Below, piece after piece: positions 1 through 64,000 of a stretch of 64,000 nucleotides of DNA. Location of the stretch: NCBI GenBank assembly GCA_934255135.1, contig CAKQMV010000008.1, positions 1 through 64,000 of the forward strand, in the 5' to 3' direction. Numbering within the stretch: position 1 is the stretch's first letter; each line of letters begins with the position of its first letter. Made by a program: the position numbers and the translations under genes. Source of the DNA: an uncultured Clostridia bacterium (GTDB lineage Bacteria > Bacillota > Clostridia > Peptostreptococcales > Anaerovoracaceae). Below the pieces are notes generated by a model, which worked only from the letters and a program-made list of their open reading frames with translations, was not told the origin of the DNA and ran no database searches.

Positions 1-504
1 CGAATTTCCAAGCTGTAGCCCGCACACCGCGGGCTGTATTAACGAATTCTCAAGCTGTAGCCCGCACACCGCGGGCTTTATCATCGAGTTTCTAAGCTGT
101 AGCCCGTACACCGCGGGCTTAATCATCGAATTTCTAAGCTGTAGCCCGCACACCGCGGGCTTAATCATCGAATTTCCAAGCTGTAGCCCGCACACCGCGG
201 GCTGTATTAACGAATTCTCAAGCTGTAGCCCGCACACCGCGGGCTGTATTAACGAATTCTCAAGCTGTAGCCCGCACACCGCGGGCTTAATCATCGAATT
301 TCCAAGCTGTAGCCCGCACACCGCGGGCTTTATCAACGAATTATCAAGTTGTAGCCCGCACACCGCGGGCTGTATTAACGAATTCTCAAGCTGTAGCCCG
401 CACACCGCGGGCTTTATCAACGAATTATCAAGTTGTAGCCCGCACATCGCGGGCTTTATCATCGAATTCTCAAGTTATAGGCCGACATCGTCGGGTTAAA
501 TTGC
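1..504. repeat. Tandem array of about 12 copies of a 42-bp unit (consensus cgaatttccaagctgtagcccgcacaccgcgggctgtattaa). Each unit contains a GCCCGC-ACACC-GCGGGC hairpin. The array runs to the window edge.
   Basis: Direct reading shows the units are immediately adjacent, in phase (1-42, 43-84 and so on), with 2-3 variant classes at the unit ends (gtattaa, ttatcat, taatcat, ttatcaa). The last unit (463-504) is degenerate. Confidence 0.9.
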
Positions 505-605
505 CATTTTCATATAAATAGCCCGGAGGCACTAAGAATGACCTCCGGCTTCCGCTCCTACATATTCAAGCAGTTGCAAGCTGAATGCTTTTATTTTTTT
601 TAATA

Positions 606-735
606 CTGCATGCAGCGCGCTACTTTGCTTTCGTTCGCAACGCGTTTTACCGATCACTGCGCGCTACTTTGCTCTCGATCGCAATGCGCCACTTCGCTCT
701 TGTTCGCGGCGCGCTTTTAAGTTTTCACACTATTG
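606..735. repeat. Three imperfect direct copies of a roughly 27-bp GC-rich motif (cgctactttgctttcgttcgcaacgcg and variants), lying 3' of the minus-strand MATE gene.
   Basis: The motifs gcgcgctactttgctttcgttcgcaacgcg, gcgcgctactttgctctcgatcgcaatgcg and ccacttcgctcttgttcgcggcgcg are visible in the sequence. Confidence 0.6.
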
Positions 736-759
736 ATATTTAATCCCTTGCTGTGATCC

Positions 760-2127
760 CTACGCTGCCACTGCTTCGCTATCTCCACATTTAGGCAGCT
801 TCTTCATCTGCTTAAGCAGCGTTATAATGAAGATCACCGAACTGCTTGCCCATGTGATCGGGTAAGCAAGTGCGAGCAGTACGAATGTATGGCTTATGTG
901 GAGCGCTATTGTTGTGTAAGCCACACGGAGTATGCACCATGTGCTGAGGAATGTCACCATTGAGTACATTGCTTTCTCCATTCCGAGCATTATTCCGCTA
1001 GTTGCGTGTGTGAATGCAAGCAGAAAGTAGAATATTGTTACAGTTCTTGCGTAAGTCACTCCGTATGCGATGGAGTCAGGAGTTTTGGTGAACAGGCTGA
1101 TACATTGAGGAGCCCAGATATAGATTACCGCTCCGATTACCTGAGCAATAATGATACTTGATATAATGCTGTACTTTACGCCCTTTCTTATACGCTGATA
1201 GTTTCCGGCGCCTCGGTTCTGGCTGACCATGGTCGAAAGTGCCATTGAAATTGAGAGGATCGGGATGAATACAAATCCTTCAATCTTGATATGTGCACCC
1301 TGACCAGACATTGCGTATTCGCCAAAAGAATTAATATATGTCTGAATAACTACATTTCCGATGCTGAGAGCAGAATTCTGGATTCCAGACGGAAGACCCT
1401 GAAGTATAATCTGTTTTAGGATTTTGCCATTGAACGGAGAACCCTTGAGATTGATTCTGAAAAGGCCTCCTTTTCGCTGCATTCTTAAGTAGCAAAGAAC
1501 CGCCGCAACGCCCTGCGCAATTACAGTTGCAAAAGCAGCTCCGAACGTTCCCTGATGCAGAACTGCTACGAAGAACAGGTCGAGCACGATATTCAGAACT
1601 GACGAAACCAGAAGGAGTATAAGCGGCATCATGCTGTCTCCGAGCGCTCTCATGATTGCAATCAGAAGGTTGTACATGATGATAGTCGAAATTCCCATGC
1701 AGTAAACACGGAAATATGTGATGGCCTCAGGCTGAACGCTAGTAGGAGTGTCCATCCAGATGATGATTTTAGGTGCAAGCAGGGTGGTGATGATTGTAAC
1801 CACGATACTTGTGATGATTCCTAGAAAGAATGTGTTCTGAATCGCTTTGGAAACTCCTTCCTCATTATTCGCACCATAGAATCTCGAAATTACAACGCCG
1901 GCGCCGTTCGACAGACCCATGAAAAATCCCACGATAAGAAAACACAGGTTTCCGCACGAAGATACTGCCGCAAATGATGCATTATCCGCGAAGTTACCGA
2001 TGATAAGCGAGTCGGCGATGTTGTAAAGCTGCTGAAGGAGCTGGCCAAAAAGTAGGGGCATCAGGAAAGAGATAAACCCGCGGGCCAGTGAGCCTGTTGT
2101 AAGTGTGTTGATGTTGTCTTTCTTCAT
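760..2127 (-). CDS. MATE family multidrug/toxic-compound efflux transporter
   Basis: 455-aa polytopic membrane protein (about 12 TM helices) with a MATE-like N-terminus (LARGFISFLMPLLFGQLLQQLYNIADSLIIG). Confidence 0.8.
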   Translation of the reverse strand: MKKDNINTLTTGSLARGFISFLMPLLFGQLLQQLYNIADSLIIGNFADNASFAAVSSCGNLCFLIVGFFMGLSNGAGVVISRFYGANNEEGVSKAIQNTFFLGIITSIVVTIITTLLAPKIIIWMDTPTSVQPEAITYFRVYCMGISTIIMYNLLIAIMRALGDSMMPLILLLVSSVLNIVLDLFFVAVLHQGTFGAAFATVIAQGVAAVLCYLRMQRKGGLFRINLKGSPFNGKILKQIILQGLPSGIQNSALSIGNVVIQTYINSFGEYAMSGQGAHIKIEGFVFIPILSISMALSTMVSQNRGAGNYQRIRKGVKYSIISSIIIAQVIGAVIYIWAPQCISLFTKTPDSIAYGVTYARTVTIFYFLLAFTHATSGIMLGMEKAMYSMVTFLSTWCILRVAYTTIALHISHTFVLLALAYPITWASSSVIFIITLLKQMKKLPKCGDSEAVAA

Positions 2128-2254
2128 TTTTATATAAATAATCCTTAAAATTACATGTCTATACCTAACCTTATAATTATAACGCGTTTTAGACTGGAGT
2201 TTAAGAGCTTGAGAGACAATATTTTTGCACCAGATAATAACTCAATATAGTGAG

Positions 2255-2282
2255 TTGAAAAAATTACATATTAGAGTATAAT
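2255..2282 (+). promoter_or_regulatory. Sigma-A type promoter for the thi operon (TTGAAA, 16 nt, TATAAT)
   Basis: -35 TTGAAA at 2255-2260 and -10 TATAAT at 2277-2282, just upstream of the THI-box. Confidence 0.5.
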
Positions 2283-2295
2283 TATGTTAACAATT

Positions 2296-2440
2296 AAACA
2301 CAGGGGAGCTTGTGAGGCAGGCTGAGAGGAAGTACTCGAACTTCGACCCGATAACCTGATTTGGATAATGCCAACGTAGGGAGCTGCTTATGACATACAC
2401 GGGGAATTTCCAAGTCGGGAATTTCCCGTTTTTTATTGTG
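2296..2440 (+). ncRNA. TPP (THI-box) riboswitch with an intrinsic-terminator expression platform
   Basis: The sequence carries caggggagc...ggctgagagg...cgacccgataacctgat.tggataatgcc.acgtagggagc, a classic THI element. This is followed by cggggaatttcc-aagtc-gggaatttcccg and a T7 run at 2399-2436. It sits immediately 5' of thiS. Confidence 0.9.
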
Positions 2441-2460
2441 TAACGGGTTTTAGGAGGTTA

Positions 2461-2658
2461 ATGATGGTAAAGGTTAATGGTTCTGAGCTTGATATCGCAG
2501 GACTTTCCGTTAAGGAATATCTTGATAGCACAAGCTACAACCCTGCAAGGGTTGCAGTTGAGCTTAACGGCGATATCGTGTTCAAGTCTCAATATGATAC
2601 CGTTCTCCTTAAGGATGATGACAGCATGGAAGTTGTCAGCTTCGTAGGAGGTGGCTAG
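2461..2658 (+). CDS. thiS: Thiamine biosynthesis sulfur-carrier protein ThiS
   Basis: 65-aa protein ending in GG (…VSFVGGG). RBS taggaggtta. First gene after the TPP riboswitch. Confidence 0.85.
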   Translation: MMVKVNGSELDIAGLSVKEYLDSTSYNPARVAVELNGDIVFKSQYDTVLLKDDDSMEVVSFVGGG

Positions 2659-3294
2659 ATGATTCCGACGCGTGAAGAATGGACCGCTGCGCTTAATGAG
2701 CGTCACGGCACGGAGCTTCAGAAGAAGTTCGATGCGGCAACCATTACTGTATGCGGACTTGGAGGACTCGGCTCGAATATAGCAATATCCCTTGCGAGAG
2801 CGGGAATCGGCAGACTGATACTGATTGATTTTGACCGCGTGGACATAACAAACCTCCACAGACAGCAGTACAGAGCAGATCAGATCGGGTTATATAAGAC
2901 CGATGCACTTTCAGAAATTCTTAAGGGGATTGCACCATATATCGAGATAGAGACACATACGGTCAGACTTACGGATGAGAACTCGGCGGAGATTCTTAAG
3001 GGCGCTGACATCGTGTGCGAAGCTTTTGACAGTCCGGATGCGAAGGCGATGCTTGTGGATGTCGTGCTCGAGAGGCTTCCTGGGGCGTACATTGTTGCGG
3101 GTTCTGGAATGGCTGGCATGGCGACTCCGAATTCGATCGTCACAAGACGTCTGACAGAGAGATTCTATCTTTCGGGGGATGGCGTGAGTGATGTGAATGA
3201 CGACATCGGACTTGTCGCACCGAGGGTCATGCTGTGCGCGGCGCATCAGGCACATACGGCGTTAAGAATTCTTGCAGGAGAATATAACGTATAG
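2659..3294 (+). CDS. thiF: ThiF, sulfur carrier protein ThiS adenylyltransferase (E1-like)
   Basis: Carries the GLGGLGS nucleotide-binding motif. Start overlaps the thiS stop. Confidence 0.85.
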   Translation: MIPTREEWTAALNERHGTELQKKFDAATITVCGLGGLGSNIAISLARAGIGRLILIDFDRVDITNLHRQQYRADQIGLYKTDALSEILKGIAPYIEIETHTVRLTDENSAEILKGADIVCEAFDSPDAKAMLVDVVLERLPGAYIVAGSGMAGMATPNSIVTRRLTERFYLSGDGVSDVNDDIGLVAPRVMLCAAHQAHTALRILAGEYNV

Positions 3295-3318
3295 GGTAGT
3301 TATAGAAAGGTTAAAGAA

Positions 3319-4089
3319 ATGAATAATGACAAGCTTGTTATAGGTGGACACGAATTTGATTCAAGATTCATTCTAGGTTCGGGTAAGTACTCGATGAAGC
3401 TGATTGAGTCAGCTATTAAGGATGCGGGCGCTGAGATTATTACGCTTGCAGTAAGAAGAGCTAACACTAAGGATGAGGAGAATATTCTCGACTACATTCC
3501 TGAGGGCGTTACACTTCTTCCTAACACATCAGGTGCTAGAAATGCAGACGAGGCAGTAAGAATTGCGCGTCTTGCAAGAGAGCTTGGATGCGGTGATTTT
3601 GTAAAGGTTGAGATTATGAGAGATGCGAAGTATCTTCTCCCTGACAACCAGGAGACTATCAAGGCAACAGAGATTCTCGCTAACGAGGGTTTTGTGGTAA
3701 TGCCTTACATGTATCCGGATCTTAACGCTGCAAGAGATATGGCTAATGCAGGTGCTGCTACAATTATGCCGCTTGCTTCACCAATCGGTTCAAACAAGGG
3801 TCTTGCAACTAAGGCGTTTATCCAGATTCTGATCGATGAGATTGATCTTCCAATCATCGTCGATGCCGGAATCGGCAAGCCTTCACAGGCGTGCGAAGCA
3901 ATGGAGATGGGTGCAGCTGCAATCATGGCTAACACTGCTCTTGCAACTGCAGGCGACCTTCCAATGATGGCTCAGGCATTTCGTCAGGCTATCGAGGCAG
4001 GACGTAAGGCTTATCTTTCAGGACTCGGTCGTGTGCTCACAAGAGGTGCTTCAGCATCAGATCCTCTTACAGGCTTCCTAAGAGACTAG
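3319..4089 (+). CDS. thiG: Thiazole synthase ThiG
   Basis: 256-aa protein with a ThiG-like N-terminus ([19 protein letters not shown]) and a TIM-barrel-like composition. Confidence 0.85.
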
Positions 4090-4099
4090 GAGGTGCAGG

Positions 4100-5350
4100 A
4101 TGGATAATCAGTATTTTGTAGATTCTGATGCACTGTCACCAGAGGCTCTTAAGCGTAAGCATGAGCTTGAGAATGATCCTTCAAGCAGAAGGAATCATAT
4201 GGAATATATGGAAGGAATGGAGGTACTCGATTCAGATATCTGCGAGAAGGTAATGTCGCAGATGAAGAGCTACGACTATTCCAAGTACACAGCTAAGGAT
4301 GTTCGTGCGGCTCTTAACCACGACACTTGTACGGTTGAGGACTTCAAGGCACTTCTGTCACCTGCGGCTCTACCATTCCTTGAGGAGATGGCGGAGAAGG
4401 CACGAATTGAGACAGGAAAGCATTTTGGCAATACAGTATACGTTTTCACGCCACTTTACATTGCGAACTACTGTGAGAACTACTGCGTATACTGCGGTTT
4501 CAACTGCTACAACAATATTCAGCGCATGAAGCTTTCAATGGAGCAGATTGAGCACGAGATGAAGGTTATCGCGGACAGTGGAATGGAGGAGATTCTCATT
4601 CTTACTGGAGAGAGCAGAGGCGCAAGCGATGTGAAGTATATCGGTGAGGCCTGCAAGCTTGCACGCAAGTACTTCCGTATGGTAGGTATCGAGATTTATC
4701 CTGTAAACACAGACGAGTACAAGTACCTTCATGAGTGCGGAGTTGACTATGTAACTGTTTTCCAGGAGACTTACGATTCTGACAGATACGAGCAGCTTCA
4801 CCTCGCAGGTCACAAGAGAGTATGGCCATACAGATTTGACGCTCAGGAGAGAGCTCTTCGCGGCGGAATGAGAGGAGTTGCTTTCTCAGCACTTCTTGGA
4901 CTTTCAGACTTCAGAAAGGATGCTCTGGCAAGCGCACTTCACGTGTACTATCTCCAGAGAAAATATCCTCACGCTGAGATGTCGCTTTCATGCCCAAGAC
5001 TCAGACCTATCATCAACAACGATAAGATTAATCCGCTCGATGTTGGTGAGAAGCAGCTCTGTCAGGTGCTCTGCGCATACAGAATCTTCCTGCCTTTTGT
5101 AGGAATCACTGTTTCATCTAGAGAGAGCGCTGAGTTCAGAAACGGAATCGTAAAGATTGCTGCAACTAAGGTTTCAGCAGGTGTTTCAACAGGAATCGGT
5201 GATCACGAGAAGAAGTATAACGGTGCTGATGATCAGGAGACTGGTGATGAGCAGTTCGAGATTGATGATGGCAGAAGCTTCTCAGAGATGTACGACGATA
5301 TGTCTGACGAGGGTCTTCAGCCGGTTCTTAACGACTACGTATATTTATAA
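4100..5350 (+). CDS. thiH: 2-iminoacetate synthase ThiH (radical SAM tyrosine lyase)
   Basis: Radical-SAM CxxxCxxC motif (CENYCVYCGF) in thi operon context. Acidic C-terminal tail. Confidence 0.8.
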   Translation: MDNQYFVDSDALSPEALKRKHELENDPSSRRNHMEYMEGMEVLDSDICEKVMSQMKSYDYSKYTAKDVRAALNHDTCTVEDFKALLSPAALPFLEEMAEKARIETGKHFGNTVYVFTPLYIANYCENYCVYCGFNCYNNIQRMKLSMEQIEHEMKVIADSGMEEILILTGESRGASDVKYIGEACKLARKYFRMVGIEIYPVNTDEYKYLHECGVDYVTVFQETYDSDRYEQLHLAGHKRVWPYRFDAQERALRGGMRGVAFSALLGLSDFRKDALASALHVYYLQRKYPHAEMSLSCPRLRPIINNDKINPLDVGEKQLCQVLCAYRIFLPFVGITVSSRESAEFRNGIVKIAATKVSAGVSTGIGDHEKKYNGADDQETGDEQFEIDDGRSFSEMYDDMSDEGLQPVLNDYVYL

Positions 5351-5365
5351 AGGAGCACTTGATTA

Positions 5366-6004
5366 ATGAGAGATTTTGATCCAAGTCTATATTTCATAAC
5401 AGACAGTACAGGTCTTGACGAAGATGTTTTTCTCGGCAAAGTTGAACAGGCTCTCAAGGGTGGAGTTACACTTATGCAGCTTCGTGAGAAGAAGCGCACA
5501 ACAAGAGAGTATATCGACCTTGCTGTAAAGGTTCACGACCTCACTAAGAAGTACAATGTTCCTCTGATTATTGACGACAGAGTTGATGTTGCACTCGCAG
5601 CTGATGCAGAGGGTGTACACGTTGGAGCAGAGGATATGCCTGTAAGCCTGGCTCGTAAGATCATGGGTGAAGACAAGATTGTCGGAGCTACAGCTAAGAC
5701 TGTGCCATGGGCAACTGATGCATTCAATCAGGGTGCTGACTACCTCGGAGTCGGAGCAATCTATCCGACAACAACTAAGGTTAAGACAGTTCTTACATCA
5801 ACAGAGACTCTTGCCGACATCTGCGAGGCTGTAGATATCCCGGTCAACGCGATCGGCGGTCTTAACAAAGACAATATTGATGTTCTTACAGGAATTCCAC
5901 TCGCTGGTATCTGCGTGGTATCAGCAATTATGAAGGCTGATGATCCTGAGGCTGCTGCAGCCGAGCTTAAAGCTAAGGCAGTAGAGCTTGGAATCATCAA
6001 GTAG
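5366..6004 (+). CDS. thiE: Thiamine-phosphate synthase ThiE
   Basis: 212-aa protein with an LYFITD start and ThiE-like motifs. Confidence 0.85.
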   Translation: MRDFDPSLYFITDSTGLDEDVFLGKVEQALKGGVTLMQLREKKRTTREYIDLAVKVHDLTKKYNVPLIIDDRVDVALAADAEGVHVGAEDMPVSLARKIMGEDKIVGATAKTVPWATDAFNQGADYLGVGAIYPTTTKVKTVLTSTETLADICEAVDIPVNAIGGLNKDNIDVLTGIPLAGICVVSAIMKADDPEAAAAELKAKAVELGIIK

Positions 6005-6026
6005 GAAATTCTCAGGAGAACAGACA

Positions 6027-6848
6027 ATGAAGAATCAAATGAACACGGCGCTTACAATCGCAGGAAGTGATTCAAGCGGTGGAGCCGGAATACAGGCGGA
6101 TATCAAGACGATGACCATGAACGGGGTCTATGCGATGAGTGCGATTACAGCTCTTACCGCACAGAACACTACAGGCGTCAGAGCCATCATGGAAGCATCG
6201 CCGGAGTTTCTCCGCCAGCAGATAGATGCAGTGTTCGAGGATATTTATCCAGATGCCGTTAAGATTGGAATGGTTTCATCAAGTGAGCTTATCGAAGTTA
6301 TCGCCGAGAGATTATCATTCTATTCGGCCAAAAGCATCGTCGTCGATCCCGTAATGGTCGCAACGTCAGGTTCTTCTCTTATGAAGAGCGATGCCGTGAA
6401 GTCGATGACGGAGAAGCTGCTGCCACTCGCGACGCTCGTTACTCCTAACATTCCTGAAGCTGAAGTGCTTTCAGATATGAAGATTGAGAACAGGGAAGAC
6501 ATGATTACAGCTGCAAAGGTGATAGGTGATACATATCACTGTCCTGTACTTATCAAGGGGGGACACAGTATAAACGATGCGAGTGACCTTCTGTATCGAG
6601 ATGGCGAATACAGATGGTTCGAAGGCACACGTATCGACAATCCGAACACACACGGAACAGGTTGCACCCTATCGAGTGCAATCGCTGCCAATCTGGCCAA
6701 AGGCTTCACGCTTGACCAGGCGGTACAGAGATCGAAGGATTATATTTCCGGAGCGCTAGAGAGCATGCTCGACCTCGGGAAGGGCAGCGGGCCACTTAAA
6801 CATAATTTTGGCCTTGAAGGCGAATGGGCGCGAAATATAAATGAATAA
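6027..6848 (+). CDS. thiD: Hydroxymethylpyrimidine/phosphomethylpyrimidine kinase ThiD
   Basis: Ribokinase-fold motifs (IAGSDSSGGAGIQADIKT). The ATG at 6027 has an AGGAGA RBS; the six-frame ORF extends to 5988. Confidence 0.8.
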   Translation: MKNQMNTALTIAGSDSSGGAGIQADIKTMTMNGVYAMSAITALTAQNTTGVRAIMEASPEFLRQQIDAVFEDIYPDAVKIGMVSSSELIEVIAERLSFYSAKSIVVDPVMVATSGSSLMKSDAVKSMTEKLLPLATLVTPNIPEAEVLSDMKIENREDMITAAKVIGDTYHCPVLIKGGHSINDASDLLYRDGEYRWFEGTRIDNPNTHGTGCTLSSAIAANLAKGFTLDQAVQRSKDYISGALESMLDLGKGSGPLKHNFGLEGEWARNINE

Positions 6849-6883
6849 ATAAACACTACACATAAGGAAAGGATTATTTCAAA

Positions 6884-8188
6884 ATGAGAAACTATACGAC
6901 ACAGATGGATGCCGCACGTAAGGGAATTATCACTCCAGAAATGAAGGCTGTTGCCAAGAAGGAGTACAGAACTGAGGAGGAGATCAGAGATCTAGTAGCT
7001 AGAGGTCAGGTTGCAATCTGCGCTAACAGACTGCACACTTGCATCGATCCTAATGGTGTTGGTTCAATGCTCCGCACTAAGATTAACGTAAACCTCGGCG
7101 TATCTCGTGACTGTAAGGACTACGATATTGAGATGCAGAAGGTTATGGCTGCAGTAGATATGGGAGCTGAGGCTATTATGGATCTTTCATCACACGGAAA
7201 CACTCAGCCTTTCCGTCAGAAGCTCACTTCAGAGTGTCCTGCAATGATCGGTACTGTTCCTGTTTACGACAGTGTTATCCACTACCAGAGAGACCTTGCT
7301 ACTCTTACTGCTAAGGATTTCATCGATGTTATTCGTCTTCACGCTGAGGACGGAGTTGACTTCGTAACTCTTCACTGCGGAATCACTCGCAAGACTATTG
7401 AGCAGATTAAGAAGCACAAGAGAAAGATGAACATCGTATCAAGAGGTGGTTCACTCGTATTCGCATGGATGAGCATGACTGGTGAGGAGAACCCATTCTA
7501 TGAGTACTACGATGAGATCCTCGACATCTGCCGTGAGTATGACGTAACTATTTCACTTGGTGATGCTTGCCGTCCAGGATGCCTTGCTGACGGAAGTGAC
7601 GTATGCCAGATCGAGGAGCTTGTAAGACTTGGAGAGCTCACTAAACGTGCCTGGGAGAAGGACGTTCAGGTTATGGTAGAGGGTCCTGGCCACATGCCAA
7701 TGGATCAGATTGAGGCTAACATGAAGATGCAGCAGACTATCTGCATGGGAGCTCCTTTCTACGTACTCGGACCTATCGTAACTGATATCGCTCCTGGCTA
7801 CGACCACATCACTTCAGCAATCGGTGGAGCTATCGCTGCTGCAAGCGGTGCTGCATTCCTCTGCTACGTAACTCCTGCAGAGCACCTTGCTCTTCCAGAT
7901 GTTAATGACGTAAAGCAGGGAATCATCGCTTCAAGAATCGCTGCACACGCTGCTGATATCGCTAAGAAGATTCCTCATGCAAGAGACATCGACGACAAGA
8001 TGGCTGACGCAAGAAGAACATTCGACTGGGATACTCAGTGGGAGTGCTCAATCGACCCAGAGACTGCTAAGTCAATCCGTGACAGCAGAGCACCAGAGCA
8101 CGACGACACTTGTTCAATGTGCGGTAAGTTCTGTGCAGTAAGAAGCATGAACAAGGCACTTAACGACGAGTATATTGATATTCTGTAA
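6884..8188 (+). CDS. thiC: Phosphomethylpyrimidine synthase ThiC
   Basis: 434-aa protein with a C-terminal CSMCGKFCA cluster motif and overall ThiC similarity. Confidence 0.9.
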
Positions 8189-8203
8189 TTAAATGATTAT
8201 AGG

Positions 8204-8237
8204 AAGGGCCGCTATCTTCGGATAGCGGCCCTTTTGG
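8204..8237 (+). terminator. Rho-independent terminator of the thi operon
   Basis: Hairpin gggccgctatc-ttcg-gatagcggccc followed by ttttggg. Confidence 0.75.
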
Positions 8238-8254
8238 GTACAGGGTTAGAAAGT

Positions 8255-8705
8255 GATGTAATTGCATGGTAGAGGGGTAAACGGTATAACATCCGGTATA
8301 GGGAACTGCATTTTTTGAATTGTCTCTACCAGGTGGTAGAGACAGAGACACTTCTTGAATTATCTCTACCGAATGGTAGAGAGAGCGCTGCTTTTCGTTA
8401 TCTCTATACCTAGTGATTGATCAAATTTCCATCAATGTGGTATAGAGAAATCAAAAATCTATGACCTATATACCGAAACCACCTATGATTGTATACAATT
8501 CATCGATTCTTATCATATTTATACTTTCTAAACATTAAATCACCGTAAAGAATGGTATAGAGATTTCACAAAACTCCAGTCTCTCTACCAAGTGGTAGAG
8601 AGAAAATGAAAAGAGTCCGTCTCTATACCTGCTGGTATAGAGAATCCACAAATATGACAATTCTCTACCACTTCGCATTGTCATATTTCTGCATTGTCAT
8701 ATTTA
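8255..8705. repeat. Array of 10-4-10 palindromes (TCTCTACC-N4-GGTAGAGA and the TCTCTATACC/GGTATAGAGA variant) at about 39-bp phasing, plus half-sites
   Basis: Perfect palindromes lie at 8321-8344, 8363-8384, 8580-8603 and 8619-8643. A long version spans 8401-8448 (arms separated by 28 nt). Half-sites lie at 8264, 8551 and 8661. A gcattgtcatattt x2 direct repeat lies at 8675-8703. The region contains no ORF longer than 63 aa. Confidence 0.8.
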
Positions 8706-8776
8706 AGTTCCCTAGAATAAATTGAAGAATCATAAAGAGAGGAGCAGCCTGGCTGCTCCTTCATCAAACATATTAA

Positions 8777-11700
8777 TTATTCCGATCTCAACGCTTCCAC
8801 AGGATCTTTCTTAGCTGCCATCTTTGATGGGATAAGTCCTGCTATGAATGTCAGCAGCACACTTATCGCTATAAGTATGATTCCAGCGATAACTGGGAGC
8901 TTGGCCTTAAGTGCGGCTATTCCGGTAACCTTCAGGAATACTACATTTATAGGTATGAGAAGGAGCAGGGTGATAATAACTCCCATCAATCCTGCACCAA
9001 GCCCAACCACGATGGTCTCTGAGTTAAATACTCTTGAGATATCTTTCTTTGAAGCTCCGATTGCTCTGAGGATTCCAATTTCTTTGGTTCTTTCGAGAAC
9101 TGAGATATATGTGATGATTCCAATCATAATCGAAGATACGATAAGCGAAATCGCTACAAAGGCTATAAGTACATAGCTTACAGCATTTGTAATTGTCTTT
9201 ACAGACTTGATCATAACACCTGTCACATCGGTGTAGCTTATGACACTTTCTTCCTTATCCTGCTTCTTCATGCTGTCATTGTACTTCTCAATGAAGTCAA
9301 GGAACTCTTCTTTGGCCTGGAAGTCCTTCAGGTAGAAGGAAATCGAAGATGGCCTGTCATAATCAGCATAGCCGAGCTTATTAAGGTTAGTATCAAGCGT
9401 TGTCAGAGTGTTTCCTGATGAAAGCGTCTGCACAAGCTGAGTGATATCATCGTCTGACATGTTGAACTTAAAGGCTGATGCTATAGCATTCTGATCAACA
9501 TTGAAGGCTGAAGCCATAGTTTTGGTAACCTCGCCTGTGAGCTTGCCGACATCTGTCAGAATAGTAGCTTTCATTACAACCTCAGTCAGAGTCTGAGCCA
9601 TCTTATCGATGCCAGCTTTGACATCATCATTTCCAAGGTATCCAGCTTCAGCGCTCTTAAGCATATCGCAGGTTACAGTGCCGCCTGTCTGTGATGCAAG
9701 CTGCTTAAGCACAGCACTGTAGCCCGAAACAACGGGATTTAGCATCTGTGAGCACGCATTTGGAGCCACAAGACCGCTGGTCAGCTTGGAGATCCTCTGG
9801 CATGCGGAAGAATACGAGTCAGAAGAGAGCACCTTTGCAGTCGCTTTGTCTATATCATTATCTGTTAGAGTAAAGCTCTCGGAACCGTCTCCAGATGAGG
9901 CAAGTTCAGATGTAATCTGTCCGCAGAGATCTTCAAGGGCACCTGATATTTCCTTCTTGTACGATGTCGTGTCTGCCGTGATGCTTCCTTCAATCTTTGA
10001 AGAATACTTCTTCAGAATGTTACGCATGTCCTGCTCGGAAACCTTGCCGCCAAAAGCACTCGCGAGTTTATTCTCATCTATCGAAATCAAGCTGTCAAAA
10101 CCGAGTGACTCCTGGTTCTCATCCTCCTGCAGAGACTTGAAGGTCTTGCCACTGAAGACGTCGACGTTCTTATTCGCAAGCTGCTTCTTTACAATATCAG
10201 ATTTTGCAGAGCTGTCGATTACGTGGTCAACAAGTGATGGAAGGTAGCCGATTCCCGGATTTACCATGCCGCCAGCGTTATCCTTGTTAGGGTAGGCGAT
10301 GCAGGTAATCTTCATCCTCTCGCCATTTCTTACAAGCTTCTTCATGTATGACTTGTCGTTTTGCTTGCTCTTGAACACGTCGTAGCTGCTGTCATATTCA
10401 TAATAGTCGCACGCATTGACGAGAGAGAACTCAAGCTCGGCAAGATCCTCATACGTCCATTCGAGCGGCTTTCCTGCCTTGAAATCGATGCTTTTGCCCG
10501 ACATGAGATCGGTCATGACCTTAGACATCTCTTCAGGGTCGCGGAGTCCGAGGCTGTAAGCCATATAGTCGTTCATCGAATTCTTGCTGTCGAGCACAAG
10601 AACCATCTCGTTATACTTCTCAGGCCATTTTCCGTAAGCGACAGTGTACTTATCCTTCTCCTGATCCGCATTGTCAGAAAGCTTAAAGAATATGTCACTC
10701 GAGCCACCCATCATCGATCCCATTGAAGAATTCATAAGGAAAGACGGGTTAACCTGAAGCGCGCCGTACTTAGTGCTCGCTGAATAAATCTGCGGAACAA
10801 TGCCGTAGTTATACACTACATCATTAAAATACGAATCTATCTTTTTATTGTTCTTCTCAACATACTTCTTAAATGATGCGAGGTCGTTACTTCCGATATT
10901 CGCAAACATCTGCGCCATCATCTGGTTCTCCTTGACCTTGCCCTTTGAAGCAGACTCATCATCATCCTTGCTCGCTGCAAAAGATGTGAGAAGAGATGAC
11001 ATATCAGCCGTATCCTTCTGTATCACGAAAGGGTACGATGAAAGCGTATCGTTCTCAATCTTATCTATGTAGTTCTGAAATCCCGTGGAAACCGAGAGAA
11101 TCAGGGCGATTCCGATAATTCCGATGCTGCCGGCAAAAGCAGTCAGGATCGTACGCGCCTTCTTCGTCATCAGGTTGTTAAAGGAGAGTCCAAGCGCAGT
11201 GCCAAAACCCATGGATTTATTCTTAAGTCCCGCCTTCCCGTGAATAAGGAATGATTTATCGCCTGTATATGGATTGCTATCTCCAGTAACAAGCCCGTCC
11301 TTAAGCTTGATGATTCTGCTTGAGTAACGCTCTGCAAGCTCAGGATTGTGAGTTACCATAATAACCAGCCTGTCAGATGCGATGGACTTAAGGATATCCA
11401 TTATCTGAACACTCGTCTCGGTGTCAAGGGCTCCGGTTGGTTCATCTGCTAGAAGTATGTCAGGATCGTTAATAAGAGCTCTTGCAATTGCAACTCTCTG
11501 CATCTGACCGCCTGACATCTGAGAAGGTCTCTTGTGAAGCTGATCACCGAGGCCTACCTCTGTAAGCACCTTGATTGCGCGCTCTCGTCTCTCCTCAGCT
11601 GAAACTCCGGAAAGGGTGAGGGCAAGCTCAACATTCGACAGGACGCTCTGATGAGGAATCAGGTTGTAGCTCTGGAAGACAAAGCCTATGGAATTGTTCC

Positions 11701-11941
11701 TGTAGGCATCCCAGTCCGCATCCTTGTAATCCCTGGTGCTCACTCCGTTGATGATAAGGTCACCGCTCGTATAATGATCAAGACCACCCATTATGTTAAG
11801 AAGGGTGGTCTTGCCACATCCAGAGGATCCGAGAATTGAAACAAACTCATGCTCTCTGAAAGCAATGTCCACACCCTTAAGGGCGTGGACACTCTCTCCT
11901 CCGGTCTCATATGTCTTTGTAATGTTTCTTAGTTCTAACAT
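8777..11941 (-). CDS. Fused ABC transporter ATP-binding/permease protein of the MacB/FtsX type, with a very large extracytoplasmic domain
   Basis: N-terminal Walker A (GSSGCGKTT), signature (LSGGQMQRVAIARAL) and Walker B (LLADEPTGALD). This is followed by a TM helix, a roughly 550-aa Ser/Asp/Lys-rich extracellular region, and a C-terminal FtsX-like 3-TM bundle. Confidence 0.8.
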   Translation of the reverse strand: MLELRNITKTYETGGESVHALKGVDIAFREHEFVSILGSSGCGKTTLLNIMGGLDHYTSGDLIINGVSTRDYKDADWDAYRNNSIGFVFQSYNLIPHQSVLSNVELALTLSGVSAEERRERAIKVLTEVGLGDQLHKRPSQMSGGQMQRVAIARALINDPDILLADEPTGALDTETSVQIMDILKSIASDRLVIMVTHNPELAERYSSRIIKLKDGLVTGDSNPYTGDKSFLIHGKAGLKNKSMGFGTALGLSFNNLMTKKARTILTAFAGSIGIIGIALILSVSTGFQNYIDKIENDTLSSYPFVIQKDTADMSSLLTSFAASKDDDESASKGKVKENQMMAQMFANIGSNDLASFKKYVEKNNKKIDSYFNDVVYNYGIVPQIYSASTKYGALQVNPSFLMNSSMGSMMGGSSDIFFKLSDNADQEKDKYTVAYGKWPEKYNEMVLVLDSKNSMNDYMAYSLGLRDPEEMSKVMTDLMSGKSIDFKAGKPLEWTYEDLAELEFSLVNACDYYEYDSSYDVFKSKQNDKSYMKKLVRNGERMKITCIAYPNKDNAGGMVNPGIGYLPSLVDHVIDSSAKSDIVKKQLANKNVDVFSGKTFKSLQEDENQESLGFDSLISIDENKLASAFGGKVSEQDMRNILKKYSSKIEGSITADTTSYKKEISGALEDLCGQITSELASSGDGSESFTLTDNDIDKATAKVLSSDSYSSACQRISKLTSGLVAPNACSQMLNPVVSGYSAVLKQLASQTGGTVTCDMLKSAEAGYLGNDDVKAGIDKMAQTLTEVVMKATILTDVGKLTGEVTKTMASAFNVDQNAIASAFKFNMSDDDITQLVQTLSSGNTLTTLDTNLNKLGYADYDRPSSISFYLKDFQAKEEFLDFIEKYNDSMKKQDKEESVISYTDVTGVMIKSVKTITNAVSYVLIAFVAISLIVSSIMIGIITYISVLERTKEIGILRAIGASKKDISRVFNSETIVVGLGAGLMGVIITLLLLIPINVVFLKVTGIAALKAKLPVIAGIILIAISVLLTFIAGLIPSKMAAKKDPVEALRSE

Positions 11942-11965
11942 AGTCGTACCCGTAAAAATTTTAAA

Positions 11966-13719
11966 CTAGAACTTGAATGCTGCGCTGTAGCGCATGAATT
12001 CTCTGTTGAAATGCTCGTCGTGCTTCTCCTTGAGCTCGTGCTGTGTTAGCTCCTGATCGTACTCTGTTTCAAGAATTGCAACACCGATATTGCTGCAGTG
12101 ATCGGCAACTCTCTCATAGTCTGTGATCAGATCATTAAATACGAAGCCGTTCTCAAGTGTGCAGGTGTTGGTCTGAAGACGCATAACGTGATTGTACTTC
12201 ATTGTGTCACACAGATTGTCGATTACTTCCTCAAGCGGCTCGATGTTTCTTGCCATCTCGATATCGTCATTTAAGAAGGCGTCAATCGCAAGATTGATAA
12301 TCTCCTTGATAGCTGACTCAAGAACATGAAGCTCGTGTGTAGCCTCAACAGAGAAAATGATATTCTTATCTGCAATCTCTGTTGCCGACTCTCCAACGTT
12401 GTCCGCGTGATCTGAAATTCTCTCAAGGTCAGAAAGAGTGTGAAGATATCTTGCAACATCCTGTGTCTGCTCTTCATTAAGTGCGGATGCTGTAACCTTC
12501 ATAAGATACTGTCCGAGCTTATCCTCGTACCTGTCGATTACACTCTCAAGCTCAGTAACACGTGCAATCTGCTTAGGTGAATAGTTCTTTCTTACTTCGA
12601 TTGCGTCAAAAATATTCTCTCTTGTCTTATCCGCCATTGATCCGATTACGAGTCTGCTCTGCTCAAGTGCGAGGGCAGGGTGGGCCAAAAATCTTGACTC
12701 AAGTCTCTCGAAATCCGCCTGCTCGGCAAGTGCTGTCGGATCATCCGGGAACATTCTTGCAACAAGCTTATCTAGAAGTCCAATGAACGGTGTCAGAATT
12801 ACGATTGTAACAAATCTGTAGGCAGTGTTAACAAATGCAATGCCTACCATATCCATTGTTCTGTCAACAAAGCTGAAATCTACAAATGCGCTTACTGTAT
12901 AGAAAATGCCTCCGCAGATAACCGCTCCGAGTGCATCGATAAGCAGGTATACAAAGGCAGTCTTTCTCGCATTAAGATTTGCTCCGAGTGCTGAAAGGAG
13001 TACAGGAACAGAAGCTCCGATACCGATACCGAGAAGTACAGGGAATGCAATATTAAATGTGATTGCTCCAGTAACTGCAAGAGCCTGCAGGATACCTACA
13101 GCTGCACTCGCACTCTGAAGAATTGCAGTAAATGCAAGTCCTACAAGAATTCCTACAAAAGGATTAGAGAACTTAGTCAGAAGACCGATAAACTCCGGAC
13201 TCTCCTTAAGTGGTGATACTGCACTTGACATTGCAGTCATTCCGTACATAAGTACTGCAAATCCAAGTAGAATCTCTCCAACATACTTGGTTGAAACCTT
13301 CTTCGCTGCCATTCTCATAACGATACCGATCACGGCAAGCACACCTGTAAGTACAGCTGTGCTGAACAGTGCTGCGATGCTCGCACCAGATCCGGAAAGA
13401 TTGTTCAGACAGAGAATCCATCCTGTGATTGATGTTCCGAAGATAGCTCCCATTATGATACCGATGGCCTGCTTAACCTTCATCATTCCAGAGTTAACAA
13501 AACCAACTACCATAACTGAAGTCGCTGAAGAAGACTGGATAACGGCTGTAACACCAGTACCCAGAAGAATACCCTTGATTGGAGTGCTTGAGAGCTTGTA
13601 TAGAATAACTTCAAGCTTGTTTCCTGCAACCTTCTTAAGAGAATCACCCATTACTGACATTCCGAACAGGAACAGAGCAACTCCTCCAAGAAGGGAAACA
13701 ATATTAGTAAAATCCATTT
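11966..13719 (-). CDS. Na+/Pi cotransporter family protein (NptA/YjbB-like) with C-terminal PhoU-like domains
   Basis: Duplicated QSSSA motifs (VIQSSSATSVMVV and ILQSASAAVGIL) with C-terminal PhoU-like helices. The likely start is MDFTNIV at 13719 (RBS AGAGGT); the six-frame ORF extends to 13804. Confidence 0.75.
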
Positions 13720-13811
13720 CCGTGTAACCTCTGCTTTGTAGAATTAATAACAGAATTATTCTTACAATAAGAAAGCATGCCGCAATAAGCGACATGCTCT
13801 TCAATAGTTAA

Positions 13812-14222
13812 TTACTCAACGTTAACCTTGTCCCAGGTCTTGATAATCTTATCAAGTGACTTCTTGTCAGTTCCGTTCTTCTTAAGCTGCTTGATGAACA
13901 TGTCTCTTGGCATTCCCATCTTCTTATAAGCAGTAACGAACTTCTTCTGCCAGTCGTTCATGTAGTAGAAGATTCCGCATGCGTATGCAACGATAAGAAT
14001 CAGTGAAACGAAAATACACTTCCAGCTGATTGCAAAACATGCTGCGAATGAAAGAACTACCCATACAACAAGAAGGATTCTGCTAACCTTAGTCAGCTTA
14101 GCGTAATCGATTGGCTTAGGAATCTCAATGTTCTGTGCCTTCATCTGCTGCTTCTGTAGATTCTTCTGATAACCACCTGAAGGTCTGTTGTACATCGGTG
14201 GTCTCTGCTTACCCTTACCCAT
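13812..14222 (-). CDS. Small membrane protein (2 TM helices, basic N-terminus). First gene of the minus-strand transporter operon.
   Basis: 136-aa ORF with two hydrophobic helices. It lies 7 bp upstream of the Na/Pi cotransporter gene. Confidence 0.5.
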   Translation of the reverse strand: MGKGKQRPPMYNRPSGGYQKNLQKQQMKAQNIEIPKPIDYAKLTKVSRILLVVWVVLSFAACFAISWKCIFVSLILIVAYACGIFYYMNDWQKKFVTAYKKMGMPRDMFIKQLKKNGTDKKSLDKIIKTWDKVNVE

Positions 14223-14403
14223 AAATAATTTCCTCTTTCTATAATAAATTTAAATTGTTTACAAAAAATTCCATCTAATTATAACATTAGTTATGGTGGT
14301 TGTGTAGATGATTTTGTACTTTTTAATTGGATAAATATTACCTATTTAATGGTATAATTATGCAACTAAATGTAATGTTTTAAGGAGAGAGTTTTAACTT
14401 ATA

Positions 14404-16581
14404 ATGGAAATTAATAAACTGCTTGCAGCAGAGCTTGGACTTAAGGAGTCACAGGTTCAGAAGACAATTGAACTTATAGATGAAGGAAACACAATTCCTT
14501 TTATTTCAAGATACAGAAAGGAAGTAACAGGCGGCCTTTCAGACGAGGTTCTAAGAGCCCTCGATGAGAGACTTACATACCTTCGCAATCTCGAGGAGAG
14601 AAAGGCTGAGGTAATAAGACTTATCGATGAGCAGGGCAAGCTTACCTCAGAGCTTAGAGATGCTATCGAGCAGGCTGATGTTCTTCAGAGAGTTGAGGAT
14701 ATCTACAAGCCTTTCAAGAAGAAGAGAGCAACACGTGCATCTAAGGCAAGGGAGAGAGGCCTTGAACCTCTGGCAATGACTATCCTTGAGCAGAAGCTTG
14801 AGAGCGGATCACCTGAGGATGCAGCAGCTCCATATATAGATAAAGAGAAGGAAGTACCTGATGCGGCTACAGCTATAGCAGGTGCATGCGATATCATCGC
14901 TGAGATGATAAGTGATGATGCGGACCTTATCGGAGATATCAGAGAGGCGACATCTAAGAATTCAAACCTTATCACAGCAGCAACAGATCCATCAGCAGAG
15001 TCTCCATATGAGATGTATTACGACTCGCAGGAGGGCGTATCTAAGATTCCTAACCACAGAGTTCTGGCAATAAACAGAGCTGAGAAGGAGAAGTTTATCA
15101 CAGTTAAGCTTGTTACTGACGAAGAGGCAATGCACAGAAGAATGGGCAAGCGTTATGTAACTAATAAGAGAAGCATCTTTAATGGTCTTATGGAGAGCAC
15201 TATCGATGATTCTTATAAGAGACTTATCTTCCCTTCAATAGACAGAGAGATTCGCGGAATGCTTACGGAGCGCGCCGAAGAGGAAGCTATTAAGGTTTTT
15301 GCATCCAACACAAGAAGTCTTCTGATGGTGCCACCTGTTAAGGGGGCAAGAATCATCAGTATCGACCCTGGATACAGAACCGGCTGCAAGGTTGCAGTTC
15401 TTAACGAATACGGCAAGCTGCTTGCTTATACAACAATTTATCCTACTGCACCTAAGAACGATGTCGAGGGTACTGAGAGGGTTCTGACTAAGCTTGCGGA
15501 CAAGTACAAGATAAACACTATCGTTGTCGGAAACGGCACAGCTTCAAGAGAGACCGAGGAGGTCGTTGCAGGCTGGATCAGAAAATCGGGCAAGGATATC
15601 AGATACACAATCGTTAACGAGGCGGGCGCATCTGTATATTCTGCTTCGAAGCTTGCAAGTGAGGAATATCCGGACCTTGATGTAACAACAAGGGGTGCGA
15701 TGTCTCTTGGAAGAAGACTTCAGGATCCACTGGCAGAGCTTGTCAAGATTGATCCTAAGAGTATCGGCGTTGGTCAGTACCAGCACGATATGAACCAGAC
15801 GAAGCTTAATCAGGCACTAGGCAATGTCGTAGAGGACTGCGTTAACAGCGTAGGAGTGGACCTGAACACCGCGAGCGCATCGCTTTTGGCCTACGTTTCT
15901 GGAATAAGCCAGGCGGTAGCGAAGAACATCGTCGCATACAGAGAAGAGAATGGCGTGTTCACAAGCAGGAAGGAGCTTCTTAAGGTATCGAAGCTCGGAC
16001 CTAAGGCATTTACTCAGTGTGCAGGATTTCTGAGAATCAGCGGTGGCACGAATCCGCTCGATGCGACTTCCGTTCACCCTGAGTCATACGACATCGCAGC
16101 TGCAATTCTTAAGAAGGCAGGACTTAGCCTTTCAGAGATCGGCGGCGGAGTTACAGATATTGAAGAGAAGCTGGCTGCTTCGATGGGCGGCAAGCTTAAT
16201 ATAAAGAAGCTTTCTGAAGAGCTGGGAGTCGGTGCGATGACTCTTTCCGATATTATCTCGGAGATCAGAAAGCCTGCTAGAGACCCAAGAGAAGACGCTC
16301 CGGCAGTAGTCTTCCGTAATGATGTAAGAAGCTTTGATGACCTCGAGGAGGGAATGGAGCTTACAGGAACGGTTCGTAATGTAGTAGACTTCGGAGCTTT
16401 TGTCGATATCGGAGTTAAGAACGACGGACTGGTTCACATTTCACAGATTTCAGACAGATACATCAAGCATCCGATGGATGCGGTTTCTGTTGGAGATACC
16501 GTTAATGTTAAGATCATTTCTATAGATAGAGCAAAACAGAGAGTTGGACTCACGATGAAAGGAATGAAGAACAGGAGGTAA
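14404..16581 (+). CDS. tex: Tex-like transcription accessory protein (YqgF/RuvC-like, HhH and S1 domains)
   Basis: 725-aa protein with a Tex-like N-terminus (TIPFISRYRKEVTGGL) and a C-terminal S1 domain (GTVRNVVDFGAFVDIG). Confidence 0.85.
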   Translation: MEINKLLAAELGLKESQVQKTIELIDEGNTIPFISRYRKEVTGGLSDEVLRALDERLTYLRNLEERKAEVIRLIDEQGKLTSELRDAIEQADVLQRVEDIYKPFKKKRATRASKARERGLEPLAMTILEQKLESGSPEDAAAPYIDKEKEVPDAATAIAGACDIIAEMISDDADLIGDIREATSKNSNLITAATDPSAESPYEMYYDSQEGVSKIPNHRVLAINRAEKEKFITVKLVTDEEAMHRRMGKRYVTNKRSIFNGLMESTIDDSYKRLIFPSIDREIRGMLTERAEEEAIKVFASNTRSLLMVPPVKGARIISIDPGYRTGCKVAVLNEYGKLLAYTTIYPTAPKNDVEGTERVLTKLADKYKINTIVVGNGTASRETEEVVAGWIRKSGKDIRYTIVNEAGASVYSASKLASEEYPDLDVTTRGAMSLGRRLQDPLAELVKIDPKSIGVGQYQHDMNQTKLNQALGNVVEDCVNSVGVDLNTASASLLAYVSGISQAVAKNIVAYREENGVFTSRKELLKVSKLGPKAFTQCAGFLRISGGTNPLDATSVHPESYDIAAAILKKAGLSLSEIGGGVTDIEEKLAASMGGKLNIKKLSEELGVGAMTLSDIISEIRKPARDPREDAPAVVFRNDVRSFDDLEEGMELTGTVRNVVDFGAFVDIGVKNDGLVHISQISDRYIKHPMDAVSVGDTVNVKIISIDRAKQRVGLTMKGMKNRR

Positions 16582-16584
16582 GCT

Positions 16585-17727
16585 ATGGGACTTATTAAAG
16601 CAGTAGTTGCAGCAGGCGGAAGCGTGCTCGCGGATCAATGGAAGGAGCTGTTCTATACAGATTCACTCGACAAGGACACTCTGATGGTAAGAGGTAAGAA
16701 GAAGACAAGCGGTAAGTCTTCAAACCACGGTAATGACAATATCATTACTAACGGTTCAGGCCTCCTCGTTAACGATGGTCAGTGCGCTATCATCGTAGAT
16801 CAGGGTGAGATTGCAGAGGTTTGTGCAGAGCCTGGCTACTACACTTATGACCAGTCAACAGAGCCTACAATTTTCAACGGCGATCTTGGCAAGGGCATTA
16901 AGGACTCATTTGAGAGATTCAAGGTTCGTTTCACTTATGGTGGCGATACTGGTAAGGATCAGAGAATTTATTTCTTCAACACTAAGGAAATTATCGACAA
17001 TAAGTTCGGAACCCCTAATCCTATCATGTACAGGGTTGTGGACAATTCAATCGGACTTGATATTGATGCATCATTAAAGTGCAGCGGTGTCTATTCATTT
17101 AAGATTGCAGACCCTATTATTTTCTATAAGAACGTAGTGGGTAATGTGACTTCTGAGTACACCAAGGAGGAGATTGAAGAGCAGCTTAAGGCAGAGTTCA
17201 TTCAGTCACTTTCACCTGCAATTTCAAGACTGAGCACACTTGAGCTCAGACCAAGCGAGCTTCCAGGACACGTTAAGGAGCTTGCAGATTACTTAAACGA
17301 GGATCTTTCAACTCTATGGGGAGAGAACAGAGGTCTTAAGGTTCAGAACGTTGCCATCAGCACTCTCACAGTACCTGAAGATATTCAGGAGGAGATCCGT
17401 GCTGCTCAGAAGGCAAAGCTCAATCGTACTGCTGGAATGGCAGCTGCTCAGACAGCTGCGGCTTACCAGGATGCTATGAGAGGCGCAGCAACAAACGAAG
17501 GTGGAGCTGCGGGTGCTTTTGTTGGCATGGGTATGGCTCAGGGAATGGGCGGACAGGCTACAGCTAATTTGTTTGAGATGGCACAGAATGAGCAGGGTGC
17601 TACTGGTGCAGCACCTGCAGATGCTGGAGCTGCCGCAGCAGGCGAGACTCCTAAGTTCTGTCCTGAGTGCGGAACTAAGCTGACACCTGGAACTAAGTTC
17701 TGTCCTGAGTGTGGCAAGAAGCTTTAA
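16585..17727 (+). CDS. SPFH/band-7-like protein of the YdjI type, with a Gly/Ala/Met-rich linker and a C-terminal double CPECG zinc ribbon
   Basis: The architecture matches what I recall of B. subtilis YdjI: a globular domain, a low-complexity AQGMGGQ linker, and a KFCPECGTKLTPGTKFCPECGKKL zinc ribbon. Confidence 0.55.
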   Translation: MGLIKAVVAAGGSVLADQWKELFYTDSLDKDTLMVRGKKKTSGKSSNHGNDNIITNGSGLLVNDGQCAIIVDQGEIAEVCAEPGYYTYDQSTEPTIFNGDLGKGIKDSFERFKVRFTYGGDTGKDQRIYFFNTKEIIDNKFGTPNPIMYRVVDNSIGLDIDASLKCSGVYSFKIADPIIFYKNVVGNVTSEYTKEEIEEQLKAEFIQSLSPAISRLSTLELRPSELPGHVKELADYLNEDLSTLWGENRGLKVQNVAISTLTVPEDIQEEIRAAQKAKLNRTAGMAAAQTAAAYQDAMRGAATNEGGAAGAFVGMGMAQGMGGQATANLFEMAQNEQGATGAAPADAGAAAAGETPKFCPECGTKLTPGTKFCPECGKKL

Positions 17728-17741
17728 TAATATGTAATTTC

Positions 17742-17777
17742 AGACGCGAAGCCGGGACTGTGGCTTCGCGTGCTTTA
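17742..17777 (+). terminator. Intrinsic terminator after the SPFH gene
   Basis: Hairpin cgcgaagcc-gggactgt-ggcttcgcg followed by tgctttat. Confidence 0.55.
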
Positions 17778-17798
17778 TATTAAGAAGGGGGAGAGAAT

Positions 17799-18884
17799 AT
17801 GGCTGATTTATTGGAGTATAAATGCCCGAGCTGTGGAGGTACACTTAAGTTCGATGCCGGAACGCAGGAAATGAAGTGTCCTTACTGCGGATCAACCATA
17901 AATGTTGAGACGCTCGCTTCCATGGATGAGAATCTCGGAGTTAAAGAAGATTCTTTTGACTGGGTAAAGATGGCAGATAATCAGTGGGAGGAAGGCGAGG
18001 CAGATGCCATGAAGGTATATGTCTGCAATTCCTGCGGAGGAGAGATTGTCTGCGACGGAAGCGTTGCCGCAACCAAGTGTCCTTACTGCGACAGCCCTGT
18101 AGTAATGCAGGGAAATCTGGAGGGTAACCTGAAGCCTGATCTGGTGGTTCCTTTTAAGATAACCAAGAAGGAGGCTAAGGAACGCTATCTTAAACACCTT
18201 GAGGGCAAGATGTTCCTGCCTAAGGTCTTTAAGGATGAGAATCACATAGATGAGATGAAGTCCATTTATGTGCCTTTCTGGCTATTTGATTGTGACACTG
18301 ACGCATCGGCAACATACAGAGCCACTAAGACACAGATGTGGTCTGATAGTGATAATGATTATTTAAAGACTGACTATTACAAGGTTATCCGTGAAGGAAC
18401 TATGGAATTTGAGAATATTCCTGTTGACGGGTCTCTTGCTATGCCTGATGATCTGATGCAGTCAATCGAGCCGTATAAGATGGCTGAGGCTGTGGATTTT
18501 CAGACTGCATATCTATCAGGATATCTTGCTGAGAAGTACACGGTTACAGCTAAGGATTCAATAGATATAGCTAACGAGAGAGTAAGAAACAGTACTATTG
18601 ATGCTTTTCGTAAGACTGTTAAGGGTTATGTTTCTGTGGACAATACAAGCGTAAATGTAACCGTTAACAATGGAAGCTGCCGGTACGGATTACTCCCTGT
18701 ATGGATTATGAATACAACTTACAACAACGGGAAATATATTTTTGCCATTAACGGACAGACTGGAAAGACTGTAGGTAACCTGCCAATCGATAAGAAAGCG
18801 GCGAGAAGATATATGCTTAAGATTTCGGCGATTGCTACAGCTGTTGTTGCGGCTGCTGAATACATATTCCTGTTTGTATTATAG
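17799..18884 (+). CDS. Zinc-ribbon protein (YdjG-like) with a C-terminal TM anchor
   Basis: Two CPxCGG…CPYCxS zinc-ribbon pairs (CPSCGG/CPYCGS and CNSCGG/CPYCDS) and a terminal hydrophobic helix. Confidence 0.5.
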   Translation: MADLLEYKCPSCGGTLKFDAGTQEMKCPYCGSTINVETLASMDENLGVKEDSFDWVKMADNQWEEGEADAMKVYVCNSCGGEIVCDGSVAATKCPYCDSPVVMQGNLEGNLKPDLVVPFKITKKEAKERYLKHLEGKMFLPKVFKDENHIDEMKSIYVPFWLFDCDTDASATYRATKTQMWSDSDNDYLKTDYYKVIREGTMEFENIPVDGSLAMPDDLMQSIEPYKMAEAVDFQTAYLSGYLAEKYTVTAKDSIDIANERVRNSTIDAFRKTVKGYVSVDNTSVNVTVNNGSCRYGLLPVWIMNTTYNNGKYIFAINGQTGKTVGNLPIDKKAARRYMLKISAIATAVVAAAEYIFLFVL

Positions 18885-18898
18885 AGAGGAGACAAGAC

Positions 18899-19726
18899 AT
18901 GAAGAAATTAACTGGTATTGGCCTTAGCCTGATGCTCGTGCTGATGATGTGTCTGGCTTCTTTCACATCGGCATGGGCTGCTGAGAAGCCGAGATTGATA
19001 GATGATGCTGATCTTTTTACAGCGGAAGAGGAGAATTATCTTTCGATTCTGCTAGATAACTTCAGGGAGAAGAACGACTTCGATGTAGTTGTTATGACTA
19101 CTAAGGAGGGCCTTGAGAATCCTGAGCTTACTGAACGTGCAGACGATTACTACGACTACGAGGGCTACGGCTGCGGAGAGAATAATGATGGATGTCTGCT
19201 CCTTATAGATATGGGAAGCAGGGTGATGCACGTTTCAACTACTGGTTATGGAATCACTGTTCTTACCGATTATGGTATCGACAAGATGACAGATGACATA
19301 GCAGCGAAGCTTGGCGAGAAGGACTATGTAGGCGCTGTTTCGGATGCTTTCATGGAAGATCTTGAGATGATGTACAAGGCTGCCAAGGAAGGTGAGCCAT
19401 ACGATGTTCCAGATGCTTCGGTTGATCTCGATATCAAAGATCCTTCGACACATGTAGGAATCTTCCTGCTTGCACTTCCTTTTGGCCTGATTATCGGAGG
19501 AATCAAGACATTCCGTAAGAAGAGACAGCTGATTTCTGTAAAGAAGAAGAAAGCTGCTTCTGACTTTGTGAAGCCTGGAAGCTTAAACTTAAGAAGAGAG
19601 AACGATTATTTCCTCTACTCAACTGTTACTTCAACACCTAAGCCTAAGGACAATGATTCTGGCGGATCTTCAACACACGTAGGATCTTCCGGAACTACTC
19701 ACGGCGGAGGAAGCAAGAGCTTCTAG
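18899..19726 (+). CDS. TPM-domain (TLP18.3/Psb32/MOLO-1-like) secreted/membrane protein
   Basis: Signal peptide, then a DADLFTAEEENYLS TPM-like motif, a TM segment and a Gly/Ser-rich tail. Confidence 0.5.
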   Translation: MKKLTGIGLSLMLVLMMCLASFTSAWAAEKPRLIDDADLFTAEEENYLSILLDNFREKNDFDVVVMTTKEGLENPELTERADDYYDYEGYGCGENNDGCLLLIDMGSRVMHVSTTGYGITVLTDYGIDKMTDDIAAKLGEKDYVGAVSDAFMEDLEMMYKAAKEGEPYDVPDASVDLDIKDPSTHVGIFLLALPFGLIIGGIKTFRKKRQLISVKKKKAASDFVKPGSLNLRRENDYFLYSTVTSTPKPKDNDSGGSSTHVGSSGTTHGGGSKSF

Positions 19727-19857
19727 GACTTTATAGGAGAGAGGCTCTTAACCAAATCTTCACATTTCCCTCGAATTACTCGGAATTTCGTAAAGATATT
19801 AATTTGGAGAAATCAACGAAGAAATATGTGAATATTTTGTGTAATTTAATCATGATT

Positions 19858-19890
19858 TGTTGATTTAGTGACGAAATATCGTATAATCAA
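19858..19890 (+). promoter_or_regulatory. Promoter for nhaC (TTGATT, 17 nt, TATAAT)
   Basis: The sequence reads tttgttgatttagtgacgaaatatcgtataatc. Confidence 0.5.
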
Positions 19891-19921
19891 TCACATAAAC
19901 TTATAAAAATACAAATGAGAG

Positions 19922-21373
19922 GTGAGGTTTATGAGAAATATATTTACGGAGGAACGCCCAATTAAACAGGCCACGTTAGCACACGCTATACTGTCATTTA
20001 TGGCACTTATTGCAGTAATGTCCGTTGGAATCATCGTATTTGAGGTTGATCCTCACATTCCGATGTTCTTTGGAGTAATCATCGCTGCCATTGTGGCAAT
20101 GTCACTTGGCTATGACTGGAAGTCAATTGAGGATATGATGATTGACGGAATAGGCAAGGCAATGCAGTCAATTCTGATTCTTGCAATCGTAGGTATGATG
20201 ATCGGAGTATGGCTCCTTTCAGGAACTATTCCGACAATGATCTACTTTGGACTCAAGCTTCTTTCCCCTAAGATATTTCTTGTAGCTTCAGTTCTTATCT
20301 GTTCAATCACAGCGCTGGCTACAGGTACATCCTGGGGTACAATGGGAACTATGGGTCTCGCACTGATGGGAATCGGATACGGACTCGGAATGCCAGTTGG
20401 ACCTACAGCAGGAGCTATCCTTGCAGGAGCATACTTCGGAGATAAGCTATCCCCACTCTCCGATACTACTAACCTTGCTCCGGCGATGGCAGGAACTGAT
20501 GTATTCACTCACGTAAAATATATGCTCAAATCAACAATGATTACATATGTTATTACGCTGGTTTTCTTCGGAGTATACGGTTTCATGCACGCAGCTAAGG
20601 GTGCTGCTGATACATCACAGGTAGACATTCTTATGAATGGTATCGCGGATAACTTTAATACTAATCCGCTGCTTCTTCTACCACCAGTTGTAGTAATTCT
20701 CTCAATTGCACTTAAGATTCCTGCAATCCCTGGAATTACACTAGGTATGATTACTGCCGGAATTCTGGCACCTATTTTCCAGGATTCGATTACATTCGGA
20801 CATATTCTTGATGTAGCAAGAAACGGATTCGTATGCGAGACAGATGTGGCAGCTCTTAACGATCTTCTTTCAACAGGAGGACTTATGAACATGGCTTCAT
20901 CGATTCTTATGACTATCATAGCGATGATGTTCGGTGGAATCATGGAAGGAAGCGGACAGCTTGCTGTTATCATCGAGGCTATTACTAAGAGAATCAAGAG
21001 TGCTGCAGGACTTGTTGGAGCAACAGAGGTTACATGTATTCTTTCTAACATAGTAATGCCTGAGCAGTACATCTCAATCCTCGTACCAGGAAGAATGTAC
21101 GCACCAGCATACAGAAAGGCTGGAATTCACCCTAAGTCACTTTCCAATGCACTTGAGTCAGCAGGTACAGTAACATCCTGCCTCGTTCCTTGGAACACAT
21201 GCGGAATGTTCATCGCTACAACTCTTGGCGTAACTACATCGGTATACGCACCATGGGCAGTATTTAACTACCTCATGCCAATCGTATGTTTCGTAATGGC
21301 ATTCTTCGGCATGACAGTAACAAAGATGACACCAGAAGAGCAGGCACTTGCAGACAAGGGAGAGCTTGTATAG
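19922..21373 (+). CDS. nhaC: Na+/H+ antiporter NhaC family
   Basis: 483-aa polytopic protein matching the NhaC-family pattern (…GYGLGMPVGPTAGAILAGAYFGDKLSPLSDTTNLA…). Confidence 0.8.
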   Translation: MRFMRNIFTEERPIKQATLAHAILSFMALIAVMSVGIIVFEVDPHIPMFFGVIIAAIVAMSLGYDWKSIEDMMIDGIGKAMQSILILAIVGMMIGVWLLSGTIPTMIYFGLKLLSPKIFLVASVLICSITALATGTSWGTMGTMGLALMGIGYGLGMPVGPTAGAILAGAYFGDKLSPLSDTTNLAPAMAGTDVFTHVKYMLKSTMITYVITLVFFGVYGFMHAAKGAADTSQVDILMNGIADNFNTNPLLLLPPVVVILSIALKIPAIPGITLGMITAGILAPIFQDSITFGHILDVARNGFVCETDVAALNDLLSTGGLMNMASSILMTIIAMMFGGIMEGSGQLAVIIEAITKRIKSAAGLVGATEVTCILSNIVMPEQYISILVPGRMYAPAYRKAGIHPKSLSNALESAGTVTSCLVPWNTCGMFIATTLGVTTSVYAPWAVFNYLMPIVCFVMAFFGMTVTKMTPEEQALADKGELV

Positions 21374-21417
21374 TATACTAAGACTATCGAAGGAAGTGTC
21401 AGAGATTATAACTTACG

Positions 21418-21455
21418 GACTAAAGCATTTGCTTCGGCAAATGCTTTTTTTCGGG
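21418..21455 (+). terminator. Intrinsic terminator after nhaC
   Basis: Hairpin aaagcatttgc-ttcg-gcaaatgcttt followed by ttttttcggg. Confidence 0.75.
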
Positions 21456-21528
21456 TTTTTCGGTTATAATATAATCTGCCGTACATTTCGGAATATAATA
21501 CTTTTGAACATATAAGGAGGATTTAATT

Positions 21529-21825
21529 ATGAACGCAAGTGTTGCAATTCAGGTACTGCCTTCAGTAACTGACGAGAATGAGGTTATCAGAATTGTTGAC
21601 GAGGTAATTGCATATATCAGGTCAACAGGACTGAACTATTATGTAGGACCTTTCGAGACAACTATCGAGGGTGACTACGATGAGCTTATGGATATTGTTA
21701 AGGAGTGTCAGCACGTTGCCGAGAGAGCTGGATGCCCAGCAATGAGCGTGTACGTTAAGATTGCATATAAGCCGGAAGGAGATGTGCTTACAATTGAGAA
21801 GAAGGTTACAAAGCATCACCAGTAA
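21529..21825 (+). CDS. YkoF/MTH1187-family thiamine/HMP-binding protein
   Basis: 98-aa ORF with YkoF-like features (MNASVAIQVLP…GLNYYVGPFETTIEGDYDELM). Adjacent to ThiXYZ-like transporter genes. Confidence 0.65.
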   Translation: MNASVAIQVLPSVTDENEVIRIVDEVIAYIRSTGLNYYVGPFETTIEGDYDELMDIVKECQHVAERAGCPAMSVYVKIAYKPEGDVLTIEKKVTKHHQ

Positions 21826-22564
21826 GCTGCCTGCCTTCGTCGCACTGCTGGTGATTCTGCTTATATGGCAGGCAGCCTGCTCTTTTGAGATAGTACCTGC
21901 ATATATGCTTCCATCACCTGCCAAGGTAGTCCACGCGCTCTGGAACTACAGAGAGACTCTGATGCTCCATGCGGGATACACCCTTCAGGAGACCTTCTAC
22001 GGACTTGGAGCCGGAATCCTGCTATCGTTTGTGACGGCCACTTTAATGGACAGATTCGATATACTCGATAAGGCTTTTGCCCCTCTGCTCGTAATCAGCC
22101 AGACAATTCCGACTATCGCGATTGCGCCGATTCTGGTGCTATGGTTCGGTTATGAGATGACGCCTAAGATTATTCTTGTCGTGCTTACGACATATTTTCC
22201 GATTACTGTCGGACTTCTCGGCGGATACAAGAGTGTGGACAGGGATTCTGTTGACCTGATGAGATCGATGGGAGCATCGAGGATAGAGATATTCAGACAC
22301 CTTAAGTTTCCTCAGGCGCTGCCACAGTTTTTCTCGGGGCTTAGGATTGCCGCTTCTTATGCGGTTGTCGGTGCTGTAGTTGCTGAATGGCTCGGCGGAT
22401 TTAACGGCCTTGGTGTATGTATGACGCGAATGAGGAAGGCATACGCTTTCGACACGATGTTCGGAATAATTTTATTTATTGTATTTATAAGCCTGCTTCT
22501 GCTTCTTGGCGTGAAGATTCTTTCGAGAGTATGCATGCCGTGGCTCAGAAGCGATAGCGAATAA
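21782..22564 (+). CDS. ABC transporter permease (NitT/TauT family, ThiX-like HMP/thiamine-precursor uptake)
   Basis: Polytopic permease with an EAA-like loop. The start is uncertain (ATG at 21782 overlaps ykoF; the six-frame ORF starts at 21761). Confidence 0.65.
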   Translation: MCLQLRRRLQSITSKLPAFVALLVILLIWQAACSFEIVPAYMLPSPAKVVHALWNYRETLMLHAGYTLQETFYGLGAGILLSFVTATLMDRFDILDKAFAPLLVISQTIPTIAIAPILVLWFGYEMTPKIILVVLTTYFPITVGLLGGYKSVDRDSVDLMRSMGASRIEIFRHLKFPQALPQFFSGLRIAASYAVVGAVVAEWLGGFNGLGVCMTRMRKAYAFDTMFGIILFIVFISLLLLLGVKILSRVCMPWLRSDSE

Positions 22565-22602
22565 TTCAAACAATTAAAACGATTTAACAGGAGAATGAAA
22601 CT

Positions 22603-23616
22603 ATGAAGAGAACAATGAAGAAGATTCTTGCGCTTACAGTATGCGCATCAATGATTCTGGGAATGACAGCCTGCGGAGATAAGAGCAGCTCTGAGGGAGA
22701 CAAGACTAAGATCACATTCTGTCTCGACTGGACACCTAACACTAACCACACAGGCCTTTATGTTGCACTTGCCAACGGATATTTCGAGGATGAGGGGCTC
22801 GATGTTGAGATCGTTCAGCCTGCCGAGAACACTGCTGCACAGATGTGCGCTGCTGGAGATGCACAGTTCGCAATCGAGGCGCAGGACACAATGGCTGCTT
22901 CACTTGCATCAGATGATCCTCTCGGAATCACAGCTGTAGCAACAATCCTTCAGCATAATACATCAGGAATCATGTCAAGAAAGGGCGATGGAATCACAAG
23001 CCCTGCCGGCCTTACCGGAAAGACATACTCAACATGGGAGTCACCAATCGAGCTTGCAATGCTTGAGAATGTCGTAAATGCAGACGGCGGAGACTTCAGC
23101 AAGGTTAAGCAGATTCCTAACGATATCACAGATGAGCCTGCAGCACTTAAGGCAAAGCAGACAGATGCAATCTGGGTATTCGAGGGATGGTCAAAGATCA
23201 ACGCAGACGTTAACAACGTTCCTGTAGATTACTTCAGCTTCGCAGATATGAACCCAACATTTGATTATTACACACCTGTAATCATCGCAAATAACGACTT
23301 CCTTAAGAAGTCACCAGACGTTGCTAAGGCATTTATGAGAGCTGCCAAGAAGGGCTACGAGTTCGCTGCTGAGAACCCTGACGAGGCTGCAGAGATTCTT
23401 ATCAAGGAAGATAACACAGGTTCACTTAAGGAATCAGAGAAGCTCGTTAAGAAGAGCCAGGAGTTCCTATCAACACAGTACATCGACGATGCAAAGTCAT
23501 GGGGATACATCGATCCTGAAAGATGGAACAACTTCTACAAGTGGCTCTATGACAACAAGCTCTGCTCAAAGGACCTTACAGACAAGGGTTTCTCAAACGA
23601 CTATCTAGAAGACTAG
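22603..23616 (+). CDS. ABC transporter substrate-binding lipoprotein, NMT1/THI5-like (ThiY-like)
   Basis: Lipobox LGMTACGD. NMT1/THI5-like SBP features. Confidence 0.65.
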   Translation: MKRTMKKILALTVCASMILGMTACGDKSSSEGDKTKITFCLDWTPNTNHTGLYVALANGYFEDEGLDVEIVQPAENTAAQMCAAGDAQFAIEAQDTMAASLASDDPLGITAVATILQHNTSGIMSRKGDGITSPAGLTGKTYSTWESPIELAMLENVVNADGGDFSKVKQIPNDITDEPAALKAKQTDAIWVFEGWSKINADVNNVPVDYFSFADMNPTFDYYTPVIIANNDFLKKSPDVAKAFMRAAKKGYEFAAENPDEAAEILIKEDNTGSLKESEKLVKKSQEFLSTQYIDDAKSWGYIDPERWNNFYKWLYDNKLCSKDLTDKGFSNDYLED

Positions 23617-23622
23617 GAGATA

Positions 23623-24360
23623 ATGATGTCGCTACTTAAAATTGAGAATGTAACAAAGAAATACGGCGACTTAACCGTTATAGAAGATATCAACATTCAT
23701 CTTGAGAAGGGAGAGCTTGTCTCTCTTCTCGGAGTGAGTGGCGCGGGCAAAACAACTCTTTTCCACGTCATCTCGGGACTTTCCGCTCCGGACGGCGGCA
23801 GGGTTTTGCTCGAGGATGAGGACATAACTGCAAAGCCAGGGCGAATCGCCTACATGCTTCAGAAGGATCTTCTTATGCAGCACAAGAAGGTGATTGATAA
23901 CGTATCACTTCCGCTTGTATTAAAGGGAATGAGCAAGGCTGATGCAAGAGAGAAGGCTGCTTTGTTCTTCGAAGAATTCGGCCTTTCGGGCTACGAGTAC
24001 AGCTATCCATCAGACCTCTCTGGAGGAATGAGGCAGAGAGCTGCACTCCTTAGAACGTATCTCGCATCGGAGGGAACTGCGCTTCTCGACGAGCCTTTCA
24101 GCGCACTAGATACGATCACGAAGTCAAACATTCACAAGTGGTATCTTGATGTAATGCAGCACATCGACCTGTCGACCTTGTTTATCACGCACGATATTGA
24201 TGAGGCGATACTTCTGTCTGACAGAATCTATATTCTAAGCGGCAGACCTGGCAGAATTACAGACGAGATTGTAATCGACGAGCCGAAGCCAAGAGCAGAT
24301 GACTTCAACCTTACAGAGAAGTTTCTTGAATACAAGAAGCTGATTATTTCAAAATTGTAA
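23623..24360 (+). CDS. ABC transporter ATP-binding protein (ThiZ-like)
   Basis: Walker A (GVSGAGKTT), signature (LSGGMRQRAAL) and Walker B (LLDEPFSALD). Confidence 0.8.
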   Translation: MMSLLKIENVTKKYGDLTVIEDINIHLEKGELVSLLGVSGAGKTTLFHVISGLSAPDGGRVLLEDEDITAKPGRIAYMLQKDLLMQHKKVIDNVSLPLVLKGMSKADAREKAALFFEEFGLSGYEYSYPSDLSGGMRQRAALLRTYLASEGTALLDEPFSALDTITKSNIHKWYLDVMQHIDLSTLFITHDIDEAILLSDRIYILSGRPGRITDEIVIDEPKPRADDFNLTEKFLEYKKLIISKL

Positions 24361-24362
24361 TA

Positions 24363-24402
24363 AAGAAGCCTGGCAATCTGCCAGGCTTCAACTTTATCTA
24401 AA
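24363..24402. terminator. Bidirectional intrinsic terminator between convergent thiZ-like and mscS genes
   Basis: Hairpin agcctggcaatctgccaggct flanked by A-rich and T-rich sequence. Confidence 0.7.
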
Positions 24403-24404
24403 TC

Positions 24405-25178
24405 CTAAATCCTCTCATACTTCACAAGCTCTATTCCTGCTTCGCTTAGCTCTCTTGCTATCACTGCGTTGCAGGCTCTCTTGATTATAGGCTTATTCTT
24501 CATATCACCCCATACTCTGATTGCGTGCAGCGTTCCGTCATTTACAAAATCCTTAATTCCCACGTATGAAGATCTGTCCACGCTTGCAACTTTATTCTCA
24601 AGCTTCTCAGGAAGTGCCTTAAACACCTCAGTAACCCTGTCCGCATCGTTATTCTGTGATACAGAAACCGGAATGTCGAAGCAAGGGAAGCCTTCCTCGA
24701 TAGTAGTGATGTCACGGTTACAGATGTAGACAGTTCCCATAAGGTCAAAATCATAGAGCTTCGTTGTTCTAAGTGTGAACGATTCGACAATTCCCGTGTG
24801 TCCGTTGATGGTTACTATCGAGCTTATATCCATTGACTCATCGAAGATGATGTGAAGTCCCATCAGGTAATCCTTAAGCGTATCCTGCAGCGCAAGACCG
24901 ATAACAGCACTGACAAGACCGAGTCCTGCTACGAAGGATTTTACGTTGAAACCAAGGATGGCAAGAATCCACATGGCAAAAATAAAGACAATCAGCACCT
25001 TCGCGCAGCTTCCGAGTACACGGATTATTGTGCCGAATCGGGTGTTTCCGGACTTCATGTGGTGCTTGAATATTCTCTTGGTTATAAGACTTGAGATGCC
25101 CAGTGCTACAAACATCAGGGCTATTACAAGTAGAATTCTGATTAAATGGTCGAGTGAAAACTCAGTAGAAAAGTTCAT
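24405..25178 (-). CDS. mscS: Small-conductance mechanosensitive channel (MscS family)
   Basis: Three TM helices, then the MscS beta-domain pattern (GLALQDTLKDYLMGLHIIFDE…). The start at MNFSTEF (25178) is preceded by an AAGGGAGG RBS; the six-frame ORF extends to 25205. Confidence 0.75.
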   Translation of the reverse strand: MNFSTEFSLDHLIRILLVIALMFVALGISSLITKRIFKHHMKSGNTRFGTIIRVLGSCAKVLIVFIFAMWILAILGFNVKSFVAGLGLVSAVIGLALQDTLKDYLMGLHIIFDESMDISSIVTINGHTGIVESFTLRTTKLYDFDLMGTVYICNRDITTIEEGFPCFDIPVSVSQNNDADRVTEVFKALPEKLENKVASVDRSSYVGIKDFVNDGTLHAIRVWGDMKNKPIIKRACNAVIARELSEAGIELVKYERI

Positions 25179-25248
25179 TAAGCTAATCCTCCCTTTTGTA
25201 AGCATAAGTATAACATAATGATTAATTATAAAAACTGTGGAAATAGTG

Positions 25249-25300
25249 TTGACAAAGTGAAAAACTTGTATTATTGTAATATTGTATTAAGTGCATAGGA
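25249..25300 (+). promoter_or_regulatory. Promoter/operator region for the gntR-ABC module: TTGACA -35, followed by a triple direct repeat TTGTATTA-TTGTAATA-TTGTATTA
   Basis: The sequence reads ttgacaaagtgaaaaacttgtattattgtaatattgtattaag. Confidence 0.4.
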
Positions 25301-25342
25301 CAACAGCACAGAAGACAATATCAAAACGAAAGGAGATTGCTT

Positions 25343-25726
25343 ATGACCTGGAATTTAGATGACAGCAGACCCATCTGGCCTCAGCTGAAGGAGAAGCTCA
25401 TGAGAGACATTGTAGCCGGCAGATATGCTCCCGGAGATTCTTTTCCAACAGTAAGGGATCTGGCTGAACAGGCAAGAGTAAACAGAAACACTATGCAGAG
25501 AGCACTTTCGGAGCTTGAGAATGAAGGACTTGTAATAACTAACAGAACAGCTGGAAGAACTGTAACTACTGATGAGGAGCTGATTAAGAATACAAGAGTA
25601 ACACTCGCAAGAGAGCAGATTAAGACGATGCTATCTGAGATGCAGCAACTTGGATTCAGTGCTGATGAGGTTGCTGAGCTTATAAGAAACGAAGGCGGGA
25701 AGAAGGTAGATAGAAATGAAGACTAA
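25343..25726 (+). CDS. GntR-family transcriptional regulator (YtrA subfamily, short C-terminal domain)
   Basis: Winged-HTH motif (FPTVRDLAEQARVNRNTMQRALSELENEGLV). ATG at 25343 with AGGAG 7 nt upstream. Confidence 0.8.
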   Translation: MTWNLDDSRPIWPQLKEKLMRDIVAGRYAPGDSFPTVRDLAEQARVNRNTMQRALSELENEGLVITNRTAGRTVTTDEELIKNTRVTLAREQIKTMLSEMQQLGFSADEVAELIRNEGGKKVDRNED

Positions 25727-26456
25727 TCCAATACTTGAATGCAAGAATTTAAGCAGGTATTACGATGCTAAGGCAGCACTAGATGATGTAAACCTTACAA
25801 TAGGAAGAGGCAAGATTGTAGGACTTCTCGGACCTAACGGTGCGGGTAAGACAACACTTATCAAGCTTGCTAACGGTCTTATCAGACCGAGCAGCGGACA
25901 GATCCTAATTGACGGCGTAGCGCCGGGAATCCACACCAAGGAGATAGTAAGCTATCTTCCGGATAAGGACTACTTTGCGAAATGGATGAAGGCAAGCGAT
26001 GTGCTTAATCTTTTTGAAGAGTTCTACAGTAACTTCAGCAGAAAGAAGGCTGACAGAATGTGCGAGACTCTTGGAATTAAGCAGGACATGCCAATCAAGG
26101 CGATGTCTAAGGGTACAAGAGAGAAGCTTCAGCTGATTCTCGTAATGTCAAGAAATGCTGAGCTATATCTTCTCGATGAGCCTATTGCGGGCGTTGACCC
26201 TGCGGCAAGAGATTTTATCTTAAGCACAATCGTTAACAACTATAACGAGGATGGAACAATTATTATTTCGACACATCTTATCTCTGATGTTGAAAGAGTG
26301 CTCGACGAGGTTGTTTTCATCAAGGATGGAAGAATTGTAAGACACGACACTGTAGATGATATTAAGGAGAAGGAAGGTAAGTCAATCGATGAGGTCTTCA
26401 GAGATGACTTCAGAATGGCAGTTCCTGGTGTAAAGGAGGCAGGCTATGACAGGTAA
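25716..26456 (+). CDS. ABC transporter ATP-binding protein (YtrB-like)
   Basis: Walker A (GPNGAGKTT) and Walker B (LLDEPIAGVD). Start overlaps the gntR stop. Confidence 0.8.
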   Translation: MKTNPILECKNLSRYYDAKAALDDVNLTIGRGKIVGLLGPNGAGKTTLIKLANGLIRPSSGQILIDGVAPGIHTKEIVSYLPDKDYFAKWMKASDVLNLFEEFYSNFSRKKADRMCETLGIKQDMPIKAMSKGTREKLQLILVMSRNAELYLLDEPIAGVDPAARDFILSTIVNNYNEDGTIIISTHLISDVERVLDEVVFIKDGRIVRHDTVDDIKEKEGKSIDEVFRDDFRMAVPGVKEAGYDR

Positions 26457-27273
26457 GCTTTGTAAATATGAATTCAAGACAAGTATAAGACAGATAAGCA
26501 TAGCGTGGATGGCGCTTCTGGCATCGTCAGTACTGCTTGCTGTGATTATCGCTTCAAGCCACAGCTTGATATACTCTTCAACAAGGGCTGTTGCAAGCAT
26601 TCTGACAGGAGTTCTGTCAACTCTGTATGGCGTAATTCTGACTGCTATGGTGGTTATGGCTGTGTTAATAGTCGTAGTAAGATTCTATAACAGTGTCTGC
26701 TCCGATGAGGGTTACCTTATTCACACACTGCCTGTAAGCATAAGAAGCATAATCGTGTCTAAGGGTCTTGTAGCAACAGCACTTCTGATTGTAAGTCTGT
26801 TTGTAGCAATGATTTCAATCTGCTTTATCTTGATGGGAATTTCAGTATCTGATTTCTTCGAGTCATGCGGATGCGTTTTCGAGGAAATCGGCAGGGAGCC
26901 TCGAATCCTGCTTCTGATATTTGAGGGAGTGGTTGTTCTTATCCTTGGAATCATGAAGAGCGTATATAACGTATATGCAGCTATTGCACTCGGACAGATG
27001 GCTAACAAGCACAGAATACTGATGTCAATCGTCTCATATATTGGAATCAGTGTGGTTCTTACTGCTATTGTTTCAACAGTACTCAATATTACAAGCAGTG
27101 ATCTTATCCGTGAGCCGCTGTTCGAAACAGGTCGTAACTTTGCAGCTTATTTCGGAGGCTGGGGAATAGGTCAGGCCGTAATCATCGCAGTAATTTTTGT
27201 TGAGCTTGTGCAGCTTATCATATTCCATGCGATAACTGAGGTTGCGCTCACTAAGAGGCTGAATCTTCTTTAA
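26446..27273 (+). CDS. Membrane protein / ABC-2-like permease of the GntR-ABC module
   Basis: 275-aa polytopic hydrophobic protein, translationally coupled to the ATPase. Confidence 0.55.
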   Translation: MTGKLCKYEFKTSIRQISIAWMALLASSVLLAVIIASSHSLIYSSTRAVASILTGVLSTLYGVILTAMVVMAVLIVVVRFYNSVCSDEGYLIHTLPVSIRSIIVSKGLVATALLIVSLFVAMISICFILMGISVSDFFESCGCVFEEIGREPRILLLIFEGVVVLILGIMKSVYNVYAAIALGQMANKHRILMSIVSYIGISVVLTAIVSTVLNITSSDLIREPLFETGRNFAAYFGGWGIGQAVIIAVIFVELVQLIIFHAITEVALTKRLNLL

Positions 27274-27295
27274 TAAAAGCATTAATTAGAAGCGT

Positions 27296-27337
27296 GGTGC
27301 AGGTGGCAATAAGATTGGCCTGCACCCTTTTCATTTC
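27296..27337 (+). terminator. Intrinsic terminator
   Basis: Hairpin ggtgcaggtggcaataagattggcctgcacc followed by cttttcatttc. Confidence 0.6.
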
Positions 27338-27376
27338 ATTGAATATTCACGCAGAATTTTCAATATATATGGTAGA

Positions 27377-28078
27377 ATGATAAAGATGAATACTAAAGAT
27401 AGAAATTATATATACGTGGTTCTTTCGAGGACACCTTCTAAGTTCGCGTGGGCGATAAGAACGTTCGGGCGGATTAACTACAACCATGCATCCATTGCTT
27501 TTGACAGCGACCTTAAGGAGCTCTGGTCATTTGCCCGTAAGATGAACAATCTTCCGATAGATGCCGGCGTTGTAAGGGAGTTTCCGGAGAGATTCACCTT
27601 AAACAAAGTGAATAATATTCCGATCAGAATCTACAGGGTTCCGGTTAATCCCGGTCAGTACAATCTGATTCGTAAACGTGTAATGGAGCTTCATAACGAT
27701 ATGGGGTACCATTATAATATCTTTTCAGCTCTTTTATATCCTATCGCAGGTGGCTTTAAGACAGACAGAGCATATACATGCAGTGAGTTTGTTTCAGCAC
27801 TTCTCGATGAGTATACCGATGTTGCAATTACACGTCCTTGTGAAGCTATTCTTCCTGAGGAGCTTCACGGAATTCTGGAATCTTTCCTGATGTATGATGG
27901 TAATCTTCTTGACTACAGGGAATTTGAACCTGTGGAATCATCATTCTTTGATTATGTGAGTCCATGGAAGGTTGTTGCAGTTACGGTAACGATTTTTGCA
28001 GTCATGGCATACAGAGGTGCAGGCAGGAGAGCTAGGGAATTGAGCAGCTTAAGAGACAGCTGGAGAGATTTCTGGTAA
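27377..28078 (+). CDS. Hypothetical protein, possibly a permuted papain-like (YiiX/C92-like) hydrolase
   Basis: 233-aa soluble protein with a conserved-looking Cys context (AYTCSEFVSALL). The family assignment rests on memory only. Confidence 0.3.
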   Translation: MIKMNTKDRNYIYVVLSRTPSKFAWAIRTFGRINYNHASIAFDSDLKELWSFARKMNNLPIDAGVVREFPERFTLNKVNNIPIRIYRVPVNPGQYNLIRKRVMELHNDMGYHYNIFSALLYPIAGGFKTDRAYTCSEFVSALLDEYTDVAITRPCEAILPEELHGILESFLMYDGNLLDYREFEPVESSFFDYVSPWKVVAVTVTIFAVMAYRGAGRRARELSSLRDSWRDFW

Positions 28079-28100
28079 TAAGAACTTAAGGAGTTTTAAG

Positions 28101-28457
28101 ATGAGCGTCATTATTGAATACGGCGAGGATGAGAAGCTGCAGCATGAGCACGAGCATGAACATAATCATGAACATAAACACAAGCACTCACACGAGCATT
28201 CGCCTGAGGAGAAGAAGAAGCAGCTTAACAGAATAGCGAGAGCAATCGGTCATCTTAAGGCTGTGCAGGGCATGATTGAACGCGATGAGGACTGCTCAGA
28301 TATTCTTATTCAGCTTTCTGCTGTAAGATCTGCGATTAACAACCTCGGCAAGGTTATCATCGACGAGCATCTCACACACTGCATCTATCATGCGATAGAA
28401 GAGGGCGATGATACGACGGTTAAGGAGTTCCAGGAAGCAATAAGGAAATTCATATAA
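28101..28457 (+). CDS. CsoR/RcnR-family metal-sensing transcriptional repressor with a His-rich N-terminal extension
   Basis: Helical C-terminal core with candidate ligands Cys (DEDCSD), His (IDEH) and Cys (THC), giving a C-H-C fingerprint. The N-terminal tail HEHEHEHNHEHKHKHSHEH has 9 His in 20 aa. Confidence 0.75.
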   Translation: MSVIIEYGEDEKLQHEHEHEHNHEHKHKHSHEHSPEEKKKQLNRIARAIGHLKAVQGMIERDEDCSDILIQLSAVRSAINNLGKVIIDEHLTHCIYHAIEEGDDTTVKEFQEAIRKFI

Positions 28458-28544
28458 CCGATATCCGTCTGACTCGTATTAATGAAGTCCATAAATATAA
28501 TTAATGTATTCAGGACATTGTTAAAGTTAATTTAATAACTTAAA

Positions 28545-28573
28545 TTGACTATAGAAGCATAAGAACCTACAAT
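28545..28573 (+). promoter_or_regulatory. Promoter (TTGACT, 17 nt, TACAAT) driving the nfl-hyp operon leader
   Basis: The sequence reads ttgactatagaagcataagaacctacaat. Confidence 0.5.
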
Positions 28574-28579
28574 ATAGGT

Positions 28580-28730
28580 ATCTGATACGAAACGTAACAC
28601 TTGAGTTGAAGATACGCCATGCAATATAGCTTAAAGGATGTCGGTGAACCGGCCAGAGGCTGCTTTACCAATCGTCCGCTACGATATGTAATACAAGAGG
28701 CAGTATCTTCAATTGCGAAGATACTGTTTT
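28580..28730 (+). ncRNA. Roughly 150-nt 5' leader ending in a strong intrinsic terminator. Candidate riboswitch or attenuator of unknown class.
   Basis: A structured region (ggatgtcggtgaaccggccagaggctgc…cgtccgc) is followed by cagtatcttc-aattgc-gaagatactg and a T6 run (28690-28730). This lies 50 nt before the TTG start of the first operon gene. Confidence 0.4.
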
Positions 28731-28778
28731 TTATTTTGTTATATAGAAGAGATTTTGTTATATAGAGGAGGTCATCCC

Positions 28779-29027
28779 TTGAACGGAAATAGAATTGCGA
28801 TAATCGGAATAATAATCGAGAAGAGCGAATCGGTTGAGAAGGTTAACGCTCTTTTGCACGACTACAGTGATGTAATTGTTGGAAGAATGGGTGTTCCCTG
28901 CAAGGATAGGGGAGTCAGCATTATAAGCGTGGCTCTCGATGCAACACAGGATTCAATCAATACGCTTGCGGGAAAGCTTGGTCGAATCGATGGTGTTTCA
29001 AGCAAGGCGCTATGCGTGTCGAAGTAG
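28779..29027 (+). CDS. TM1266-like small regulator (the family called putative iron-only hydrogenase system regulator, with an ACT/NikR-C-like fold)
   Basis: 82-aa ORF from TTG at 28779 with a perfect GGAGG 7 nt upstream (LNGNRIAIIGIIIEK…VIVGRMGVP…ISVALD). The six-frame ORF from 28713 has no RBS. Confidence 0.5.
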   Translation: MNGNRIAIIGIIIEKSESVEKVNALLHDYSDVIVGRMGVPCKDRGVSIISVALDATQDSINTLAGKLGRIDGVSSKALCVSK

Positions 29028-29039
29028 TGGAGGAGACAG

Positions 29040-29786
29040 ATGAGAAGGATAGCAATATACGGCAAGGGCGGTATAGGCAAGTCAACAATCTGCTCTAATC
29101 TTGCATCAGCAATGGCTGCGGACGGATTTAAGGTAATGCAGATCGGCTGCGACCCGAAGGCAGATTCAACAGCACTTCACAGGAAGGGGGTTAAGCTTCC
29201 TACAGTTCTTGACACAATGAGAGCGAAGGGAAGTGACTGGGGCCTTGATGAGGTTGTACATGTAAGCGATGATGGAGTTTTCTGCATCGAAGCTGGTGGA
29301 CCGGTTCCTGGACTTGGCTGTGCCGGCAGAGGAATCATCACAGCACTTGAGAAGCTTGAAGAGAAAGGCCTGTATGAGAAGTATGAGCCTGATGTGATTC
29401 TATACGATGTTCTCGGAGACGTTGTGTGCGGAGGCTTCAGTATGCCAATGAGATCAGGCTATGCAGATACTGTATATGTTGTGACCTCAGGTGAGAACAT
29501 GTCAATCTATGCGGCGGCTAACATTGCGATGGCTATAAGCAACTTCAGAGGTAGAGGATATGCGAAGCTTGGAGGTCTTATCCTTAACAGAAGAGATGTC
29601 AGAAACGAAGAGGATAAGGTAAGAGAGCTTGCAGCAGACCTTAAGACAGAGATTATTTCAGATATCCCAAGGTCATCTGATATCCAGGATGCGGAGGATG
29701 CCGGCGAGACTATCGTAAGACTGATGCCAGGCTCTGAGGTATCAGAGATTATTAAGAAGACTTCACGCAGAATCCTTTCTGAATAG
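29040..29786 (+). CDS. NifH/BchL/CfbC-family nitrogenase Fe-protein-like ATPase (copy 1)
   Basis: Walker A (GKGGIGKST), cluster cysteines (GLGCAGRG and VVCGGFSMPMR), and NifH-like length and pattern. Confidence 0.85.
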   Translation: MRRIAIYGKGGIGKSTICSNLASAMAADGFKVMQIGCDPKADSTALHRKGVKLPTVLDTMRAKGSDWGLDEVVHVSDDGVFCIEAGGPVPGLGCAGRGIITALEKLEEKGLYEKYEPDVILYDVLGDVVCGGFSMPMRSGYADTVYVVTSGENMSIYAAANIAMAISNFRGRGYAKLGGLILNRRDVRNEEDKVRELAADLKTEIISDIPRSSDIQDAEDAGETIVRLMPGSEVSEIIKKTSRRILSE

Positions 29787-29854
29787 CAGGATAACAGGAC
29801 AACAGAACAACAACCATTAAACATTAAACAGTTTAGTAACAGAGGCTAATCAGA

Positions 29855-32380
29855 ATGAAGGATATGATTAATACAGAATCATTAAGAATAGAAGATACGA
29901 CTTTCCCAGCTCCATGGAAGAGTCAGCTGGAGTTCAGCTCTCCAGCGAGAGGAACGTGGAACATCGTTCACACGGGAATGCTTATTCCGGAAAGCCACCA
30001 GATTTTTGTCTGCGCGAAGGGCTGCCTCAGAGGTGTAGTTCTTACGGCTGCCGAGATGGGCGAGATGGGAAGATACTCGGCACTTGAGATCAGAGAAGAG
30101 AATGTTCTTAACGGCGATATGGAGACAATGATGATAGACGGCGTTACAGATATCATCGAGAAGCTGCCGGTAAGACCTCGTGCTATAGAGCTTTTTATAA
30201 GTTGTCAGCATTTCTTCTTAGCATATGATCAGAAGCTTGTATTCAGAACTCTTAAAGAGAAGTTTCCGGATATAAGCTTTGTGGACTGCTACATGATTCC
30301 AACTCTTCGTAAGAGCGGAATTACACCGGATCAGAGGATGAGAGTTCAGATGTACAGAATGCTCGAGAAGGGACATATGTCACCTTCGAAGATAAACCAC
30401 ATCGGCTCGAATCACAGGATCAGAAGCAGCTCGGAGATATATGCTTTTGCCCGTAGAAACGGATACATTTTAAGATCCATTCACGACTGTGAGAGCTTCG
30501 ATGAGTACCTTGAGATGGCAGATGCGTGCTTTAACATCGTGACTGAGCCGCTTGCACTTAAGGCTGCAGAGGATATGGAAGCAAGACTCGGTATTCCTTA
30601 CGCATATGTGCCTAACGTGTTCAGATTCTCAGATATCGAGGAGGCTTACAGGAAGCTTTCTCTTGTAACCGGCGATCTTGCACCATACAGAATGCATGCT
30701 CAGGTTGAGATTGACAAGACTAAGAAACTTATCGGTGACGCTGAGATCGTGCTTGATTACACATTTACATTTAGAACGCTGAACCTGGCTAGATTCCTTG
30801 TCGAAAAGGGCTTCAACGTGACCGATATTTACATCGACAGCTTCCTGCCTGAAGATGAGGATGACTGGAAGCACCTTAAAGAGAACAGACCTGGCATAAT
30901 GATTCACCCGACGAACAGACCTTCGATGAGATTTGAGAAGGCCGGAAGAACTGATGCGATTGCACTCGGACAGAAGGCGGCTGAATTTGCGGGAACAGAT
31001 CATTTTGTGAATATTGCTGAAGGTGGCGGACTTTTCGGCTTTGCTGGAGTAGCGGAGCTTATGGAGCTTATGCGAGATGCATATATAAATGAGAAGGACA
31101 GACGAGAGGTCATTCAGAAGAAGGGCTTTAATCAGAGAAGTCTTCTAGATGAATCGGAGTGCCTATGCTCATCGGAGCCTCGAATCAGCAGTCTTACCTC
31201 AACAGGAATCAGAAGCTCTGCGAGCCTTATACCGACATATTCATCGGACGAATTCGGTGCATGCTCATCGCTTTATGAGCTCGGCGGAATGGTAGTAATG
31301 CACGATGCATCGGGTTGCAATTCAACTTATACAACTCATGACGAGCCAAGATGGTACGACCACCAGAGCATGATATATATATCGGCAATTTCTGAGATGG
31401 AAGCTATCATGGGAGACGACGATAAGCTGATCAAGGACATGACAGATGCGACAGAGGAGCTTCATCCAAGGTTTGCGGCAATCGTCGGAGCACCGATACC
31501 TTACATGACAGGAATCGACCTCGATGCGATTTCAGAAATCCTTAAATCAAAGCTTGAAATTCCGGTTTACGGCATCCACGCCAACGGAATGAATGATTAT
31601 ACGAAGGGAATAGAGATGGCCCTTGAGGCACTGACAGACGACCTCACGGAGGCACCGAAGGAAAATTCAGGCGCACACGACAGGGTCAGAGTCAACCTCC
31701 TTGGAATCACGCCACTTGATTACGCAAATCCATCGAATATGGATGAGCTTTATAAGTGGCTTTCCGAAAACGGCATGATCAAGCACTCAAGCTTCACGAT
31801 GGATTCATCAATCGAAGAGATCAAAGATGCTGCGAATGCTGATGTGAACCTGGTTCTGTCATCGGGAGGCCTTAAGACTGCGAAGAAGTTCAAGCGCCTT
31901 TACGGAATTCCATATGTGATAGGAGCACCTTTGGGCCGTGGATATGCGACGGAGCTTGCGAAGAATCTTAAAGACGCAGCTTCGGGCCAAAAACCTGGTT
32001 CAGCGACATGTGAGCGTCCCGCTTCGGCCGATGTTTTAATCATCGGAGAGGCTGTAACATCAGTTTCGCTCGCAAGAGCACTCGAGCTTGACCTTGGAAT
32101 AAGAGCAAGCGTTGCAGCAACAGTAAGCTGCAGCGATGAAATATTAAGAGCGGGCGACAGATTTACACCATGCGAGGATGCTGTGATAGAGGCTTTAGAT
32201 GAGCTTAAACCAGGAGCTGTAATTGCAGATCCTTTCTACATGGCAATCGTGAATGAGAAGACATTATTTATACCACTTCCTCACGAGGCCTTCTCAGGAA
32301 GAATTTTTGATAAGGAAGCACCGTGTCTGGTTAACACAGACCTTGATGCACTGCTTCAGGTAGGAGAGATAAATGCTTAA
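29855..32380 (+). CDS. Nitrogenase component-1-like oxidoreductase: a single-chain fusion of NifD/E-like (N-terminal half) and NifK/N-like (C-terminal half) domains
   Basis: 841 aa. The N-terminal half is homologous to ORF 33115-34413 ([15 protein letters not shown]…[13 protein letters not shown] vs [15 protein letters not shown]…[13 protein letters not shown]). The C-terminal half is homologous to ORF 34414-35466 ([18 protein letters not shown] vs CDAGGCTGNVCGFDEPRW). Confidence 0.7.
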
Positions 32381-33122
32381 ATTAGCGGTATATGGTAAAG
32401 GCGGAATAGGAAAATCAACAACAACGGCAAATCTTGCAGCGGCTTTTGCAAGCCTCGGCAAGAAGGTAATCCAGATAGGTTGCGATCCTAAGGCTGACTC
32501 GACAATGAACCTTCTTTCAGGAACTCCTGTTCAGTCAGTAATGGATTACATGAGAATTAACGATTGCGAGCCGGAGAGACTCGACGAGATTGTAAAGGAA
32601 GGCTACGGCGGAATCGTCTGCATCGAGACAGGCGGACCTACACCGGGACTTGGCTGCGCAGGAAGGGGAATCATAACAACATTCTCACTTCTTGAAGACC
32701 TCGAGCTCTTTGAGACTTACAAGCCTGACGTTGTGCTATACGACGTACTTGGAGACGTTGTGTGCGGAGGCTTTGCAGCACCTATAAGAGAGGGTTACGC
32801 AGAAGAGATTCTTATCGTAACATCAGGCGAGAAAATGGCGCTTTATGCGGCAAACAATATCGCCAAGGCTGTCGAGAATTTCGAGGACAGAGGATATGCG
32901 AGCGTTCGCGGAGTCGTTATGAACAGACGTAACGTTGAGAACGAGGAAGAGAAGGTCAAGGCCTGGGCTGATGAGGCGGGCTTCCCCGTTATCGCAGACA
33001 TTCCAAGAAGCAACGATATTATTAAATACGAAGATCAGGGCATGACAGTTATCGAAGGCGATAGAAGCCTTGAAGTGAGTCAATGCTACATAAAACTTGC
33101 AAAGAGGTTACTTAATGAATAA
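32373..33122 (+). CDS. NifH/BchL/CfbC-family nitrogenase Fe-protein-like ATPase (copy 2)
   Basis: [17 protein letters not shown] and [12 protein letters not shown] motifs. ATG overlaps the upstream stop (ATGCTTAA). Confidence 0.85.
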
Positions 33123-34413
33123 ACAGGATGCATTTTATATAACAGCAAGAGATCTTGCAGACGGAGGAATCGAAGGCGTTCCGTCAGAGCTTAAGTCGCA
33201 GGATCACCTAATCTACAGCTCACCTGCAGCGCTGAGCTTTAACTCACCTGGAGCACAGGGCTTCGGTGTCAAAAGAGCGGGTCTTGCAGTCCCAGGCTCC
33301 GTGATGCTGCTGGTTGCTCCGGCGTGCTGCGGACGTAACACAACTATGCTTGCAGAGCTCGGTTCATATGCTGACAGATTCTACTATCTTCTTCAGGATG
33401 ATACAGATATCATCACTGGAAGACACCTTAACAGAATCTCACAGGCAGTTAAGGATGTGGCAGATTTCCATGAAGAGTCGACTGGAACAAGACCTAACGT
33501 GGTAATGATCTGTATCACATGCGTAGACGCACTTCTCGGAACAGATATGGACAGAGTCTGCAGAAAGGCTTCAGAGTTTGCAGGACTTCCTGTTCTTCCA
33601 TGCTATATGTATGCGCTTGAAAGAGAGGGAAGAGTTCCTCCGATGACAGCGGTAAGAAGAACAGTGTACCAGCTCCTCGAGCCAAGGGAGAAGAAGAACA
33701 CAACAGTAAATCTTCTCGGACACTTCGCACCGCTTAACGATGATTCAGAAATCTACGAGCTTCTGAGAGGCATCGGAGTTAAGAAGATTAACGAGATATC
33801 AAGATGCGAGGATTTCGATGAGTATCTTGGAATGGCTGAGGCGAACTTCAGTATTATCCTGAACCCAGAATCAAGACTTGCTGCAGAGGATATTGCCAAA
33901 AGACTTGAGATTCCATCAGTCGAGCTTACAAGAATGTACAGAATCGACAAGATCAGAAAGCAGTATCAGCTCTTTGCGGGAGCTATCGGAGCTAAGATAG
34001 ATGACTCTAAGTTCTACGAGGAAGCGGCGGCGAAGGTAGAAGCTTTTGCCCGTGAGAACAAGGGTAAGAGGGTTGCAATCGGAGAGTGCATGAATGCGGA
34101 TTCATTCGAGCTTGCACTTGCAATGACTGAGTACGGACTTACAGTAACTGAGATTTACGGCACAGTTTCGGCTGAGAGAATGCCATATATCAAGATGCTT
34201 GCAGAACTTAGTCCTGAGACAAGAATCTACACCAATCTCGAGCCGTCAATGCTTTATTACGATTCAAGCGAGCTTCCATGCGACTTTACCATCGGAATTG
34301 ATGCCGGATATTATCATCCGGATGCGCCTAATGTTCCTTGGAATCTCGAGGTTCAGCCATGGGGCTACAACGGTCTTATCCGTCTGATTGAAGAAATAGA
34401 AGGAGTGCTCTAG
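33115..34413 (+). CDS. Nitrogenase component-1-like subunit (NifD/NifE/BchN-like)
   Basis: About 432 aa, paralogous to the N-terminal half of the 841-aa fusion. Start at MNKQDAFY (AGAGGT RBS) overlaps the nifH-like stop. Confidence 0.7.
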
Positions 34414-35466
34414 ATGAAGGGTTTACTAAGAGTTATGTCACCGTTTGCGCCTGACCAGTCAGGTGCGGCTTCGGTGTTTTACGATATGAATGCGATTACA
34501 GTCATATGCGATGCCGGCGGATGTACCGGAAACGTGTGTGGCTTCGATGAGCCGAGATGGCAGAAGAATGCGAGACCGATTTTCAGTGCGGGACTTCGTG
34601 ATATGGATGCGATTCTCGGAAGAGATGACAGACTGGTCGACAAGCTTAAGCTTGTTTCAGATAAGAGCGATGCGGATTTTGCTGCTATAATCGGAACTCC
34701 CGTGCCGGCAGTTATTGCAACTGACTTTAAGGCTCTCAAAAAAATGGCATCAAAGCGTTGCGGCATCCCAGTTGTAACGTGTGAGTGCACAGGAACTAAT
34801 CTCTACGACAAGGGTGAGGAGATGGCTTACCTCGAGCTTATGAAGACGTTCACAAGGGACATGGATGTGTGCGAGGGAAGAGTCGGAGTCCTCGGTGCGA
34901 CACCACTTAACTTCAGCGATATTGAAGCTGACAAGCTTATCAGAAAACACTATATGGAAGAAGGCTTTAGCGAGGTGCTTGTCTACGGCATGGGCGACGG
35001 ACTTGATTCGGTAAGAATGGCGGCGTCATGCGAGATGAATATCGTAGTTTCAGCTTCGGGACTTGCTCCGGCAAGATGGCTTAAGAAAAATTATGGGACA
35101 CCTTACAGAGTTGAGTGCCCTTTTGCAGGCGAGGCTGCAGCTAAGGCGGCAGGAGTGCTTAAGCATTCAAAGGTTCTTATCGTACATGAGCAGGTTGCTG
35201 CAAACAGCCTTAGAGATGCGATGGAGGACTGCGACGTTACAGTAGCGACCTTCTTCACACTCGATAAGAACATTGCAAATGAAGGCGATGTGCTGGTGGA
35301 GACAGAGGCTCAGTTTATAGAGCTTGTCGAAAATGGAGGCTACGATGCAGTTATCTGCGACGAGCTTCTTAGAAGAGCCGTAAAGGATGGAACCTACGGC
35401 ATTTGGATTAACCGAAGACATTTTGCAGTCTCCGGAAACCTGGAGGAAGGATTATGCGAACTCTAA
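34414..35466 (+). CDS. Nitrogenase component-1-like subunit (NifK/NifN/BchB-like)
   Basis: 350 aa, paralogous to the C-terminal half of the fusion. Cys-rich CDAGGCTGNVCG and VVTCECTG segments. Confidence 0.7.
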   Translation: MKGLLRVMSPFAPDQSGAASVFYDMNAITVICDAGGCTGNVCGFDEPRWQKNARPIFSAGLRDMDAILGRDDRLVDKLKLVSDKSDADFAAIIGTPVPAVIATDFKALKKMASKRCGIPVVTCECTGTNLYDKGEEMAYLELMKTFTRDMDVCEGRVGVLGATPLNFSDIEADKLIRKHYMEEGFSEVLVYGMGDGLDSVRMAASCEMNIVVSASGLAPARWLKKNYGTPYRVECPFAGEAAAKAAGVLKHSKVLIVHEQVAANSLRDAMEDCDVTVATFFTLDKNIANEGDVLVETEAQFIELVENGGYDAVICDELLRRAVKDGTYGIWINRRHFAVSGNLEEGLCEL

Positions 35467-37760
35467 GAATCTGCGTGTACGGAATAGTGCAGGGTGTAGG
35501 CTTCAGACCTTTTATTTCAAGACTTGCTGACAGACACGGAATACTCGGAAGCGTGGCGAACAGAGGTTCATATGTTGAGATTTTTGCCTGCGGAGAGGAC
35601 GATGAGCTCGATGCTTTTAAGGCTGGAATTGAAGCTGAGGCTCCACCAAGATCTGCAATTCTTAAAGTAACAAGCAGAGATATATCGGATAAGGCTCCTG
35701 CTTATCATGATTTTCAGATAATAGAGAGCACTGCGGAGAGAGGCGACATCTTCGTATCACCGGATATTGCGACATGTCCGGAATGCAGAAGAGAGCTTTT
35801 TGACAGTGGCAACAGAAGATATATGCATCCGTTCATTAACTGTACGGCATGCGGACCTAGACTTACGATTCTCGATGCGATGCCTTATGACAGGGAACGT
35901 ACGAGCATGAAGGAATTTCCAATGTGTCCGGAGTGCGAGTTTGAATATACTCATCCGGAGACGAGAAGATATGACGCGCAGCCCGTGTGCTGTAACGACT
36001 GCGGACCAGAGGTCTATATAGTCGGAACTGATATCAGAGGAAGAGATGCGATTACACGCGCAAGACAGGCCGTTATTGATGGTGAGATTGTTGCGATAAA
36101 AGGAATCGGAGGCTTTCACCTCTGCTGCGATGCGACTTCGGAGGAGGCTGTAGCAAGACTCAGAAGGCTTAAGAGAAGACCTGCTAAGCCATTTGCAATT
36201 ATGGCTAGAAGTCTTGAAGCGGTGGATAGAATCTGCAGCATTCCATCAGATTCTGTAAGAGAGCTTCTCGATGGACACAGCAAGCCGATTGTTCTTCTTG
36301 AGAGAATAAATGAAGGCGTGCTCGCACCATCGGTTGCACCTGATAATCCGAATGTTGGTGTTATGCTTCCATACGCACCGGTTCAGATGCTGATGTTTGA
36401 CTATAACGACGATCTTGACATCGGAACAGATTATTTTGTAATGACGAGCGGAAATGTATCTGGAGCACCGATCTGCAGAACAGATGAGGATGCAGTAGCT
36501 GAGCTTTCGGATTTCTGCGATGTGATATTAAGTCACAACAGAACGATAAGGCTTCGTGCGGACGACTCTGTTGTGGATGTATATAAGGATGAGCCTTACA
36601 TGATCAGACGTTCAAGAGGCTTCGCTCCTCTGCCTGTTATGACAGAAGAGGAGATTGAGGCATCAGTTCTCGCTGTTGGAGGAGAGCTTAAGAACACATT
36701 CTGCATCGGAAAGGATCAGCTGCTCTATGAATCATCGTTCGTCGGCGATATGGCTGATGTAAGAACGGTAAGAGCTCTGAATGAGTCAATAGACAGAATG
36801 GCAGAGCTTCTTGAGACAGACCCTGAGGTGGTGGTGTGCGACCTTCATCCTAAATACAATACGACCGAGGTTGCTGAAAGATATGCAGATAAGCATAATA
36901 TTCCTCTTATCAGACTTCAGCATCATTATGCTCACATTCTGTCGTGCATGGCGGAAAATGATTATACAGACGAGGTCATCGGCCTGTCTATGGACGGAAC
37001 AGGCTATGGAACAGACGGAACTATCTGGGGTGGCGAAGTTCTCCTGACAAGAAGAGACGGCTTCGAGAGACTTTCTCATATCGATCCGTTTATGCAGGCC
37101 GGCGGTGACCTCTCTGCAAAGGAGGGCTGGAGAATTGCAGCTTCTATGATAGGTTCGCTTTTCGGTGATGATGCAGAGGTAATCTCTGAGAATCTCGGAA
37201 TCTGCAGCGAATCAGAGTTTAAGCTTATTCGCACAATGACAGAGCGAGGAATTAACTCTGTGAAGTCGACGAGTGCGGGAAGACTCTTTGATGCAGTAAG
37301 TGCGATCCTTGGAGTAAGAAGAGCGTCAAGCTTCGAGGGTGAAGCGGCTACAACACTGCAGTTTAGAGCAATTGAAGCTAAGGGCGAATCAAAGTACCCA
37401 GGCCAAAACCGTGGTGACGGTTCGATAGCTTCCGGTGAGATTGTTAAATGGCTCGTAGGAGAGATGCTTCAGGCAACCGATAAAGATCAGACGCAGCGGG
37501 AGCTTGCGTGGGCCTTCCACGAAGCTTTTGCCCGTGAGATGGCGGACTCGGCACTTTACTGGTCGGAGAAGACAGGAATAAAGACAATAGCACTAAGCGG
37601 CGGTGTTATGCAGAATACTCTGCTGCTTGGAATGCTTGAAGAATACCTTGAGGAGAGAGAACTTAAGGTTATAAGACATCATATGATTCCACCGAATGAT
37701 GGCGGAATCGCGCTTGGGCAGGCGCTATATGCCCGTTGGGAGGTAGGAAAATGTGTGTAG
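35454..37760 (+). CDS. hypF: Carbamoyltransferase HypF ([NiFe]-hydrogenase maturation: acylphosphatase, 2 Zn fingers, YrdC and Kae1-like domains)
   Basis: 768 aa. Acylphosphatase start (ICVYGIVQGVGFRPF), two CxxC x18 CxxC fingers, YrdC-like and C-terminal Kae1-like regions. Confidence 0.85.
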   Translation: MRTLRICVYGIVQGVGFRPFISRLADRHGILGSVANRGSYVEIFACGEDDELDAFKAGIEAEAPPRSAILKVTSRDISDKAPAYHDFQIIESTAERGDIFVSPDIATCPECRRELFDSGNRRYMHPFINCTACGPRLTILDAMPYDRERTSMKEFPMCPECEFEYTHPETRRYDAQPVCCNDCGPEVYIVGTDIRGRDAITRARQAVIDGEIVAIKGIGGFHLCCDATSEEAVARLRRLKRRPAKPFAIMARSLEAVDRICSIPSDSVRELLDGHSKPIVLLERINEGVLAPSVAPDNPNVGVMLPYAPVQMLMFDYNDDLDIGTDYFVMTSGNVSGAPICRTDEDAVAELSDFCDVILSHNRTIRLRADDSVVDVYKDEPYMIRRSRGFAPLPVMTEEEIEASVLAVGGELKNTFCIGKDQLLYESSFVGDMADVRTVRALNESIDRMAELLETDPEVVVCDLHPKYNTTEVAERYADKHNIPLIRLQHHYAHILSCMAENDYTDEVIGLSMDGTGYGTDGTIWGGEVLLTRRDGFERLSHIDPFMQAGGDLSAKEGWRIAASMIGSLFGDDAEVISENLGICSESEFKLIRTMTERGINSVKSTSAGRLFDAVSAILGVRRASSFEGEAATTLQFRAIEAKGESKYPGQNRGDGSIASGEIVKWLVGEMLQATDKDQTQRELAWAFHEAFAREMADSALYWSEKTGIKTIALSGGVMQNTLLLGMLEEYLEERELKVIRHHMIPPNDGGIALGQALYARWEVGKCV

Positions 37761-37957
37761 GATTAGCGGCTAAGGTTGTTGGTATCAAGGATGGTGCGGC
37801 AGTTGTTGATGCATCAGGTGCAAGACGTGAGGTATCAGCTGAGATGATCGAGAATCTTGAACCGGGCGATTACGTAATGGTTCATGCAGGAATTGCAATT
37901 GCGAAGATTACTTCTGACGATACAGAAGAGACAGATGAACTGATGGAGATGCTCTAA
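37751..37957 (+). CDS. hypC: Hydrogenase assembly chaperone HypC/HupF
   Basis: Begins MCVGLAAKV (the essential Cys2). About 68 aa. ATG at 37751 with a GGGAGG RBS. Confidence 0.8.
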   Translation: MCVGLAAKVVGIKDGAAVVDASGARREVSAEMIENLEPGDYVMVHAGIAIAKITSDDTEETDELMEML

Positions 37958-39015
37958 TGGAAGAAAGAAAGCTTACAGCGAGAGAAATAATTGAGCAGTA
38001 CGACGGCCCGAAGATCAGAATTATGGAGGTGTGCGGAACGCATACACACGAAATCTTCAAGCTTGGAATCCGTAATCTGCTCCCGGAGAATATAGAACTT
38101 ATTTCGGGACCCGGATGTCCGGTGTGCGTAACTCCTTGCGGCTTTATCGACATGGCGTGCGAGCTTGCACTCGATAAGGGCTGTACAGTATGCACCTTCG
38201 GAGACCTTATAAGAGTTCCGGGAACCGAGATGAGCCTTGCAGATGCGAGAACTAAGGGTGCTGAGATTAAGATTGTGTATACAGCACTCGATGCGCTTGA
38301 TTTTGCAAGAAATAATCCTGATAAGGACGTTGTGTTCCTCTCTGTTGGATTTGAGACCACAACTCCTGCGGCCTGCCTTACTGTAAAGAAGGCTAAGGAA
38401 GAGGGAATCACCAACTACTCGATTCTTACAGCAAACAAGACTATGCCTAACGCGTACAACGCTCTTAAGGGAAGTGCAGATGCCTTTCTTTACCCTGGTC
38501 ACGTAAATGCGATCACAGGTGAAGAGGATTGCGAGAGACTCGCTTACGAAGAGGGAATCTCAGGCGTTATCGCAGGTTTTACGGCCAAAGAGCTTCTTAC
38601 TGCAATCGCGGTAATAATCCGCAGACTCGAGAAGGGTGAGCCGTTCTTCGTGAATTGCTATCCAAGAGTTGTAACAAGGGAAGGAAGCAAGCCTGCAAAG
38701 AAGCTTATAGACGAGACAATGGAGCTTACAGATTCAACATGGAGAGGACTTGGAGTTATCCCTAAATCAGGTCTTAAGCTCCGCGAGGAATACAAGGATT
38801 ACGATGCATCATACAAGTATGATGTGCCTTACACAGACGGCAAGCCTAATCCGGGATGCCGCTGCGGAGACGTGCTTCAGGGAAAGTGCAAGCCTTGTGA
38901 CTGTTCGCTTTTCGGCAAGATGTGCACACCACTTCACCCGGTTGGAGCTTGTATGGTAAGTAACGAAGGAAGCTGCTCAGCGTTCTATCAGTATGGAGGA
39001 ATAATCAATGGATAA
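37957..39015 (+). CDS. hypD: Hydrogenase formation protein HypD
   Basis: CGTHTHEI (CGxH), GPGCPVC and C-terminal Cys motifs. TAATG coupling to hypC. Confidence 0.85.
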   Translation: MEERKLTAREIIEQYDGPKIRIMEVCGTHTHEIFKLGIRNLLPENIELISGPGCPVCVTPCGFIDMACELALDKGCTVCTFGDLIRVPGTEMSLADARTKGAEIKIVYTALDALDFARNNPDKDVVFLSVGFETTTPAACLTVKKAKEEGITNYSILTANKTMPNAYNALKGSADAFLYPGHVNAITGEEDCERLAYEEGISGVIAGFTAKELLTAIAVIIRRLEKGEPFFVNCYPRVVTREGSKPAKKLIDETMELTDSTWRGLGVIPKSGLKLREEYKDYDASYKYDVPYTDGKPNPGCRCGDVLQGKCKPCDCSLFGKMCTPLHPVGACMVSNEGSCSAFYQYGGIING

Positions 39016-40012
39016 TGTAGTAAAGCTAGCTCATGGTGGCGGCGGAAAGCTGACATCTGAGCTTATCGAGAAGGTATTTAAGAAGCATTTTGCAAACGAG
39101 GCATTTACAGCAGACGATGCTGCAGTTTTAAACATCGGAAGTGGAAACATCGCAATGACTACAGACGGATTTATCGTATCACCGTTTGAGTTCCCTGGCG
39201 GAAACATAGGAAAGCTTTCAATCTGCGGAACTGTTAACGACCTTGCCTGCATGGGAGCAAAGCCTCTTTATATGACATGTGCTTTTGTCATCGAGGAGGG
39301 CTTCCCAATGGACAAGCTTGAGGAGATTGCTGCTCTCATGGAGAAGACTGCTGCAGAGGTTGGCGTTAAGATCGTTGCCGGTGACACTAAGGTTGCAGGT
39401 AAGGGTCAGGTAGACAATGTGTTTATCACAACTACAGGAATCGGCGTTCTGACTGAGGGTGTTAAGACTTCAGGTGCATTTGCAGAGAAGGGTGACAAAA
39501 TCATCGTTACTGGCGATGTTGGACGTCACGGCTGCACAATCCTTCTTGAAAGAGAGGACCTTGGAATCGAGGCTGATATCACGAGCGACTGTGCACCGTT
39601 GTGGAACACTGTAAAGTCTGTAATGGATGCGGCTCCTGACGTTCATGTAATCAGAGATGCTACAAGGGGCGGAGTTGGAACAGTTCTTTACGAAATCGCC
39701 GGCGAGAGTAACGTCGGAATCAGAATTGAGTCAGCAGATATTCCTGTTGATCCTGCTGTAGCAGGCGTATGCGGAATGCTCGGTCTTGATCCGCTCTACC
39801 TTGCCAACGAGGGAACAATGGTTATTATTGCACCTGCTTGTAGTGCTGATGCAGTGCTTACTGCACTTCATAATGATAAGTACGGAAAGAATGCAGCTAT
39901 TATTGGAGAGGTTACTGACGAGATGGCAGGAAGCGTAGTTCTCAGGACTGAGATCGGAACAGAGACAATGCTTCCACAGCCAGGCGGAGAGCTTCTTCCA
40001 AGAATCTGCTAA
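39008..40012 (+). CDS. hypE: Hydrogenase maturation factor HypE (AIR-synthase-like carbamoyl dehydratase)
   Basis: PurM-like fold motifs and the diagnostic C-terminal …PRIC. Confidence 0.85.
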   Translation: MDNVVKLAHGGGGKLTSELIEKVFKKHFANEAFTADDAAVLNIGSGNIAMTTDGFIVSPFEFPGGNIGKLSICGTVNDLACMGAKPLYMTCAFVIEEGFPMDKLEEIAALMEKTAAEVGVKIVAGDTKVAGKGQVDNVFITTTGIGVLTEGVKTSGAFAEKGDKIIVTGDVGRHGCTILLEREDLGIEADITSDCAPLWNTVKSVMDAAPDVHVIRDATRGGVGTVLYEIAGESNVGIRIESADIPVDPAVAGVCGMLGLDPLYLANEGTMVIIAPACSADAVLTALHNDKYGKNAAIIGEVTDEMAGSVVLRTEIGTETMLPQPGGELLPRIC

Positions 40013-40036
40013 TTCCCAGATAATGGAGTAATAGAT

Positions 40037-41092
40037 ATGAATAATCTTGAGAAGCTAAAAGAATTAGTGCTCAAGCTTAAAGACGAAAAGAGACTCGATA
40101 AGGATGAGTGGATACTCCTTATCGAGTCACAAAGTCCTGAGCTTATGGAATTTGTCTCTGAACACGCAAGAAATGTAAGAGAAGCTCACTACGGCAAGGA
40201 TGTCTATGTGAGAGGTCTTATCGAGATAAGCAATTATTGTAAGAATGACTGCTACTACTGCGGAATCAGAAAGAGCAATCTTAATGCGCACAGGTACAGA
40301 CTCTCTAAGGAGACGATACTTGACTGCTGCCGTGAGGGCCATGAGCTTGGCTACAGGACTTTTGTCATGCAGGGCGGCGAGGACATGCACTATAGCGATG
40401 ACCTCGTCTGCGATATAGTTTCATCCATCAAGGCAGAATTTCCAGACTCTGCAGTGACTCTTTCAATAGGAGAGAGGTCACGCGAGAGCTATGCAAGATT
40501 TAAGAAAGCAGGTGCTGACAGATATCTTCTTAGACATGAGACTGCATGCGAGGCTCATTATAGAAAACTTCACCCAGATGAGCTTACTCTTGCGAACAGG
40601 AAAAGATGCCTGTATGATTTAAAGGAACTCGGCTTCCAGGTGGGAGCCGGTTTTATGGTGGGCGCGCCATACCAGACCGTAGATAATCTTGCAGAGGATA
40701 TGATTTTCCTTAAGGAGCTTAGTCCTCATATGGTCGGCATCGGCCCGTTTATTCCACACCACGACACACCGTTTAAAGATATGCCGGCGGGAAGTGCTGA
40801 GCAGACGCTTTATTTTCTCAGCCTTACAAGACTGATGCTTCCATCAGTTCTGCTTCCGGCGACAACTGCACTTGGTACAATCTCTGACAATGGAAGAGAG
40901 CTTGGAATGCTTGCCGGTGCAAACGTTGTTATGCCCAACCTTTCGCCAGCGGAGGTGAGAGGCGATTATCTTCTTTATGATAACAAACTGTGCACCGGAG
41001 ATGAGGCTGCGCAGAATCTTGCTAATCTTAATAAGAGAATGGAGTCGGTCGGCTTTAATATTTCAATGACTCGTGGTGACTGGAAAGAATAA
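40037..41092 (+). CDS. hydE: [FeFe]-hydrogenase H-cluster radical SAM maturase HydE-like
   Basis: 351 aa. CKNDCYYCGIR matches the HydE-type CxxxCxYCGxR motif rather than BioB CPEDCxYC. BioB/HydE-like length. Confidence 0.65.
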   Translation: MNNLEKLKELVLKLKDEKRLDKDEWILLIESQSPELMEFVSEHARNVREAHYGKDVYVRGLIEISNYCKNDCYYCGIRKSNLNAHRYRLSKETILDCCREGHELGYRTFVMQGGEDMHYSDDLVCDIVSSIKAEFPDSAVTLSIGERSRESYARFKKAGADRYLLRHETACEAHYRKLHPDELTLANRKRCLYDLKELGFQVGAGFMVGAPYQTVDNLAEDMIFLKELSPHMVGIGPFIPHHDTPFKDMPAGSAEQTLYFLSLTRLMLPSVLLPATTALGTISDNGRELGMLAGANVVMPNLSPAEVRGDYLLYDNKLCTGDEAAQNLANLNKRMESVGFNISMTRGDWKE

Positions 41093-41116
41093 AACTTTGA
41101 AACAGAAGGGAATACA

Positions 41117-42856
41117 ATGAAATTCAAGAGAAATAATCTTTCTAAAATGCTAAGCTACTATAAGCCTTACATGGGACTGTTCCTTGCTGATATGTTCTTT
41201 GCGACAATCAGCTCCGCGATAGCACTGTGTATTCCGCTTGTAGTAAGATACGTTACTTCGACGCTCGTTTACATGAAGCCGGAGGTTATTCTTGCACAGA
41301 CTTTAAAGCTTGCTATTCTGATGCTTGTGCTTGTGCTTGTTGATTTCGGTTCAAGATACTTTATCGGTAACTACGGACATGTGATGGGTGCGAAGATAGA
41401 ATATAACATGCGAGCAGAGATCTTCGACCATATGCAGAAGCTGTCATTCAGGTTCTACGATGATGCCAAGGTCGGACAGCTGATGAGCAGAGTCACAACA
41501 GACCTGTTTGATATCACTGAGCTTCTCCACCACGGTCCTGAGAACATTCTTCTTTCACTTCTCAAGATCTGCGGAGCTCTTGCAATCCTGTTTAGCATCA
41601 ATCCGAAGCTTACATTAGCGGCATTTATTATTCTGCCGTTTATGTTCATATATGCATACGTTCTTAACAAGAAGATGAGAAGGGCATTTAAGCTTAACAG
41701 AGTTAAGATCGCCGAAATCAACGGACAGATCGAGGACAACTTCTCAGGAATCAGAGTGGTAAAGTCATTTGCCAATGAGGATGTTGAGAATGGCAAGTTC
41801 AAGGTAGGAAATGATGGCTTCCTGTCATCAAAGAAGAACAATTACAGATATATGGGCCTTTTCCAGGCCGGAATTCAGGCGTTCAATACGCTGATTACAG
41901 TGTGCGTTATCATAATCGGCTGCGTTCTTATTGCAAGGGACAACCTTAATGTCAGCGATTTCGTAACGTTCCTTCTTTATATTAACGTATTCACTGATCC
42001 TATCAAGACTCTTGTAGATTTTACAGAGATGTTTCAGAACGGATACACAGGCTTCGAAAGATTCAGAGAGATTATGGATATCGAGCCAGATATTCAGGAC
42101 GATCCTGATGCAGAGGAGCTTGGAGATGTAGACGGTAACATAGTATTTGATGATGTATCGTTCTCATATAACGATAATTCTGGCGAGGTTCTTTCGAACG
42201 TAAATCTCGATATCAGACCGGGACAGTATATCGCACTTGTCGGTTCATCCGGTGCAGGTAAGACTACGCTTTGTTCACTTATTCCTCGTTTCTACGATGT
42301 GGATTCAGGAAGAATTCTGATTGACGGACACGACATCAGACATCTCAAGCAGAGAAGCCTCCGTAACAAGATCGGAATCGTTCAGCAGGACGTGTATCTT
42401 TTTGCCGGAACAATCTATGATAACATCGCATACGGTAAGCCGGGTGCGACAAGAGAAGAGGTCATCGAGGCTGCAAAGAATGCGAATGCGCATGACTTTA
42501 TAATGTCACTTGAGGACGGCTACGATACAGATATCGGACAGAGAGGAATCAAGCTCTCAGGAGGTCAGAAGCAGAGACTTTCGATTGCTAGAGTATTCCT
42601 TAAGAATCCACCTATCCTTATCTTTGATGAGGCAACATCGGCACTCGATAACGAGAGCGAGAGAATCGTTCAGGAGTCACTTGAGAAGCTCGCGGCTAAT
42701 AGAACAACTATCGTAATCGCCCACAGACTTTCAACTATCAGAAATGCTGAGAAGATTCTCGTTCTCACAGAGGATGGAATCGCAGAAAGCGGTACGCACG
42801 AGGAACTCCTTCACAAGGGCGGCGTGTACGAGCAGCTTTACAGAGGAACTATCTAA
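41117..42856 (+). CDS. ABC transporter ATP-binding/permease protein (type I exporter, MsbA/LmrA-like half-transporter)
   Basis: Six TM helices followed by an NBD with GSSGAGKTT, LSGGQKQRLSIAR and ILIFDEATSALD. Confidence 0.8.
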   Translation: MKFKRNNLSKMLSYYKPYMGLFLADMFFATISSAIALCIPLVVRYVTSTLVYMKPEVILAQTLKLAILMLVLVLVDFGSRYFIGNYGHVMGAKIEYNMRAEIFDHMQKLSFRFYDDAKVGQLMSRVTTDLFDITELLHHGPENILLSLLKICGALAILFSINPKLTLAAFIILPFMFIYAYVLNKKMRRAFKLNRVKIAEINGQIEDNFSGIRVVKSFANEDVENGKFKVGNDGFLSSKKNNYRYMGLFQAGIQAFNTLITVCVIIIGCVLIARDNLNVSDFVTFLLYINVFTDPIKTLVDFTEMFQNGYTGFERFREIMDIEPDIQDDPDAEELGDVDGNIVFDDVSFSYNDNSGEVLSNVNLDIRPGQYIALVGSSGAGKTTLCSLIPRFYDVDSGRILIDGHDIRHLKQRSLRNKIGIVQQDVYLFAGTIYDNIAYGKPGATREEVIEAAKNANAHDFIMSLEDGYDTDIGQRGIKLSGGQKQRLSIARVFLKNPPILIFDEATSALDNESERIVQESLEKLAANRTTIVIAHRLSTIRNAEKILVLTEDGIAESGTHEELLHKGGVYEQLYRGTI

Positions 42857-42871
42857 AGAGGTAAATAATTG

Positions 42872-43780
42872 ATGGATAACATGCTTTATGTTGCACCGCT
42901 TGAGGGTCTGACTATGGCGGTGTGGAGAAAAGCGCATAGAGATGTGTTCGGCGGAGCGGATAAATATTTCGCTCCGTTTATTTCTCCAAATCAGAATATG
43001 TCGCTTACGGAGAAGGAGAGAAGAGATATCACGCAGGATGAGACAGATCTCGTTCCGCAGGTTCTAGTGTCGAATGTAGAACATTTCGCGTGGGCTTGTG
43101 AGACTCTTTTAGAGCTTGGGTATACGGAGCTTAATCTGAACTTCGGCTGCCCGAGTGGAACTGTCACTGCCAAAAGAAAAGGTTCAGGCCTTTTAAGAAC
43201 CCCGGATGCTCTCGATGAGTTTCTCGATGGAGCTTTTGAGGTGTCCCGTGGCATGACAATTTCTGTAAAGACAAGAATAGGTTATGAGGACTCGGACAGA
43301 TGGCCCGAGATTCTTAGCATTTATGAGAAATATCCGATAAGCGAGCTTATCATTCATCCGAGAATCCGTAAGGATTTCTATAAGGGCGAGCCAGATAGAG
43401 AGCTGTTCCTTGAGGCGATGAACGAAAGCCCGCTTAAGCTTGTATATAATGGAGATATTGCATCGCCGGAAGATCCGGCTCTTTCCTATGGCTGTGATGT
43501 GATGGTTGGAAGAGGGCTTATTGCAAGACCATCGCTATTTCGTGAAATAAGAGGAGGAGAGCCTGCGAGCATGGATGAACTTAAGCGCTTTCACGATATG
43601 ATTCTAGAAGGCTATATGGAATATATGCCGGGCGAGCTCCCGCTTCTACATAGAATGAAGGAGTTCTGGCACTATTTTTCGGAAAGCTTTGATGCTGATC
43701 CGAAGCTGGTCAGGAAAATCCTTAAGACTAAGAAGGTTTCAGAATATATGAACGCGGTGAATTCGATTTTTGCCGGATAG
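42872..43780 (+). CDS. dus: tRNA-dihydrouridine synthase family protein
   Basis: Dus-like motifs (LNFGCPSGTV…KTRIGYED). Start choice ATG 42872 (RBS AAGAGGT); the six-frame ORF starts at 42869 (TTG). Confidence 0.7.
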   Translation: MDNMLYVAPLEGLTMAVWRKAHRDVFGGADKYFAPFISPNQNMSLTEKERRDITQDETDLVPQVLVSNVEHFAWACETLLELGYTELNLNFGCPSGTVTAKRKGSGLLRTPDALDEFLDGAFEVSRGMTISVKTRIGYEDSDRWPEILSIYEKYPISELIIHPRIRKDFYKGEPDRELFLEAMNESPLKLVYNGDIASPEDPALSYGCDVMVGRGLIARPSLFREIRGGEPASMDELKRFHDMILEGYMEYMPGELPLLHRMKEFWHYFSESFDADPKLVRKILKTKKVSEYMNAVNSIFAG

Positions 43781-43803
43781 AATAATTGACGGAGAGAGAA
43801 AAC

Positions 43804-44685
43804 ATGATTCAGGATATTGGAAAAGGAAGATTTGATAATCAGTATAAGAATGTAAAAGCGACAGAGGAGGATATGGCTGTCGTTTTCGCCGGTACATGCA
43901 AGAGGGACGATTCAATTCTTGCCGGCGTTGAATGGGCAGATGGCGTAGCTAAGACTGCATACTTTCCGACTGTAGGCGAGCTTTCAGAATGTGGATACAC
44001 AGCTGATGACTTTATTTATCTCTTTTCAATCGACGATCAGAGATATTTCATGCTCGACAGATACAGCGAAACAATCGATGGAGTAGAGAGACTTGCAGAT
44101 TATGAGTTTACTGCAATTAGAACGCTTACTAAGGTTGAGCCGATGGAGCTTGGCATGGCAGCGATTACTGCCTATCATCTCTTCGACTGGTACAGAATCA
44201 ATCAGTTCTGCGGACGCTGCGGCGGCAGGATGGTTCACGACTCTAAGGAACGTGCCAAGCGATGCACATGTGGCTGCGGTAATATGGTATTCCCTAAGAT
44301 CTGCCCTGCGTGCATAATTGCAGTTCGTAATGGTGATACAGTAATCACTTCAAGATATGCAGGAAGAGCTTACAGAGGTCGTGCGCTGATTGCTGGATTC
44401 TGCGAGATTGGTGAGACTGCGGAGGAGACAGTTGCAAGAGAGGTAATGGAGGAGATTGGACTTAAGGTCAAGAACATTACTTATTACGGAAGTCAGCCAT
44501 GGGGAGTTGAGTCAGATCTTCTTCTCGGTTATTATTGCGATGTTGATGGCTCGACAGAGATTCACATCGATGAGGAGGAGCTTGCGATTGCGGAGTGGAC
44601 ACATCGTGAAGACCTCGACCCTGAAGCAAATATGAGAACGCTTACCGGTACGATGCTTAATGCATTCAGAACCGGCGAAATTTAA
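43804..44685 (+). CDS. nudC: NAD+ diphosphatase NudC (NUDIX hydrolase with zinc ribbon)
   Basis: Zinc ribbon (CGRCGGRM…CTCGCG) and a Nudix box (GFCEIGETAEETVAREVMEEIGL). ATG at 43804 after a GGAGAG RBS; the six-frame ORF extends from 43786 (TTG). Confidence 0.7.
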   Translation: MIQDIGKGRFDNQYKNVKATEEDMAVVFAGTCKRDDSILAGVEWADGVAKTAYFPTVGELSECGYTADDFIYLFSIDDQRYFMLDRYSETIDGVERLADYEFTAIRTLTKVEPMELGMAAITAYHLFDWYRINQFCGRCGGRMVHDSKERAKRCTCGCGNMVFPKICPACIIAVRNGDTVITSRYAGRAYRGRALIAGFCEIGETAEETVAREVMEEIGLKVKNITYYGSQPWGVESDLLLGYYCDVDGSTEIHIDEEELAIAEWTHREDLDPEANMRTLTGTMLNAFRTGEI

Positions 44686-44769
44686 ACATAAATATTAATA
44701 AAATCTTAATAATTCAGATACTTTTTTCTTAATGCACCTGTGAAGGATAATAAGCTCGGGAGGTATGAT

Positions 44770-45459
44770 ATGGCAACAATTCTAATATGTGACGACGAGA
44801 AGGATATCGTAAGCGCGCTTGATATCTACTTGTCATCAGAGGGCTACAGCATCCTGAGAGCTTACAACGGAGCGGAAGCACTCGAGAAGATAGAGAATAA
44901 TAATGTGGATCTCATTCTTTTGGACGTAATGATGCCTGTACTCGACGGAATACAGACAATCATGAAGATTCGTGAGAACCACGACATGCCCGTGATTTTC
45001 CTTTCAGCTAAGTCTGAGGATACGGACAAAATTCTCGGTCTCAATCTCGGTGCTGATGATTACGTAACGAAGCCTTTCAACATGGTGGAGGTTGCCGCAA
45101 GGGTGAGATCAAACTTAAGACGTATCAGAATGACCGCACCAAAGCAACTCGAGGATACACTTGTTATCGGTGGAATTTCTTTAAATGACAGATCAAAGCA
45201 GGTGACTGTCGATGGAGACTATGTCGAGCTCACACCTAAGGAGTACGAGATTCTGAAGCTCCTTATGAAGAACCCTGATAGAGTTTTCAGCAACAAAGAA
45301 ATCTACAAGGCAGTGTGGGATGAGAATCCTAACGGCTACGAGGGAACTGTATCAGTCCATATCAGACACCTAAGAGAGAAAATTGAAGTAAACCCGGCCG
45401 ACCCGCGCTATATTCAGGCTGTGTGGGGCCGCGGCTACAGACTCGAGAGAGGAAGGTAA
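44770..45459 (+). CDS. OmpR-family two-component response regulator
   Basis: Receiver domain (ILICDDE…LLDVMMP) and winged-helix C-terminus (VWGRGYRL). ATG at 44770 with a GGAGGT RBS. Confidence 0.85.
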   Translation: MATILICDDEKDIVSALDIYLSSEGYSILRAYNGAEALEKIENNNVDLILLDVMMPVLDGIQTIMKIRENHDMPVIFLSAKSEDTDKILGLNLGADDYVTKPFNMVEVAARVRSNLRRIRMTAPKQLEDTLVIGGISLNDRSKQVTVDGDYVELTPKEYEILKLLMKNPDRVFSNKEIYKAVWDENPNGYEGTVSVHIRHLREKIEVNPADPRYIQAVWGRGYRLERGR

Positions 45460-45462
45460 GAT

Positions 45463-47400
45463 ATGGATAAATTATTTAAAAGTACAGCGGCCAAGGTCAT
45501 CGGACTTGCGGTGGCATCGGTACTTGCATCATTTATAATACTAAGCACTGCTGTGCTTGTGGGACTTAGCGATGAGGGACTATATTCAAGTTCTAGGGAG
45601 GATTTACTTAAAAGATATGCAGAGAACAGACTGTTTGGCTATTCTCTTTCATCGATGAATACGGTCGAAGAGTACTGTGGCGGCTGGGACGCGATGAATA
45701 CACATGATGATACAGCTGACCTTATGGCCAGTGCATGGAAGGATGGCTTCGATAAGGTTCAGTATGATGGATGCGACTTTCTTGTAACTGTTGACGGTAA
45801 GAAGGTATTCAGAACATTTAAGGATGGAACCCACTTTCGCTACACAGCAAATTCACAGCATAGTGTAAATGTTTCTGATGTTACTGTCAGAGTATATTCA
45901 GATGGTAACGGTACACTTGGCATTGAACTCGACATGTTATCGAAGGTGTATGATAACCGAAATGCGCTCATCATAATTGACTTTGTTTCAATCGCAGCAT
46001 TTATCGGTCTTGTGATATTCCTTATGATCGGTGCAGGAAGACGTCCAGGGGATGATTTGATTCATGATAGACGATTTATCGATCACATTCCTGCAGATGT
46101 CTATGCATTTCTTATAGTCTGCATTGATTGCTGTTTTATTATTCCAATAGGAATGCTATTGGACATGGGAATTGACAATATGTCACTTAATACAGTCGGC
46201 ATATTACTTGGTGGCCTTGGAACATTCTGCTTCGCAGTAGTACTGGCGTGGATGATGAGCTGTGCTGTTCAGTTCAAGCAAAAGCGTCTGTGGTCAGATC
46301 TGCTAGTTGTGAGATCCGTTAAATTCGTGCTTAGGACCCTTAAGCAGGTGTGGACTGGAATTGTTAAGCTGCTTCAGAAGGTGTCGGAGAGTCTGCCTGC
46401 GCTATGGAAGATTATGGTTCCGGCACTTGTAATATACGGACTGATTCTTATTTCAGGAATTATCTGTGTTAATCCATTTGGTTCACTTGATTCCGGATTC
46501 TTTATGCTGTTTGTTCTTGCTTCAGGTATGCTCTTTCTCACATGGTATCTAGCTTACTACATGAAGGAGATTGACGAGGGAACACAGAGAATCCTTGGAG
46601 GCGACCCGACTTTTGAAATAAACACAGAGTTTATGAGAGGACCTCTTAAGAGACACGCAGAAGACCTTGGAAGCATGGGTAGGGCTGTTGATGCGGCTGT
46701 AAATGAGAGAATGAAGAGCGAGCGTATCAAGACTGAGCTTATCACTAACGTATCTCACGACATCAAAACTCCGCTTACTTCAATTATAAATTACACTGAT
46801 CTTCTTGCTGCAGAGGAACTTGGAAGTGAGAATGCCAGGGAGTACGTTGAGGTTATTTCAAGAAATGCGCAGCGTCTCAAGAAGCTTGCAGTTGATGTTG
46901 TTGATGCATCTAAGGCAAGCACTGGTAATGTTGATATCAAGCTTACAGACTGCTGTCTCGGTATGATGGTTGAGCAGGTAGTAGGCGAGTATAGCGACAG
47001 GCTGGCAGAGAAGAACCTGACATCTGTTATGAATATCCCAGAAGATGATATTCTCGTATCAGCAGACGGTAGACAGTCATGGAGAATCTTCGATAATATG
47101 CTAGGCAACATCTACAAGTATGCTCAGGAGAACACTAGAGTGTACATAGATGTAATCTGCGATAAGAATTCTGATAATATGGCATATGTCTGCTTCAGGA
47201 ACATCTCAGCAGCAGAGCTTAACATAAGCGCAGACGAACTGATGGAGAGGTTCGTAAGAGGTGATTCTTCTAGAAATACAGAAGGAAGTGGCCTTGGGCT
47301 CAGCATCGCATCAAACCTTGCCAAGCTCCAGGGCGGCAAGATGGATGTTTCAATTGATGGCGACCTGTTTAAGGTGAAGATTGGTTTCCGTCTCGCATAG
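45463..47400 (+). CDS. Sensor histidine kinase (multi-TM sensor, HAMP, HisKA, HATPase_c)
   Basis: H-box (VSHDIKTPLTSI) and G-boxes (GSGLGLSIA). Partner of the upstream response regulator. Confidence 0.85.
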   Translation: MDKLFKSTAAKVIGLAVASVLASFIILSTAVLVGLSDEGLYSSSREDLLKRYAENRLFGYSLSSMNTVEEYCGGWDAMNTHDDTADLMASAWKDGFDKVQYDGCDFLVTVDGKKVFRTFKDGTHFRYTANSQHSVNVSDVTVRVYSDGNGTLGIELDMLSKVYDNRNALIIIDFVSIAAFIGLVIFLMIGAGRRPGDDLIHDRRFIDHIPADVYAFLIVCIDCCFIIPIGMLLDMGIDNMSLNTVGILLGGLGTFCFAVVLAWMMSCAVQFKQKRLWSDLLVVRSVKFVLRTLKQVWTGIVKLLQKVSESLPALWKIMVPALVIYGLILISGIICVNPFGSLDSGFFMLFVLASGMLFLTWYLAYYMKEIDEGTQRILGGDPTFEINTEFMRGPLKRHAEDLGSMGRAVDAAVNERMKSERIKTELITNVSHDIKTPLTSIINYTDLLAAEELGSENAREYVEVISRNAQRLKKLAVDVVDASKASTGNVDIKLTDCCLGMMVEQVVGEYSDRLAEKNLTSVMNIPEDDILVSADGRQSWRIFDNMLGNIYKYAQENTRVYIDVICDKNSDNMAYVCFRNISAAELNISADELMERFVRGDSSRNTEGSGLGLSIASNLAKLQGGKMDVSIDGDLFKVKIGFRLA

Positions 47401-47414
47401 TATTAATATGTATA

Positions 47415-47447
47415 GAAAAAAGTCAGGCATCGCAGCCTGACTTTTCT
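47415..47447. terminator. Bidirectional intrinsic terminator between convergent histidine kinase and hydrogenase genes
   Basis: Hairpin aaaaaa-gtcaggc-atcgca-gcctgac-ttttctc. Confidence 0.7.
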
Positions 47448-47479
47448 CGTAAGACGAAATTTATTAATACTAATCTATG

Positions 47480-48937
47480 TTATCTGTTCACAGTCTCAAA
47501 TCTCTCTGTGATCTCAAGGTGTGTTGCTTCGTCAGCATGGCTGTCGATGTCAGCATCCTGCTTAGGTGTGTGCTTCAGACATCCTGCACCACCTGTACAT
47601 CCGCCGCTGCAAGCCATTCCCTCAATGAAGTTCTGAACGAGCAGATCCTTATTAGCTCTTGTAAGGATTGGCTTAATCTTATCAAGTCCTGATACGCAGA
47701 TAGGGTTAACCTCGAACTCAGAACCTCTCTCCTTAAGAGCCTGAACTGCAGATGCAGCTACTCCACCTGAGTGAGCGAAGCGACGACCGAATCCTGTAGC
47801 CTGATCCATCTCGCTCTTCTCCTGCATCTCAACGTCAATCTCTCTGCTGTCAAGAAGTGCAAGCAGCTCCTCAAAAGTGATTACACTGTCAACATATGGT
47901 GAAACGCTATCCTTAAGAACCTCAGCCTTCTTCGCTGTGCAAGGTCCGATAAAGATAACCTTGGCATCAGGATTGTCAGCCTTGATAATTCTTCCAAGCT
48001 CTGCCATAGGTGACAGGTTGTGTGAAATTGAAGGTACGAGGGCAGGGAATCTGTTCTCTACGTACTTTACGAAAGCAGGGCAGCATGATGTAAGAAGGCG
48101 ACCCTTCTCCTCAAGCTCTGCTGACTCCTTGTAAGCTATAATATCAGCTCCAAGAGCTGCCTCGTATACCTCAGCAAATCCGAGCTTTCTGATTCCTGTG
48201 ATAACCTGTCCAAGGTCGACAGGTGCAAACTGTGATGCAATTGCAGGAGCAACAATAGCAATTACAGGATACTCAGTGTTGTCCTTGCTTCCTTTAATGA
48301 TGTCAATTACATCAGCGATATATGATTTGTCAATTGGTGCACCGAACGGACATCTGTTCATGCAGACACCGCATGATGTGCACTTGTCATAGTCAATAAC
48401 AGCCTCACCTGTCTCAGCCATACAGATAGCGTCAGCCTTGCAGGCTTTCTCGCAAGGTCGCTTAAAGTTAGTGATGGCGCTGTATGGGCATGCCTTGGCA
48501 CACTGTCCGCACTCAACGCACTTCGACTTGTCGATTACTGCGTGGTTGTTTTCAAAAGTGATGGCGCCGAGCTTGCATGCTCCCTGGCACTCGTGAGCAA
48601 GACAGCCTCTGCAAAGGTTAGTTACAGTGTGACCTGCCTCAGGACACTCATCACAGATAAGACCGATAACCTCGATAATGTGATCGCTGTTATGGTTCCC
48701 ACCAAGAGCAACTCTGATTCTCTCGGCGAGCTTCGCCTTATCCTTATAGATACAACAGCTTGTTGAAGGTTCATCAGGAAGAATTGTCTTAGCTGCGATA
48801 TCATCAAAAGATCTGAAAATATCTTCGCCTGCCCAGAGCTTTCTGGCAACTTCGGTAAGAACTCTGTTTTTCATGATCTGAACATTGGTGTCAAATTTTC
48901 TGGCATCAAATTTTCTTGCCTCGTCGTATTCTTTCAT
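47480..48937 (-). CDS. hydA: [FeFe] hydrogenase, monomeric, with an N-terminal Cys-rich ferredoxin-like region (group B-like)
   Basis: H-cluster motifs L1 (TSCCPAFV), L2 (GPCTAKKAE) and L3 (EGMACSGGCTGG), plus 2x CxxCxxCxxxCP ferredoxin motifs. Start at MKEYDEARKF (48937) with an AAGGAG RBS; the six-frame ORF extends to 49129. Confidence 0.8.
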   Translation of the reverse strand: MKEYDEARKFDARKFDTNVQIMKNRVLTEVARKLWAGEDIFRSFDDIAAKTILPDEPSTSCCIYKDKAKLAERIRVALGGNHNSDHIIEVIGLICDECPEAGHTVTNLCRGCLAHECQGACKLGAITFENNHAVIDKSKCVECGQCAKACPYSAITNFKRPCEKACKADAICMAETGEAVIDYDKCTSCGVCMNRCPFGAPIDKSYIADVIDIIKGSKDNTEYPVIAIVAPAIASQFAPVDLGQVITGIRKLGFAEVYEAALGADIIAYKESAELEEKGRLLTSCCPAFVKYVENRFPALVPSISHNLSPMAELGRIIKADNPDAKVIFIGPCTAKKAEVLKDSVSPYVDSVITFEELLALLDSREIDVEMQEKSEMDQATGFGRRFAHSGGVAASAVQALKERGSEFEVNPICVSGLDKIKPILTRANKDLLVQNFIEGMACSGGCTGGAGCLKHTPKQDADIDSHADEATHLEITERFETVNR

Positions 48938-49188
48938 TAGTGATCTCCTTTTAGTCAAAATAAAAAGCACGGCCCAATAAATGTGTCGCACTTGGTATTC
49001 ATATTGTTGTGTAATGTAACGATTTTGCGTAAAATTATAGCGTTTTAGCAAAATATGCAAAACACAAGGATTGATAAAATTTAAACAATCCTCGACGATT
49101 ATAACACAGCATATTTTATAAGTAAACACCTTAAGCCTTACATAATCATTGTGATATAATATTTAAGTTAAAGGAGATGTTAATTACA

Positions 49189-50523
49189 ATGAGCAAACAG
49201 CTTGATATTTTAAATGGAAGCATATGGGACAAGGCACTGAAGTTTGCAATCCCACTGGCTCTTACCGGAATGCTTCAACAGGTTTTTAGTGCGACCGACG
49301 TTGCGGTTCTCGGACGATTTGTCGGAGCTGAGGCAATGGCCGGAGTAGGAAGCAACGCACCGTTTGTTTCACTTCTTATTAATGGCTTTGTAGGCGTAGC
49401 AGTAGGTGCGAACGTTGTTATTGCCAACTATATTGGACAGGGCGATGAGAAGAAGGTAGAAAGGGCAACGCATACAGCGTGGATGTTAGCTGTTATAAGC
49501 GGTCTTATAGTTGCAGTCTTTGGAAGACTTGCAATCGGACCTGCAATGAACATACTAGGCGTTCCAGCAGAGGTTGAATCATATTCTAGGCTGTATCTTT
49601 CGATATATTTTGCCGGTGCACCGTTTATAATGCTATATAACTTTGAAGCAGCAATCTTTAGAAGCATCGGTAAGACACAGATCCCGCTGATTGCACTTAC
49701 ATGTGGAGGCATTCTTAATGTAGGAAGTGATATCTTCTTCGTACTGAAGCTAGGCATGTCAGCAGACGGAGTTGCTTATGCGACAGTGCTTGCTAATGTA
49801 GTAAGCTCGATGATACTGTTTGTCTGCCTTCTCAAAGAGAAGAGTATGATCAGAATCAACATAAGGAAGCTTTCAATTGACAAAGCAATAATGATAAGAA
49901 TTCTTAAGATTGGAGTTCCATCAGGTGTTCAGAGTATGGTTTTCTCAATCTCTAACCTATGTGTTCAGTCAGCAATAAACAGCCTCGGATCTGCAGCCAT
50001 GGCGGCGGGATCTGCATCATTTAATATAGAGATTTTTGCATACTACATCATAAACGCTTTCGGACAGACAGTTGTAACCTTCGCAGGACAGAGCTATGGT
50101 GCGGGAAACAAGAAGCGTGTCAGGGATTCACTTAAGCAGATTACAATCCTGAGTGAGATTGTGACAATAGTTGTAATGATACTGATTCTTGTGTTCCTTA
50201 ATCAGCTATGCGGACTGTTCAGCAAGGATCCGGAGATTATGGCACTCAGCGCAGTCAGAGTTAAATGTCTGATATACTTCGAATGGATGAATGTTTTTAT
50301 GGAGAACCTTTCAAGCGTTCTAAGAGGCATCGGCAAATCACTTGGACCTGCAATAATCACACTCGTTTCGGTCTGCGGAACACGAATCGTGTGGGTATAT
50401 ACAATTTTTGCACAGACTAAATCATGGCTGGTTCTCAGCTCTGTATATCCGATAAGCTGGGCAATCTGTGTTGCAATACTTGTGGCTCTATACATTAAAA
50501 CAAGGAGGAAGATCCTATGCTAA
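49189..50523 (+). CDS. MATE family efflux transporter (second copy in the window)
   Basis: MATE-like N-terminus (MSKQLDILNGSIWDKALKFAIPLALTGMLQQVF) and 12 TM helices. The six-frame ORF starts at 49177. Confidence 0.8.
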   Translation: MSKQLDILNGSIWDKALKFAIPLALTGMLQQVFSATDVAVLGRFVGAEAMAGVGSNAPFVSLLINGFVGVAVGANVVIANYIGQGDEKKVERATHTAWMLAVISGLIVAVFGRLAIGPAMNILGVPAEVESYSRLYLSIYFAGAPFIMLYNFEAAIFRSIGKTQIPLIALTCGGILNVGSDIFFVLKLGMSADGVAYATVLANVVSSMILFVCLLKEKSMIRINIRKLSIDKAIMIRILKIGVPSGVQSMVFSISNLCVQSAINSLGSAAMAAGSASFNIEIFAYYIINAFGQTVVTFAGQSYGAGNKKRVRDSLKQITILSEIVTIVVMILILVFLNQLCGLFSKDPEIMALSAVRVKCLIYFEWMNVFMENLSSVLRGIGKSLGPAIITLVSVCGTRIVWVYTIFAQTKSWLVLSSVYPISWAICVAILVALYIKTRRKILC

Positions 50524-51701
50524 AGGGCAAGACAATCGTACTCGGTGTAACAGGAAGCATCGCTGCATATAAGACCGCGAATCTTGCGAGCATGCTCGTT
50601 AAGGAGCATGCCGATGTTCACGTGATTATGACGGAGAATGCGAAGAACTTCATAAATCCGATTACATTCGAGACGCTGACGCATAATAAATGTATAACCG
50701 ATACTTTTGACCGAAACTTCGAGTTCGACGTGAAGCATATCTCTCTGGCTCAGAAGGCAGATCTGTTAATGATAGCTCCCGCTTCGGCGAACATTATAGG
50801 CAAGATTGCATCGGGTATCGCTGATGATATGCTGTCGACTACTATTATGGCGGCGAAGTGTCCTGTTCTTATTTCACCTGCAATGAATACTGCGATGTAT
50901 GAGAACTATTTTGTTCAGAAGAATATGAGAAGTCTTATGGATGCGGGATACAAGCTGATTGAGCCTGCAAGCGGATACCTTGCATGCGGAGATACAGGAA
51001 AGGGCAAGATGCCGGAGCCAGAGCTTCTTAAGGAGCATATTCTTATGGAGCTTAGCCATAAGAAGGATCTCAGAGGTAAGAAGGTGCTTGTAACAGCAGG
51101 CCCTACTCAGGAGGCAATCGACCCTGTCAGATTCATAAGCAATCACTCAAGCGGCAAGATGGGCTATGAGGTTGCAAGGCAGGCTGCAAGAAGAGGTGCA
51201 GAGGTTACACTTGTAAGCGGAAGAACTAATCTTGATTGCCCTCTCGGCGTTAACAGAATCGATGTTCTGTCAGCGGCAGATATGAAGGATGCTGTAGTAT
51301 CTAACGCTGAAGAGACTGATATTTTTGTCATGGCAGCGGCTGTTGCCGATTACAGACCTGCAGTAGTAAGCGACAGCAAGATCAAGAAGAAGGATGGCTC
51401 GATGGCGATTGAGCTTACAAGAACTGAAGATATCATCGCCGGAATCTGCGAGAACAAGAGAGCAGATCAGTTTGTCTGTGGTTTTTCTATGGAGACAGAT
51501 AATCTGATTGAGAATTCAAGGTCTAAGCTTGAGAGAAAGAAGCTGGATATGATAGTTGCTAACAACCTCAAGGTAGAAGGCGCCGGATTCAGAGGCGACA
51601 CTAACGTTGCTGTTATTATTAGGCCGGATTCTATTACAGAACTGGACATTATGAGTAAGTCAGAGCTTGCGGACGTGATATTAGACGAGATTATACAATA
51701 A
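50517..51701 (+). CDS. coaBC: Bifunctional phosphopantothenoylcysteine decarboxylase / phosphopantothenate-cysteine ligase CoaBC
   Basis: N-terminal flavoprotein (GVTGSIAAYK…PAMNTAMYEN) and C-terminal CoaB (DPVRFISNHSSGKMG). Confidence 0.85.
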   Translation: MLKGKTIVLGVTGSIAAYKTANLASMLVKEHADVHVIMTENAKNFINPITFETLTHNKCITDTFDRNFEFDVKHISLAQKADLLMIAPASANIIGKIASGIADDMLSTTIMAAKCPVLISPAMNTAMYENYFVQKNMRSLMDAGYKLIEPASGYLACGDTGKGKMPEPELLKEHILMELSHKKDLRGKKVLVTAGPTQEAIDPVRFISNHSSGKMGYEVARQAARRGAEVTLVSGRTNLDCPLGVNRIDVLSAADMKDAVVSNAEETDIFVMAAAVADYRPAVVSDSKIKKKDGSMAIELTRTEDIIAGICENKRADQFVCGFSMETDNLIENSRSKLERKKLDMIVANNLKVEGAGFRGDTNVAVIIRPDSITELDIMSKSELADVILDEIIQ

Positions 51702-51821
51702 TGAAATTGTATCTTTTTGCCCAGACTGTTGGCAGAATACGGAATATCTGATATCATATGTCTGAGATGGTGAAAAAATTAACAAGTGAAATACGTATGA
51801 TCAACAACGGAGGTTATTATT

Positions 51822-52916
51822 ATGGCATTTGAACTTAGAAAGTATACTCATCCGGACTTCACACAGGACAAATTTGTAAACGCCCCAGACTGTGTGCTCG
51901 TTCCTGCACCTAAGGATGGAGTTGCACCTGACAACTTCCATGCTAACAGTATTTTCCCTGAATATTTTAAGGTTAACGGAGAGTGGCTCCTTCTTGAGGA
52001 GAGCAGAATGGACACAGTTCCAATGTTCGACGGAGAGAAGATGCAGTCATATGAACCAAGAAGACTTAAGAAGGGTGACCTCGTAGTAGTTGGAAGAACT
52101 GAAGACTGCGAAGAGGGAATCTACATGCATGCTAATGGATTCAATGAGGAGAGAGGCTCAGGAGATACATTCGCATTCAGAACAGGAAGATCAAGAGAGA
52201 CCGCATTCGGTAAGGATATCGACGAGATCGTAGAGCTTCTCAAGCACGAGAAGGAGAACGGAAACGTAGTATGGGTACTCGGACCTGCATTCTCATTTGA
52301 CATCAGAGCAAGAAGAGCTCTTTCAGCAATCATCTCAAACGGATATGCTGATGCAGTACTTGCTGGTAACGCTCTCGCTACACATGATCTTGAGGGAGCA
52401 TACATGAACACAGCTCTTGGACAGAACATCTACACTCAGGAGAACGTTCACAACGGACACTACAACCACCTCGAGCTTATCAACAAGGTAAGAGAAGCAG
52501 GATCAATTCCAGAGTTCATCGAGCAGAACAATCTTGATGACGGAATCATCTGTGCAGCAGTAAAGAATGATGTTCCAATTGTACTTGGAGGATCAATCAG
52601 AGACGACGGTCCACTTCCAGAGGTATTTGGAAACTGCTACGATGCACAGGATGCAATGAGAGGCTGCGTAAAGAAAGCAACAACAGTAATCACACTTGCA
52701 ACAATGCTTCACTCAATCGCAGTAGGAAACATGACACCATCATTCAGAGTAATGGAGGATGGAACTGTAAGACAGGTTTACTTCTACATCTGCGACATCT
52801 CAGAGTTCGTAGTAAACAAGCTTGCAGACAGAGGATCACTCTCAGCTAAGGGAATCATCACTAACGTTCAGGACTTCATCTGCAGCGTAGCAAATGGACT
52901 GGGACTTGAGTACTAA
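51822..52916 (+). CDS. Conserved hypothetical protein (possibly a LOR/SDH-like or TIGR00300-like family). Function unknown.
   Basis: 364-aa soluble ORF with good codon usage. The family guess is from memory and not verifiable here. Confidence 0.3.
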   Translation: MAFELRKYTHPDFTQDKFVNAPDCVLVPAPKDGVAPDNFHANSIFPEYFKVNGEWLLLEESRMDTVPMFDGEKMQSYEPRRLKKGDLVVVGRTEDCEEGIYMHANGFNEERGSGDTFAFRTGRSRETAFGKDIDEIVELLKHEKENGNVVWVLGPAFSFDIRARRALSAIISNGYADAVLAGNALATHDLEGAYMNTALGQNIYTQENVHNGHYNHLELINKVREAGSIPEFIEQNNLDDGIICAAVKNDVPIVLGGSIRDDGPLPEVFGNCYDAQDAMRGCVKKATTVITLATMLHSIAVGNMTPSFRVMEDGTVRQVYFYICDISEFVVNKLADRGSLSAKGIITNVQDFICSVANGLGLEY

Positions 52917-53099
52917 TTTCTATTAGTATAGCGATTCATATAACGATAGACTTTAATAGCATAAGGGCTCTTGCGATAGACCGTAGGGGCTCTTTTTATG
53001 TATAATTTATGTACTTTCAAGCTATACAATTTTGTTCACCAAATGTATAATTTACATTTGGTATATTTGTAAATAATCTTATTGTAAGGACGAACATAT

Positions 53100-53900
53100 A
53101 TGAAGAAACTTGGAGTTTTGATGGCGTGCGTTATAGCCATCTCTATGCTATGTGGATGCAGCGGAAATAATGAGGGCATGGCAGCGGATCTGCCTGAAAT
53201 AACAGTAGGAAGCGATACGTATCCGCCTTTTGTTTTTGAGGATGCTGATGGCAATCCTACAGGTATTGATGTGGAGCTTGCCAGAGAGGCCTTCAAGCGG
53301 ATGGGGTATAAGTCTGTATTTAAGACAATTAACTGGGAGAATAAGACAAAGCTTGTAGATTCAGGAGCGATTGACTGCATCTGGGGAAGCTTCTCTATTG
53401 ATGGAAGAGAAGATCTATACAATTGGACGAAGCCCTACATGTACAGCAGAGAGGTTGTGGCTGTGAAGGCGGACAGTGGTATTACGAGCTTGTCTGACCT
53501 TGAAGGAAAACGCATCGCTGTTCAGTCGACTACAAGACCCGAAGAGGTGCTTCTTTCTGGCAGTAATCCTGATATCCCCGAATTGATGGAGGTCATTTCA
53601 CTTCAGAAGAGAGAGGTTATGTATCCATATCTCAGTAAGGGTTATGTTGATGCAATTGCAGCTCATGAAATCTCAATTCTTACATGCATGAAGGATTATA
53701 GAATTGACTATAGAATCATAGACGAGCCACTTCAGAGCGTTGGCCTGGGTGTGGCTTTCTCAAAGAAGGACAAACGAAATCTTCAGCATAAGCTTTCTAA
53801 GAGTTTTGAAGAAATGAGAAATGATGGAACTATGAAGAAGATAATCGGAAAGTATCTCGAGGATCCTGAGAAATATATGGAGGCTGGAGATAATGAGTAA
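53100..53900 (+). CDS. Family-3 (amino-acid type) substrate-binding lipoprotein
   Basis: Lipobox (MLCGCSG). PBPb-like sequence. Overlaps the start of the hybrid histidine kinase. Confidence 0.7.
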   Translation: MKKLGVLMACVIAISMLCGCSGNNEGMAADLPEITVGSDTYPPFVFEDADGNPTGIDVELAREAFKRMGYKSVFKTINWENKTKLVDSGAIDCIWGSFSIDGREDLYNWTKPYMYSREVVAVKADSGITSLSDLEGKRIAVQSTTRPEEVLLSGSNPDIPELMEVISLQKREVMYPYLSKGYVDAIAAHEISILTCMKDYRIDYRIIDEPLQSVGLGVAFSKKDKRNLQHKLSKSFEEMRNDGTMKKIIGKYLEDPEKYMEAGDNE

Positions 53901-56100
53901 AGATAACCGAAGAAAGCTTACATTATTAAGGGTAGATCTTACAAATCGCGAGCGTATGAGATATACGTTTATAGCAATTGCGGTAGTCATTATCTCAGGC
54001 ATCCTTGCATCACTATATGACATTAATCAGACAAAGAATATGATGCAGGATACAGTTTCATACGTCAAAGAGCAGTGCAACAGATACACAAGAATTCAGC
54101 TTGCCTCAGAGGCGAAGAGTCTTCTTCGTGTGCAGCAAAGCTGCGTCGATGTTGCGTATGACATTGAGAATTACGATAATAGTCTTAATAGAGACTTATT
54201 AAAGGAATATACAATTTACAATTATCTTTCTGGCATTATGGTTCTTGATGCTAATGGAAGGATTGTGGAAGAGTATCATATGGGTGAAATGCCGGAAGCT
54301 GTCGGCGACGCAATCGAATCAGAGGCCCTTTTGGACACTATTGATCATCCGAAGAAGAGATATGCTGTAAGAAGCTCATGCACTGATGGAAGTGAGGTGG
54401 ATATCGCGGCAATGTCTGAGGCTGATTCAGATCTGATAATCGCCGTTTATTATCACACTCCGGCTGACTACAAGAATTCATTCAGTCTGACGATGAATTC
54501 CTTCCTGTCAGGTTATGTCATGGAGAAGAACGGCACCATTGTTGTCAGCAGCAATGATATTGTTACCGCAAGTAATGATAAGTCACTTGTCGGTAAGGAT
54601 GTAGATGAAATCAGGGTTGTAAACAAGCTGCAGAAGAATGGTAAGTATAATGAACTCATTGCAGCAACGCAGAAGGGGAAACTTCTTAGCCACCATTATT
54701 ATGGCCTTATGGATCACGGCAGGGATTGCTATATTTATGCTGTTTTGCCTGAAAGCTCAGTGTTTACATACACACCCAGGGTGATGCTGTACGGACTGAT
54801 TGCATATCTGGCTGTGCTTACGCTTCTTTACTATATGAGAGTGAATGTTGAAAGCCGCCACCGCGAGGAGCAGATTAAGGCTCAGAGAGAATATGCGATA
54901 AGTCTTAAGAACAAGAACAAGCAGCTTACTGTCGCCAAAGAACAGGCAGAACGTGCTAATGTGGCCAAAACGAGCTTTCTGTCCCGTATGAGTCACGACA
55001 TTCGTACGCCGCTTAATGGTATTATCGGACTTCTCGATATAGACGAGAAGCATCCGGATAATGAGGAGCTTATAAGAACAAATCACGCCAAGATGCAAAT
55101 TGCAGCCAATCATCTGCTTTCTCTTATAAACGACGTGCTTCAGATGAGCAAGCTCGAAAGTGGTGAGGTAGTTCTTTCTGAGGAACCGATTAGAATCGAT
55201 AATCTTGTTTCAGATGTAATGCTACTTATGGGACAGAGAGCTGCCGAGGCGGGTGTAACAATCGAATACGACACAGAATCGGACAGCAATGATGTAGATA
55301 CTGTTTACGGAAGTCCGCTTCACCTGAGACAGATTTTTCTAAATATCTATTCGAATTGTATAAAGTACAACAAGAAGGGTGGCTCAATCAGAACACTTTT
55401 CGAATGTACGGAGAGAGATTCCAAGACGGTTACGTACAGATGGACTATTACTGATACAGGAATCGGTATGAGCGAGGAATTCCTTAAGCATCTCTTCGAT
55501 CCGTTTACCCAGGAGAATATTGATGCAAGAAGTGTATATCATGGCACGGGTCTTGGAATGTCTATTGTAAAGAGCCTTCTTGAGAAGATGAACGGAAGTA
55601 TAGATGTATCAAGTGAGCGTGGAGTCGGATCAACCTTTGTGATAACAATTCCATTTAAGCTTGCTGAGTCGGAGAAGCTTGATGTGAAGGAGGAATGCTT
55701 CGCTGAAGATCTTTCACTAGACGGAATTAAGGTGCTTCTTGTTGAAGATAACGAGCTTAATGCTGAAATCGCCAAGACTCTTCTTGAAGATGTGGGTGCA
55801 GACATCACACTTGCGTTAGATGGAAAGCAGGCTGTTGATATGTTTGCAGCAAGCCATGCGGGTGAATTTGATATCATCATTACAGATGTTATGATGCCGG
55901 TGATGGATGGAATTGAAGAAGCGAAGACCATTCGAGGTCTCGATCATCCGGATGCAAAGAGCATTCCGATTGTAGCGATGACTGCTAATGTTTTTGCAGA
56001 GGATATCAATAACTGCATCGCCGCAGGAATGAATGCACATATCGCCAAGCCGCTTAACATGACAAGTCTTCTTGTAACAATCAAGCGTCTGGTTAAATAA
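53893..56100 (+). CDS. Hybrid sensor histidine kinase/response regulator (TM-flanked extracytoplasmic sensor, HisKA, HATPase, C-terminal receiver)
   Basis: H-box (MSHDIRTPLNGI), ATPase (GTGLGMSIV), and receiver (VLLVEDNELN…DVMMPVMDG). Confidence 0.85.
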   Translation: MSKDNRRKLTLLRVDLTNRERMRYTFIAIAVVIISGILASLYDINQTKNMMQDTVSYVKEQCNRYTRIQLASEAKSLLRVQQSCVDVAYDIENYDNSLNRDLLKEYTIYNYLSGIMVLDANGRIVEEYHMGEMPEAVGDAIESEALLDTIDHPKKRYAVRSSCTDGSEVDIAAMSEADSDLIIAVYYHTPADYKNSFSLTMNSFLSGYVMEKNGTIVVSSNDIVTASNDKSLVGKDVDEIRVVNKLQKNGKYNELIAATQKGKLLSHHYYGLMDHGRDCYIYAVLPESSVFTYTPRVMLYGLIAYLAVLTLLYYMRVNVESRHREEQIKAQREYAISLKNKNKQLTVAKEQAERANVAKTSFLSRMSHDIRTPLNGIIGLLDIDEKHPDNEELIRTNHAKMQIAANHLLSLINDVLQMSKLESGEVVLSEEPIRIDNLVSDVMLLMGQRAAEAGVTIEYDTESDSNDVDTVYGSPLHLRQIFLNIYSNCIKYNKKGGSIRTLFECTERDSKTVTYRWTITDTGIGMSEEFLKHLFDPFTQENIDARSVYHGTGLGMSIVKSLLEKMNGSIDVSSERGVGSTFVITIPFKLAESEKLDVKEECFAEDLSLDGIKVLLVEDNELNAEIAKTLLEDVGADITLALDGKQAVDMFAASHAGEFDIIITDVMMPVMDGIEEAKTIRGLDHPDAKSIPIVAMTANVFAEDINNCIAAGMNAHIAKPLNMTSLLVTIKRLVK

Positions 56101-56113
56101 AGAAATAACCAAG

Positions 56114-56150
56114 CAGGAGATGAATCTATAATGGTTCATCTCTTTTTTTA
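56114..56150 (+). terminator. Intrinsic terminator
   Basis: Hairpin ggagatgaatc-tataatg-gttcatctc followed by ttttttt. Confidence 0.7.
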
Positions 56151-56184
56151 ATAAAACTGGTATAAGGGTGTTGACTTAATATCA

Positions 56185-56212
56185 ACATATGATAATATAT
56201 TCATATGTTCAA
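56185..56212. promoter_or_regulatory. Near-perfect 26-bp palindrome AACATATGATAATATATTCATATGTT (12-2-12-like ArsR/SmtB operator), overlapping TGTTCGAACA
   Basis: Read directly from the sequence. Sits about 40 bp upstream of the arsR-family gene start. Confidence 0.55.
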
Positions 56213-56251
56213 ATGTTCGAACAAAACGAAGTAATTCGGAGGTGAAATACA

Positions 56252-56578
56252 TTGGCACATATTCATTCGGAAGAGGAGCTTCTGATTAATGAAATCGGAG
56301 AAGAAGAGCTTCTTGAGATGGCAGATCTTTTTAAGATGTTCGCTGATTCGACAAGAATAAAGATTCTCTACGATCTTCTTGGTGGCGAGAAGAACGTAAC
56401 AGAGATATGCGATGATCTTGAGATGAATCAGTCAGCGATTTCCCATCAGCTTAAGCAGCTTAAGGCATCGAAGCTTGTTAAGGGAAGACGTGATGGTAAG
56501 GCTATTATCTATTCACTGGCAGATGACCATGTCAGAACAATTATCGCAATGGGACGAGACCATATTGAAGAATGTTAA
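56252..56578 (+). CDS. ArsR/SmtB-family metalloregulator (alpha5-site type, CzrA/NmtR-like)
   Basis: HTH motif (STRIKILYDL…EICDDLEMNQSAISHQLKQL). C-terminal DDHVRTIIAMGRDHIEEC (D/H…H…E alpha5 ligands). TTG start with a GGAGGTG RBS. Confidence 0.75.
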   Translation: MAHIHSEEELLINEIGEEELLEMADLFKMFADSTRIKILYDLLGGEKNVTEICDDLEMNQSAISHQLKQLKASKLVKGRRDGKAIIYSLADDHVRTIIAMGRDHIEEC

Positions 56579-56612
56579 CTAATTATTATTACAAATAACG
56601 GAGGATAATATC

Positions 56613-56831
56613 ATGAAGAAGAAGTTTAAGCTACAGGACCTTGATTGTGCAAACTGCGCAGCTAAGATGGAGGCTGCTATTAAGAAGATTGACGGTGTTG
56701 AGGACGCATCAGTAAGCTTCCTTACACAGAAGATGACAATCGTAGGTGATGACGCTAAGTTTGATGAAATCGTAGCACAGGCAGTTAAGGAAATTTCAAA
56801 GGTTGAGCCTGACTGCAAGGTGCTTCTTTAG
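56613..56831 (+). CDS. Heavy-metal-associated (HMA) domain metallochaperone
   Basis: 72-aa protein with the LDCANCAAKME CxxC motif. Confidence 0.8.
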   Translation: MKKKFKLQDLDCANCAAKMEAAIKKIDGVEDASVSFLTQKMTIVGDDAKFDEIVAQAVKEISKVEPDCKVLL

Positions 56832-56864
56832 AAAGCTATCATAACTATTTGGAGGACTTGGAAG

Positions 56865-58766
56865 ATGAACGCTTTGACACCAAGACAGAGAAGAGAGCTT
56901 AAAGAAATAATAATTTCTGGAATCATTTTCTTCGCGCTTATGATAGTGCAGCACATGAACCTTCTTCCAGAAAGCGTAAATAGCGCATGGCTCTGGTTCG
57001 CTCTCTACCTTGTGCCATATCTGATTGTCGGAAGAGATGTAGTAAGAAAGTGCTTTCTGGGAATTAAGAACGGAAATGTGTTTGATGAATGCTTTCTGAT
57101 GACACTTGCGACAGTAGGTGCTTTTGCAACACAGGAATTCAGCGAGGCCGTTGCTGTAATGCTTTTCTACCAGGTTGGAGAATTCTTCCAGCGTTATGCC
57201 GTTGGAAAGTCGAGAAATTCGATTGAGACACTTCTCTCAATCGCACCGGATTATGCAAACGTAATCAGAGAGGACGGAAGCGTAGAAGAGATTGATCCTG
57301 ACGACGTTGAAATAGGAGATATCCTCCTGATAAAGCCTGGCGAGAAGTTCCCGGTAGATGGAACTGTAGTCGAGGGCGGAGGATATATCAATACATCGGC
57401 ACTGACAGGAGAGTCGATGCCGCGTTCAGTTGATGAGGGCGATGCGGTTATTTCAGGCTGCATCAACGGTGAGAATCTTATGAAGGTAAGAGCCGACAAG
57501 CTTTACGAGGATTCTACAGTAATGCAGATTCTTGAGCTTGTGGAGAATGCTTCATCTAAGAAATCACAGACTGAGTCATTTATCACAAGATTCGCAAGAT
57601 ACTACACACCTGCAGTCGTAGTGGCGGCACTTGTGCTTGCATTTGTTCCACCGATTTTTGCAGGAAACCTTATGGACTGGGTTATGAGAGCTTGTACATT
57701 CCTAGTAATTTCATGTCCTTGTGCACTGGTTATTTCAGTCCCGCTTGCGTTCTTCGGCGGAATCGGAGCGGCGTCTCGAATCGGTGTTCTGGTCAAGGGC
57801 TCTAACTACCTCGAGATGATGTCTGAGCTCGATACTGTAGTTTCGGACAAAACAGGAACTCTAACAGAGGGACGTTTCACTGTTAGCGATGTTTATACTG
57901 CAGATGGAGTATCACGTGAGACTCTTCTTGGCCTTGCGGCAGCTGTCGAGTCGGGTTCCACACATCCGATTGCAGTCTCAATCTGCGAAGCTTACGATGG
58001 CGATGTAACAGCATTCGATGTTAAGGATCCGGTTAACTATACAGGCAAAGGATTCGGTGCCTCTGTTGACGGTAGGACTGTCCTCGTGGGCAAAAGGAGC
58101 CTTCTTGAGGCCGAGGGCATTTCCGTTCCATCACTTGATGATGTAGCTGGTAGCGTATGCTACGTTTCAGCTGACGGCAAGTTTATTGGAAGAATTGCTG
58201 TATCTGATTCAATTAAGAAGAATGCATCTGATGCGATAAGAAGTATGAAACAGCTCGGCGTATCAAAGGTTGTGATGCTGACTGGTGACTCAAGGTCAGC
58301 AGCAGAAATTGCAGCAAAGGAGCTTGGAGTTACAGATTATAAGGCAGAGCTTCTGCCAGCCGATAAGGTAACGTGTGTTGAGAAACTTCTTTCAGAGATT
58401 ACAGGCAAGAGACGCTTTCTGGCATTTATTGGAGACGGAATAAACGATGCTCCTGTACTTTCAAGAGCTGATATCGGCATTGCAATGGGTTCACTTGGAT
58501 CTGATGCTGCTATTGAGGCGGCAGACGTTGTAATCATGGACGATGATATCGCCAAGGTTCCTCGCCTTATGAAGATTGCGAGCAAGACCGTTGGAATTTC
58601 GAGAATGAATATCGTATTCGCACTTGCGGTTAAGGCAATCTGTCTTATCCTCGGAGCACTCGGAATCGCGAACATGTGGGCAGCAGTTTTTGCCGACGTT
58701 GGAGTTGCATTCATATGCATCCTGAACTCGATGAGAATGCTTACAGTAAAGAGCGAAAACAAGTAA
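56865..58766 (+). CDS. Heavy-metal translocating P1B-type ATPase (Zn/Cd/Co-type) lacking an N-terminal HMA domain
   Basis: SCPCALV transmembrane metal site, DKTGTLT phosphorylation site, and GDGINDAP motif. Confidence 0.85.
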   Translation: MNALTPRQRRELKEIIISGIIFFALMIVQHMNLLPESVNSAWLWFALYLVPYLIVGRDVVRKCFLGIKNGNVFDECFLMTLATVGAFATQEFSEAVAVMLFYQVGEFFQRYAVGKSRNSIETLLSIAPDYANVIREDGSVEEIDPDDVEIGDILLIKPGEKFPVDGTVVEGGGYINTSALTGESMPRSVDEGDAVISGCINGENLMKVRADKLYEDSTVMQILELVENASSKKSQTESFITRFARYYTPAVVVAALVLAFVPPIFAGNLMDWVMRACTFLVISCPCALVISVPLAFFGGIGAASRIGVLVKGSNYLEMMSELDTVVSDKTGTLTEGRFTVSDVYTADGVSRETLLGLAAAVESGSTHPIAVSICEAYDGDVTAFDVKDPVNYTGKGFGASVDGRTVLVGKRSLLEAEGISVPSLDDVAGSVCYVSADGKFIGRIAVSDSIKKNASDAIRSMKQLGVSKVVMLTGDSRSAAEIAAKELGVTDYKAELLPADKVTCVEKLLSEITGKRRFLAFIGDGINDAPVLSRADIGIAMGSLGSDAAIEAADVVIMDDDIAKVPRLMKIASKTVGISRMNIVFALAVKAICLILGALGIANMWAAVFADVGVAFICILNSMRMLTVKSENK

Positions 58767-58830
58767 TGCGCTAAAGCCTTGCATTTCGGGGCTTCGTGTG
58801 GTATATTTAATCGAACGTTATATTTTTCGG

Positions 58831-58862
58831 AAAGAGTGGGGCAATCCCACTCTTTCACTTAT
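58831..58862 (+). terminator. Hairpin plus U-tract downstream of the P-type ATPase
   Basis: Hairpin agagtggg-gcaat-cccactct followed by ttcacttatgtttggatttttt. Confidence 0.45.
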
Positions 58863-58885
58863 GTTTGGATTTTTTCGGAGGAGTT

Positions 58886-59362
58886 ATGGCTAAGGAAGAT
58901 ATTTCAAAGAAGGTTACAGAGCTTCTTTCGGAGTTCTGCGAGGGTAAGGAGCTCGAGGTTTACAGGGTTCAGTATAAGAAGGAAGGACCGGACTGGAAGC
59001 TTAAGGTTTTCCTCGACAAGCCTGCTGATGCGGAGACTGAGTATGTTGATATCAATGAATGTGAAGCCGCTACAAGATTCCTTGGCGACAAGCTTGATGA
59101 GCTCGACCTCATCGAGAGAGCATATACACTTGAGGTAAGCTCACCGGGACTTGACCGAGAGCTTATTAAGGACTCCGATTTTGACCGTTTTGCGGGAAGA
59201 GAGGTTGAGGTAAAGCTCTTTACTGCAGTCGAAGGAAGTAAGAATCACGAGGGTACACTTATCGGACTTAAGGACGGTATTGTGACAATCAGTGTGAACG
59301 GTAGTGAAATTGAGCTGCCGAAGGATAAGATATCAAAGATTAATCTAGCAGTAGTATTTTAG
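58886..59362 (+). CDS. rimP: Ribosome maturation factor RimP
   Basis: RimP-like N-terminus (MAKEDISKKVTELLSEFCEG…LEVYRVQYKKEG). ATG at 58886 after GGAGGAG; the six-frame ORF extends from 58865 (TTG). Confidence 0.8.
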   Translation: MAKEDISKKVTELLSEFCEGKELEVYRVQYKKEGPDWKLKVFLDKPADAETEYVDINECEAATRFLGDKLDELDLIERAYTLEVSSPGLDRELIKDSDFDRFAGREVEVKLFTAVEGSKNHEGTLIGLKDGIVTISVNGSEIELPKDKISKINLAVVF

Positions 59363-59371
59363 GAGGAAGCG

Positions 59372-60496
59372 ATGAACAAGGAATTTCTTGATGCTCTTGC
59401 AGATCTCGAGCGTGAGAAGAATATTTCACAGAACGAGATTATCACAGCGATTGAAGAGGCTGTTGAGAATGCGTACCGTAAGAACTACGGAGCAGCTAAT
59501 GTAAGATGCATCACTGACAGAGAGAACGGTGAGCTGATGGTGCTTCTCAGCAAGGAGGTTGTTGAAGAGGTATTCGACGACATGACTGAGGTATCACTTG
59601 AGGAAGCAAAGTCATATGATGAGTCATATGAGCTTGGTGATTTCATTGAGTACCAGGTTGACCCTAAGGACTTCGGACGTATTGCAGCACAGGGTGCTAA
59701 GCAGGTAGTTGTTCAGAAGATCCGTGAGGCTGAGAGAGCAAACTCATACAACGAGTACATTGATAAGAAGGGTGAGATCATCACTGGTAAGGTTGACAGA
59801 ATCAACAACGGAACAATGCTCGTTTCAGTAGGAAGCACTGAGGGTATCGTACCTAATTCAGAGCAGGTTAAGGGTGAGAACTTCAAGCCTGGCGACAGAA
59901 TCAAGGTTTACGTAATGGATGTTAAGAAGGAGAGCAAGGGCCCACAGGTATTCCTTTCAAGATCACATCCAGGACTTGTAAGAGGTCTGTTTGAGCTTGA
60001 GATTCCAGAGATCGCTGACGGTACAGTTGAGATCAAGGGAATCGCAAGAGAAGCAGGTTCAAGAACTAAGATCGCCGTTTACTCACATGATGAGAACGTT
60101 GATCCGGTAGGAGCATGCGTAGGAAACAGAGGTGCAAGAGTTCAGAATATTGCCGATGATCTTTTCGGAGAGAAGATTGATATTATCGTATGGGATGAGG
60201 ATCCTGCTGTACTTATCAGCAACGTTCTCAAGCCAGCAATCGTTGAGGGTGTTTACATCAACGAGGAAGAGAAGATGGCTACAGCAGTAGTTCCTGAGCA
60301 GCAGCTGTCACTTGCAATCGGTAGAGAGGGACAGAACGTAAGACTTGCTGCAAGAGTTTCAGGCTGGAAGATTGACATCAAGAGCAGAAGCCAGCTTGAG
60401 GAAATCGGTTTTGACTTCGATGAGTATGAGGATTCAGAGACTCCAGAGGTTACAGAGACTTCTGAGACTCCTGAAATCGTAGAGATCGAAGAGTAA
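59372..60496 (+). CDS. nusA: Transcription termination/antitermination factor NusA
   Basis: S1 and two KH domains with an acidic C-terminal tail. Conserved rimP-nusA order. Confidence 0.9.
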   Translation: MNKEFLDALADLEREKNISQNEIITAIEEAVENAYRKNYGAANVRCITDRENGELMVLLSKEVVEEVFDDMTEVSLEEAKSYDESYELGDFIEYQVDPKDFGRIAAQGAKQVVVQKIREAERANSYNEYIDKKGEIITGKVDRINNGTMLVSVGSTEGIVPNSEQVKGENFKPGDRIKVYVMDVKKESKGPQVFLSRSHPGLVRGLFELEIPEIADGTVEIKGIAREAGSRTKIAVYSHDENVDPVGACVGNRGARVQNIADDLFGEKIDIIVWDEDPAVLISNVLKPAIVEGVYINEEEKMATAVVPEQQLSLAIGREGQNVRLAARVSGWKIDIKSRSQLEEIGFDFDEYEDSETPEVTETSETPEIVEIEE

Positions 60497-60514
60497 ATAC
60501 AGGAGAGATAAGAC

Positions 60515-60802
60515 ATGGAAGAGAAGAGAACTCCAATGAGAAGATGCATCTCATGTATGCAGTCCTTTCCGAAGGAGGAGCTTCTAAGGTTCACTGTAAG
60601 GGATGGAGTGATTATCCCTGACGGTGAACGTGAGAACGACGGAAGAGGGTTCTATATCTGCAGGAAACAGGCATGTCTTGATAAAACAATCAGGAAGAAA
60701 GTCTTCAATCGTGTTCTGAGAATGCAGCTTGATCAGAATATGGTTGAGGAGGTAATTGGCAATATAGCTGATACGGAGGTAATTGATGGGAAAGAAAATT
60801 AG
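60515..60802 (+). CDS. ylxR: YlxR/RnpM family (DUF448) RNA-binding protein
   Basis: [19 protein letters not shown]…GRGFYIC motif. Conserved position between nusA and infB. Confidence 0.75.
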
Positions 60803-63560
60803 TGAAATAACCAAAGAGCTTTCCATCGAGTTTACTGAGCTTAAGAGCTATGCAGACAAGCTCGGTATTGAGATGAAGAGCGCTCGCGGCAGCCTTGATG
60901 AGGCTTCTGCCGAGAGACTTATACAGACAGTTAATATGATGCACGGAACAAAGTCGTCAAAAGGTGGTGCACACAAGACTGCTCCTAAGGCAGTACCTGT
61001 TAAGAAGAAGGATGCACCTAAGATGGCACCTGCAGCAAAGCCTGCACCTAAGGCAGAGAAGACAGAGGCTCCAGCTGAAGAAGCTAAGGTAGAGGCTCCT
61101 AAGGCAGAGAAGACAAAGGCTCCAGCTGAAGAGACAAAGAAGGAAGCTCCTAAGGCAGAGGCTAAGGAGGCTCCTAAGGCTGAAGCTAAAGCAGTTCCGG
61201 AGAAGAAGGAAGAGGAAGAGTACGTAAATGCTCCAAATAAGCCTATGAGATTCAAGAAGATCGTAGATGCAAATCAGGTCAAGGAAGAAGAGAAGGCTAA
61301 GCATTCAAGAGAGCACAAGCGTGACAACAACAGAGATAACAGAAACGGAAACAGAAACGAGCAGGGCAGCAGAAACGGAAACAGAGACAACAAGAATGAG
61401 CGCGGTACAAGAAACAGAAACGATCGTGACAACAATAGAGGTGACCGTGACAACAGAGGCGGTAACAGAGGTGACCGTGACAACAGAAACGGCGGAAGAG
61501 ACAACCGAGACAACAAGGATTCCGACAGCAGAAACTCAAGACCTCAGAGAAGAAACCAGGGCGGCGGCGCTTCAGCAGCTCCTGCTGAGTCAAAGCCATC
61601 ATCAAGAGGCAAGAGCAAGAAGTTCTTTGATAACAAGGATAAGGACAAGCAGTCACGTCACGACAGAAGAGAGGACGGAAACGGAAGAGGATACAAGAAC
61701 AACTCTTACCTCGATGATACTTCACTTGAGAAGCAGTCACGTCGTAAGAAGAAGAAGGTTGTTAAGGAAGAGCCTGAAATCGAGATCGAGGAGCTTCTTC
61801 CAGAAGGCGCAATTCCAGTATCAGTTCCAATCACTGTAGCTGGACTTGCTGAGCAGGCAGAGATTTCTGTAACAAACATCATCATGGCACTTATGAAGAT
61901 GGGTGTTATGGCAACAATCAACCAGACTCTCGATAAGGATGCCATTGAGATGCTCTCACTTGAGCTCGGAATGGAGTTCGTTGTAACAGAAGAGGAAGAG
62001 GTTGAGGAAGAAGAAGGACTCGAGCTCTACGAGGATACTGAGTCAGATCTTAAGCCAAGACCACCAATCATCACAGTTATGGGTCACGTTGACCACGGTA
62101 AGACATCACTCCTCGATGCTATCCGTAACACTAACGTAACTGCAGGTGAGTCAGGTGGAATCACTCAGCATATCGGAGCTTCAGAGGTAGTTATCGACGG
62201 AAAGAGAATCGTATTCCTCGATACTCCTGGACACGAGGCTTTCACAACAATGAGAGCAAGAGGTGCTCAGATTACAGATATCGCTGTACTCGTAGTTGCT
62301 GCTGACGACTCAGTTAAGCCACAGACCATCGAGTCAATCTCACACGCTAAGGCTGCAGGTGTACCTATTATCGTTGCAATCAACAAGATGGATAAGCCTG
62401 GTGCCAACCCAGACAGAGTAAAGAAGGACCTCGCAGAGAACGGCGTTCTCGTAGAGGACTGGGGTGGAGACGTTATCAGCGTTCCTGTATCAGCTAAGAA
62501 GGGTGAGGGTATCAGAGACCTTCTCGAGATGATCCTGCTTCAGGCAGAGGTACTTGAGCTTAAGGCTAACCCAGACAGACTTGCACTTGGTACAGTTATC
62601 GAGGCAAGACTTGATAAGGCTAAGGGACCTATCGCTACACTTCTTGTTACTAATGGTACTCTTAAGTCAGGACAGAGCGTTGTTGCAGGTACATGCAGCG
62701 GACGTATCAGAGTAATGACTAACTTCAGAGGCGAGACTATCAGAAAGGCTGGCCCTGCAACTGCAGTTGAGATTCTCGGACTTTCAGATGTTCCAATGGC
62801 AGGTGATTCATTCAACGCTGTTAAGGACGACAAGGTTGCAAGAGAAATTGCCAACCAGAGAAAGGAGAAGCTCAGAGAGGACGTACTTGCTAAGAACGCA
62901 AGCACAACTCTCGACAAGCTCTTCAGCCAGATCCAGGAGGGTGAGGCTAAGGAGCTTAACCTCATCATCAAGGGAGACGTACAGGGTTCAGTTGGTGCTA
63001 TCATTTCATCACTTGAGAAGCTTGATACTCCTGAGGTTAAGATCAGAGTTATCCACTCAGGTGTTGGTACAATCAACGAGTCAGATGTAACTCTCGCTGA
63101 GACATCAAACGCTATCATTATCGGATTTAACGTAAGACCTACAACAGCTGTAACTAACCAGGCTCAGAACGCAGACGTTGAGCTCAGACTTTATAGAGTA
63201 ATCTACGATATCATCGATGATATCCAGGATGCTATGAAGGGAATGCTCGACCCTGAGTACAAGGAAGAGGTTCTTGGTAAGGCTGAGGTTAGAGATACAT
63301 TCAAGGTTCCTAATGTCGGCGTAATCGCTGGTGCTTACGTAATCGAGGGTAAGGTTCAGCGAAGCAAGCAGATCAGACTTGTAAGAGATGGAATCGTAAT
63401 CCACGAGGGAACTATTTCATCACTTAAGAGATACAAGGATGACGTTAAGGAAGTTGTATCAGGATTCGAGTGCGGACTCGGAATCGAGAAGTACAACGAC
63501 ATTAAGCCAGGCGATGTAATCGAGTGCTTCCACATGGTTGAAATCGAAAGAAGCCTGTAA
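60786..63560 (+). CDS. infB: Translation initiation factor IF-2 with a long K/A/E/P-rich then R/D/N-rich low-complexity insert
   Basis: N-terminal IF2_N domain, GTPase G-domain ([24 protein letters not shown]), and C-terminal beta-barrels. ATG at 60786 with a GGAGGT RBS. Confidence 0.9.
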
Positions 63561-63577
63561 GCATTAAACAAGCAATA

Positions 63578-63620
63578 ATTCGCGTCTGATAGAGCAATCC
63601 TCTGTCAGACGCTGTTTTTT
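63578..63620 (+). terminator. Intrinsic terminator immediately after infB
   Basis: Hairpin cgcgtctgacagagg…cctctgtcagacgc followed by tgtttttt. Confidence 0.75.
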
Positions 63621-63635
63621 GGAGGTTATATATTT

Positions 63636-64000
63636 ATGTCAAAAGGATATTCAAGTCTTGTCCGCAACATGCTGATCGTCGTGTTCGGTAATCTTGTATA
63701 TGCGACTGGAGTAGTATTCTTCATTCTGCCGGGAGGTCTCATCACTGGAGGAACAACAGGTATTGCACTCGTTGTAAACCAGCTTACGGGACTTCAGATT
63801 TCACTTTTTGTAGGAATCTTTAACGTAATCATGTTCTCAGCAGGCGCCTTAATTCTCGGTAAGGAGTTCGCTCTGACAACACTTCTTAGTACCATCAGTT
63901 ACCCGCTTCTTCTCGGAACTCTTCAGAAGGCGGTAGGCGATTTTGTACTTACAGACGACAAGCTTATATGTGCACTCTTCGGAGGTATGTGCATCGGATG
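63636..64000 (+). CDS. YitT-family (DUF161/DUF2179) membrane protein, 5' partial at the window edge
   Basis: The open frame runs to the end of the window (MSKGYSSLVRNMLIVVFGNLVYATGVVFFILPGGLITGGTTGIALV…), which is a YitT-like N-terminus. RBS GGAGG upstream. Confidence 0.6.
   Translation, partial: MSKGYSSLVRNMLIVVFGNLVYATGVVFFILPGGLITGGTTGIALVVNQLTGLQISLFVGIFNVIMFSAGALILGKEFALTTLLSTISYPLLLGTLQKAVGDFVLTDDKLICALFGGMCIG

What the first reader, a model, noticed from the sequence alone, without database searches (positions are those of the whole stretch)
8255..8705. ORF-free convergent spacer packed with about 39-bp-phased 10-4-10 palindromes (TCTCTACC N4 GGTAGAGA family)
Five full palindromes and three half-sites of one motif family are regularly spaced. 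Unique spacers of about 16-17 bp separate them, and a long variant has arms 28 nt apart. The region lies between the thiC terminator and the 3' end of the ABC gene. It could be any of:
- an array of operators for a dimeric repressor (iteron-like titration site)
- a small structured RNA made of repeated 10-bp-stem/4-nt-loop hairpins
- a decayed MITE cluster

The 590-bp gene-free gap is unusual in this 90%-coding window.
Basis: seen in the sequence. Interest (0 to 1): 0.55.

Follow-up and report, generated by a model that had tools for sequence, protein, structure and literature searches.

The report
Worn-out mobile repeat element in Blautia
The palindrome-packed spacer is a decayed copy of a roughly 460-bp non-coding mobile element (a MITE) found at several unrelated sites in genomes of this gut Blautia species, so it is selfish DNA parked between two terminators and not a locus-specific regulatory site.

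Summary
Window 8295-8669 holds four short-loop palindromes (TCTCTA[TA]CC-N4-GGTA[TA]GAGA), one 28-nt-loop variant and four half-sites on an exact 40-bp phase. The motif occurs nowhere else in the 64 kb (0 expected by chance).

It is not locus-specific. Window 8247-8693 is 86-89% identical over its whole length, AT-rich core included, to elements at two other sites in closely related Blautia contigs. There the element is 463-478 bp and is bounded by 18-23-bp terminal inverted repeats (5'-GTAAACGGTAAACCATCC). These are flanked by near-perfect 8-bp direct repeats.

The site upstream of pstS is polymorphic between strains:
- the full element;
- a 62-bp internally deleted derivative;
- no element at all.

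GTAA-N-CG tips plus 8-bp duplications are hallmarks of the IS66 family. No transposase partner was found.

The window copy lacks both terminal repeats, so it is an immobile relic lying between the thiC and ABC-gene terminators. Conspecific strains (flanks 97% identical) carry a different repeat at the same place: a 41-42-bp hairpin tandem array that also occupies window 1-474.

The palindrome arms are more conserved between copies than the linkers (7% against 26% variable columns). They probably matter to the element, perhaps as protein-binding sites.

Verdict: an ordinary new member of a known kind (MITE), with an unusual foldback, sub-repeat architecture.

The parts
8204..8233 (+). thiC intrinsic terminator (13-bp perfect stem, 4-nt loop, then TTTT). 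It marks the left limit of the 'safe' space.
   Evidence: (I6)
8247..8693 (.). Relic of the MITE-like element. It is collinear with L134 2294-2771 and L128 376-838 (reverse strand), but lacks both terminal inverted repeats.
   Evidence: 89% identity over 400 bp to L134; 90% over 393 bp to L128
8277..8294 (+). Isolated 18-nt copy of the element's terminal repeat (GTAAACGGTATAACATCC, 2 mismatches). It is inserted inside the relic and flanked by the direct repeat GGTAGAGGG (8268-8276) / GGTATAGGG (8295-8303). It is absent from the other two copies.
8309..8342 (-). Unit U1: tail plus palindrome TCTCTACC-AGGT-GGTAGAGA (8323-8342; 11-2-11 when extended).
8349..8382 (-). Unit U2: tail plus palindrome TCTCTACC-GAAT-GGTAGAGA (8363-8382).
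8401..8460 (.). Long-loop palindrome (arms 8401-8410 and 8439-8448, 28-nt loop containing TTGATCAA) plus its tail AATCAAAAATCT. Unit orientation switches here.
   Evidence: I15/I12, D2, I4
8461..8553 (.). AT-rich core, conserved in all three copies (16% variable columns).
8554..8581 (+). Half-unit: GGTATAGAGA plus tail.
   Evidence: (D2)
8582..8619 (+). Unit U5: palindrome TCTCTACC-AAGT-GGTAGAGA (8582-8601; 11-2-11 when extended) plus tail.
8620..8661 (+). Unit U6: palindrome TCTCTATACC-TGCT-GGTATAGAGA (8620-8643) plus tail.
8662..8693 (+). Terminal half-site TCTCTACC plus the right subterminal segment ACTTCGCATTGTCATATTTCTGCA. Homology to the full elements stops exactly where their right terminal repeat begins.
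8675..8704 (+). Local 16-bp tandem duplication (GCATTGTCATATTT twice) that takes the place of the missing right terminal repeat.
   Evidence: D4
8740..8760 (-). Terminator of the ABC/FtsX gene (8777-11941, minus strand). It marks the right limit.
   Evidence: (I17)

Best explanation
Window 8247-8693 is a decayed, now immobile copy of a roughly 460-bp non-coding, non-autonomous transposable element (a MITE) that is dispersed in this Blautia species.

Intact copies have this layout: a 23-bp terminal inverted repeat, a short subterminal segment, three 40-bp units (palindrome plus A-rich tail) in one orientation, an AT-rich core of about 100 bp, three units in the opposite orientation, a subterminal segment, and the second terminal repeat. 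The whole element is therefore a long foldback made of tandem sub-repeats.

The following steps are inferred. The element is moved in trans by a transposase that recognises the 5'-GTAAACG... ends and makes 8-bp target duplications, most likely one of the IS66 family. It survives where insertion is harmless, such as the untranscribed gap between two convergent terminators.

The phased palindromes are parts of the element, not host regulatory sites. Their arms are conserved better than the linkers, so they probably serve the element, most plausibly as binding sites for a dimeric element-associated protein or as hairpin-forming modules.

The window copy has lost both terminal repeats and has no demonstrable role for thiC or the ABC gene.
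For: Shown directly:

1. Dispersal. A metagenome scan for two phased palindromes returned full-length homologues in two other contexts, L128 and L129 (= L134). They align collinearly with the window copy, core included (86-90% identity).

2. Same species group. L128 1-150 is 95% identical to window 52769-52918. Members of the protein clusters of two L129 genes (PstS and a 624-aa protein) lie on a contig of 177,202 bp, the same length as the thiC contig of L122.

3. Terminal repeats. L128 has perfect 18-bp terminal inverted repeats at 376-393 and 821-838. L134 has them at 2294 and 2771.

4. Target duplications. 8-bp direct repeats abut the tips: CCCCTTGT/CTCCTTGT (7 of 8) at the pstS site and ATTACACT/GTTGCACT (6 of 8) in L128. 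The chance probabilities are about 4e-4 and 4e-3.

5. Presence/absence polymorphism at the pstS site among contigs with an identical PstS:
- full element (L134, L141);
- 62-bp derivative in which the left terminal repeat is joined to the right end (L136, L137, L139, L140);
- no element (L133, L138).

6. Polymorphism at the thiC site. Strains with an identical ThiC and 97%-identical flanks lack the element.

7. No coding capacity. There is no conserved or called ORF.

8. Arm conservation. Arms vary at 8 of 116 columns, against 34 of 129 in linkers (Fisher p = 7e-5).

9. Family hallmarks. IS66-family elements have inverted repeats that start GTAAGCG or GTAACCG and make 8-bp direct repeats (PMC11946415; PMC12888890).

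10. Other MITE-like elements and an rve-type transposase fragment occupy the same kinds of spacer in sister strains.
Against: - No autonomous partner or transposase carrying these ends was found.
- Only three insertion sites, one solo end (L120) and one internal solo terminal repeat were seen, so copy number per genome is unknown.
- No exactly matching empty site is available. Strains that lack the element at pstS also lack about 200 bp of surrounding spacer.
- The target duplications are imperfect, and at L134 the left one is partly deleted.
- The window copy lacks both terminal repeats almost exactly, which is odd for random decay.
- Resemblance to IS66 ends is limited to the first 7 bases.
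- The better conservation of the arms could also result from gene conversion among the 13 arm copies.
Confidence: 0.75

Rival explanations
1. REP/BIME-like host repeat. The palindromes are this genome's repetitive extragenic palindromes, amplified by a RAYT-type enzyme or by slippage. They would act as mRNA 3'-end stabilisers or transcription insulators in convergent spacers.
For: The location is intergenic and 3'-proximal, between convergent genes. Content varies between strains. A second hairpin-repeat family with a 41-42-bp period fills other convergent spacers. The mosaic, alternating-orientation layout recalls BIMEs.
Against: The TCTCTACC palindrome never occurs alone. There are 0 further copies in the 64-kb window and none outside the composite element in about 150 kb of related loci. 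The unit that is copied is the whole 460-bp composite with its unique core and terminal inverted repeats. The array lies outside both transcription units, beyond each terminator. The hairpins are followed by A-runs, not U-runs.
Confidence: 0.1
2. Operator, iteron or titration array. A host dimeric DNA-binding protein binds the phased 20-bp palindromes cooperatively, and the site has been co-opted for regulation or protein titration.
For: The geometry is a 20-bp two-fold symmetric site typical of HTH dimers. The 40-bp phase places sites on nearly the same helix face. The arms are conserved and the central 4 nt differ between units. The same palindrome is a probable TetR operator in Acidimicrobiia.
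Against: No promoter needs regulating here: the array lies between two terminators, and promoter-like sites are not enriched (4 found against 2.7 expected). The element is absent from conspecific strains that have intact thiC and ABC genes. There is no second occurrence upstream of any gene in the window. The sites move as cargo of a mobile element.
Confidence: 0.07
3. A small structured RNA gene made of repeated hairpins (a protein-sponge or ToxI-like antitoxin RNA), transcribed outward from the AT-rich core.
For: The predicted fold is very stable (RNA z = -7.7). Weak promoter-like hexamers lie in the core on both strands.
Against: The stability follows trivially from the DNA palindromes. No Rfam family reaches threshold: the best is whalefall-1 at 22.7 bits against a gathering score of 37. 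There is no terminator after either arm and no adjacent toxin or partner ORF. No compensatory changes were seen among copies. The 62-bp derivative shows that the hairpin part is dispensable to the TIR-bounded unit.
Confidence: 0.05
4. Relic of a plasmid or phage replication origin or partition site (lambda-ori-like palindromic iterons plus an AT-rich region, or a sopC-like centromere).
For: The architecture is palindromic repeats flanking an AT-rich core. The period (40 bp) is close to that of sopC (43 bp; from my own knowledge).
Against: There is no rep, par or phage gene nearby. There is no similarity to any of 72,556 plasmids or 50,697 phages. No arrays occur in viral contigs.
Confidence: 0.03

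Closest known systems
Bacterial MITEs derived from IS elements, specifically IS66-family-type ends (IS66: inverted repeats starting GTAAGCG, 8-bp direct repeats; PMC11946415, PMC12888890). A generic bacterial example is MITEAba12 (PMC6382973).
   Same: It has terminal inverted repeats of about 20 bp that start GTAA-N-CG, and 8-bp flanking direct repeats. It is under 500 bp with no coding capacity. It is intergenic, shows presence/absence polymorphism between strains, and has internally deleted derivatives.
   Different: No IS66 transposase with these ends was found. Only the first 7 bases resemble published IS66 repeats. The interior is built of phased palindromic sub-repeats in two inverted blocks, which is not a described IS66 feature.
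Pneumococcal BOX elements (boxA-boxB(n)-boxC) (from my own knowledge)
   Same: It is a modular, non-coding, intergenic mobile-like repeat in a Firmicute with a tandemly repeated internal module of about 45 bp. It has strong hairpin potential, and its composition varies between copies.
   Different: There is no sequence relationship. BOX sub-repeats are direct, not in two inverted blocks. The ends and target duplication also differ.
Tandem-repeat-containing and foldback MITEs of eukaryotes (DTC84 of Donax trunculus, PMC3879986; Drosophila Foldback elements, from my own knowledge)
   Same: Terminal inverted repeats enclose arrays of short tandem repeats. In Foldback elements the long inverted arms themselves consist of sub-repeats around a central loop.
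   Different: Those hosts are eukaryotes and the transposase families are unrelated. This is an architectural analogy only.
E. coli REP/BIME arrays (from my own knowledge)
   Same: Palindromic units in alternating orientation are joined by short linkers. They sit at the 3' ends of genes and their copy number varies between strains.
   Different: REPs occur hundreds of times as single or paired units and lack terminal inverted repeats and a unique core. Here the palindrome exists only inside the composite element.

Membership tests
MITE (non-autonomous TIR transposon) | Terminal inverted repeats at both ends | tested here: met
   L128 has a perfect 18-bp pair at 376-393 and 821-838, extending to 22 of 23 bp. 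L134 has both ends. The window copy itself lacks both ends, so it is a relic.
MITE (non-autonomous TIR transposon) | Target-site duplication flanking the ends | tested here: met
   The 8-bp direct repeats match at 7 of 8 positions (L136, L137, L140) and 6 of 8 (L128). They are imperfect, and the one in L134 is partly deleted.
MITE (non-autonomous TIR transposon) | Small size without coding capacity | tested here: met
   The element is 463-478 bp. Only short ORFs lie over the palindromes. No gene was called, and a protein search returned no homologue.
MITE (non-autonomous TIR transposon) | Several copies at non-orthologous sites, with insertion polymorphism | tested here: met
   There are three sites (thiC/ABC, the pstS upstream region, and the ArgZ-like/NTP-transferase spacer), plus a solo end in L120. 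Strains with and without the element exist at two of the sites. Copy number per genome is unknown.
MITE (non-autonomous TIR transposon) | A cognate autonomous element with the same ends | not testable with these tools
Viral, plasmid and phage collections hold no match.
IS66-family derivative | Inverted repeats starting 5'-GTAAGCG (or a close variant) | tested here: met
   The tips read GTAAACG, GTAAATG or GTAACCG. Published IS66 repeats read GTAAGCG and GTAACCG. Similarity does not extend beyond base 7.
IS66-family derivative | 8-bp direct repeats | tested here: met
   
IS66-family derivative | An IS66 (DDE_Tnp_IS66) transposase that mobilises it | not tested
   No IS66 gene occurs in the window or in the fetched loci. 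No seed sequence was available for a targeted search.
REP/BIME | The palindromic unit is dispersed on its own at many intergenic sites | tested here: not met
   There are 0 palindromes outside 8255-8705 in the 64-kb window, and none outside the composite element in the related loci. The whole genome was not available.
CRISPR array | Direct repeats of at least 23 nt separated by unique spacers of at least 26 nt, with cas genes | tested here: not met
   The linkers are 16-20 nt and related to each other. The units occur in both orientations. The neighbouring genes are thi, ABC, Na/Pi-cotransporter and Tex genes.
Type III toxin-antitoxin (ToxI-like repeat RNA) | Tandem direct repeats followed by a terminator and a toxin ORF | tested here: not met
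   No ORF follows the repeats, and the units are inverted about the centre.
Described RNA families (Rfam 15) | Match at the gathering threshold | tested here: not met
   The only hit in the window is the TPP riboswitch at 2292-2399. The best sub-threshold hit in the spacer is whalefall-1 at 22.7 bits against a threshold of 37.
Iteron origin / sopC-like partition site | Adjacent rep or par gene, or plasmid/phage context | tested here: not met
   The context is chromosomal. There is no plasmid or phage similarity.

The most novel reading that the evidence does not exclude
The 40-bp-phased palindromes could be a mobile operator array. They would be multi-site subterminal binding sites for a still unidentified dimeric protein, either an accessory protein of an IS66-like transposon or a host HTH factor, which assembles a higher-order complex on each arm of the element. 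That would be a previously undescribed end architecture for this transposon family. It would also be a vehicle that spreads ready-made arrays of protein-binding sites through Blautia genomes.
Probability: 0.12. Interest if true: 0.5.

Novelty: new member of a known kind. Interest (0 to 1): 0.25.

Why it matters
The main value is correct annotation. A striking, statistically impossible-by-chance palindrome array invites interpretation as an operator cluster, an sRNA or a CRISPR-like locus. It is in fact the carcass of a small mobile element.

The result also shows that, in this abundant human-gut Blautia species, the short untranscribed gaps between convergent terminators are hypervariable dumps for several repeat families. 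These include this MITE, at least two other MITE-like elements, and 41-42-bp hairpin minisatellites.

This has three practical consequences:
- These spacers can serve for strain typing.
- They explain contig breaks and runs of N in MAGs.
- Spurious 160-200-aa 'genes' are called across such arrays.

The sub-repeat architecture, with palindrome arms under apparent constraint, gives a concrete handle for finding what binds the element if its transposase is identified.

Tried and rejected
**Searches that led nowhere**
It was filled by an unrelated Acidimicrobiia/Actinomycetota palindrome and by terminators, so it never reached the source genome.
- blastn of the window copy and of the intact L134 copy against plasmids and phages gave nothing above chance.
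- Viral-contig scans found nothing relevant. The terminal repeat and the core gave 0 hits. The single palindromes gave 1 and 22 isolated hits that look like terminators or chance matches, with no arrays. The type 2 array pattern gave 2 chance hits in GC-rich phage contigs.
- I tried fishing for further copies through spurious ORF products. The 69-aa ORF across the right arm had no homologue. The 162-aa 'protein' read across a type 2 array gave only 2 hits, though one of them revealed a third array site.
- Rfam at a permissive threshold returned nothing credible.
- Tandem Repeats Finder does not report the 8255-8705 array, because the units are too diverged and inverted.

**Ideas rejected**
- CRISPR, ToxI-type antitoxin, lambda-type origin, sopC-like centromere, res site and terminator stack.
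- The terminator stack fails because each hairpin is followed by an A-run on the outward strand, not a U-run.

**Left unresolved**
- Type 1 and type 2 units share only a period of about 40 bp and a loose AATTC..AAG linker motif. I could not show that they are homologous.

Full report
**The observation**

The spacer between thiC (6884-8188, plus strand) and the fused ABC/FtsX gene (8777-11941, minus strand) holds the following features:
- exact TCTCTACC-N4-GGTAGAGA at 8323, 8363 and 8582;
- the TA-expanded form TCTCTATACC-TGCT-GGTATAGAGA at 8620;
- a long variant whose arms (8401-8410 and 8439-8448) are 28 nt apart;
- half-sites at 8554 and 8662 (exact) and at 8268 and 8295 (degenerate).

None of 100 shuffles of the window gave a single match to the 20-mer with up to 2 mismatches, against 4 found. 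All eight GGTAKAGAGA decamers in the 64 kb lie here.

The phase is exactly 40 bp. The linkers are not unique. Each palindrome carries an A-rich tail, with unit consensus TCTCTACCAnnTGGTAGAGA-GAATTCAAAAA. The units left of about 8440 are the reverse complement of those on the right, so the region is a 99-nt-armed imperfect inverted repeat around an AT-rich centre (I1, I4, D2).

The array lies between the thiC terminator (8204-8233) and the ABC-gene terminator (8740-8760), outside both transcription units.

**Organism and population context**

The ThiC protein belongs to a cluster named 'uncultured Blautia sp.'. It is encoded identically on 23 human-gut metagenome contigs that were read.

Three of the displayed contigs (L121, L123, L125) have a spacer identical to the window. 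Four others (L120, L122, L124, L126) have flanks 97-98% identical, with homology stopping within a few bases of the two stop codons. They carry a completely different spacer there. It is a direct tandem array of 6-13 units of 41-42 bp, each unit being the hairpin TAGCCCGC-ACNNN-GCGGGCTA plus a linker.

In L120 and L122 a further element of 0.4-0.8 kb follows the array. In L120 that element has its own 26-bp inverted ends.

The palindrome array of the finding is therefore dispensable to thiC and the ABC gene, and the site is hypervariable within the species.

**The same 42-bp hairpin family in the window**

The other family sits in the window too. Positions 1-474 are 11.3 copies of a 42-bp unit at 90% identity. 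They lie in another convergent spacer, with strain-dependent copy number, assembly gaps, and in one strain an rve-type transposase fragment abutting the array.

A third site holds this family in a relative (L150), at a place where the window has only a 45-bp bidirectional terminator (24360-24405).

**The key result: the element is dispersed**

One metagenome scan for two phased palindromes (TCTCTACC-N4-GGTAGAGA, 14-24 nt, TCTCTA) returned three stretches. One is a chance hit. Two are full-length homologues of the window element in other genomic contexts: L128, and L129 (which is part of L134).

The three copies align collinearly from window 8247 to 8693, including the loops, the 28-nt loop and the AT-rich core. 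Identity is 86-90%.

The hosts are close relatives of the window organism. L128 1-150 is 95% identical to window 52769-52918. The proteins of the L129 locus cluster with proteins from a contig of 177,202 bp, the same length as the thiC contig of L122.

**Ends of the intact copies**

In L128 the element (376-838, 463 bp) is bounded by perfect 18-bp terminal inverted repeats, GTAAACGGTAAACCATCC, which match at 22 of 23 bp when extended. In L134 the element (2294-2771, 478 bp) has both ends as well.

Directly outside the tips are 8-bp direct repeats. They read ATTACACT/GTTGCACT in L128 and CCCCTTGT/CTCCTTGT at the pstS site. The chance probabilities are about 4e-3 and 4e-4.

**Polymorphism at the pstS site**

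Contigs encoding an identical PstS show four states of the upstream spacer:
- the full element (L134, L141);
- at the very same position, a 62-bp derivative in which the left terminal repeat is joined to the last roughly 40 bp of the right end (L136, L137, L139, L140);
- no element (L133, L138);
- a different MITE-like element (L135, L142).

A solo right end lies in L120 at 3467-3484. At the L128 site, other strains keep only the left terminal repeat, followed by an unrelated 500-bp AT-rich interior that has its own palindromes.

**What it is**

The following features define a miniature inverted-repeat transposable element (MITE):
- terminal inverted repeats;
- flanking duplications;
- small size;
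- no coding capacity;
- paralogous copies;
- insertion polymorphism;
- deletion derivatives.

Ends starting GTAA-N-CG together with 8-bp duplications are the published hallmarks of the IS66 family: 'terminal IR starting with GTAAGCG ... 8-bp DRs' (PMC11946415), with examples GTAAGCGTCC... and GTAACCGTCC... (PMC12888890). I therefore propose mobilisation in trans by an IS66-like transposase. That step is inferred. No transposase was found, and the similarity to published ends stops at base 7.

**State of the window copy**

The window copy is a relic. Its homology to the intact copies starts exactly after where the left terminal repeat should be (8247). It ends exactly where the right one should begin (8693). 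A local 16-bp tandem duplication follows (8675-8704).

An isolated 18-nt copy of the terminal repeat (8277-8294) sits inside the relic. It is flanked by the direct repeat GGTAGAGGG/GGTATAGGG and is absent from the other copies. It looks like the footprint of a second insertion event.

**What the palindromes do**

Among the three copies the variable-column counts are as follows:

| Region | Variable columns | Percent |
|---|---|---|
| Palindrome arms | 8 of 116 | 7% |
| Linkers | 34 of 129 | 26% |
| Core | 17 of 105 | 16% |

The difference between arms and linkers is significant (Fisher p = 7e-5).

In the window, the TA insertion that distinguishes the two arm types is always present on both arms of a palindrome or on neither. 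This points to constraint on two-fold symmetry, either for a dimeric protein or for a hairpin. Gene conversion among the 13 arm copies could also contribute.

There are no compensatory substitutions, so pairing and sequence-specific binding cannot be told apart. The very low folding energies (z = -7.7 for RNA and -10.3 for DNA) follow trivially from the palindromes.

The hairpins are followed by A-runs on the outward strand, so they are not terminators. Promoter-like sites are not enriched. No Rfam family matches.

The 62-bp derivative shows that the array is not needed for the TIR-bounded unit to persist at a site.

My best reading, at moderate confidence, is that the arrays are subterminal multi-site binding regions or structural foldback arms that serve the element, not the host.

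**Rivals**

- REP/BIME-like repeats are the nearest rival. However, the palindrome never occurs outside the composite element in any sequence I could read.
- A host operator or titration array is unlikely. The site lies between two terminators, is absent from conspecific strains, and is carried by a mobile element.
- An sRNA and a plasmid or phage origin relic lack any positive evidence.

**Comparison with known elements, and novelty**

The element is a new member of a known kind: a bacterial MITE, probably related to IS66.

Its foldback design, with arms built of 40-bp palindrome-plus-tail sub-repeats, resembles pneumococcal BOX elements and eukaryotic tandem-repeat-containing or Foldback MITEs (PMC3879986) in architecture only.

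A large survey of prokaryotic MITEs mentions Blautia only once, among genera newly assigned as hosts to viral sequences (PMC11602168). I could not check whether this family is listed there.

**Limits**

Copy number per genome is therefore unknown.
- The autonomous partner is unidentified.
- The target duplications are imperfect, and no exact empty site was available.

Noticed in passing
window 1-474 (continues left of the window; compare L123 3075-3600): This is a tandem array of at least 11.3 copies of a 42-bp unit: hairpin GTAGCCCGC-ACACC-GCGGGCT plus linker TTATCAACGAATTCTCAAGCT, 90% identical. It lies in the convergent spacer between a PAP2-like gene and the MurJ/MATE gene (760-2127, minus strand). 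Copy number differs by strain (8 to at least 12) and causes runs of N in MAG assemblies. L120 and L126 lack it.
   Followed up: partly
L120 11405-11790, L122 11405-11640, L124 11405-11800, L126 8170-8700 (the thiC-ABC spacer of sister strains): The same 41-42-bp hairpin-repeat family (6-13 units, variable 5-nt loops, ending in a unit with a loop of about 30 nt) occupies the spacer that holds the finding in the window. Gene callers translated these arrays into spurious 162-196-aa 'proteins'.
   Followed up: partly
L150 3930-4240 versus window 24360-24405: A relative has a 7-8-unit array of the same hairpin family between the two terminators of the ABC_tran/MscS convergent pair. The window has only a single 45-bp bidirectional terminator there, so this family is also gained or lost site by site.
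   Followed up: partly
L120 11805-12570; L122 11640-12100; L126 400-500; L135 2343-2895; L142 1-205; L124 about 3740: A second MITE-like family has inverted ends GGTTCATCA(C/A)GTTTTCCTCGGGGATTTAG and an internal palindrome CAATTCTTCCCGGATATCGGGAAGAATA present twice. It is inserted in the same kinds of spacer in several strains.
   Followed up: no
L136 about 1490-1830 (also L137, L139, L140): A third insertion of about 350 bp lies in the pstS upstream spacer. It is bracketed by CGTCTGCCGA repeats and is absent from L134.
   Followed up: no
L143-L149, e.g. L143 3496-4016: At the L128 insertion site, other strains keep the same left terminal repeat (GTAAATGGTAAACCATCCGTACG). An unrelated 500-bp AT-rich interior follows, with its own palindromes (AATATCGAAATTTCGATATT twice, and AATATCGCAG repeats) and no right terminal repeat. 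It could be a recombinant or a second cargo type.
   Followed up: partly
L125 1-144: The C-terminal end of a DDE (rve-type) transposase abuts the 42-bp array. Pfam rve_3 and rve_2 match with E = 6e-4 and 2e-3, below the family cut-offs. An IS has apparently landed in the array in that strain.
   Followed up: partly
L123 about 3060-3080 and L120 3456-3484: The sequence CATTATCATATTTCAGCAC at the left border of the 42-bp array resembles the right subterminal segment of the MITE (CATTGTCATATTTCTGCAC). In L120 the same position carries that segment plus the terminal repeat. This suggests the repeat families recombine at module borders.
   Followed up: no
L002, L007, L016, L026, L035, L042, L095, L106 and others (genome-contig hits): In Acidimicrobiia and other Actinomycetota, the palindrome TCTCTACCA-NN-TGGTAGAGA lies in the divergent spacer between a TetR-like regulator of about 198 aa and an NAD-binding acyl-CoA-reductase-like gene of about 800 aa. 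It is a probable conserved TetR operator, unrelated to the Blautia element.
   Followed up: partly
window 2292-2399: A TPP riboswitch (Rfam RF00059, 63.2 bits) lies upstream of the thiS-thiF-thiG-thiH-thiE-thiD-thiC operon. This is as expected.
   Followed up: yes
window about 52916-53100: Synteny breaks here relative to L128 and L143. In those strains the ArgZ-like gene (window 51822-52916) converges on an NTP-transferase/gltX-like pair that is absent from the window. Several metagenome contigs also end near this point.
   Followed up: no
window 61047-61189: In-frame 24-bp and 51-bp tandem repeats lie inside the 925-aa ORF 60783-63560, probably a repetitive Lys/Glu/Ala-rich protein segment.
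   Followed up: no

What the first reader, a model, noticed from the sequence alone, without database searches (positions are those of the whole stretch)
28545..28735. Promoter plus roughly 150-nt structured leader with a perfect intrinsic terminator immediately upstream of the nfl-hyp-hydE operon (candidate riboswitch or attenuator)
**Seen in sequence.**
- A near-consensus promoter TTGACT-17-TACAAT (28545-28573).
- A GC-containing leader that can form alternative pairings.
- A textbook terminator cagtatcttc/gaagatactg followed by T6 at 28690-28730.
- The first gene's TTG start is only 50 nt downstream.

This is the canonical architecture of a ligand- or protein-controlled transcription attenuator. 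I do not recognise a THI-box, T-box, B12-box or other familiar riboswitch consensus, so it may be a new class. The ligand could be a metal, a cofactor intermediate, or H2-related. It could alternatively be controlled by the TM1266-like protein or the adjacent CsoR.
Basis: seen in the sequence. Interest (0 to 1): 0.55.

Follow-up and report, generated by a model that had tools for sequence, protein, structure and literature searches.

The report
New attenuator RNA for hydrogenase-maturation operons
The leader is a real transcription attenuator whose sensor is a small hairpin with two G•A internal loops, a divergent copy of an apparently undescribed RNA motif found next to the orphan "TM1266" regulator gene in about 50 other Clostridia, where it controls [FeFe]-hydrogenase maturation genes.

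Summary
A promoter (28545-28573), a ~150-nt leader and an intrinsic terminator (stem 28701-10/28717-26, T6 28727-32) lie 47 nt upstream of the TTG start of a TM1266-like gene. That gene heads a nif-like/hypFCDE/hydE-like operon.

Three orthologous lineages keep the promoter, a 38-nt block at the transcript's 5' end (89.5% identical; coding sequence 66-73%, rest of leader ~40%) and a terminator of changed sequence. The 3' end of the block pairs with the terminator's 5' arm, forming an antiterminator.

The block folds as P0-[GA/GA]-P1-[GA/GA]-P2. The same architecture sits next to TM1266 genes in 48-50 of 80 other loci, always on the gene's strand. It lies either at the 5' end of the transcript or between TM1266 and hydE, hydF or hydG. 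The helices covary strongly, 40 of 47 copies are followed by a terminator, and each tail matches its own terminator arm.

Rfam 15 and the searchable literature contain nothing like it.

The effector is unknown. I favour the TM1266 (ACT/NikR-C fold) protein, acting as PyrR does. A small-molecule or metal riboswitch remains a serious rival.

Caveat: a model built without the window's clade scores the window's element only weakly (11 bits, E≈0.06). Its membership rests on architecture, context and a bridging lineage (L002).

The parts
28545..28550 (+). -35 hexamer TTGACT
   Evidence: Consensus scan. AATTGACT is invariant in window, L081 and L086 while the spacer diverges.
28568..28573 (+). -10 hexamer TACAAT. 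The inferred TSS is about 28580, 7 nt downstream.
   Evidence: Conserved as TACAAT/TAAAAT in orthologs. In 23 of 36 upstream-class family members a promoter scoring >=9/12 ends 7-13 nt before the motif. The TSS is inferred, not mapped.
28578..28615 (+). Sensor hairpin ('double tandem-GA rod'), which acts as the anti-antiterminator. P0 28581-83/28610-12 (extended 28578-80/28613-15). Loop 1 GA 28584-85 / GA 28608-09. P1 28586-88/28605-07 (U28586.U28607 mismatch; A-U in L081 and L086). Loop 2 GA 28589-90 / GA 28603-04. P2 28591-95/28599-602 with loop AAC.
   Evidence: 89.5% identical across three lineages against 38-42% for the rest of the leader. No SNPs within the species. Only significant CM hit in the 64 kb (R1 25.6 bits). 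Leave-out model R2 gives 11.2 bits, E 0.056, top hit locally. L081 and L086 orthologs meet the family-derived descriptor strictly. Family covariation.
28606..28618 (+). Antiterminator 5' strand (UUGAAGAUACGCC). It overlaps P1/P0 3' strands of the sensor hairpin.
   Evidence: Pairs with 28699-28712 in the MFE of the nascent leader in all three lineages. Duplex -15.1 kcal/mol. Cognate versus non-cognate test across the family, p<1e-4.
28620..28690 (+). Variable spacer domain containing a hairpin, enclosed by the antiterminator helix. Not conserved in sequence.
   Evidence: Folds. 38-42% identity between lineages. SNPs within the species fall here. Most family members have only 17-50 nt at this position.
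28699..28712 (+). Antiterminator 3' strand, which is also the 5' arm of the terminator (GGCAGUAUCUUCAA).
28695..28732 (+). Intrinsic terminator. Core stem 28701-10/28717-26, loop 28711-16, U-tract 28727-32.
   Evidence: 16 pairs including A-U extension. Structure kept with different sequence in L081, L086 and L002. 40 of 47 family members have an equivalent hairpin plus T-run.
28767..28781 (+). Shine-Dalgarno GGAGG (28767-71) and TTG start codon (28779-81) of the first gene.
28779..29027 (+). TM1266-like gene (82 aa, ACT/NikR-C fold). It is the first regulated gene and the candidate trans-acting effector.
29040..42856 (+). Remaining cargo of the operon: NifH-like x2, NifDK-like fusion, NifD/E- and NifK/N-like, HypF, HypC, HypD, HypE, HydE-like radical SAM protein, ABC exporter.
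   Evidence: That these form one operon is inferred from tight spacing and shared strand.

Best explanation
The region is a transcription attenuator. Transcription starts at about 28580 from a sigma-70-type promoter. The first ~38 nt of the RNA can fold into a rod-like hairpin of three short helices (P0, P1, P2) separated by two symmetric 2x2 GA/GA internal loops (tandem G.A pairs). The 3' strand of that hairpin plus the next 6 nt (28606-18) is also complementary to the 5' arm of the downstream terminator (28699-28712). By default the nascent RNA forms this long-range antiterminator, and polymerase reads through into the TM1266/nif-like/hyp/hydE-like operon. When a factor binds and locks the 5' hairpin, the antiterminator strand is sequestered. 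The terminator (28701-26 plus U6) then forms and transcription stops. The hairpin is a divergent member of a previously undescribed motif family that accompanies TM1266-family genes in many Clostridia and normally gates hydE, hydF and hydG. I infer that the locking factor is the TM1266-like protein itself, with or without a small ligand in its ACT-like domain. That gives PyrR-like negative feedback. What is shown here: the parts, their conservation, helix covariation, co-evolution of the tail with its terminator arm, and linkage to TM1266. What is inferred: the TSS, the direction of the switch (bound = off) and the identity of the effector.
For: Attenuator: the promoter hexamers, the 38-nt block and a terminator of changed sequence are conserved in L081 and L086 (71% and 68% TM1266 identity) and in L002. 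Identity is 89.5% for the block, 66-73% for the CDS and 38-42% for the rest of the leader. Antiterminator: it is the MFE of the nascent leader in all three lineages. Across 40 family members, cognate tail/arm duplexes average -10.2 kcal/mol against -7.0 for non-cognate pairs, permutation p<1e-4. Family: CM R1 gives 47 hits at E<0.02 in 1.3 Mb of searched strand. All lie on the TM1266 strand, either 104-363 nt upstream of the gene or just after it. 84.5% of pair cells are paired against 27-46% in slid registers. There are 93 compensatory cells against 29+-5 in shuffles (0/500). Pair 12-59 is AU in 35 and GC in 12 with none unpaired, and G.U pairs are present. 40 of 47 instances are followed by a terminator. 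The window clade fits: L081 and L086 each have exactly one strict hit to a family-derived descriptor, at the block, where about 0.03 is expected; in the 80 loci 29 of 30 strict hits are adjacent to TM1266. L002 carries the window's operon type with a fully canonical motif. RNAfold alone returns the rod as MFE for L019, L002, L081 and L086, and nearly so for L018. TM1266 as effector: the motif is adjacent to the gene in 48-50 of 80 loci. In 10 loci it is intercistronic, 2-45 nt after the TM1266 stop in the loci examined and before hydF, hydG or hydE, mostly without its own promoter. That is the hutP/pyrR type of layout. TM1266 has a ligand-binding ACT/NikR-C fold, no DNA-binding domain and invariant basic residues R5, R36, K66 and K76. 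The hairpin is only marginally stable alone, -2 to -8 kcal/mol.
Against: A CM built without the window clade (R2) does not report the window's element under default filters. With filters off it scores 11.2 bits (E 0.056); L081 scores 10.2 bits and L086 7.6 bits, not the top hit. The window's own P1 has a U.U mismatch, so it meets the descriptor only with one mismatch, for which about 1 hit per 64 kb is expected. 30 of 80 TM1266 loci show no adjacent motif, and their proteins keep the same invariant residues. There is no direct evidence that TM1266 binds RNA: the fold is generic and no protein-RNA co-variation was found. All loci were chosen through TM1266, so I could not test whether the motif occurs without it. 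The seed sequences and structure were first picked by eye, and CM alignments lean towards the model's structure. TSS, termination efficiency and the direction of regulation are not measured.
Confidence: 0.45

Rival explanations
1. The attenuator architecture is the same, but the double-GA hairpin is a true riboswitch aptamer. It directly binds a small molecule or metal ion (for example Fe2+ or another divalent ion, an H-cluster precursor, or an amino-acid substrate of HydG or HydE). TM1266 is only a co-regulated cargo gene.
For: The layout is a classic OFF-riboswitch: a 5' sensor whose closing helix overlaps an antiterminator, followed by a terminator. The nucleotides of the internal loops are invariant: C2, U3, G4, A5 and A67. 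From general knowledge, tandem G.A pairs are known metal-binding sites in RNA. The cargo is metallocofactor biosynthesis, and in L018 an Fe-siderophore/B12-type ABC permease. 30 of 80 TM1266 loci lack the motif, so protein and RNA are not strictly coupled.
Against: The element is very small and simple: about 33 nt, three 3-4-bp helices, and no conserved junction or pseudoknot. The conserved positions are confined to two symmetric GA loops, which is more typical of protein-binding sites. The recurrent intercistronic placement directly after a small regulator-like ORF would be an unexplained coincidence. An OFF switch triggered by Fe2+ would be illogical for the iron-demanding hydEFG genes.
Confidence: 0.28
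2. The hairpin is recognised by a different RNA-binding protein that is not encoded at the locus, for example an L7Ae-type (YbxF/YlxQ) binder of G.A motifs or a global regulator. TM1266 acts elsewhere, for instance as a metabolite-binding partner of the maturases.
For: From general knowledge, tandem sheared G.A modules are the recognition core for L7Ae-family proteins. Weak sub-threshold Rfam resemblance to the L10 leader in two family members (17.5-19.8 bits against a gathering score of 44). TM1266 has no recognised RNA-binding motif.
Against: The loops are symmetric 2x2 with Watson-Crick P0 on the far side, with no 3-nt bulge, so this is not a K-turn (and my register analysis). The Rfam hits are at noise level. 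This reading does not explain the tight linkage to TM1266 on the same strand in about 50 loci.
Confidence: 0.12
3. The conserved 38-bp block is a DNA operator overlapping the TSS for a transcription factor such as the neighbouring CsoR-family repressor. The hairpin plus T-run is merely the terminator of the upstream csoR operon, or an unregulated pause.
For: The block begins at about -3 relative to the inferred TSS, and its conservation includes bases that may not be transcribed. csoR synteny is kept in the three closest lineages. csoR has no terminator of its own before the promoter. In the window clade even the P2 loop is invariant, although it is free to vary in the wider family.
Against: Family-wide covariation includes G.U pairs, which have no meaning in duplex DNA. 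All hits are strand-specific. The block's 3' end co-varies with the terminator arm. There is no csoR-like gene in any of the 80 other loci, and L081 has another gene between csoR and the leader. The block lacks the G/C-tract inverted repeat of known CsoR/RcnR operators (my knowledge; not tested with a model). The terminator lies downstream of a conserved promoter.
Confidence: 0.05

Closest known systems
PyrR-mediated attenuation of the Bacillus pyr operon
   Same: The regulator gene is the first gene of the regulated operon. Binding-site hairpins occur both in the 5' leader and in intercistronic regions. The bound hairpin acts as an anti-antiterminator whose 3' strand overlaps an antiterminator, which in turn competes with an intrinsic terminator. 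Binding leads to termination.
   Different: There is no sequence or structure match to the PyrR binding site (RF00515 23 bits against a gathering score of 54 in one family member, none in the window). TM1266 is an 82-aa ACT/NikR-C-fold protein, not a phosphoribosyltransferase homologue. RNA binding by TM1266 is unproven.
HutP / hut operon and TRAP / trp operon (Bacillus subtilis)
   Same: A small oligomeric, ligand-activated protein controls a terminator/antiterminator choice. In hut, the regulator ORF lies directly upstream of the intercistronic terminator, as in the TM1266->motif->hydF/G/E arrangement seen in 10 loci.
   Different: HutP and TRAP bind single-stranded (U/G)AG triplet repeats, not a structured hairpin. 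HutP antiterminates, whereas here binding is inferred to terminate. The protein folds are unrelated.
Transcriptional OFF riboswitches with a P1/antiterminator overlap (for example guanine, SAM-I, TPP)
   Same: A 5' sensor domain whose closing helix shares nucleotides with an antiterminator, followed by an intrinsic terminator. Conserved unpaired nucleotides sit in internal loops, and the helices covary.
   Different: No Rfam 15 family matches. The sensor is far smaller and simpler than most aptamers, and no ligand is known. It is genetically linked to a putative regulator protein.
Tandem sheared G.A modules, K-turns and their L7Ae-family binders
   Same: Two 5'-GA-3'/5'-GA-3' internal loops with invariant G and A are the conserved core of the motif.
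   Different: The loops are symmetric 2x2 without the 3-nt bulge that defines a K-turn, and canonical helices flank them on both sides.
NikR (its C-terminal metal-binding domain is the closest characterised relative of TM1266)
   Different: NikR has an N-terminal ribbon-helix-helix DNA-binding domain and acts on DNA operators. TM1266 consists of the sensor domain alone, and its apparent target here is an RNA.

Membership tests
Any Rfam 15 family (riboswitches, T-box, protein-binding leaders) | Covariance-model score at or above the family's gathering threshold | tested here: not met
   Window leader: best hit 19.4 bits against a gathering score of 55.8, on the terminator only. The whole window has only a TPP riboswitch, at 2292-2399. 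Twenty loci with strong motif instances gave only a tRNA. The L018 and L024 leaders at E<=10 gave nothing near threshold.
Intrinsic-terminator transcription attenuator | Promoter upstream of, and on the same strand as, a terminator that precedes the first gene | tested here: met
   TTGACT-17-TACAAT at 28545-73, conserved in orthologs. Terminator at 28695-32. TTG at 28779.
Intrinsic-terminator transcription attenuator | G+C-containing hairpin immediately followed by a U-tract, conserved as a structure | tested here: met
   10-bp core plus U6. Different sequence but the same structure in L081, L086 and L002. Present in 40 of 47 family members.
Intrinsic-terminator transcription attenuator | Mutually exclusive antiterminator that involves the terminator's 5' arm | tested here: met
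   13-bp helix 28606-18/28699-712. It is the MFE of the nascent leader in three lineages. Cognate pairs beat non-cognate pairs, p<1e-4.
Intrinsic-terminator transcription attenuator | Condition-dependent termination in vivo or in vitro | not testable with these tools
   Needs term-seq, single-round transcription assays or reporters.
TM1266-associated double-GA hairpin (family defined here) | Architecture YCU-GA-P1(3-5 bp)-RA-P2 hairpin-NA-P1'-RA-AGR with invariant CUGA | tested here: met
   Window: UCU-GA-UAC-GA-AACGU[AAC]ACUU-GA-GUU-GA-AGA. L081 and L086 meet the strict descriptor. The window meets it with one P1 mismatch, U.U. L002 is canonical.
TM1266-associated double-GA hairpin (family defined here) | Significant score to a covariance model built without the candidate's own clade | tested here: inconclusive
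   R2: not reported with default filters. With filters off, window 11.2 bits, E 0.056, top hit in 5 kb; L081 10.2 bits; L086 7.6 bits. The R1 scores of 25-32 bits include these sequences in the seed.
TM1266-associated double-GA hairpin (family defined here) | Located next to a TM1266-family gene on the same strand, at the 5' end of the transcript or intercistronic | tested here: met
   Window: the motif starts 7 nt after the -10 box and lies 198 nt before the TM1266 start. Family: 48 of 80 loci.
TM1266-associated double-GA hairpin (family defined here) | 3' tail complementary to the 5' arm of a following terminator | tested here: met
   Window duplex -15.1 kcal/mol, among the strongest of the 40 scored.
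PyrR-type protein-dependent attenuation (works-like comparison) | PyrR binding-loop consensus or RF00515 match | tested here: not met
   No RF00515 hit in the window. 23 bits against a gathering score of 54 in L024.
PyrR-type protein-dependent attenuation (works-like comparison) | Direct, specific binding of the operon-encoded regulator to the leader hairpin | not testable with these tools
   Only genomic linkage and fold are available.
K-turn | Three-nucleotide bulge followed by tandem G.A pairs, with a C-stem and an NC-stem | tested here: not met
   The alignment of 47 instances shows symmetric 2x2 loops flanked by Watson-Crick pairs. The position that would be 2b is G in 29 of 47.
CsoR/RcnR-type DNA operator | Co-occurrence with a csoR-family gene, and a duplex-DNA palindrome | tested here: not met
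   csoR-like genes in 0 of 80 other loci. Hits are strand-specific with G.U covariation. Operator consensus was not scored with a model.

The most novel reading that the evidence does not exclude
The TM1266 family, a stand-alone ACT/NikR-C-like domain annotated for about 20 years only as a 'putative iron-only hydrogenase system regulator', is a new class of RNA-binding attenuation protein. It recognises a double tandem-G.A hairpin and thereby gates H-cluster maturase (hydEFG) expression, and in this clade expression of a nif-like/hyp cofactor operon, in response to a still unknown ligand. This would be the first regulatory mechanism described for [FeFe]-hydrogenase maturation and a new protein fold for RNA-mediated attenuation.
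Probability: 0.4. Interest if true: 0.85.

Novelty: new variant of a known kind. Interest (0 to 1): 0.72.

Why it matters
No regulatory mechanism for the [FeFe]-hydrogenase maturation genes hydE, hydF and hydG turned up in the literature I could search, and the TM1266 family is an orphan "regulator" with a solved structure (2NZC) but no known target. This leader and its roughly 50 relatives provide a concrete, testable target: a 33-38-nt RNA hairpin coupled to a terminator.

If TM1266 binds the hairpin, that assigns a function to a widespread protein family and adds a new protein/RNA pair to the small set of attenuation proteins (TRAP, PyrR, HutP). If the RNA binds a ligand directly, it is a new and unusually small riboswitch class tied to metallocofactor assembly.

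Either way it is a compact genetic switch in gut and rumen Clostridia that could report on, or be used to control, hydrogenase maturation. In the window it also marks the unusual nif-like/hypFCDE/hydE-like operon as part of the same regulon as H-cluster maturation, which is a clue to that operon's unknown function.

Tried and rejected
- **BLASTN of the leader against 80 TM1266 loci.** It found nothing except a terminator-like stretch in L002. Primary sequence is too diverged, and the family became visible only by inspecting the leaders and then by CM.
- **Fuzzy search for the 34-nt block.** At up to 9 mismatches it matched only the three close lineages.
- **First hand-written regex for the motif.** It was too rigid, recovering 5 of 80 loci, and was replaced by a CM.
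- **RNAalifold on the MAFFT seed alignment.** It predicted no pairs because the helices are too short and some rows are mis-registered, so the structure had to be supplied by hand and then tested.
- **Leader peptide.** The 48-aa ORF 28619-28765 has no start codon in L081. Rejected.
- **T-box, THI, B12 and other known riboswitches.** Rejected by Rfam.
- **cre, Rex, Fur and NikR operators.** Compared by eye with consensus sequences from memory, with no convincing match. The GTATCT-N26-AGATAC palindrome is not conserved in L086. This was not a formal test.
- **K-turn reading.** Rejected on loop symmetry.
- **Protein comparison of motif-positive and motif-negative loci.** No distinguishing residues.
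- **Cys41 variant.** It does not track the RNA variant.
- **Literature searches.** Searches for TM1266, 'iron-only hydrogenase system regulator', hydEFG with riboswitch, and the main ncRNA discovery surveys returned nothing relevant.
Full report
**1. The observation**

- A sigma-70-like promoter, TTGACT-17-TACAAT, lies at 28545-28573.
- A hairpin CAGTATCTTC/GAAGATACTG (28701-10/28717-26, loop AATTGC) is followed by T6 at 28727-32. The scan extends it to 16 pairs, 28695-32.
- A GGAGG Shine-Dalgarno lies at 28767-71 and the TTG start at 28779.

The gene is TM1266-like (PF21699 E 1e-31; TIGR03959). The upstream gene (28101-28457) is CsoR-family.

Promoter-like hexamers are not enriched in the region (3 found against 4.4 expected). 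The promoter call therefore rests on conservation, described below. Rfam 15 has no match to the leader even at E<=10. The only Rfam element in the window is a TPP riboswitch at 2292-2399.

**2. Orthologous loci**

A homologue search with the 82-aa protein and contig look-ups gave two further lineages with the same synteny: csoR-like, then a gap, then TM1266, NifH-like and a NifDK-like fusion. These are L081-85 (71% protein identity, with an extra ydjY-like gene between csoR and the gap) and L086-89 (68%).

Aligning the intergenic regions shows:
- the -35 and -10 hexamers are conserved while the spacer is not;
- a block right after the -10, GGTATCTGA(A/T)AC(G/A)AAACGTAA(C/T)ACTTGAGTTGAAGA, is nearly invariant;
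- the middle of the leader has no sequence similarity;
- a terminator hairpin plus T-run is present in each, with a different sequence.

Pairwise identity is 89.5% for the block, 66-73% for the TM1266 coding sequence (39-46% at third codon positions) and 38-42% for the rest of the leader. Within the window's species, SNPs fall in the middle hairpin and flanks, and none fall in the block or the terminator stem. The small ORF 28619-28765 is not conserved, which rules out a leader-peptide mechanism.

**3. Terminator/antiterminator switch**

UUGAAGAUACGCC (28606-18) is complementary to the terminator's 5' arm GGCAGUAUCUUCAA (28699-28712), giving 13 bp with one bulge. I folded each lineage's leader truncated before the terminator's 3' arm. 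In all three cases this long-range helix is the MFE, although the partner sequences differ: window UACGCC/GGCAG, L081 UCUGCC/GGUAG, L086 GCUACC/GGUA. The full-length leaders fold into the terminator.

**4. A wider family**

BLASTN and fuzzy matching did not find the block in 80 genome loci encoding TM1266 homologues at 51-64% identity. A metagenome pattern scan found only the window's own species.

However, 26 of the 80 loci have a strong hairpin plus T-run 12-145 nt (mostly 28-50 nt) upstream of the TM1266 gene. In several the upstream gene is divergent, so these hairpins are attenuators and not the 3' ends of preceding genes.

Reading those leaders revealed a shared pattern right after a good promoter: CCUGA-[3-5 nt]-RA-[small hairpin]-GA-[3-5 nt complementary]-RA-AGG. 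The window block fits the template: UCU-GA-UAC-GA-AACGU[AAC]ACUU-GA-GUU-GA-AGA.

The proposed structure is a rod of three short helices (P0, P1, P2) separated by two symmetric 2x2 GA/GA internal loops.
- On a 20-sequence MAFFT seed, 78% of pair cells are paired against 25-49% in slid registers.
- RNAalifold alone predicted nothing.
- A covariance model from that seed (R1) was searched blind over the window plus 83 loci (671 kb, both strands). It returned 47 non-redundant hits at E<0.02. All are on the TM1266 strand. They lie either 104-363 nt upstream of the gene (38 loci) or just downstream of it (10 loci).
- On the 47-sequence CM alignment, 84.5% of cells pair (27-46% when slid). There are 93 cells with compensatory double changes against 29+-5 in shuffles (0/500). 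Pair 12-59 is A-U in 35 and G-C in 12 with none unpaired. G.U pairs occur. C2, U3, G4, A5 and A67 are invariant.
- 40 of 47 instances are followed within 17-77 nt by a hairpin plus T-run.
- Each motif's 3' tail pairs better with its own terminator 5' arm than with the arms of other loci (-10.2 against -7.0 kcal/mol, permutation p<1e-4).
- In the upstream class, 23 of 36 instances have a promoter scoring >=9/12 whose -10 ends 7-13 nt before the motif. In the downstream class only 3 of 11 do.

Strand specificity and G.U covariation argue for function as RNA, not as a DNA operator.

**5. What the family controls**

NCBIfam assignments give two arrangements.
- Motif first: motif -> TM1266 -> HydE -> HydG (L012, L057), and motif -> TM1266 -> FecCD/BtuC-type permease (L018).
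- Intercistronic: TM1266 -> motif -> HydF (L003, L004, L020), HydG (L068, L075) or HydE (L066). In the loci examined only 2-45 nt separate the TM1266 stop from the motif.

HydE-like genes are present in 59 of 80 loci and NifH-like genes in 10 of 80. CsoR-like, HypF and HypD genes are present in none.

The window's cargo is unusual. It comprises two NifH-like genes, a NifDK-like fusion, two further NifD/K-like genes, HypF, HypC, HypD, HypE, a HydE-like radical SAM protein and an ABC exporter.

**6. Is the window's element really a member?**

This is the weakest link, and I tested it in three ways.

(a) Leave-out model. R2, built from 39 hits none of which come from the window clade, does not report the window, L081 or L086 with default filters. 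With filters off, the window's element is the top hit in 5 kb but scores only 11.2 bits (E 0.056). L081 scores 10.2 bits (top hit) and L086 7.6 bits (not top). Score is lost because P1 is 3 bp, because the near-invariant C6-G65 pair is A-U (U.U in the window), and because the tail reads GAAGA instead of GAAAGG.

(b) Family-derived descriptor. The descriptor requires CUGA, a perfect 3-5-bp P1, RA, a P2 hairpin, NA, RA and AG. It gives 30 hits in 1.16 Mb of the 80 loci, 29 of them adjacent to TM1266. L081 and L086 each have exactly one hit, at the block. The Markov expectation is 0.12 per 64 kb counting both strands. The window itself needs one mismatch (U28586.U28607), for which about 1 hit per window is expected. 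It differs from L081 and L086 by a single substitution there.

(c) Bridging lineage. L002 (Ca. Crickella merdequi, Anaerovoracaceae) has the window's operon type, with NifH-like at 69% and the NifDK fusion at 58% identity. It carries a fully canonical motif, AUCU-GA-GAUC-GA-AAU[AUCGC]AUU-GA-GGUU-GA-AGAU. Its P1 and P2 sequences differ from the window clade's. It shares the window-style tail, with GAAGAUGCC perfectly complementary to its terminator arm GGCAUCUUC.

RNAfold alone returns the rod as MFE for L019, L002, L081 and L086, and nearly so for L018. A 3-bp-P1 subclass also exists in the main family.

I conclude that the window's element is a divergent member. Architecture and context support this well, and CM score supports it only weakly. 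It is the only significant copy in the 64 kb.

**7. Mechanism**

Shown:
- the sensor hairpin's 3' strand (28605-15) overlaps the antiterminator's 5' strand (28606-18);
- the antiterminator competes with the terminator for 28699-28712;
- the hairpin alone is only marginally stable, -2 to -8 kcal/mol across the family.

Inferred:
- the unbound nascent RNA forms the antiterminator, giving read-through;
- a factor that clamps the hairpin withholds the 5' strand, giving termination.

This is the logic of PyrR attenuation and of OFF riboswitches.

**8. Who is the factor?**

The motif is next to a TM1266 gene in 48-50 of 80 loci. This includes the intercistronic regulator-then-target layout known from hutP and pyrR.

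Against this:
- 30 of 80 loci lack a detectable motif, and their proteins look the same;
- the fold is generic;
- the window's Cys41, where almost all homologues have Tyr, does not track the RNA variant;
- all loci were sampled through TM1266, so I could not ask whether the motif exists without it.

The rivals are a direct small-molecule or metal riboswitch (about 0.28), another RNA-binding protein (about 0.12) and a DNA-operator reading (about 0.05).

**9. Novelty**

No Rfam 15 family matches the window leader or strong family members. Full-text searches found no description of an RNA element linked to hydEFG or TM1266 and no functional study of TM1266. These covered TM1266, its NCBI product name, hydEFG with riboswitch, and the main ncRNA discovery surveys. 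Supplementary tables of large surveys were not searched.

The switch logic is classical. The sensor motif, and probably its effector, are new.

**10. Verdict**

It opens onto a larger result: an apparently undescribed cis-regulatory RNA family for [FeFe]-hydrogenase maturation operons, of which this window holds a divergent copy driving an unusual nif-like/hyp operon.

Noticed in passing
window 2292-2399 (+): TPP riboswitch (RF00059, 63.2 bits against a gathering score of 54.3). It is the only Rfam family above threshold in the window.
   Followed up: no
window 28779-42856 (+): The regulated operon combines two NifH-like genes, an 841-aa NifDK-like fusion and two more NifD/K(E/N)-like genes with HypF, HypC (37736-37957), HypD, HypE, a HydE-like radical SAM protein (60-67% identical to bona fide HydE elsewhere) and an ABC exporter. 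It therefore holds nitrogenase-like proteins, the [NiFe]-type Fe(CN)2CO machinery and an [FeFe]-type maturase in one unit. Function unknown, possibly a novel metallocofactor pathway.
   Followed up: partly
L003, L004, L013, L020, L029, L038, L042, L002, L022, L090-L093: NifH-like and NifD/K-like genes recur in TM1266/hydF/radical-SAM operons of other Clostridia (10 of 80 loci by tblastn). This suggests a general functional link between this nif-like clade and H-cluster-type maturation.
   Followed up: partly
window 28101-28457 (+): The CsoR-family repressor has a His-rich N-terminus (HEHEHEHNHEHKHKHSHEH). Its position upstream of the leader is conserved in the three closest lineages only, and it is absent from all 80 other TM1266 loci. 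It has no terminator of its own before the leader's promoter, so read-through from csoR may also end at the attenuator.
   Followed up: partly
window 28733-28766 (+): A 15-nt direct repeat ATTTTGTTATATAGA (28733-47 and 28752-66) lies between the terminator and the Shine-Dalgarno. It is a 19-nt tandem duplication that is absent from conspecific contigs L097 and L098, so it is an indel polymorphism in the 5' UTR.
   Followed up: no
window 28899-28901 (codon 41 of the TM1266-like gene): The window's protein, and that of L081, has Cys where 76 of 77 homologues have an otherwise invariant Tyr in the GRMG(I/V)PY motif. L086 and L002 keep Tyr.
   Followed up: partly
L018 3892-5250: In this Oscillospiraceae MAG the motif-TM1266 unit is followed by a FecCD/BtuC-type ABC permease instead of hyd genes. 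This hints that metal or cofactor uptake belongs to the same regulon.
   Followed up: no
L072 2506-2544, 2661-2695, 4135-4172; L057 3880-3914 and 5293-5329: Some loci carry two or three copies of the motif in one operon, either in tandem upstream or between hydE and hydG. This resembles the multiple attenuators of the pyr operon.
   Followed up: no
window 44740-49129: An OmpR-type response regulator and HisKA kinase pair (44740-47400, +) sits beside an [FeFe]-hydrogenase large-subunit-like gene (47480-49129, -) just downstream of the operon. No copy of the motif is near them.
   Followed up: no
window 28591-28602 and orthologs: In the window clade even the P2 stem and loop of the sensor hairpin are nearly invariant, whereas P2 is free to vary in the wider family. 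This is unexplained. It could reflect extra contacts or a second function such as a DNA-level site at the TSS.
   Followed up: no

What the first reader, a model, noticed from the sequence alone, without database searches (positions are those of the whole stretch)
28779..41092. Nitrogenase-like (NifH/NifDK-like) genes fused in one operon with HypFCDE and an orphan HydE: a candidate new organometallic-cofactor system
**What the sequence shows.**
- Eleven genes with overlapping or near-overlapping starts (TAATG and ATGxxTAA couplings) form a single operon.
- The gene order is: TM1266-like regulator, NifH-like 1, a fused NifD+K-like protein (841 aa), NifH-like 2, NifD-like, NifK-like, HypF, HypC, HypD, HypE, HydE.
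- In this window there is no [NiFe] hydrogenase large or small subunit, and no HypA/HypB (Ni insertion).
- There is no NifB/E/N/V or other FeMoco gene.
- There is no HydG/HydF.

**What follows from established knowledge.**
- HypCDEF make the Fe(CN)2CO unit (HypE/F synthesise cyanide from carbamoylphosphate).
- HydE is a radical-SAM enzyme that processes an Fe-CO/CN synthon for the [FeFe] H-cluster.
- TM1266-family regulators normally sit within hydEFG clusters.
- NifDK/NifEN-like proteins are the classical scaffolds or holders of complex FeS cofactors, and NifH-like proteins are their ATP-dependent reductases or insertases.

**Inference.** Co-operonic packaging of these otherwise separate maturation machineries with two paralogous nitrogenase-like sets suggests a previously undescribed pathway. 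A nitrogenase-like scaffold or enzyme would either assemble or use an Fe-CN/CO-containing cofactor. The target might be the nearby [FeFe] hydrogenase (47480-48937) or the Nfl enzyme itself. To my knowledge this linkage has not been described.
Basis: partly seen in the sequence, partly recalled or inferred. Interest (0 to 1): 0.92.

Follow-up and report, generated by a model that had tools for sequence, protein, structure and literature searches.

The report
Nitrogenase-like genes within hydrogenase-maturation operon
Two sets of nitrogenase-like genes sit in one operon with the genes that make iron-cyanide-carbonyl units for hydrogenases; the arrangement recurs in hundreds of gut, rumen and acetogenic bacteria and may be an undescribed way of building the [FeFe]-hydrogenase cofactor.

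Summary
Window 28779-41092 holds eleven tightly packed same-strand genes: TM1266, NifH-like 1, a fused NifEN-like protein, NifH-like 2, NifE-like, NifN-like, HypF, HypC, HypD, HypE and HydE. All catalytic motifs are intact.

The arrangement is not chance. At least 592 species encode a relative of the fused protein. In 80 fetched loci two modules recur:
- Module A: TM1266, HydE, NifH1-D1-K1 and HydF, sometimes with an iron-chelate-type ABC importer or AspA.
- Module B: NifH2-D2-K2-HypF-C-D-E.

No HydG, HypA, [NiFe] subunit or maturation protease lies in any locus. Published tables report no [NiFe] hydrogenase in four isolates that carry the cluster. The operon is transcribed in Ruminococcus albus 7. 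It is also present in Clostridium autoethanogenum and C. ljungdahlii.

Most likely this is an assembly system for CO/CN-ligated iron tied to [FeFe]-hydrogenase maturation, possibly replacing HydG. Genome-wide absence of HydG could not be tested.

The linkage was noted in two passages of a 2012 survey and never followed up, so the novelty claim is only partly right. Interest is high.

The parts
28545..28573 (+). Sigma-70-like promoter (TTGACT, 17 nt, TACAAT) ahead of the operon
   Evidence: Consensus scan, 10 of 12 matches. Conserved in the closest relative L001. The scan as a whole found no more sites than shuffled sequence, so this assignment is tentative.
28575..28778 (+). About 200 nt of 5' leader, with a terminator-like hairpin at 28695-28732 followed by a T-run. 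The upstream segment GAAGAUAC repeats the hairpin's 3' arm, so it could act as an antiterminator.
   Evidence: MFE z-score -3.4. No Rfam family matches. Sequence conservation was seen only in L001.
28779..29027 (+). TM1266-family small regulator or ligand-binding protein (82 aa)
   Evidence: TIGR03959 at 112 bits (cutoff 60.8) and PF21699. Present in 45 of 80 related loci.
29040..29786 (+). NifH-like ATPase 1 (Nfl1 reductase)
   Evidence: PF00142 at 285 bits. Below the curated cutoffs for NifH (303 vs 394) and CfbC (296 vs 402). P-loop and both cluster cysteines are present.
29855..32380 (+). Fused NflD1-NflK1 (841 aa, NifEN-like). It is split into two genes in most relatives.
   Evidence: PF00148 with two stretches. 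AF2 model pLDDT 78.7; the best PDB fold match is the naturally fused NifEN of entry 9i0g, E 5e-23. Conserved Cys/His residues are listed.
32373..33122 (+). NifH-like ATPase 2 (Nfl2 reductase)
   Evidence: PF00142 at 307 bits. 54% identical to NifH-like 1.
33097..34413 (+). NflD2 (NifE-like). An alternative ATG start lies at 33115.
   Evidence: PF00148. Profile match to NifE/NifD at E about 1e-15. C78 and C142 align with NifE interface-cluster cysteines; the cofactor Cys position is Leu.
34414..35466 (+). NflK2 (NifN-like)
   Evidence: PF00148. 29% identical to the K1 half, E 1e-44. Directly followed by HypF in 40 species.
35454..37760 (+). HypF carbamoyltransferase
   Evidence: Acylphosphatase, two HypF zinc fingers, YrdC and Kae1-like domains are all present.
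37751..37957 (+). HypC chaperone (68 aa, starts MC...)
   Evidence: TIGR00074 at 60.9 bits, cutoff 48. Cys2 and the VHAG histidine are present.
37957..39015 (+). HypD scaffold
   Evidence: PF01924 at 451 bits. CGTHTHE and GPGCPVC motifs and the C-terminal Cys cluster are present.
39008..40012 (+). HypE
   Evidence: TIGR02124 at 423 bits, cutoff 251.6. The C-terminal PRIC motif is present.
40037..41092 (+). HydE radical-SAM maturase
   Evidence: TIGR03956 at 570 bits, cutoff 254.6. 290 bits to Thermotoga maritima HydE structures. CX3CX2C motif present.
47480..48937 (-). Group B [FeFe] hydrogenase, a candidate client. The ORF runs to 49129, but the likely start is M65.
   Evidence: TIGR04105 at 508.6 bits, cutoff 450. 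H-cluster motifs TSCCP, GPCTAKKAE and EGMACSGGC are intact. A group B hydrogenase also lies next to the cluster in NK3A20.

Best explanation
The operon encodes a two-module machine that builds CO/CN-ligated iron for [FeFe]-hydrogenase H-cluster maturation.

**Module B (NifH2-NflD2-NflK2-HypF-HypC-HypD-HypE).**
- HypF and HypE make cyanide from carbamoyl phosphate and load it on iron held by HypC/HypD.
- The ATP-driven Nfl2 complex is inferred to supply very low-potential electrons or CO to that iron, for example by reducing CO2.

**Module A (TM1266, HydE, NifH1-NflD1K1; HydF and sometimes AspA in relatives).**
- It converts the iron synthon into the [2Fe] precursor.
- Nfl1 acts as an ATP-dependent scaffold or reductase, analogous to NifH with NifEN.
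- The product is delivered to [FeFe] hydrogenases such as the group B enzyme 6.4 kb downstream.

In this reading the module B proteins, possibly with Nfl1, take over the job HydG does elsewhere.

**Shown:** gene content, intact motifs, conserved synteny, lack of a [NiFe] context, and transcription in R. albus.

**Inferred:** every chemical step assigned to the Nfl proteins, the client enzyme, and the replacement of HydG.
For: **Family membership and motifs.**
- HydE, HypC, HypE and TM1266 pass curated cutoffs, HypD and HypF match their Pfam families strongly, and all keep their catalytic motifs.
- HydE scores 290 bits against canonical T. maritima HydE, which suggests the same kind of substrate.

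**Conserved synteny.**
- At least 592 species encode a relative of the fused protein.
- Among 42 loci with at least 8 kb on both flanks, 31 carry Hyp genes, 31 carry HydE, HydF or TM1266, and 24 carry both.
- NflK2 is directly followed by HypF in 40 species, and in 2 more a fused D2K2 is followed by HypF. HydE directly precedes the NifH1/D1 genes in 25.
- HydF in strain NK3A20 is a true HydF (TIGR03918, 496 bits). An aspartate ammonia-lyase (AspA) family gene, as found in canonical hyd operons, is present in L070.

**Missing partners.**
- No HydG or ThiH-like ORF other than HydE occurs in 1.44 Mb of loci.
- No HypA, [NiFe] large or small subunit, or maturation protease occurs in any locus.

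**Whole-genome and expression data from the literature.**
- R. albus AR67, Ruminococcus sp. YE71, Lachnospiraceae G41 and Sarcina DSM 11001 carry the cluster (L017, L058, L018, L054). Greening 2019 Table S2 lists only [FeFe] hydrogenases for them.
- R. albus 7, which uses two [FeFe] hydrogenases, expresses Rumal_0542-0556 evenly. Expression values for 0543-0556 are about 30-125; 0542 is about 500.
- NflD2 orthologues at 90% identity or more occur in C. ljungdahlii, C. autoethanogenum, C. ragsdalei and related acetogens, and the whole operon was read in C. ragsdalei (L085). In the eight acetogens surveyed HypAB were found in only three, and HydG could be identified in only three, one of them (C. 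autoethanogenum) by a candidate that differs from the earlier annotation.
- An alternative [FeFe] maturation route is an acknowledged open question.
Against: - Genome-wide absence of HydG was not testable with these tools for the window or for any carrier.
- C. drakei and C. scatologenes are reported to have HydG candidates and also carry the cluster.
- NK3A20 has a group 4e [NiFe] hydrogenase and the acetogens have a group 1a enzyme. Either could be the Hyp client there.
- Some relatives have Nfl1 with only an iron-chelate-type ABC importer and no Hyd or Hyp genes within 10 kb. Examples are I. bartlettii and Sutterella. Nfl1 may therefore have a more general role.
- HypCD normally makes Fe(CN)2(CO), while HydE's known substrate is Fe(CO)2(CN)(Cys). 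This stoichiometry mismatch is from my own knowledge.
- There is no biochemical evidence at all.
Confidence: 0.45

Rival explanations
1. The nitrogenase-like proteins are the end users. HypFCDE, HydE and HydF would build a new Fe-CO/CN-containing cofactor that is installed in NflD1K1 and/or NflD2K2. This would give a new organometallic enzyme, with the NifH-like proteins as its ATP-dependent reductases.
For: - Two complete H-D-K sets are conserved, where a single scaffold would seem enough.
- D1, K1, D2 and K2 each keep extra invariant Cys/His residues beyond those needed for an interface [4Fe-4S] cluster.
- These conserved loops are the low-confidence parts of the AF2 model, as expected for metal sites.
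- The proteins belong to no characterised NFL group.
Against: - HydF, TM1266 and AspA are specific companions of [FeFe]-hydrogenase maturation.
- Every carrier checked has [FeFe] hydrogenases.
- The Cys that binds FeMoco or the L-cluster in NifD/NifE is replaced by Glu (D1) and Leu (D2).
Confidence: 0.2
2. The Hyp genes do their ordinary job for a [NiFe] hydrogenase encoded elsewhere. Nfl2 would be an accessory, for example an anaerobic CO or electron supplier to HypCD. HydE and TM1266 would simply be neighbouring [FeFe] maturation genes.
For: - The acetogens have one group 1a [NiFe] hydrogenase, and the Nfl-linked HypF is their only HypF.
- C. drakei and C. scatologenes have HypAB at the [NiFe] locus but HypCDEF only in the Nfl operon.
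- NK3A20 has a group 4e enzyme.
Against: - Four isolates with the full cluster have no [NiFe] hydrogenase in Greening 2019 Table S2.
- No HypA, protease or [NiFe] subunit occurs in 84 loci.
- C. carboxidivorans keeps a second HypCDE set next to its [NiFe] genes.
- HypAB are missing from five acetogens.
Confidence: 0.12
3. Nfl1 is primarily a reductase acting on an imported metal chelate or tetrapyrrole, for example to release iron. It would only feed iron to hydrogenase maturation, and Nfl2-Hyp would be a separate function.
For: - A FecCD permease, a Peripla_BP_2 binding protein (best matches IsdE heme and SstD catechol-iron binders) and an ABC ATPase fused to a TM1266-like domain flank NifH1-D1-K1 in about 19-25 loci.
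- In I. bartlettii the unit NifH1-D1-K1 has all three transporter genes as its only labelled neighbours; in Sutterella massiliensis only the binding protein was identified beside it.
- All characterised non-sulfur NFL enzymes (DPOR, COR, CfbCD) reduce tetrapyrroles.
Against: - The window and many A+B loci, such as R. albus, have no such importer.
- Nfl1 sits between HydE and HydF in 13 or more loci.
- Nfl1 and Nfl2 are each other's closest paralogues, which suggests related chemistry.
Confidence: 0.13
4. The adjacency is coincidental: unrelated operons packed together in one lineage.
For: Tight packing continues into unrelated downstream genes (ABC exporter, Dus, NUDIX) in the window.
Against: The same partnerships recur across Anaerovoracaceae, Lachnospiraceae, Ruminococcus, Clostridium, Coriobacteriaceae and other groups, in both module orders.
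Confidence: 0.03

Closest known systems
[quoted passage not shown] 2012, PMC3464626)
   Same: This is evidently the same system. It has two NifH-E-N-like sets next to hydrogenase maturation genes in gut Firmicutes. The cysteine pattern is also the same: two conserved Cys in the D/E-like subunit and one in the K/N-like subunit.
   Different: The 2012 paper gives two brief passages and a supplementary figure. It does not report the module structure, the HydE/HydF/TM1266 link, the distribution, or any test. Here the first D and K are fused into one 841-aa protein.
HydE/HydF/HydG pathway for the [FeFe]-hydrogenase H-cluster
   Same: HydE and TM1266 here pass the curated family cutoffs. So do HydF (NK3A20) and an aspartate ammonia-lyase subfamily gene, here called AspA (L070), in relatives. 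HydE is close to the T. maritima enzyme.
   Different: HydG is missing from the window and from all 84 loci. The neighbouring positions are instead filled by NifH1-D1-K1, with NifH2-D2-K2-HypFCDE adjacent in most loci.
HypABCDEF pathway for the Fe(CN)2CO unit of [NiFe] hydrogenase
   Same: HypF, HypC, HypD and HypE are full-length with all key motifs, including HypC Cys2, HypE C-terminal Cys and HypD CGXHXH/GPGCPVC.
   Different: There is no HypA, endopeptidase or [NiFe] structural gene nearby in any locus, and HypB-like genes appear in only two loci that lack Hyp genes. Four carriers are listed without any [NiFe] hydrogenase. The Hyp genes are fused into an operon with a nitrogenase-like H-D-K set.
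NifH with NifEN (ATP-dependent maturation of a complex iron cofactor on a scaffold)
   Same: NifE is the best sequence match and NifEN the best fold match, including the naturally fused NifEN of PDB entry 9i0g. The interface-cluster cysteines equivalent to NifE Cys62 and Cys124 are kept. A dedicated NifH-like ATPase accompanies each set.
   Different: Identity is only 13-19%. NCBIfam nifE scores are 44-75 against a cutoff of 505. The L-cluster/FeMoco Cys is replaced by Glu or Leu. No NifB is present.
Uncharacterised NFL groups (Group IV-D/E, Group VI) of the nitrogenase-like superfamily
   Same: They share the H-D-K architecture and the loss of FeMoco ligands. At most four of the six P-cluster cysteine positions are kept, which predicts simple [4Fe-4S] clusters.
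   Different: The review links those groups only to sulfur or tetrapyrrole gene contexts. Which named group Nfl1 and Nfl2 fall in was not determined, because no reference sequences were available.

Membership tests
Nitrogenase NifDK/VnfDK/AnfDK | [quoted passage not shown] | tested here: not met
   The NifE Cys250 / NifD Cys275 column is Leu in D2 and Glu in D1. The TIGR01282 score is 38.6 against a cutoff of 653. The His442 position was not mapped separately.
NifEN cofactor scaffold | Score above the TIGR01283 cutoff, an L-cluster-binding Cys, and a partner NifB | tested here: not met
   nifE scores are 75, 67 and 44 against a cutoff of 505. The Cys is absent. No NifB-like ORF turned up in the window ORFs scanned. 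NifEN is nevertheless the closest fold.
NifH/BchL/CfbC-type Fe-protein ATPases (PF00142) | P-loop, switch regions and two cluster cysteines (Cys97 and Cys132 equivalents) | tested here: met
   PF00142 at 285 and 307 bits. [13 protein letters not shown] and VCGGF motifs are present in both proteins.
NifH proper, CfbC, BchL, BchX | Score above the curated equivalog cutoff | tested here: not met
   NifH: 303 and 310 against 394. CfbC: 296 and 302 against 402. BchL: 185 and 212 against 345. BchX: 176 and 195 against 331.
CfbD, BchNB and BchYZ (tetrapyrrole reductases) | Score above the curated cutoffs | tested here: not met
   CfbD: 30 against 268. BchB: 40 against 490. BchN: 18 against 420. BchY: 20 against 425.
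Methylthio-alkane / isethionate reductases (NFL Group IV-C and IV-F) | Close similarity to MarDK/IsrDK, a MarB/NifB partner, and a sulfur-salvage gene context | tested here: not met
   The Mar structure 9fmg matches only at E 1e-5 with the profile. No NifB-like gene and no sulfur-salvage genes lie in the cluster.
HypCDEF module of [NiFe] maturation | HypC, HypD, HypE and HypF family membership with catalytic motifs | tested here: met
Complete [NiFe]-hydrogenase maturation system | HypA/HypB, an endopeptidase and a [NiFe] large subunit as client | tested here: not met
   There are no hits for E. coli HypA, HycE, HyaB, HyaA, HycI or HyaD in the window or in 84 loci, and HypB-like genes occur in only two loci. 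Genome-wide status for the window's organism is not testable. Four carrier isolates are listed without [NiFe] hydrogenase.
HydEFG [FeFe]-hydrogenase maturation system | HydE present | tested here: met
   TIGR03956 at 570 bits against 254.6. 290 bits to TmHydE.
HydEFG [FeFe]-hydrogenase maturation system | HydF present | tested here: not met
   There is no HydF in the 64-kb window. It is present in 27 of 80 related loci, and the NK3A20 copy passes TIGR03918. Presence elsewhere in this genome is not testable.
HydEFG [FeFe]-hydrogenase maturation system | HydG present | tested here: not met
   The window holds only ThiH, and no locus holds a HydG-like ORF. Genome-wide absence is not testable with these tools.
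Group B [FeFe] hydrogenase (candidate client at 47480-48937) | Score above the TIGR04105 cutoff and the three H-cluster motifs | tested here: met
   508.6 bits against 450. Motifs lie at residues 347, 395 and 503.

The most novel reading that the evidence does not exclude
This would be a HydG-independent route to the [FeFe]-hydrogenase H-cluster.
- HypF and HypE would supply cyanide from carbamoyl phosphate rather than from tyrosine.
- HypC/HypD would hold the iron.
- Two ATP-driven nitrogenase-like complexes would supply CO or reducing power and a scaffold.
- HydE, with HydF where present, would finish the [2Fe] unit.

Such a route would be widespread in gut and rumen Clostridia and in industrial acetogens. 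It would merge the three great metallocofactor assembly lineages (Nif, Hyp, Hyd) in one pathway.
Probability: 0.3. Interest if true: 0.95.

Novelty: new variant of a known kind. Interest (0 to 1): 0.8.

Why it matters
**Open questions it bears on.**
- How organisms make active [FeFe] hydrogenases without the full HydEFG set is an open question (Cell 2024).
- The missing HydG and HypAB of gas-fermenting Clostridium acetogens is an acknowledged puzzle.
- The anaerobic source of the CO ligand in Hyp-type maturation is also unresolved (my own knowledge).

**Why this cluster helps.**
- It offers a concrete, testable candidate for those questions.
- It is present in genetically tractable, industrially used acetogens and in the main H2 producers of the rumen and gut.
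- It would give a first function to a large, uncharacterised branch of the nitrogenase-like superfamily. The 2026 review says gene context has not helped to explain such branches.

**Practical point.** The NifH-like genes of this cluster are below the NifH cutoff. They may be among the putative nifH genes counted in rumen surveys, but this was not checked.

Tried and rejected
**Genome-wide HydG test: not possible.**
- Protein searches list only the top 120 hits and give no genome filter.
- The R. albus 7 gene table in Greening 2019 is truncated near Rumal_19xx as stored. Its annotation also names HydE and HydF only generically, so absence by name means nothing.
- The supplements of the Cell 2024 paper are not held.
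- Zheng 2014 and Meheust 2020 are not held.

**Known riboswitch in the operon leader: none.** Rfam gave only a chance match at E 0.36. The leader motif occurs in only one other locus.

**Literature.** Only the 2012 remark was found.

**Transcript data for CLJU_c23060-90.** The one paper found reports 'few changes' between CO and H2 growth, which is uninformative.

**Rejected ideas.**
- The window's ThiH is not a cryptic HydG. It scores 513 bits as ThiH and sits in a thi operon behind a TPP riboswitch.
- The CsoR-like repressor upstream is not part of the system. It is adjacent only in the window and in L001.

**Not pursued.**
- Assignment of Nfl1 and Nfl2 to named NFL groups (IV-D/E or VI).
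- A second structure prediction.
- The third homologue search.

Full report
**1.

ORF listing and Pfam/NCBIfam scans confirm eleven same-strand genes between 28779 and 41092.

- The order is TM1266, NifH-like 1, a fused D+K-like protein of 841 aa, NifH-like 2, a D/E-like protein, a K/N-like protein, HypF, HypC, HypD, HypE and HydE.
- Several pass curated cutoffs:
  - TM1266: TIGR03959, 112 bits against 60.8.
  - HypC: TIGR00074, 60.9 bits against 48.
  - HypE: TIGR02124, 423 bits against 251.6.
  - HydE: TIGR03956, 570 bits against 254.6.
  - HypD scores 451 bits on PF01924.
  - HypF has all five domains.
- Gaps between genes run from -26 to +68 nt.
- Functional motifs are intact:
  - HypC has Cys2 and its conserved His.
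  - HypE has the C-terminal PRIC.
  - HypD has CGTHTHE and GPGCPVC.
  - HydE has CX3CX2C.
  - Both NifH-like proteins have the P-loop and both cluster cysteines.
- HydE scores 290 bits against the crystallised Thermotoga maritima HydE.

The rest of the window has none of the expected partner genes.

- There is no HydF, HypA, HypB, [NiFe] subunit or protease.
- Nothing like NifB/E/N/V turned up in the ORFs scanned.
- The only HydG relative is a genuine ThiH. It lies in a thi operon behind a TPP riboswitch.
- A group B [FeFe] hydrogenase with all three H-cluster motifs lies 6.4 kb downstream on the other strand.

**2. What the nitrogenase-like proteins are**

- Both NifH-like proteins fall below every curated subfamily cutoff (NifH, CfbC, BchL, BchX).
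- The D- and K-like proteins are very distant from every solved family.
  - The best single-sequence E-values are 1e-5 to 1e-8 and the best profile E-value is about 1e-15. NifE and NifD are always on top.
  - An AlphaFold model of the fused protein has pLDDT 78.7 and pTM 0.80.
  - Its best PDB fold match is the naturally fused NifEN of entry 9i0g (E 5e-23), followed by other NifEN, NifDK, BchNB and the methylthio-alkane reductase, all at 13-19% identity.
- The profile alignments place D2 Cys78 and Cys142, and D1 Cys117, on NifE interface-cluster cysteines.
- The position of the L-cluster/FeMoco cysteine (NifE Cys250, NifD Cys275) is Leu in D2 and Glu in D1.
- Each family keeps further invariant Cys/His residues:
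  - D1: His39, His48, Cys53, Cys57, Cys117, His119, Cys145.
  - K1: the [10 protein letters not shown] motif.
  - D2: Cys77/78, Cys139/142, Cys155.
  - K2: Cys37, Cys42.
- The two sets are each other's nearest relatives. D1 and D2 are 26% identical (E 1e-31), K1 and K2 29% (E 1e-44), and H1 and H2 54%.
- They are therefore an old paralogous pair forming their own branch of the superfamily.

**3. The arrangement is conserved and modular**

I labelled the 80 best loci (1.44 Mb) with the window's proteins plus HydF from strain NK3A20.

Two modules recur.

- **Module A** is TM1266, HydE, NifH1-D1-K1 and HydF.
  - In about 19-25 loci it also has a FecCD permease, a Peripla_BP_2 binding protein and an ABC ATPase fused to a TM1266-like domain.
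  - At least one locus (L070) has an aspartate ammonia-lyase family gene, a known companion of hyd operons.
- **Module B** is NifH2-D2-K2-HypF-HypC-HypD-HypE.
  - K2 is directly followed by HypF in 40 species and a fused D2K2 in 2 more.
  - The ORF-caller gap has a median near 3 nt.
- The modules lie next to each other in either order: A then B in 32 loci and B then A in 17.
- Of 42 loci with at least 8 kb on both sides, 31 have Hyp genes, 31 have HydE, HydF or TM1266, and 24 have both.
- Only 4 have neither. These are distant homologues in Sutterella, Syntrophomonas, Synergistales and Intestinibacter bartlettii.
- Carriers include:
  - Anaerovoracaceae, the window's closest relatives.
  - Lachnospiraceae, including isolate NK3A20.
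  - Ruminococcus albus and Ruminococcus sp. YE71.
  - Sarcina sp. DSM 11001 and Coriobacteriaceae.
  - Clostridium muellerianum.

Between the window and its relative L001, module B is the better conserved part. NifH2 is 90% identical, D2 84% and HypE 91%, against 68% for D1K1.

**4. What is never there**

- No locus has a HydG or ThiH-like ORF apart from HydE.
- Using E. coli HypA, HycE, HyaB, HyaA, HycI and HyaD as probes, no locus has a [NiFe] hydrogenase subunit, a maturation protease or HypA.
- HypB-like GTPases appear only in L077 and L083.

**5. Evidence from the literature**

- **Greening et al. 2019** (PMC6776011, Table S2) list only [FeFe] hydrogenases, and no [NiFe] enzyme, for four carriers: R. 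albus AR67, Ruminococcus sp. YE71, Lachnospiraceae G41 and Sarcina sp. DSM 11001. NK3A20 has a group 4e [NiFe] enzyme plus a group B [FeFe] enzyme.
- **The RNA-seq table of the same paper** covers R. albus 7, which relies on two [FeFe] hydrogenases.
  - Rumal_0542-0556 hold a short hypothetical gene at the position TM1266 has in R. albus AR67, then HydF, HydE, both Nfl sets and HypFCDE.
  - Rumal_0543-0556 are transcribed at even levels of about 30-125. Rumal_0542 is at about 500.
  - Levels do not change in co-culture.
- **The clostridial acetogens carry the system.** NflD2 orthologues at 90-96% identity to the C. muellerianum protein exist in C. drakei, C. ragsdalei, C. ljungdahlii, C. autoethanogenum, C. 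coskatii, C. carboxidivorans and strain AWRP. The C. ragsdalei operon reads NifH2-D2-K2-HypF-C-D-E-NifH1-D1-K1.
- **A 2022 survey of these acetogens** (PMC9431212) reports four relevant points:
  - HypCDEF occurs without HypAB in five of eight species.
  - C. carboxidivorans has a second HypCDE set beside its [NiFe] genes.
  - Each species has one group 1a [NiFe] hydrogenase.
- **Greening et al. 2024** (Cell) state that an alternative [FeFe] maturation pathway probably exists.

**6. Prior description**

- Dos Santos et al. [quoted passage not shown] - Their cysteine pattern matches mine.
- Ten full-text searches found no follow-up.
- The July 2026 Chem Rev review of NFL enzymes does not mention Hyp or Hyd. 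It says gene context links NFL systems only to sulfur or tetrapyrrole metabolism.
- These searches cover open-access papers and bioRxiv only.

**7. Interpretation**

The best-supported reading is an assembly line for CO/CN-ligated iron that serves [FeFe]-hydrogenase maturation.

- Module B would make the cyanide-bearing iron unit. Nfl2 is inferred to act as an ATP-driven electron or CO supplier.
- Module A would process that unit with HydE, Nfl1 and HydF.
- TM1266-type domains would sense a metal or an intermediate.

The stronger version, that this replaces HydG, fits three observations. HydG is absent from every locus, four carriers have no [NiFe] hydrogenase, and the acetogens present a HydG puzzle. 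It remains unproven because genome-wide absence of HydG could not be tested here.

The rival readings are:
- The Nfl proteins are the users of a new cofactor.
- Hyp serves a distant [NiFe] enzyme, with Nfl2 as a helper.
- Nfl1 is a reductase for an imported iron chelate or tetrapyrrole. The importer-only units in I. bartlettii and Sutterella suggest this.

Chance adjacency is excluded by the survey.

**8. Regulation**

- A promoter-like site at 28545-28573 is followed by a leader of about 200 nt.
- The leader ends in a terminator-like hairpin (28695-28732) just before the TM1266 start.
- An upstream copy of the hairpin's 3' arm could form an antiterminator.
- The element is conserved in L001. 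It matches no Rfam family and was not found in other loci.

**9. Verdict**

- The system is widespread, expressed and present in tractable organisms. It makes an open question about hydrogenase cofactor biosynthesis directly testable.

Noticed in passing
window 28545-28778: A promoter-like site is followed by a leader of about 200 nt that ends in a terminator-like hairpin with a T-run just before the TM1266 start. An upstream repeat of the hairpin's 3' arm could act as an attenuator or an unknown riboswitch. The element is conserved in L001 and matches no Rfam family.
   Followed up: partly
window 2292-2399: A TPP riboswitch (RF00059, 63 bits) lies ahead of a thiamine operon. The scanned genes are ThiF (2659-3294), an unassigned ORF (3319-4089), ThiH, ThiE, ThiD and ThiC (ending at 8188). 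The ThiH gene is the window's only HydG homologue.
   Followed up: yes
window 28101-28457: A CsoR/RcnR/FrmR-family metal-sensing repressor with a His-rich N-terminus (HEHEHEHNHEHKHKHSHEH) sits directly upstream of the operon. It is adjacent only here and in L001.
   Followed up: partly
L070:1310-2404 and L075:7980-9074, and about 17 other loci: An ABC-transporter ATPase is fused at its C-terminus to a TM1266-like domain. It is encoded with a FecCD permease and a Peripla_BP_2 binding protein next to NifH1-D1-K1. This suggests that TM1266 domains sense a transported metal or a product.
   Followed up: partly
L077:2283-3656 and L083:2427-3812: Pairs of HypB-like GTPase genes (E 1e-42 to 1e-48 against E. 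coli HypB) lie a few kb upstream of module A in two loci, one from a Mogibacterium MAG and one from a Clostridiales MAG, that lack Hyp genes.
   Followed up: no
window 41117-44685: An MsbA-like ABC exporter, a Dus-family protein and a NUDIX/NADH-pyrophosphatase-like gene follow HydE with gaps of 5-24 nt. The exporter is conserved after HydE only in L001 and L002.
   Followed up: partly
L003 (NK3A20), L016 and L019; protein P0118: Other fusion variants occur in the family. D2K2 is fused into proteins of 877-1016 aa, HypF is extended to roughly 925-1010 aa in several loci, and one Clostridiaceae protein is a NifH-NflD fusion.
   Followed up: no
R. albus 7 genes Rumal_0520-0523 (Greening 2019 Table S7): A separate pair of nitrogenase component-1 genes sits next to an NMT1/THI5-like binding protein and a permease. 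Its expression varies about 30-fold between replicates. It resembles a sulfur-salvage (MAR-like) NFL system and is distinct from the one studied here.
   Followed up: no
L051 (Mogibacterium MAG, 1.4-Mb contig): Module B lies on the opposite strand to Nfl1. HypF and HypD are split into several ORFs, which points to frameshifts or pseudogenes.
   Followed up: no
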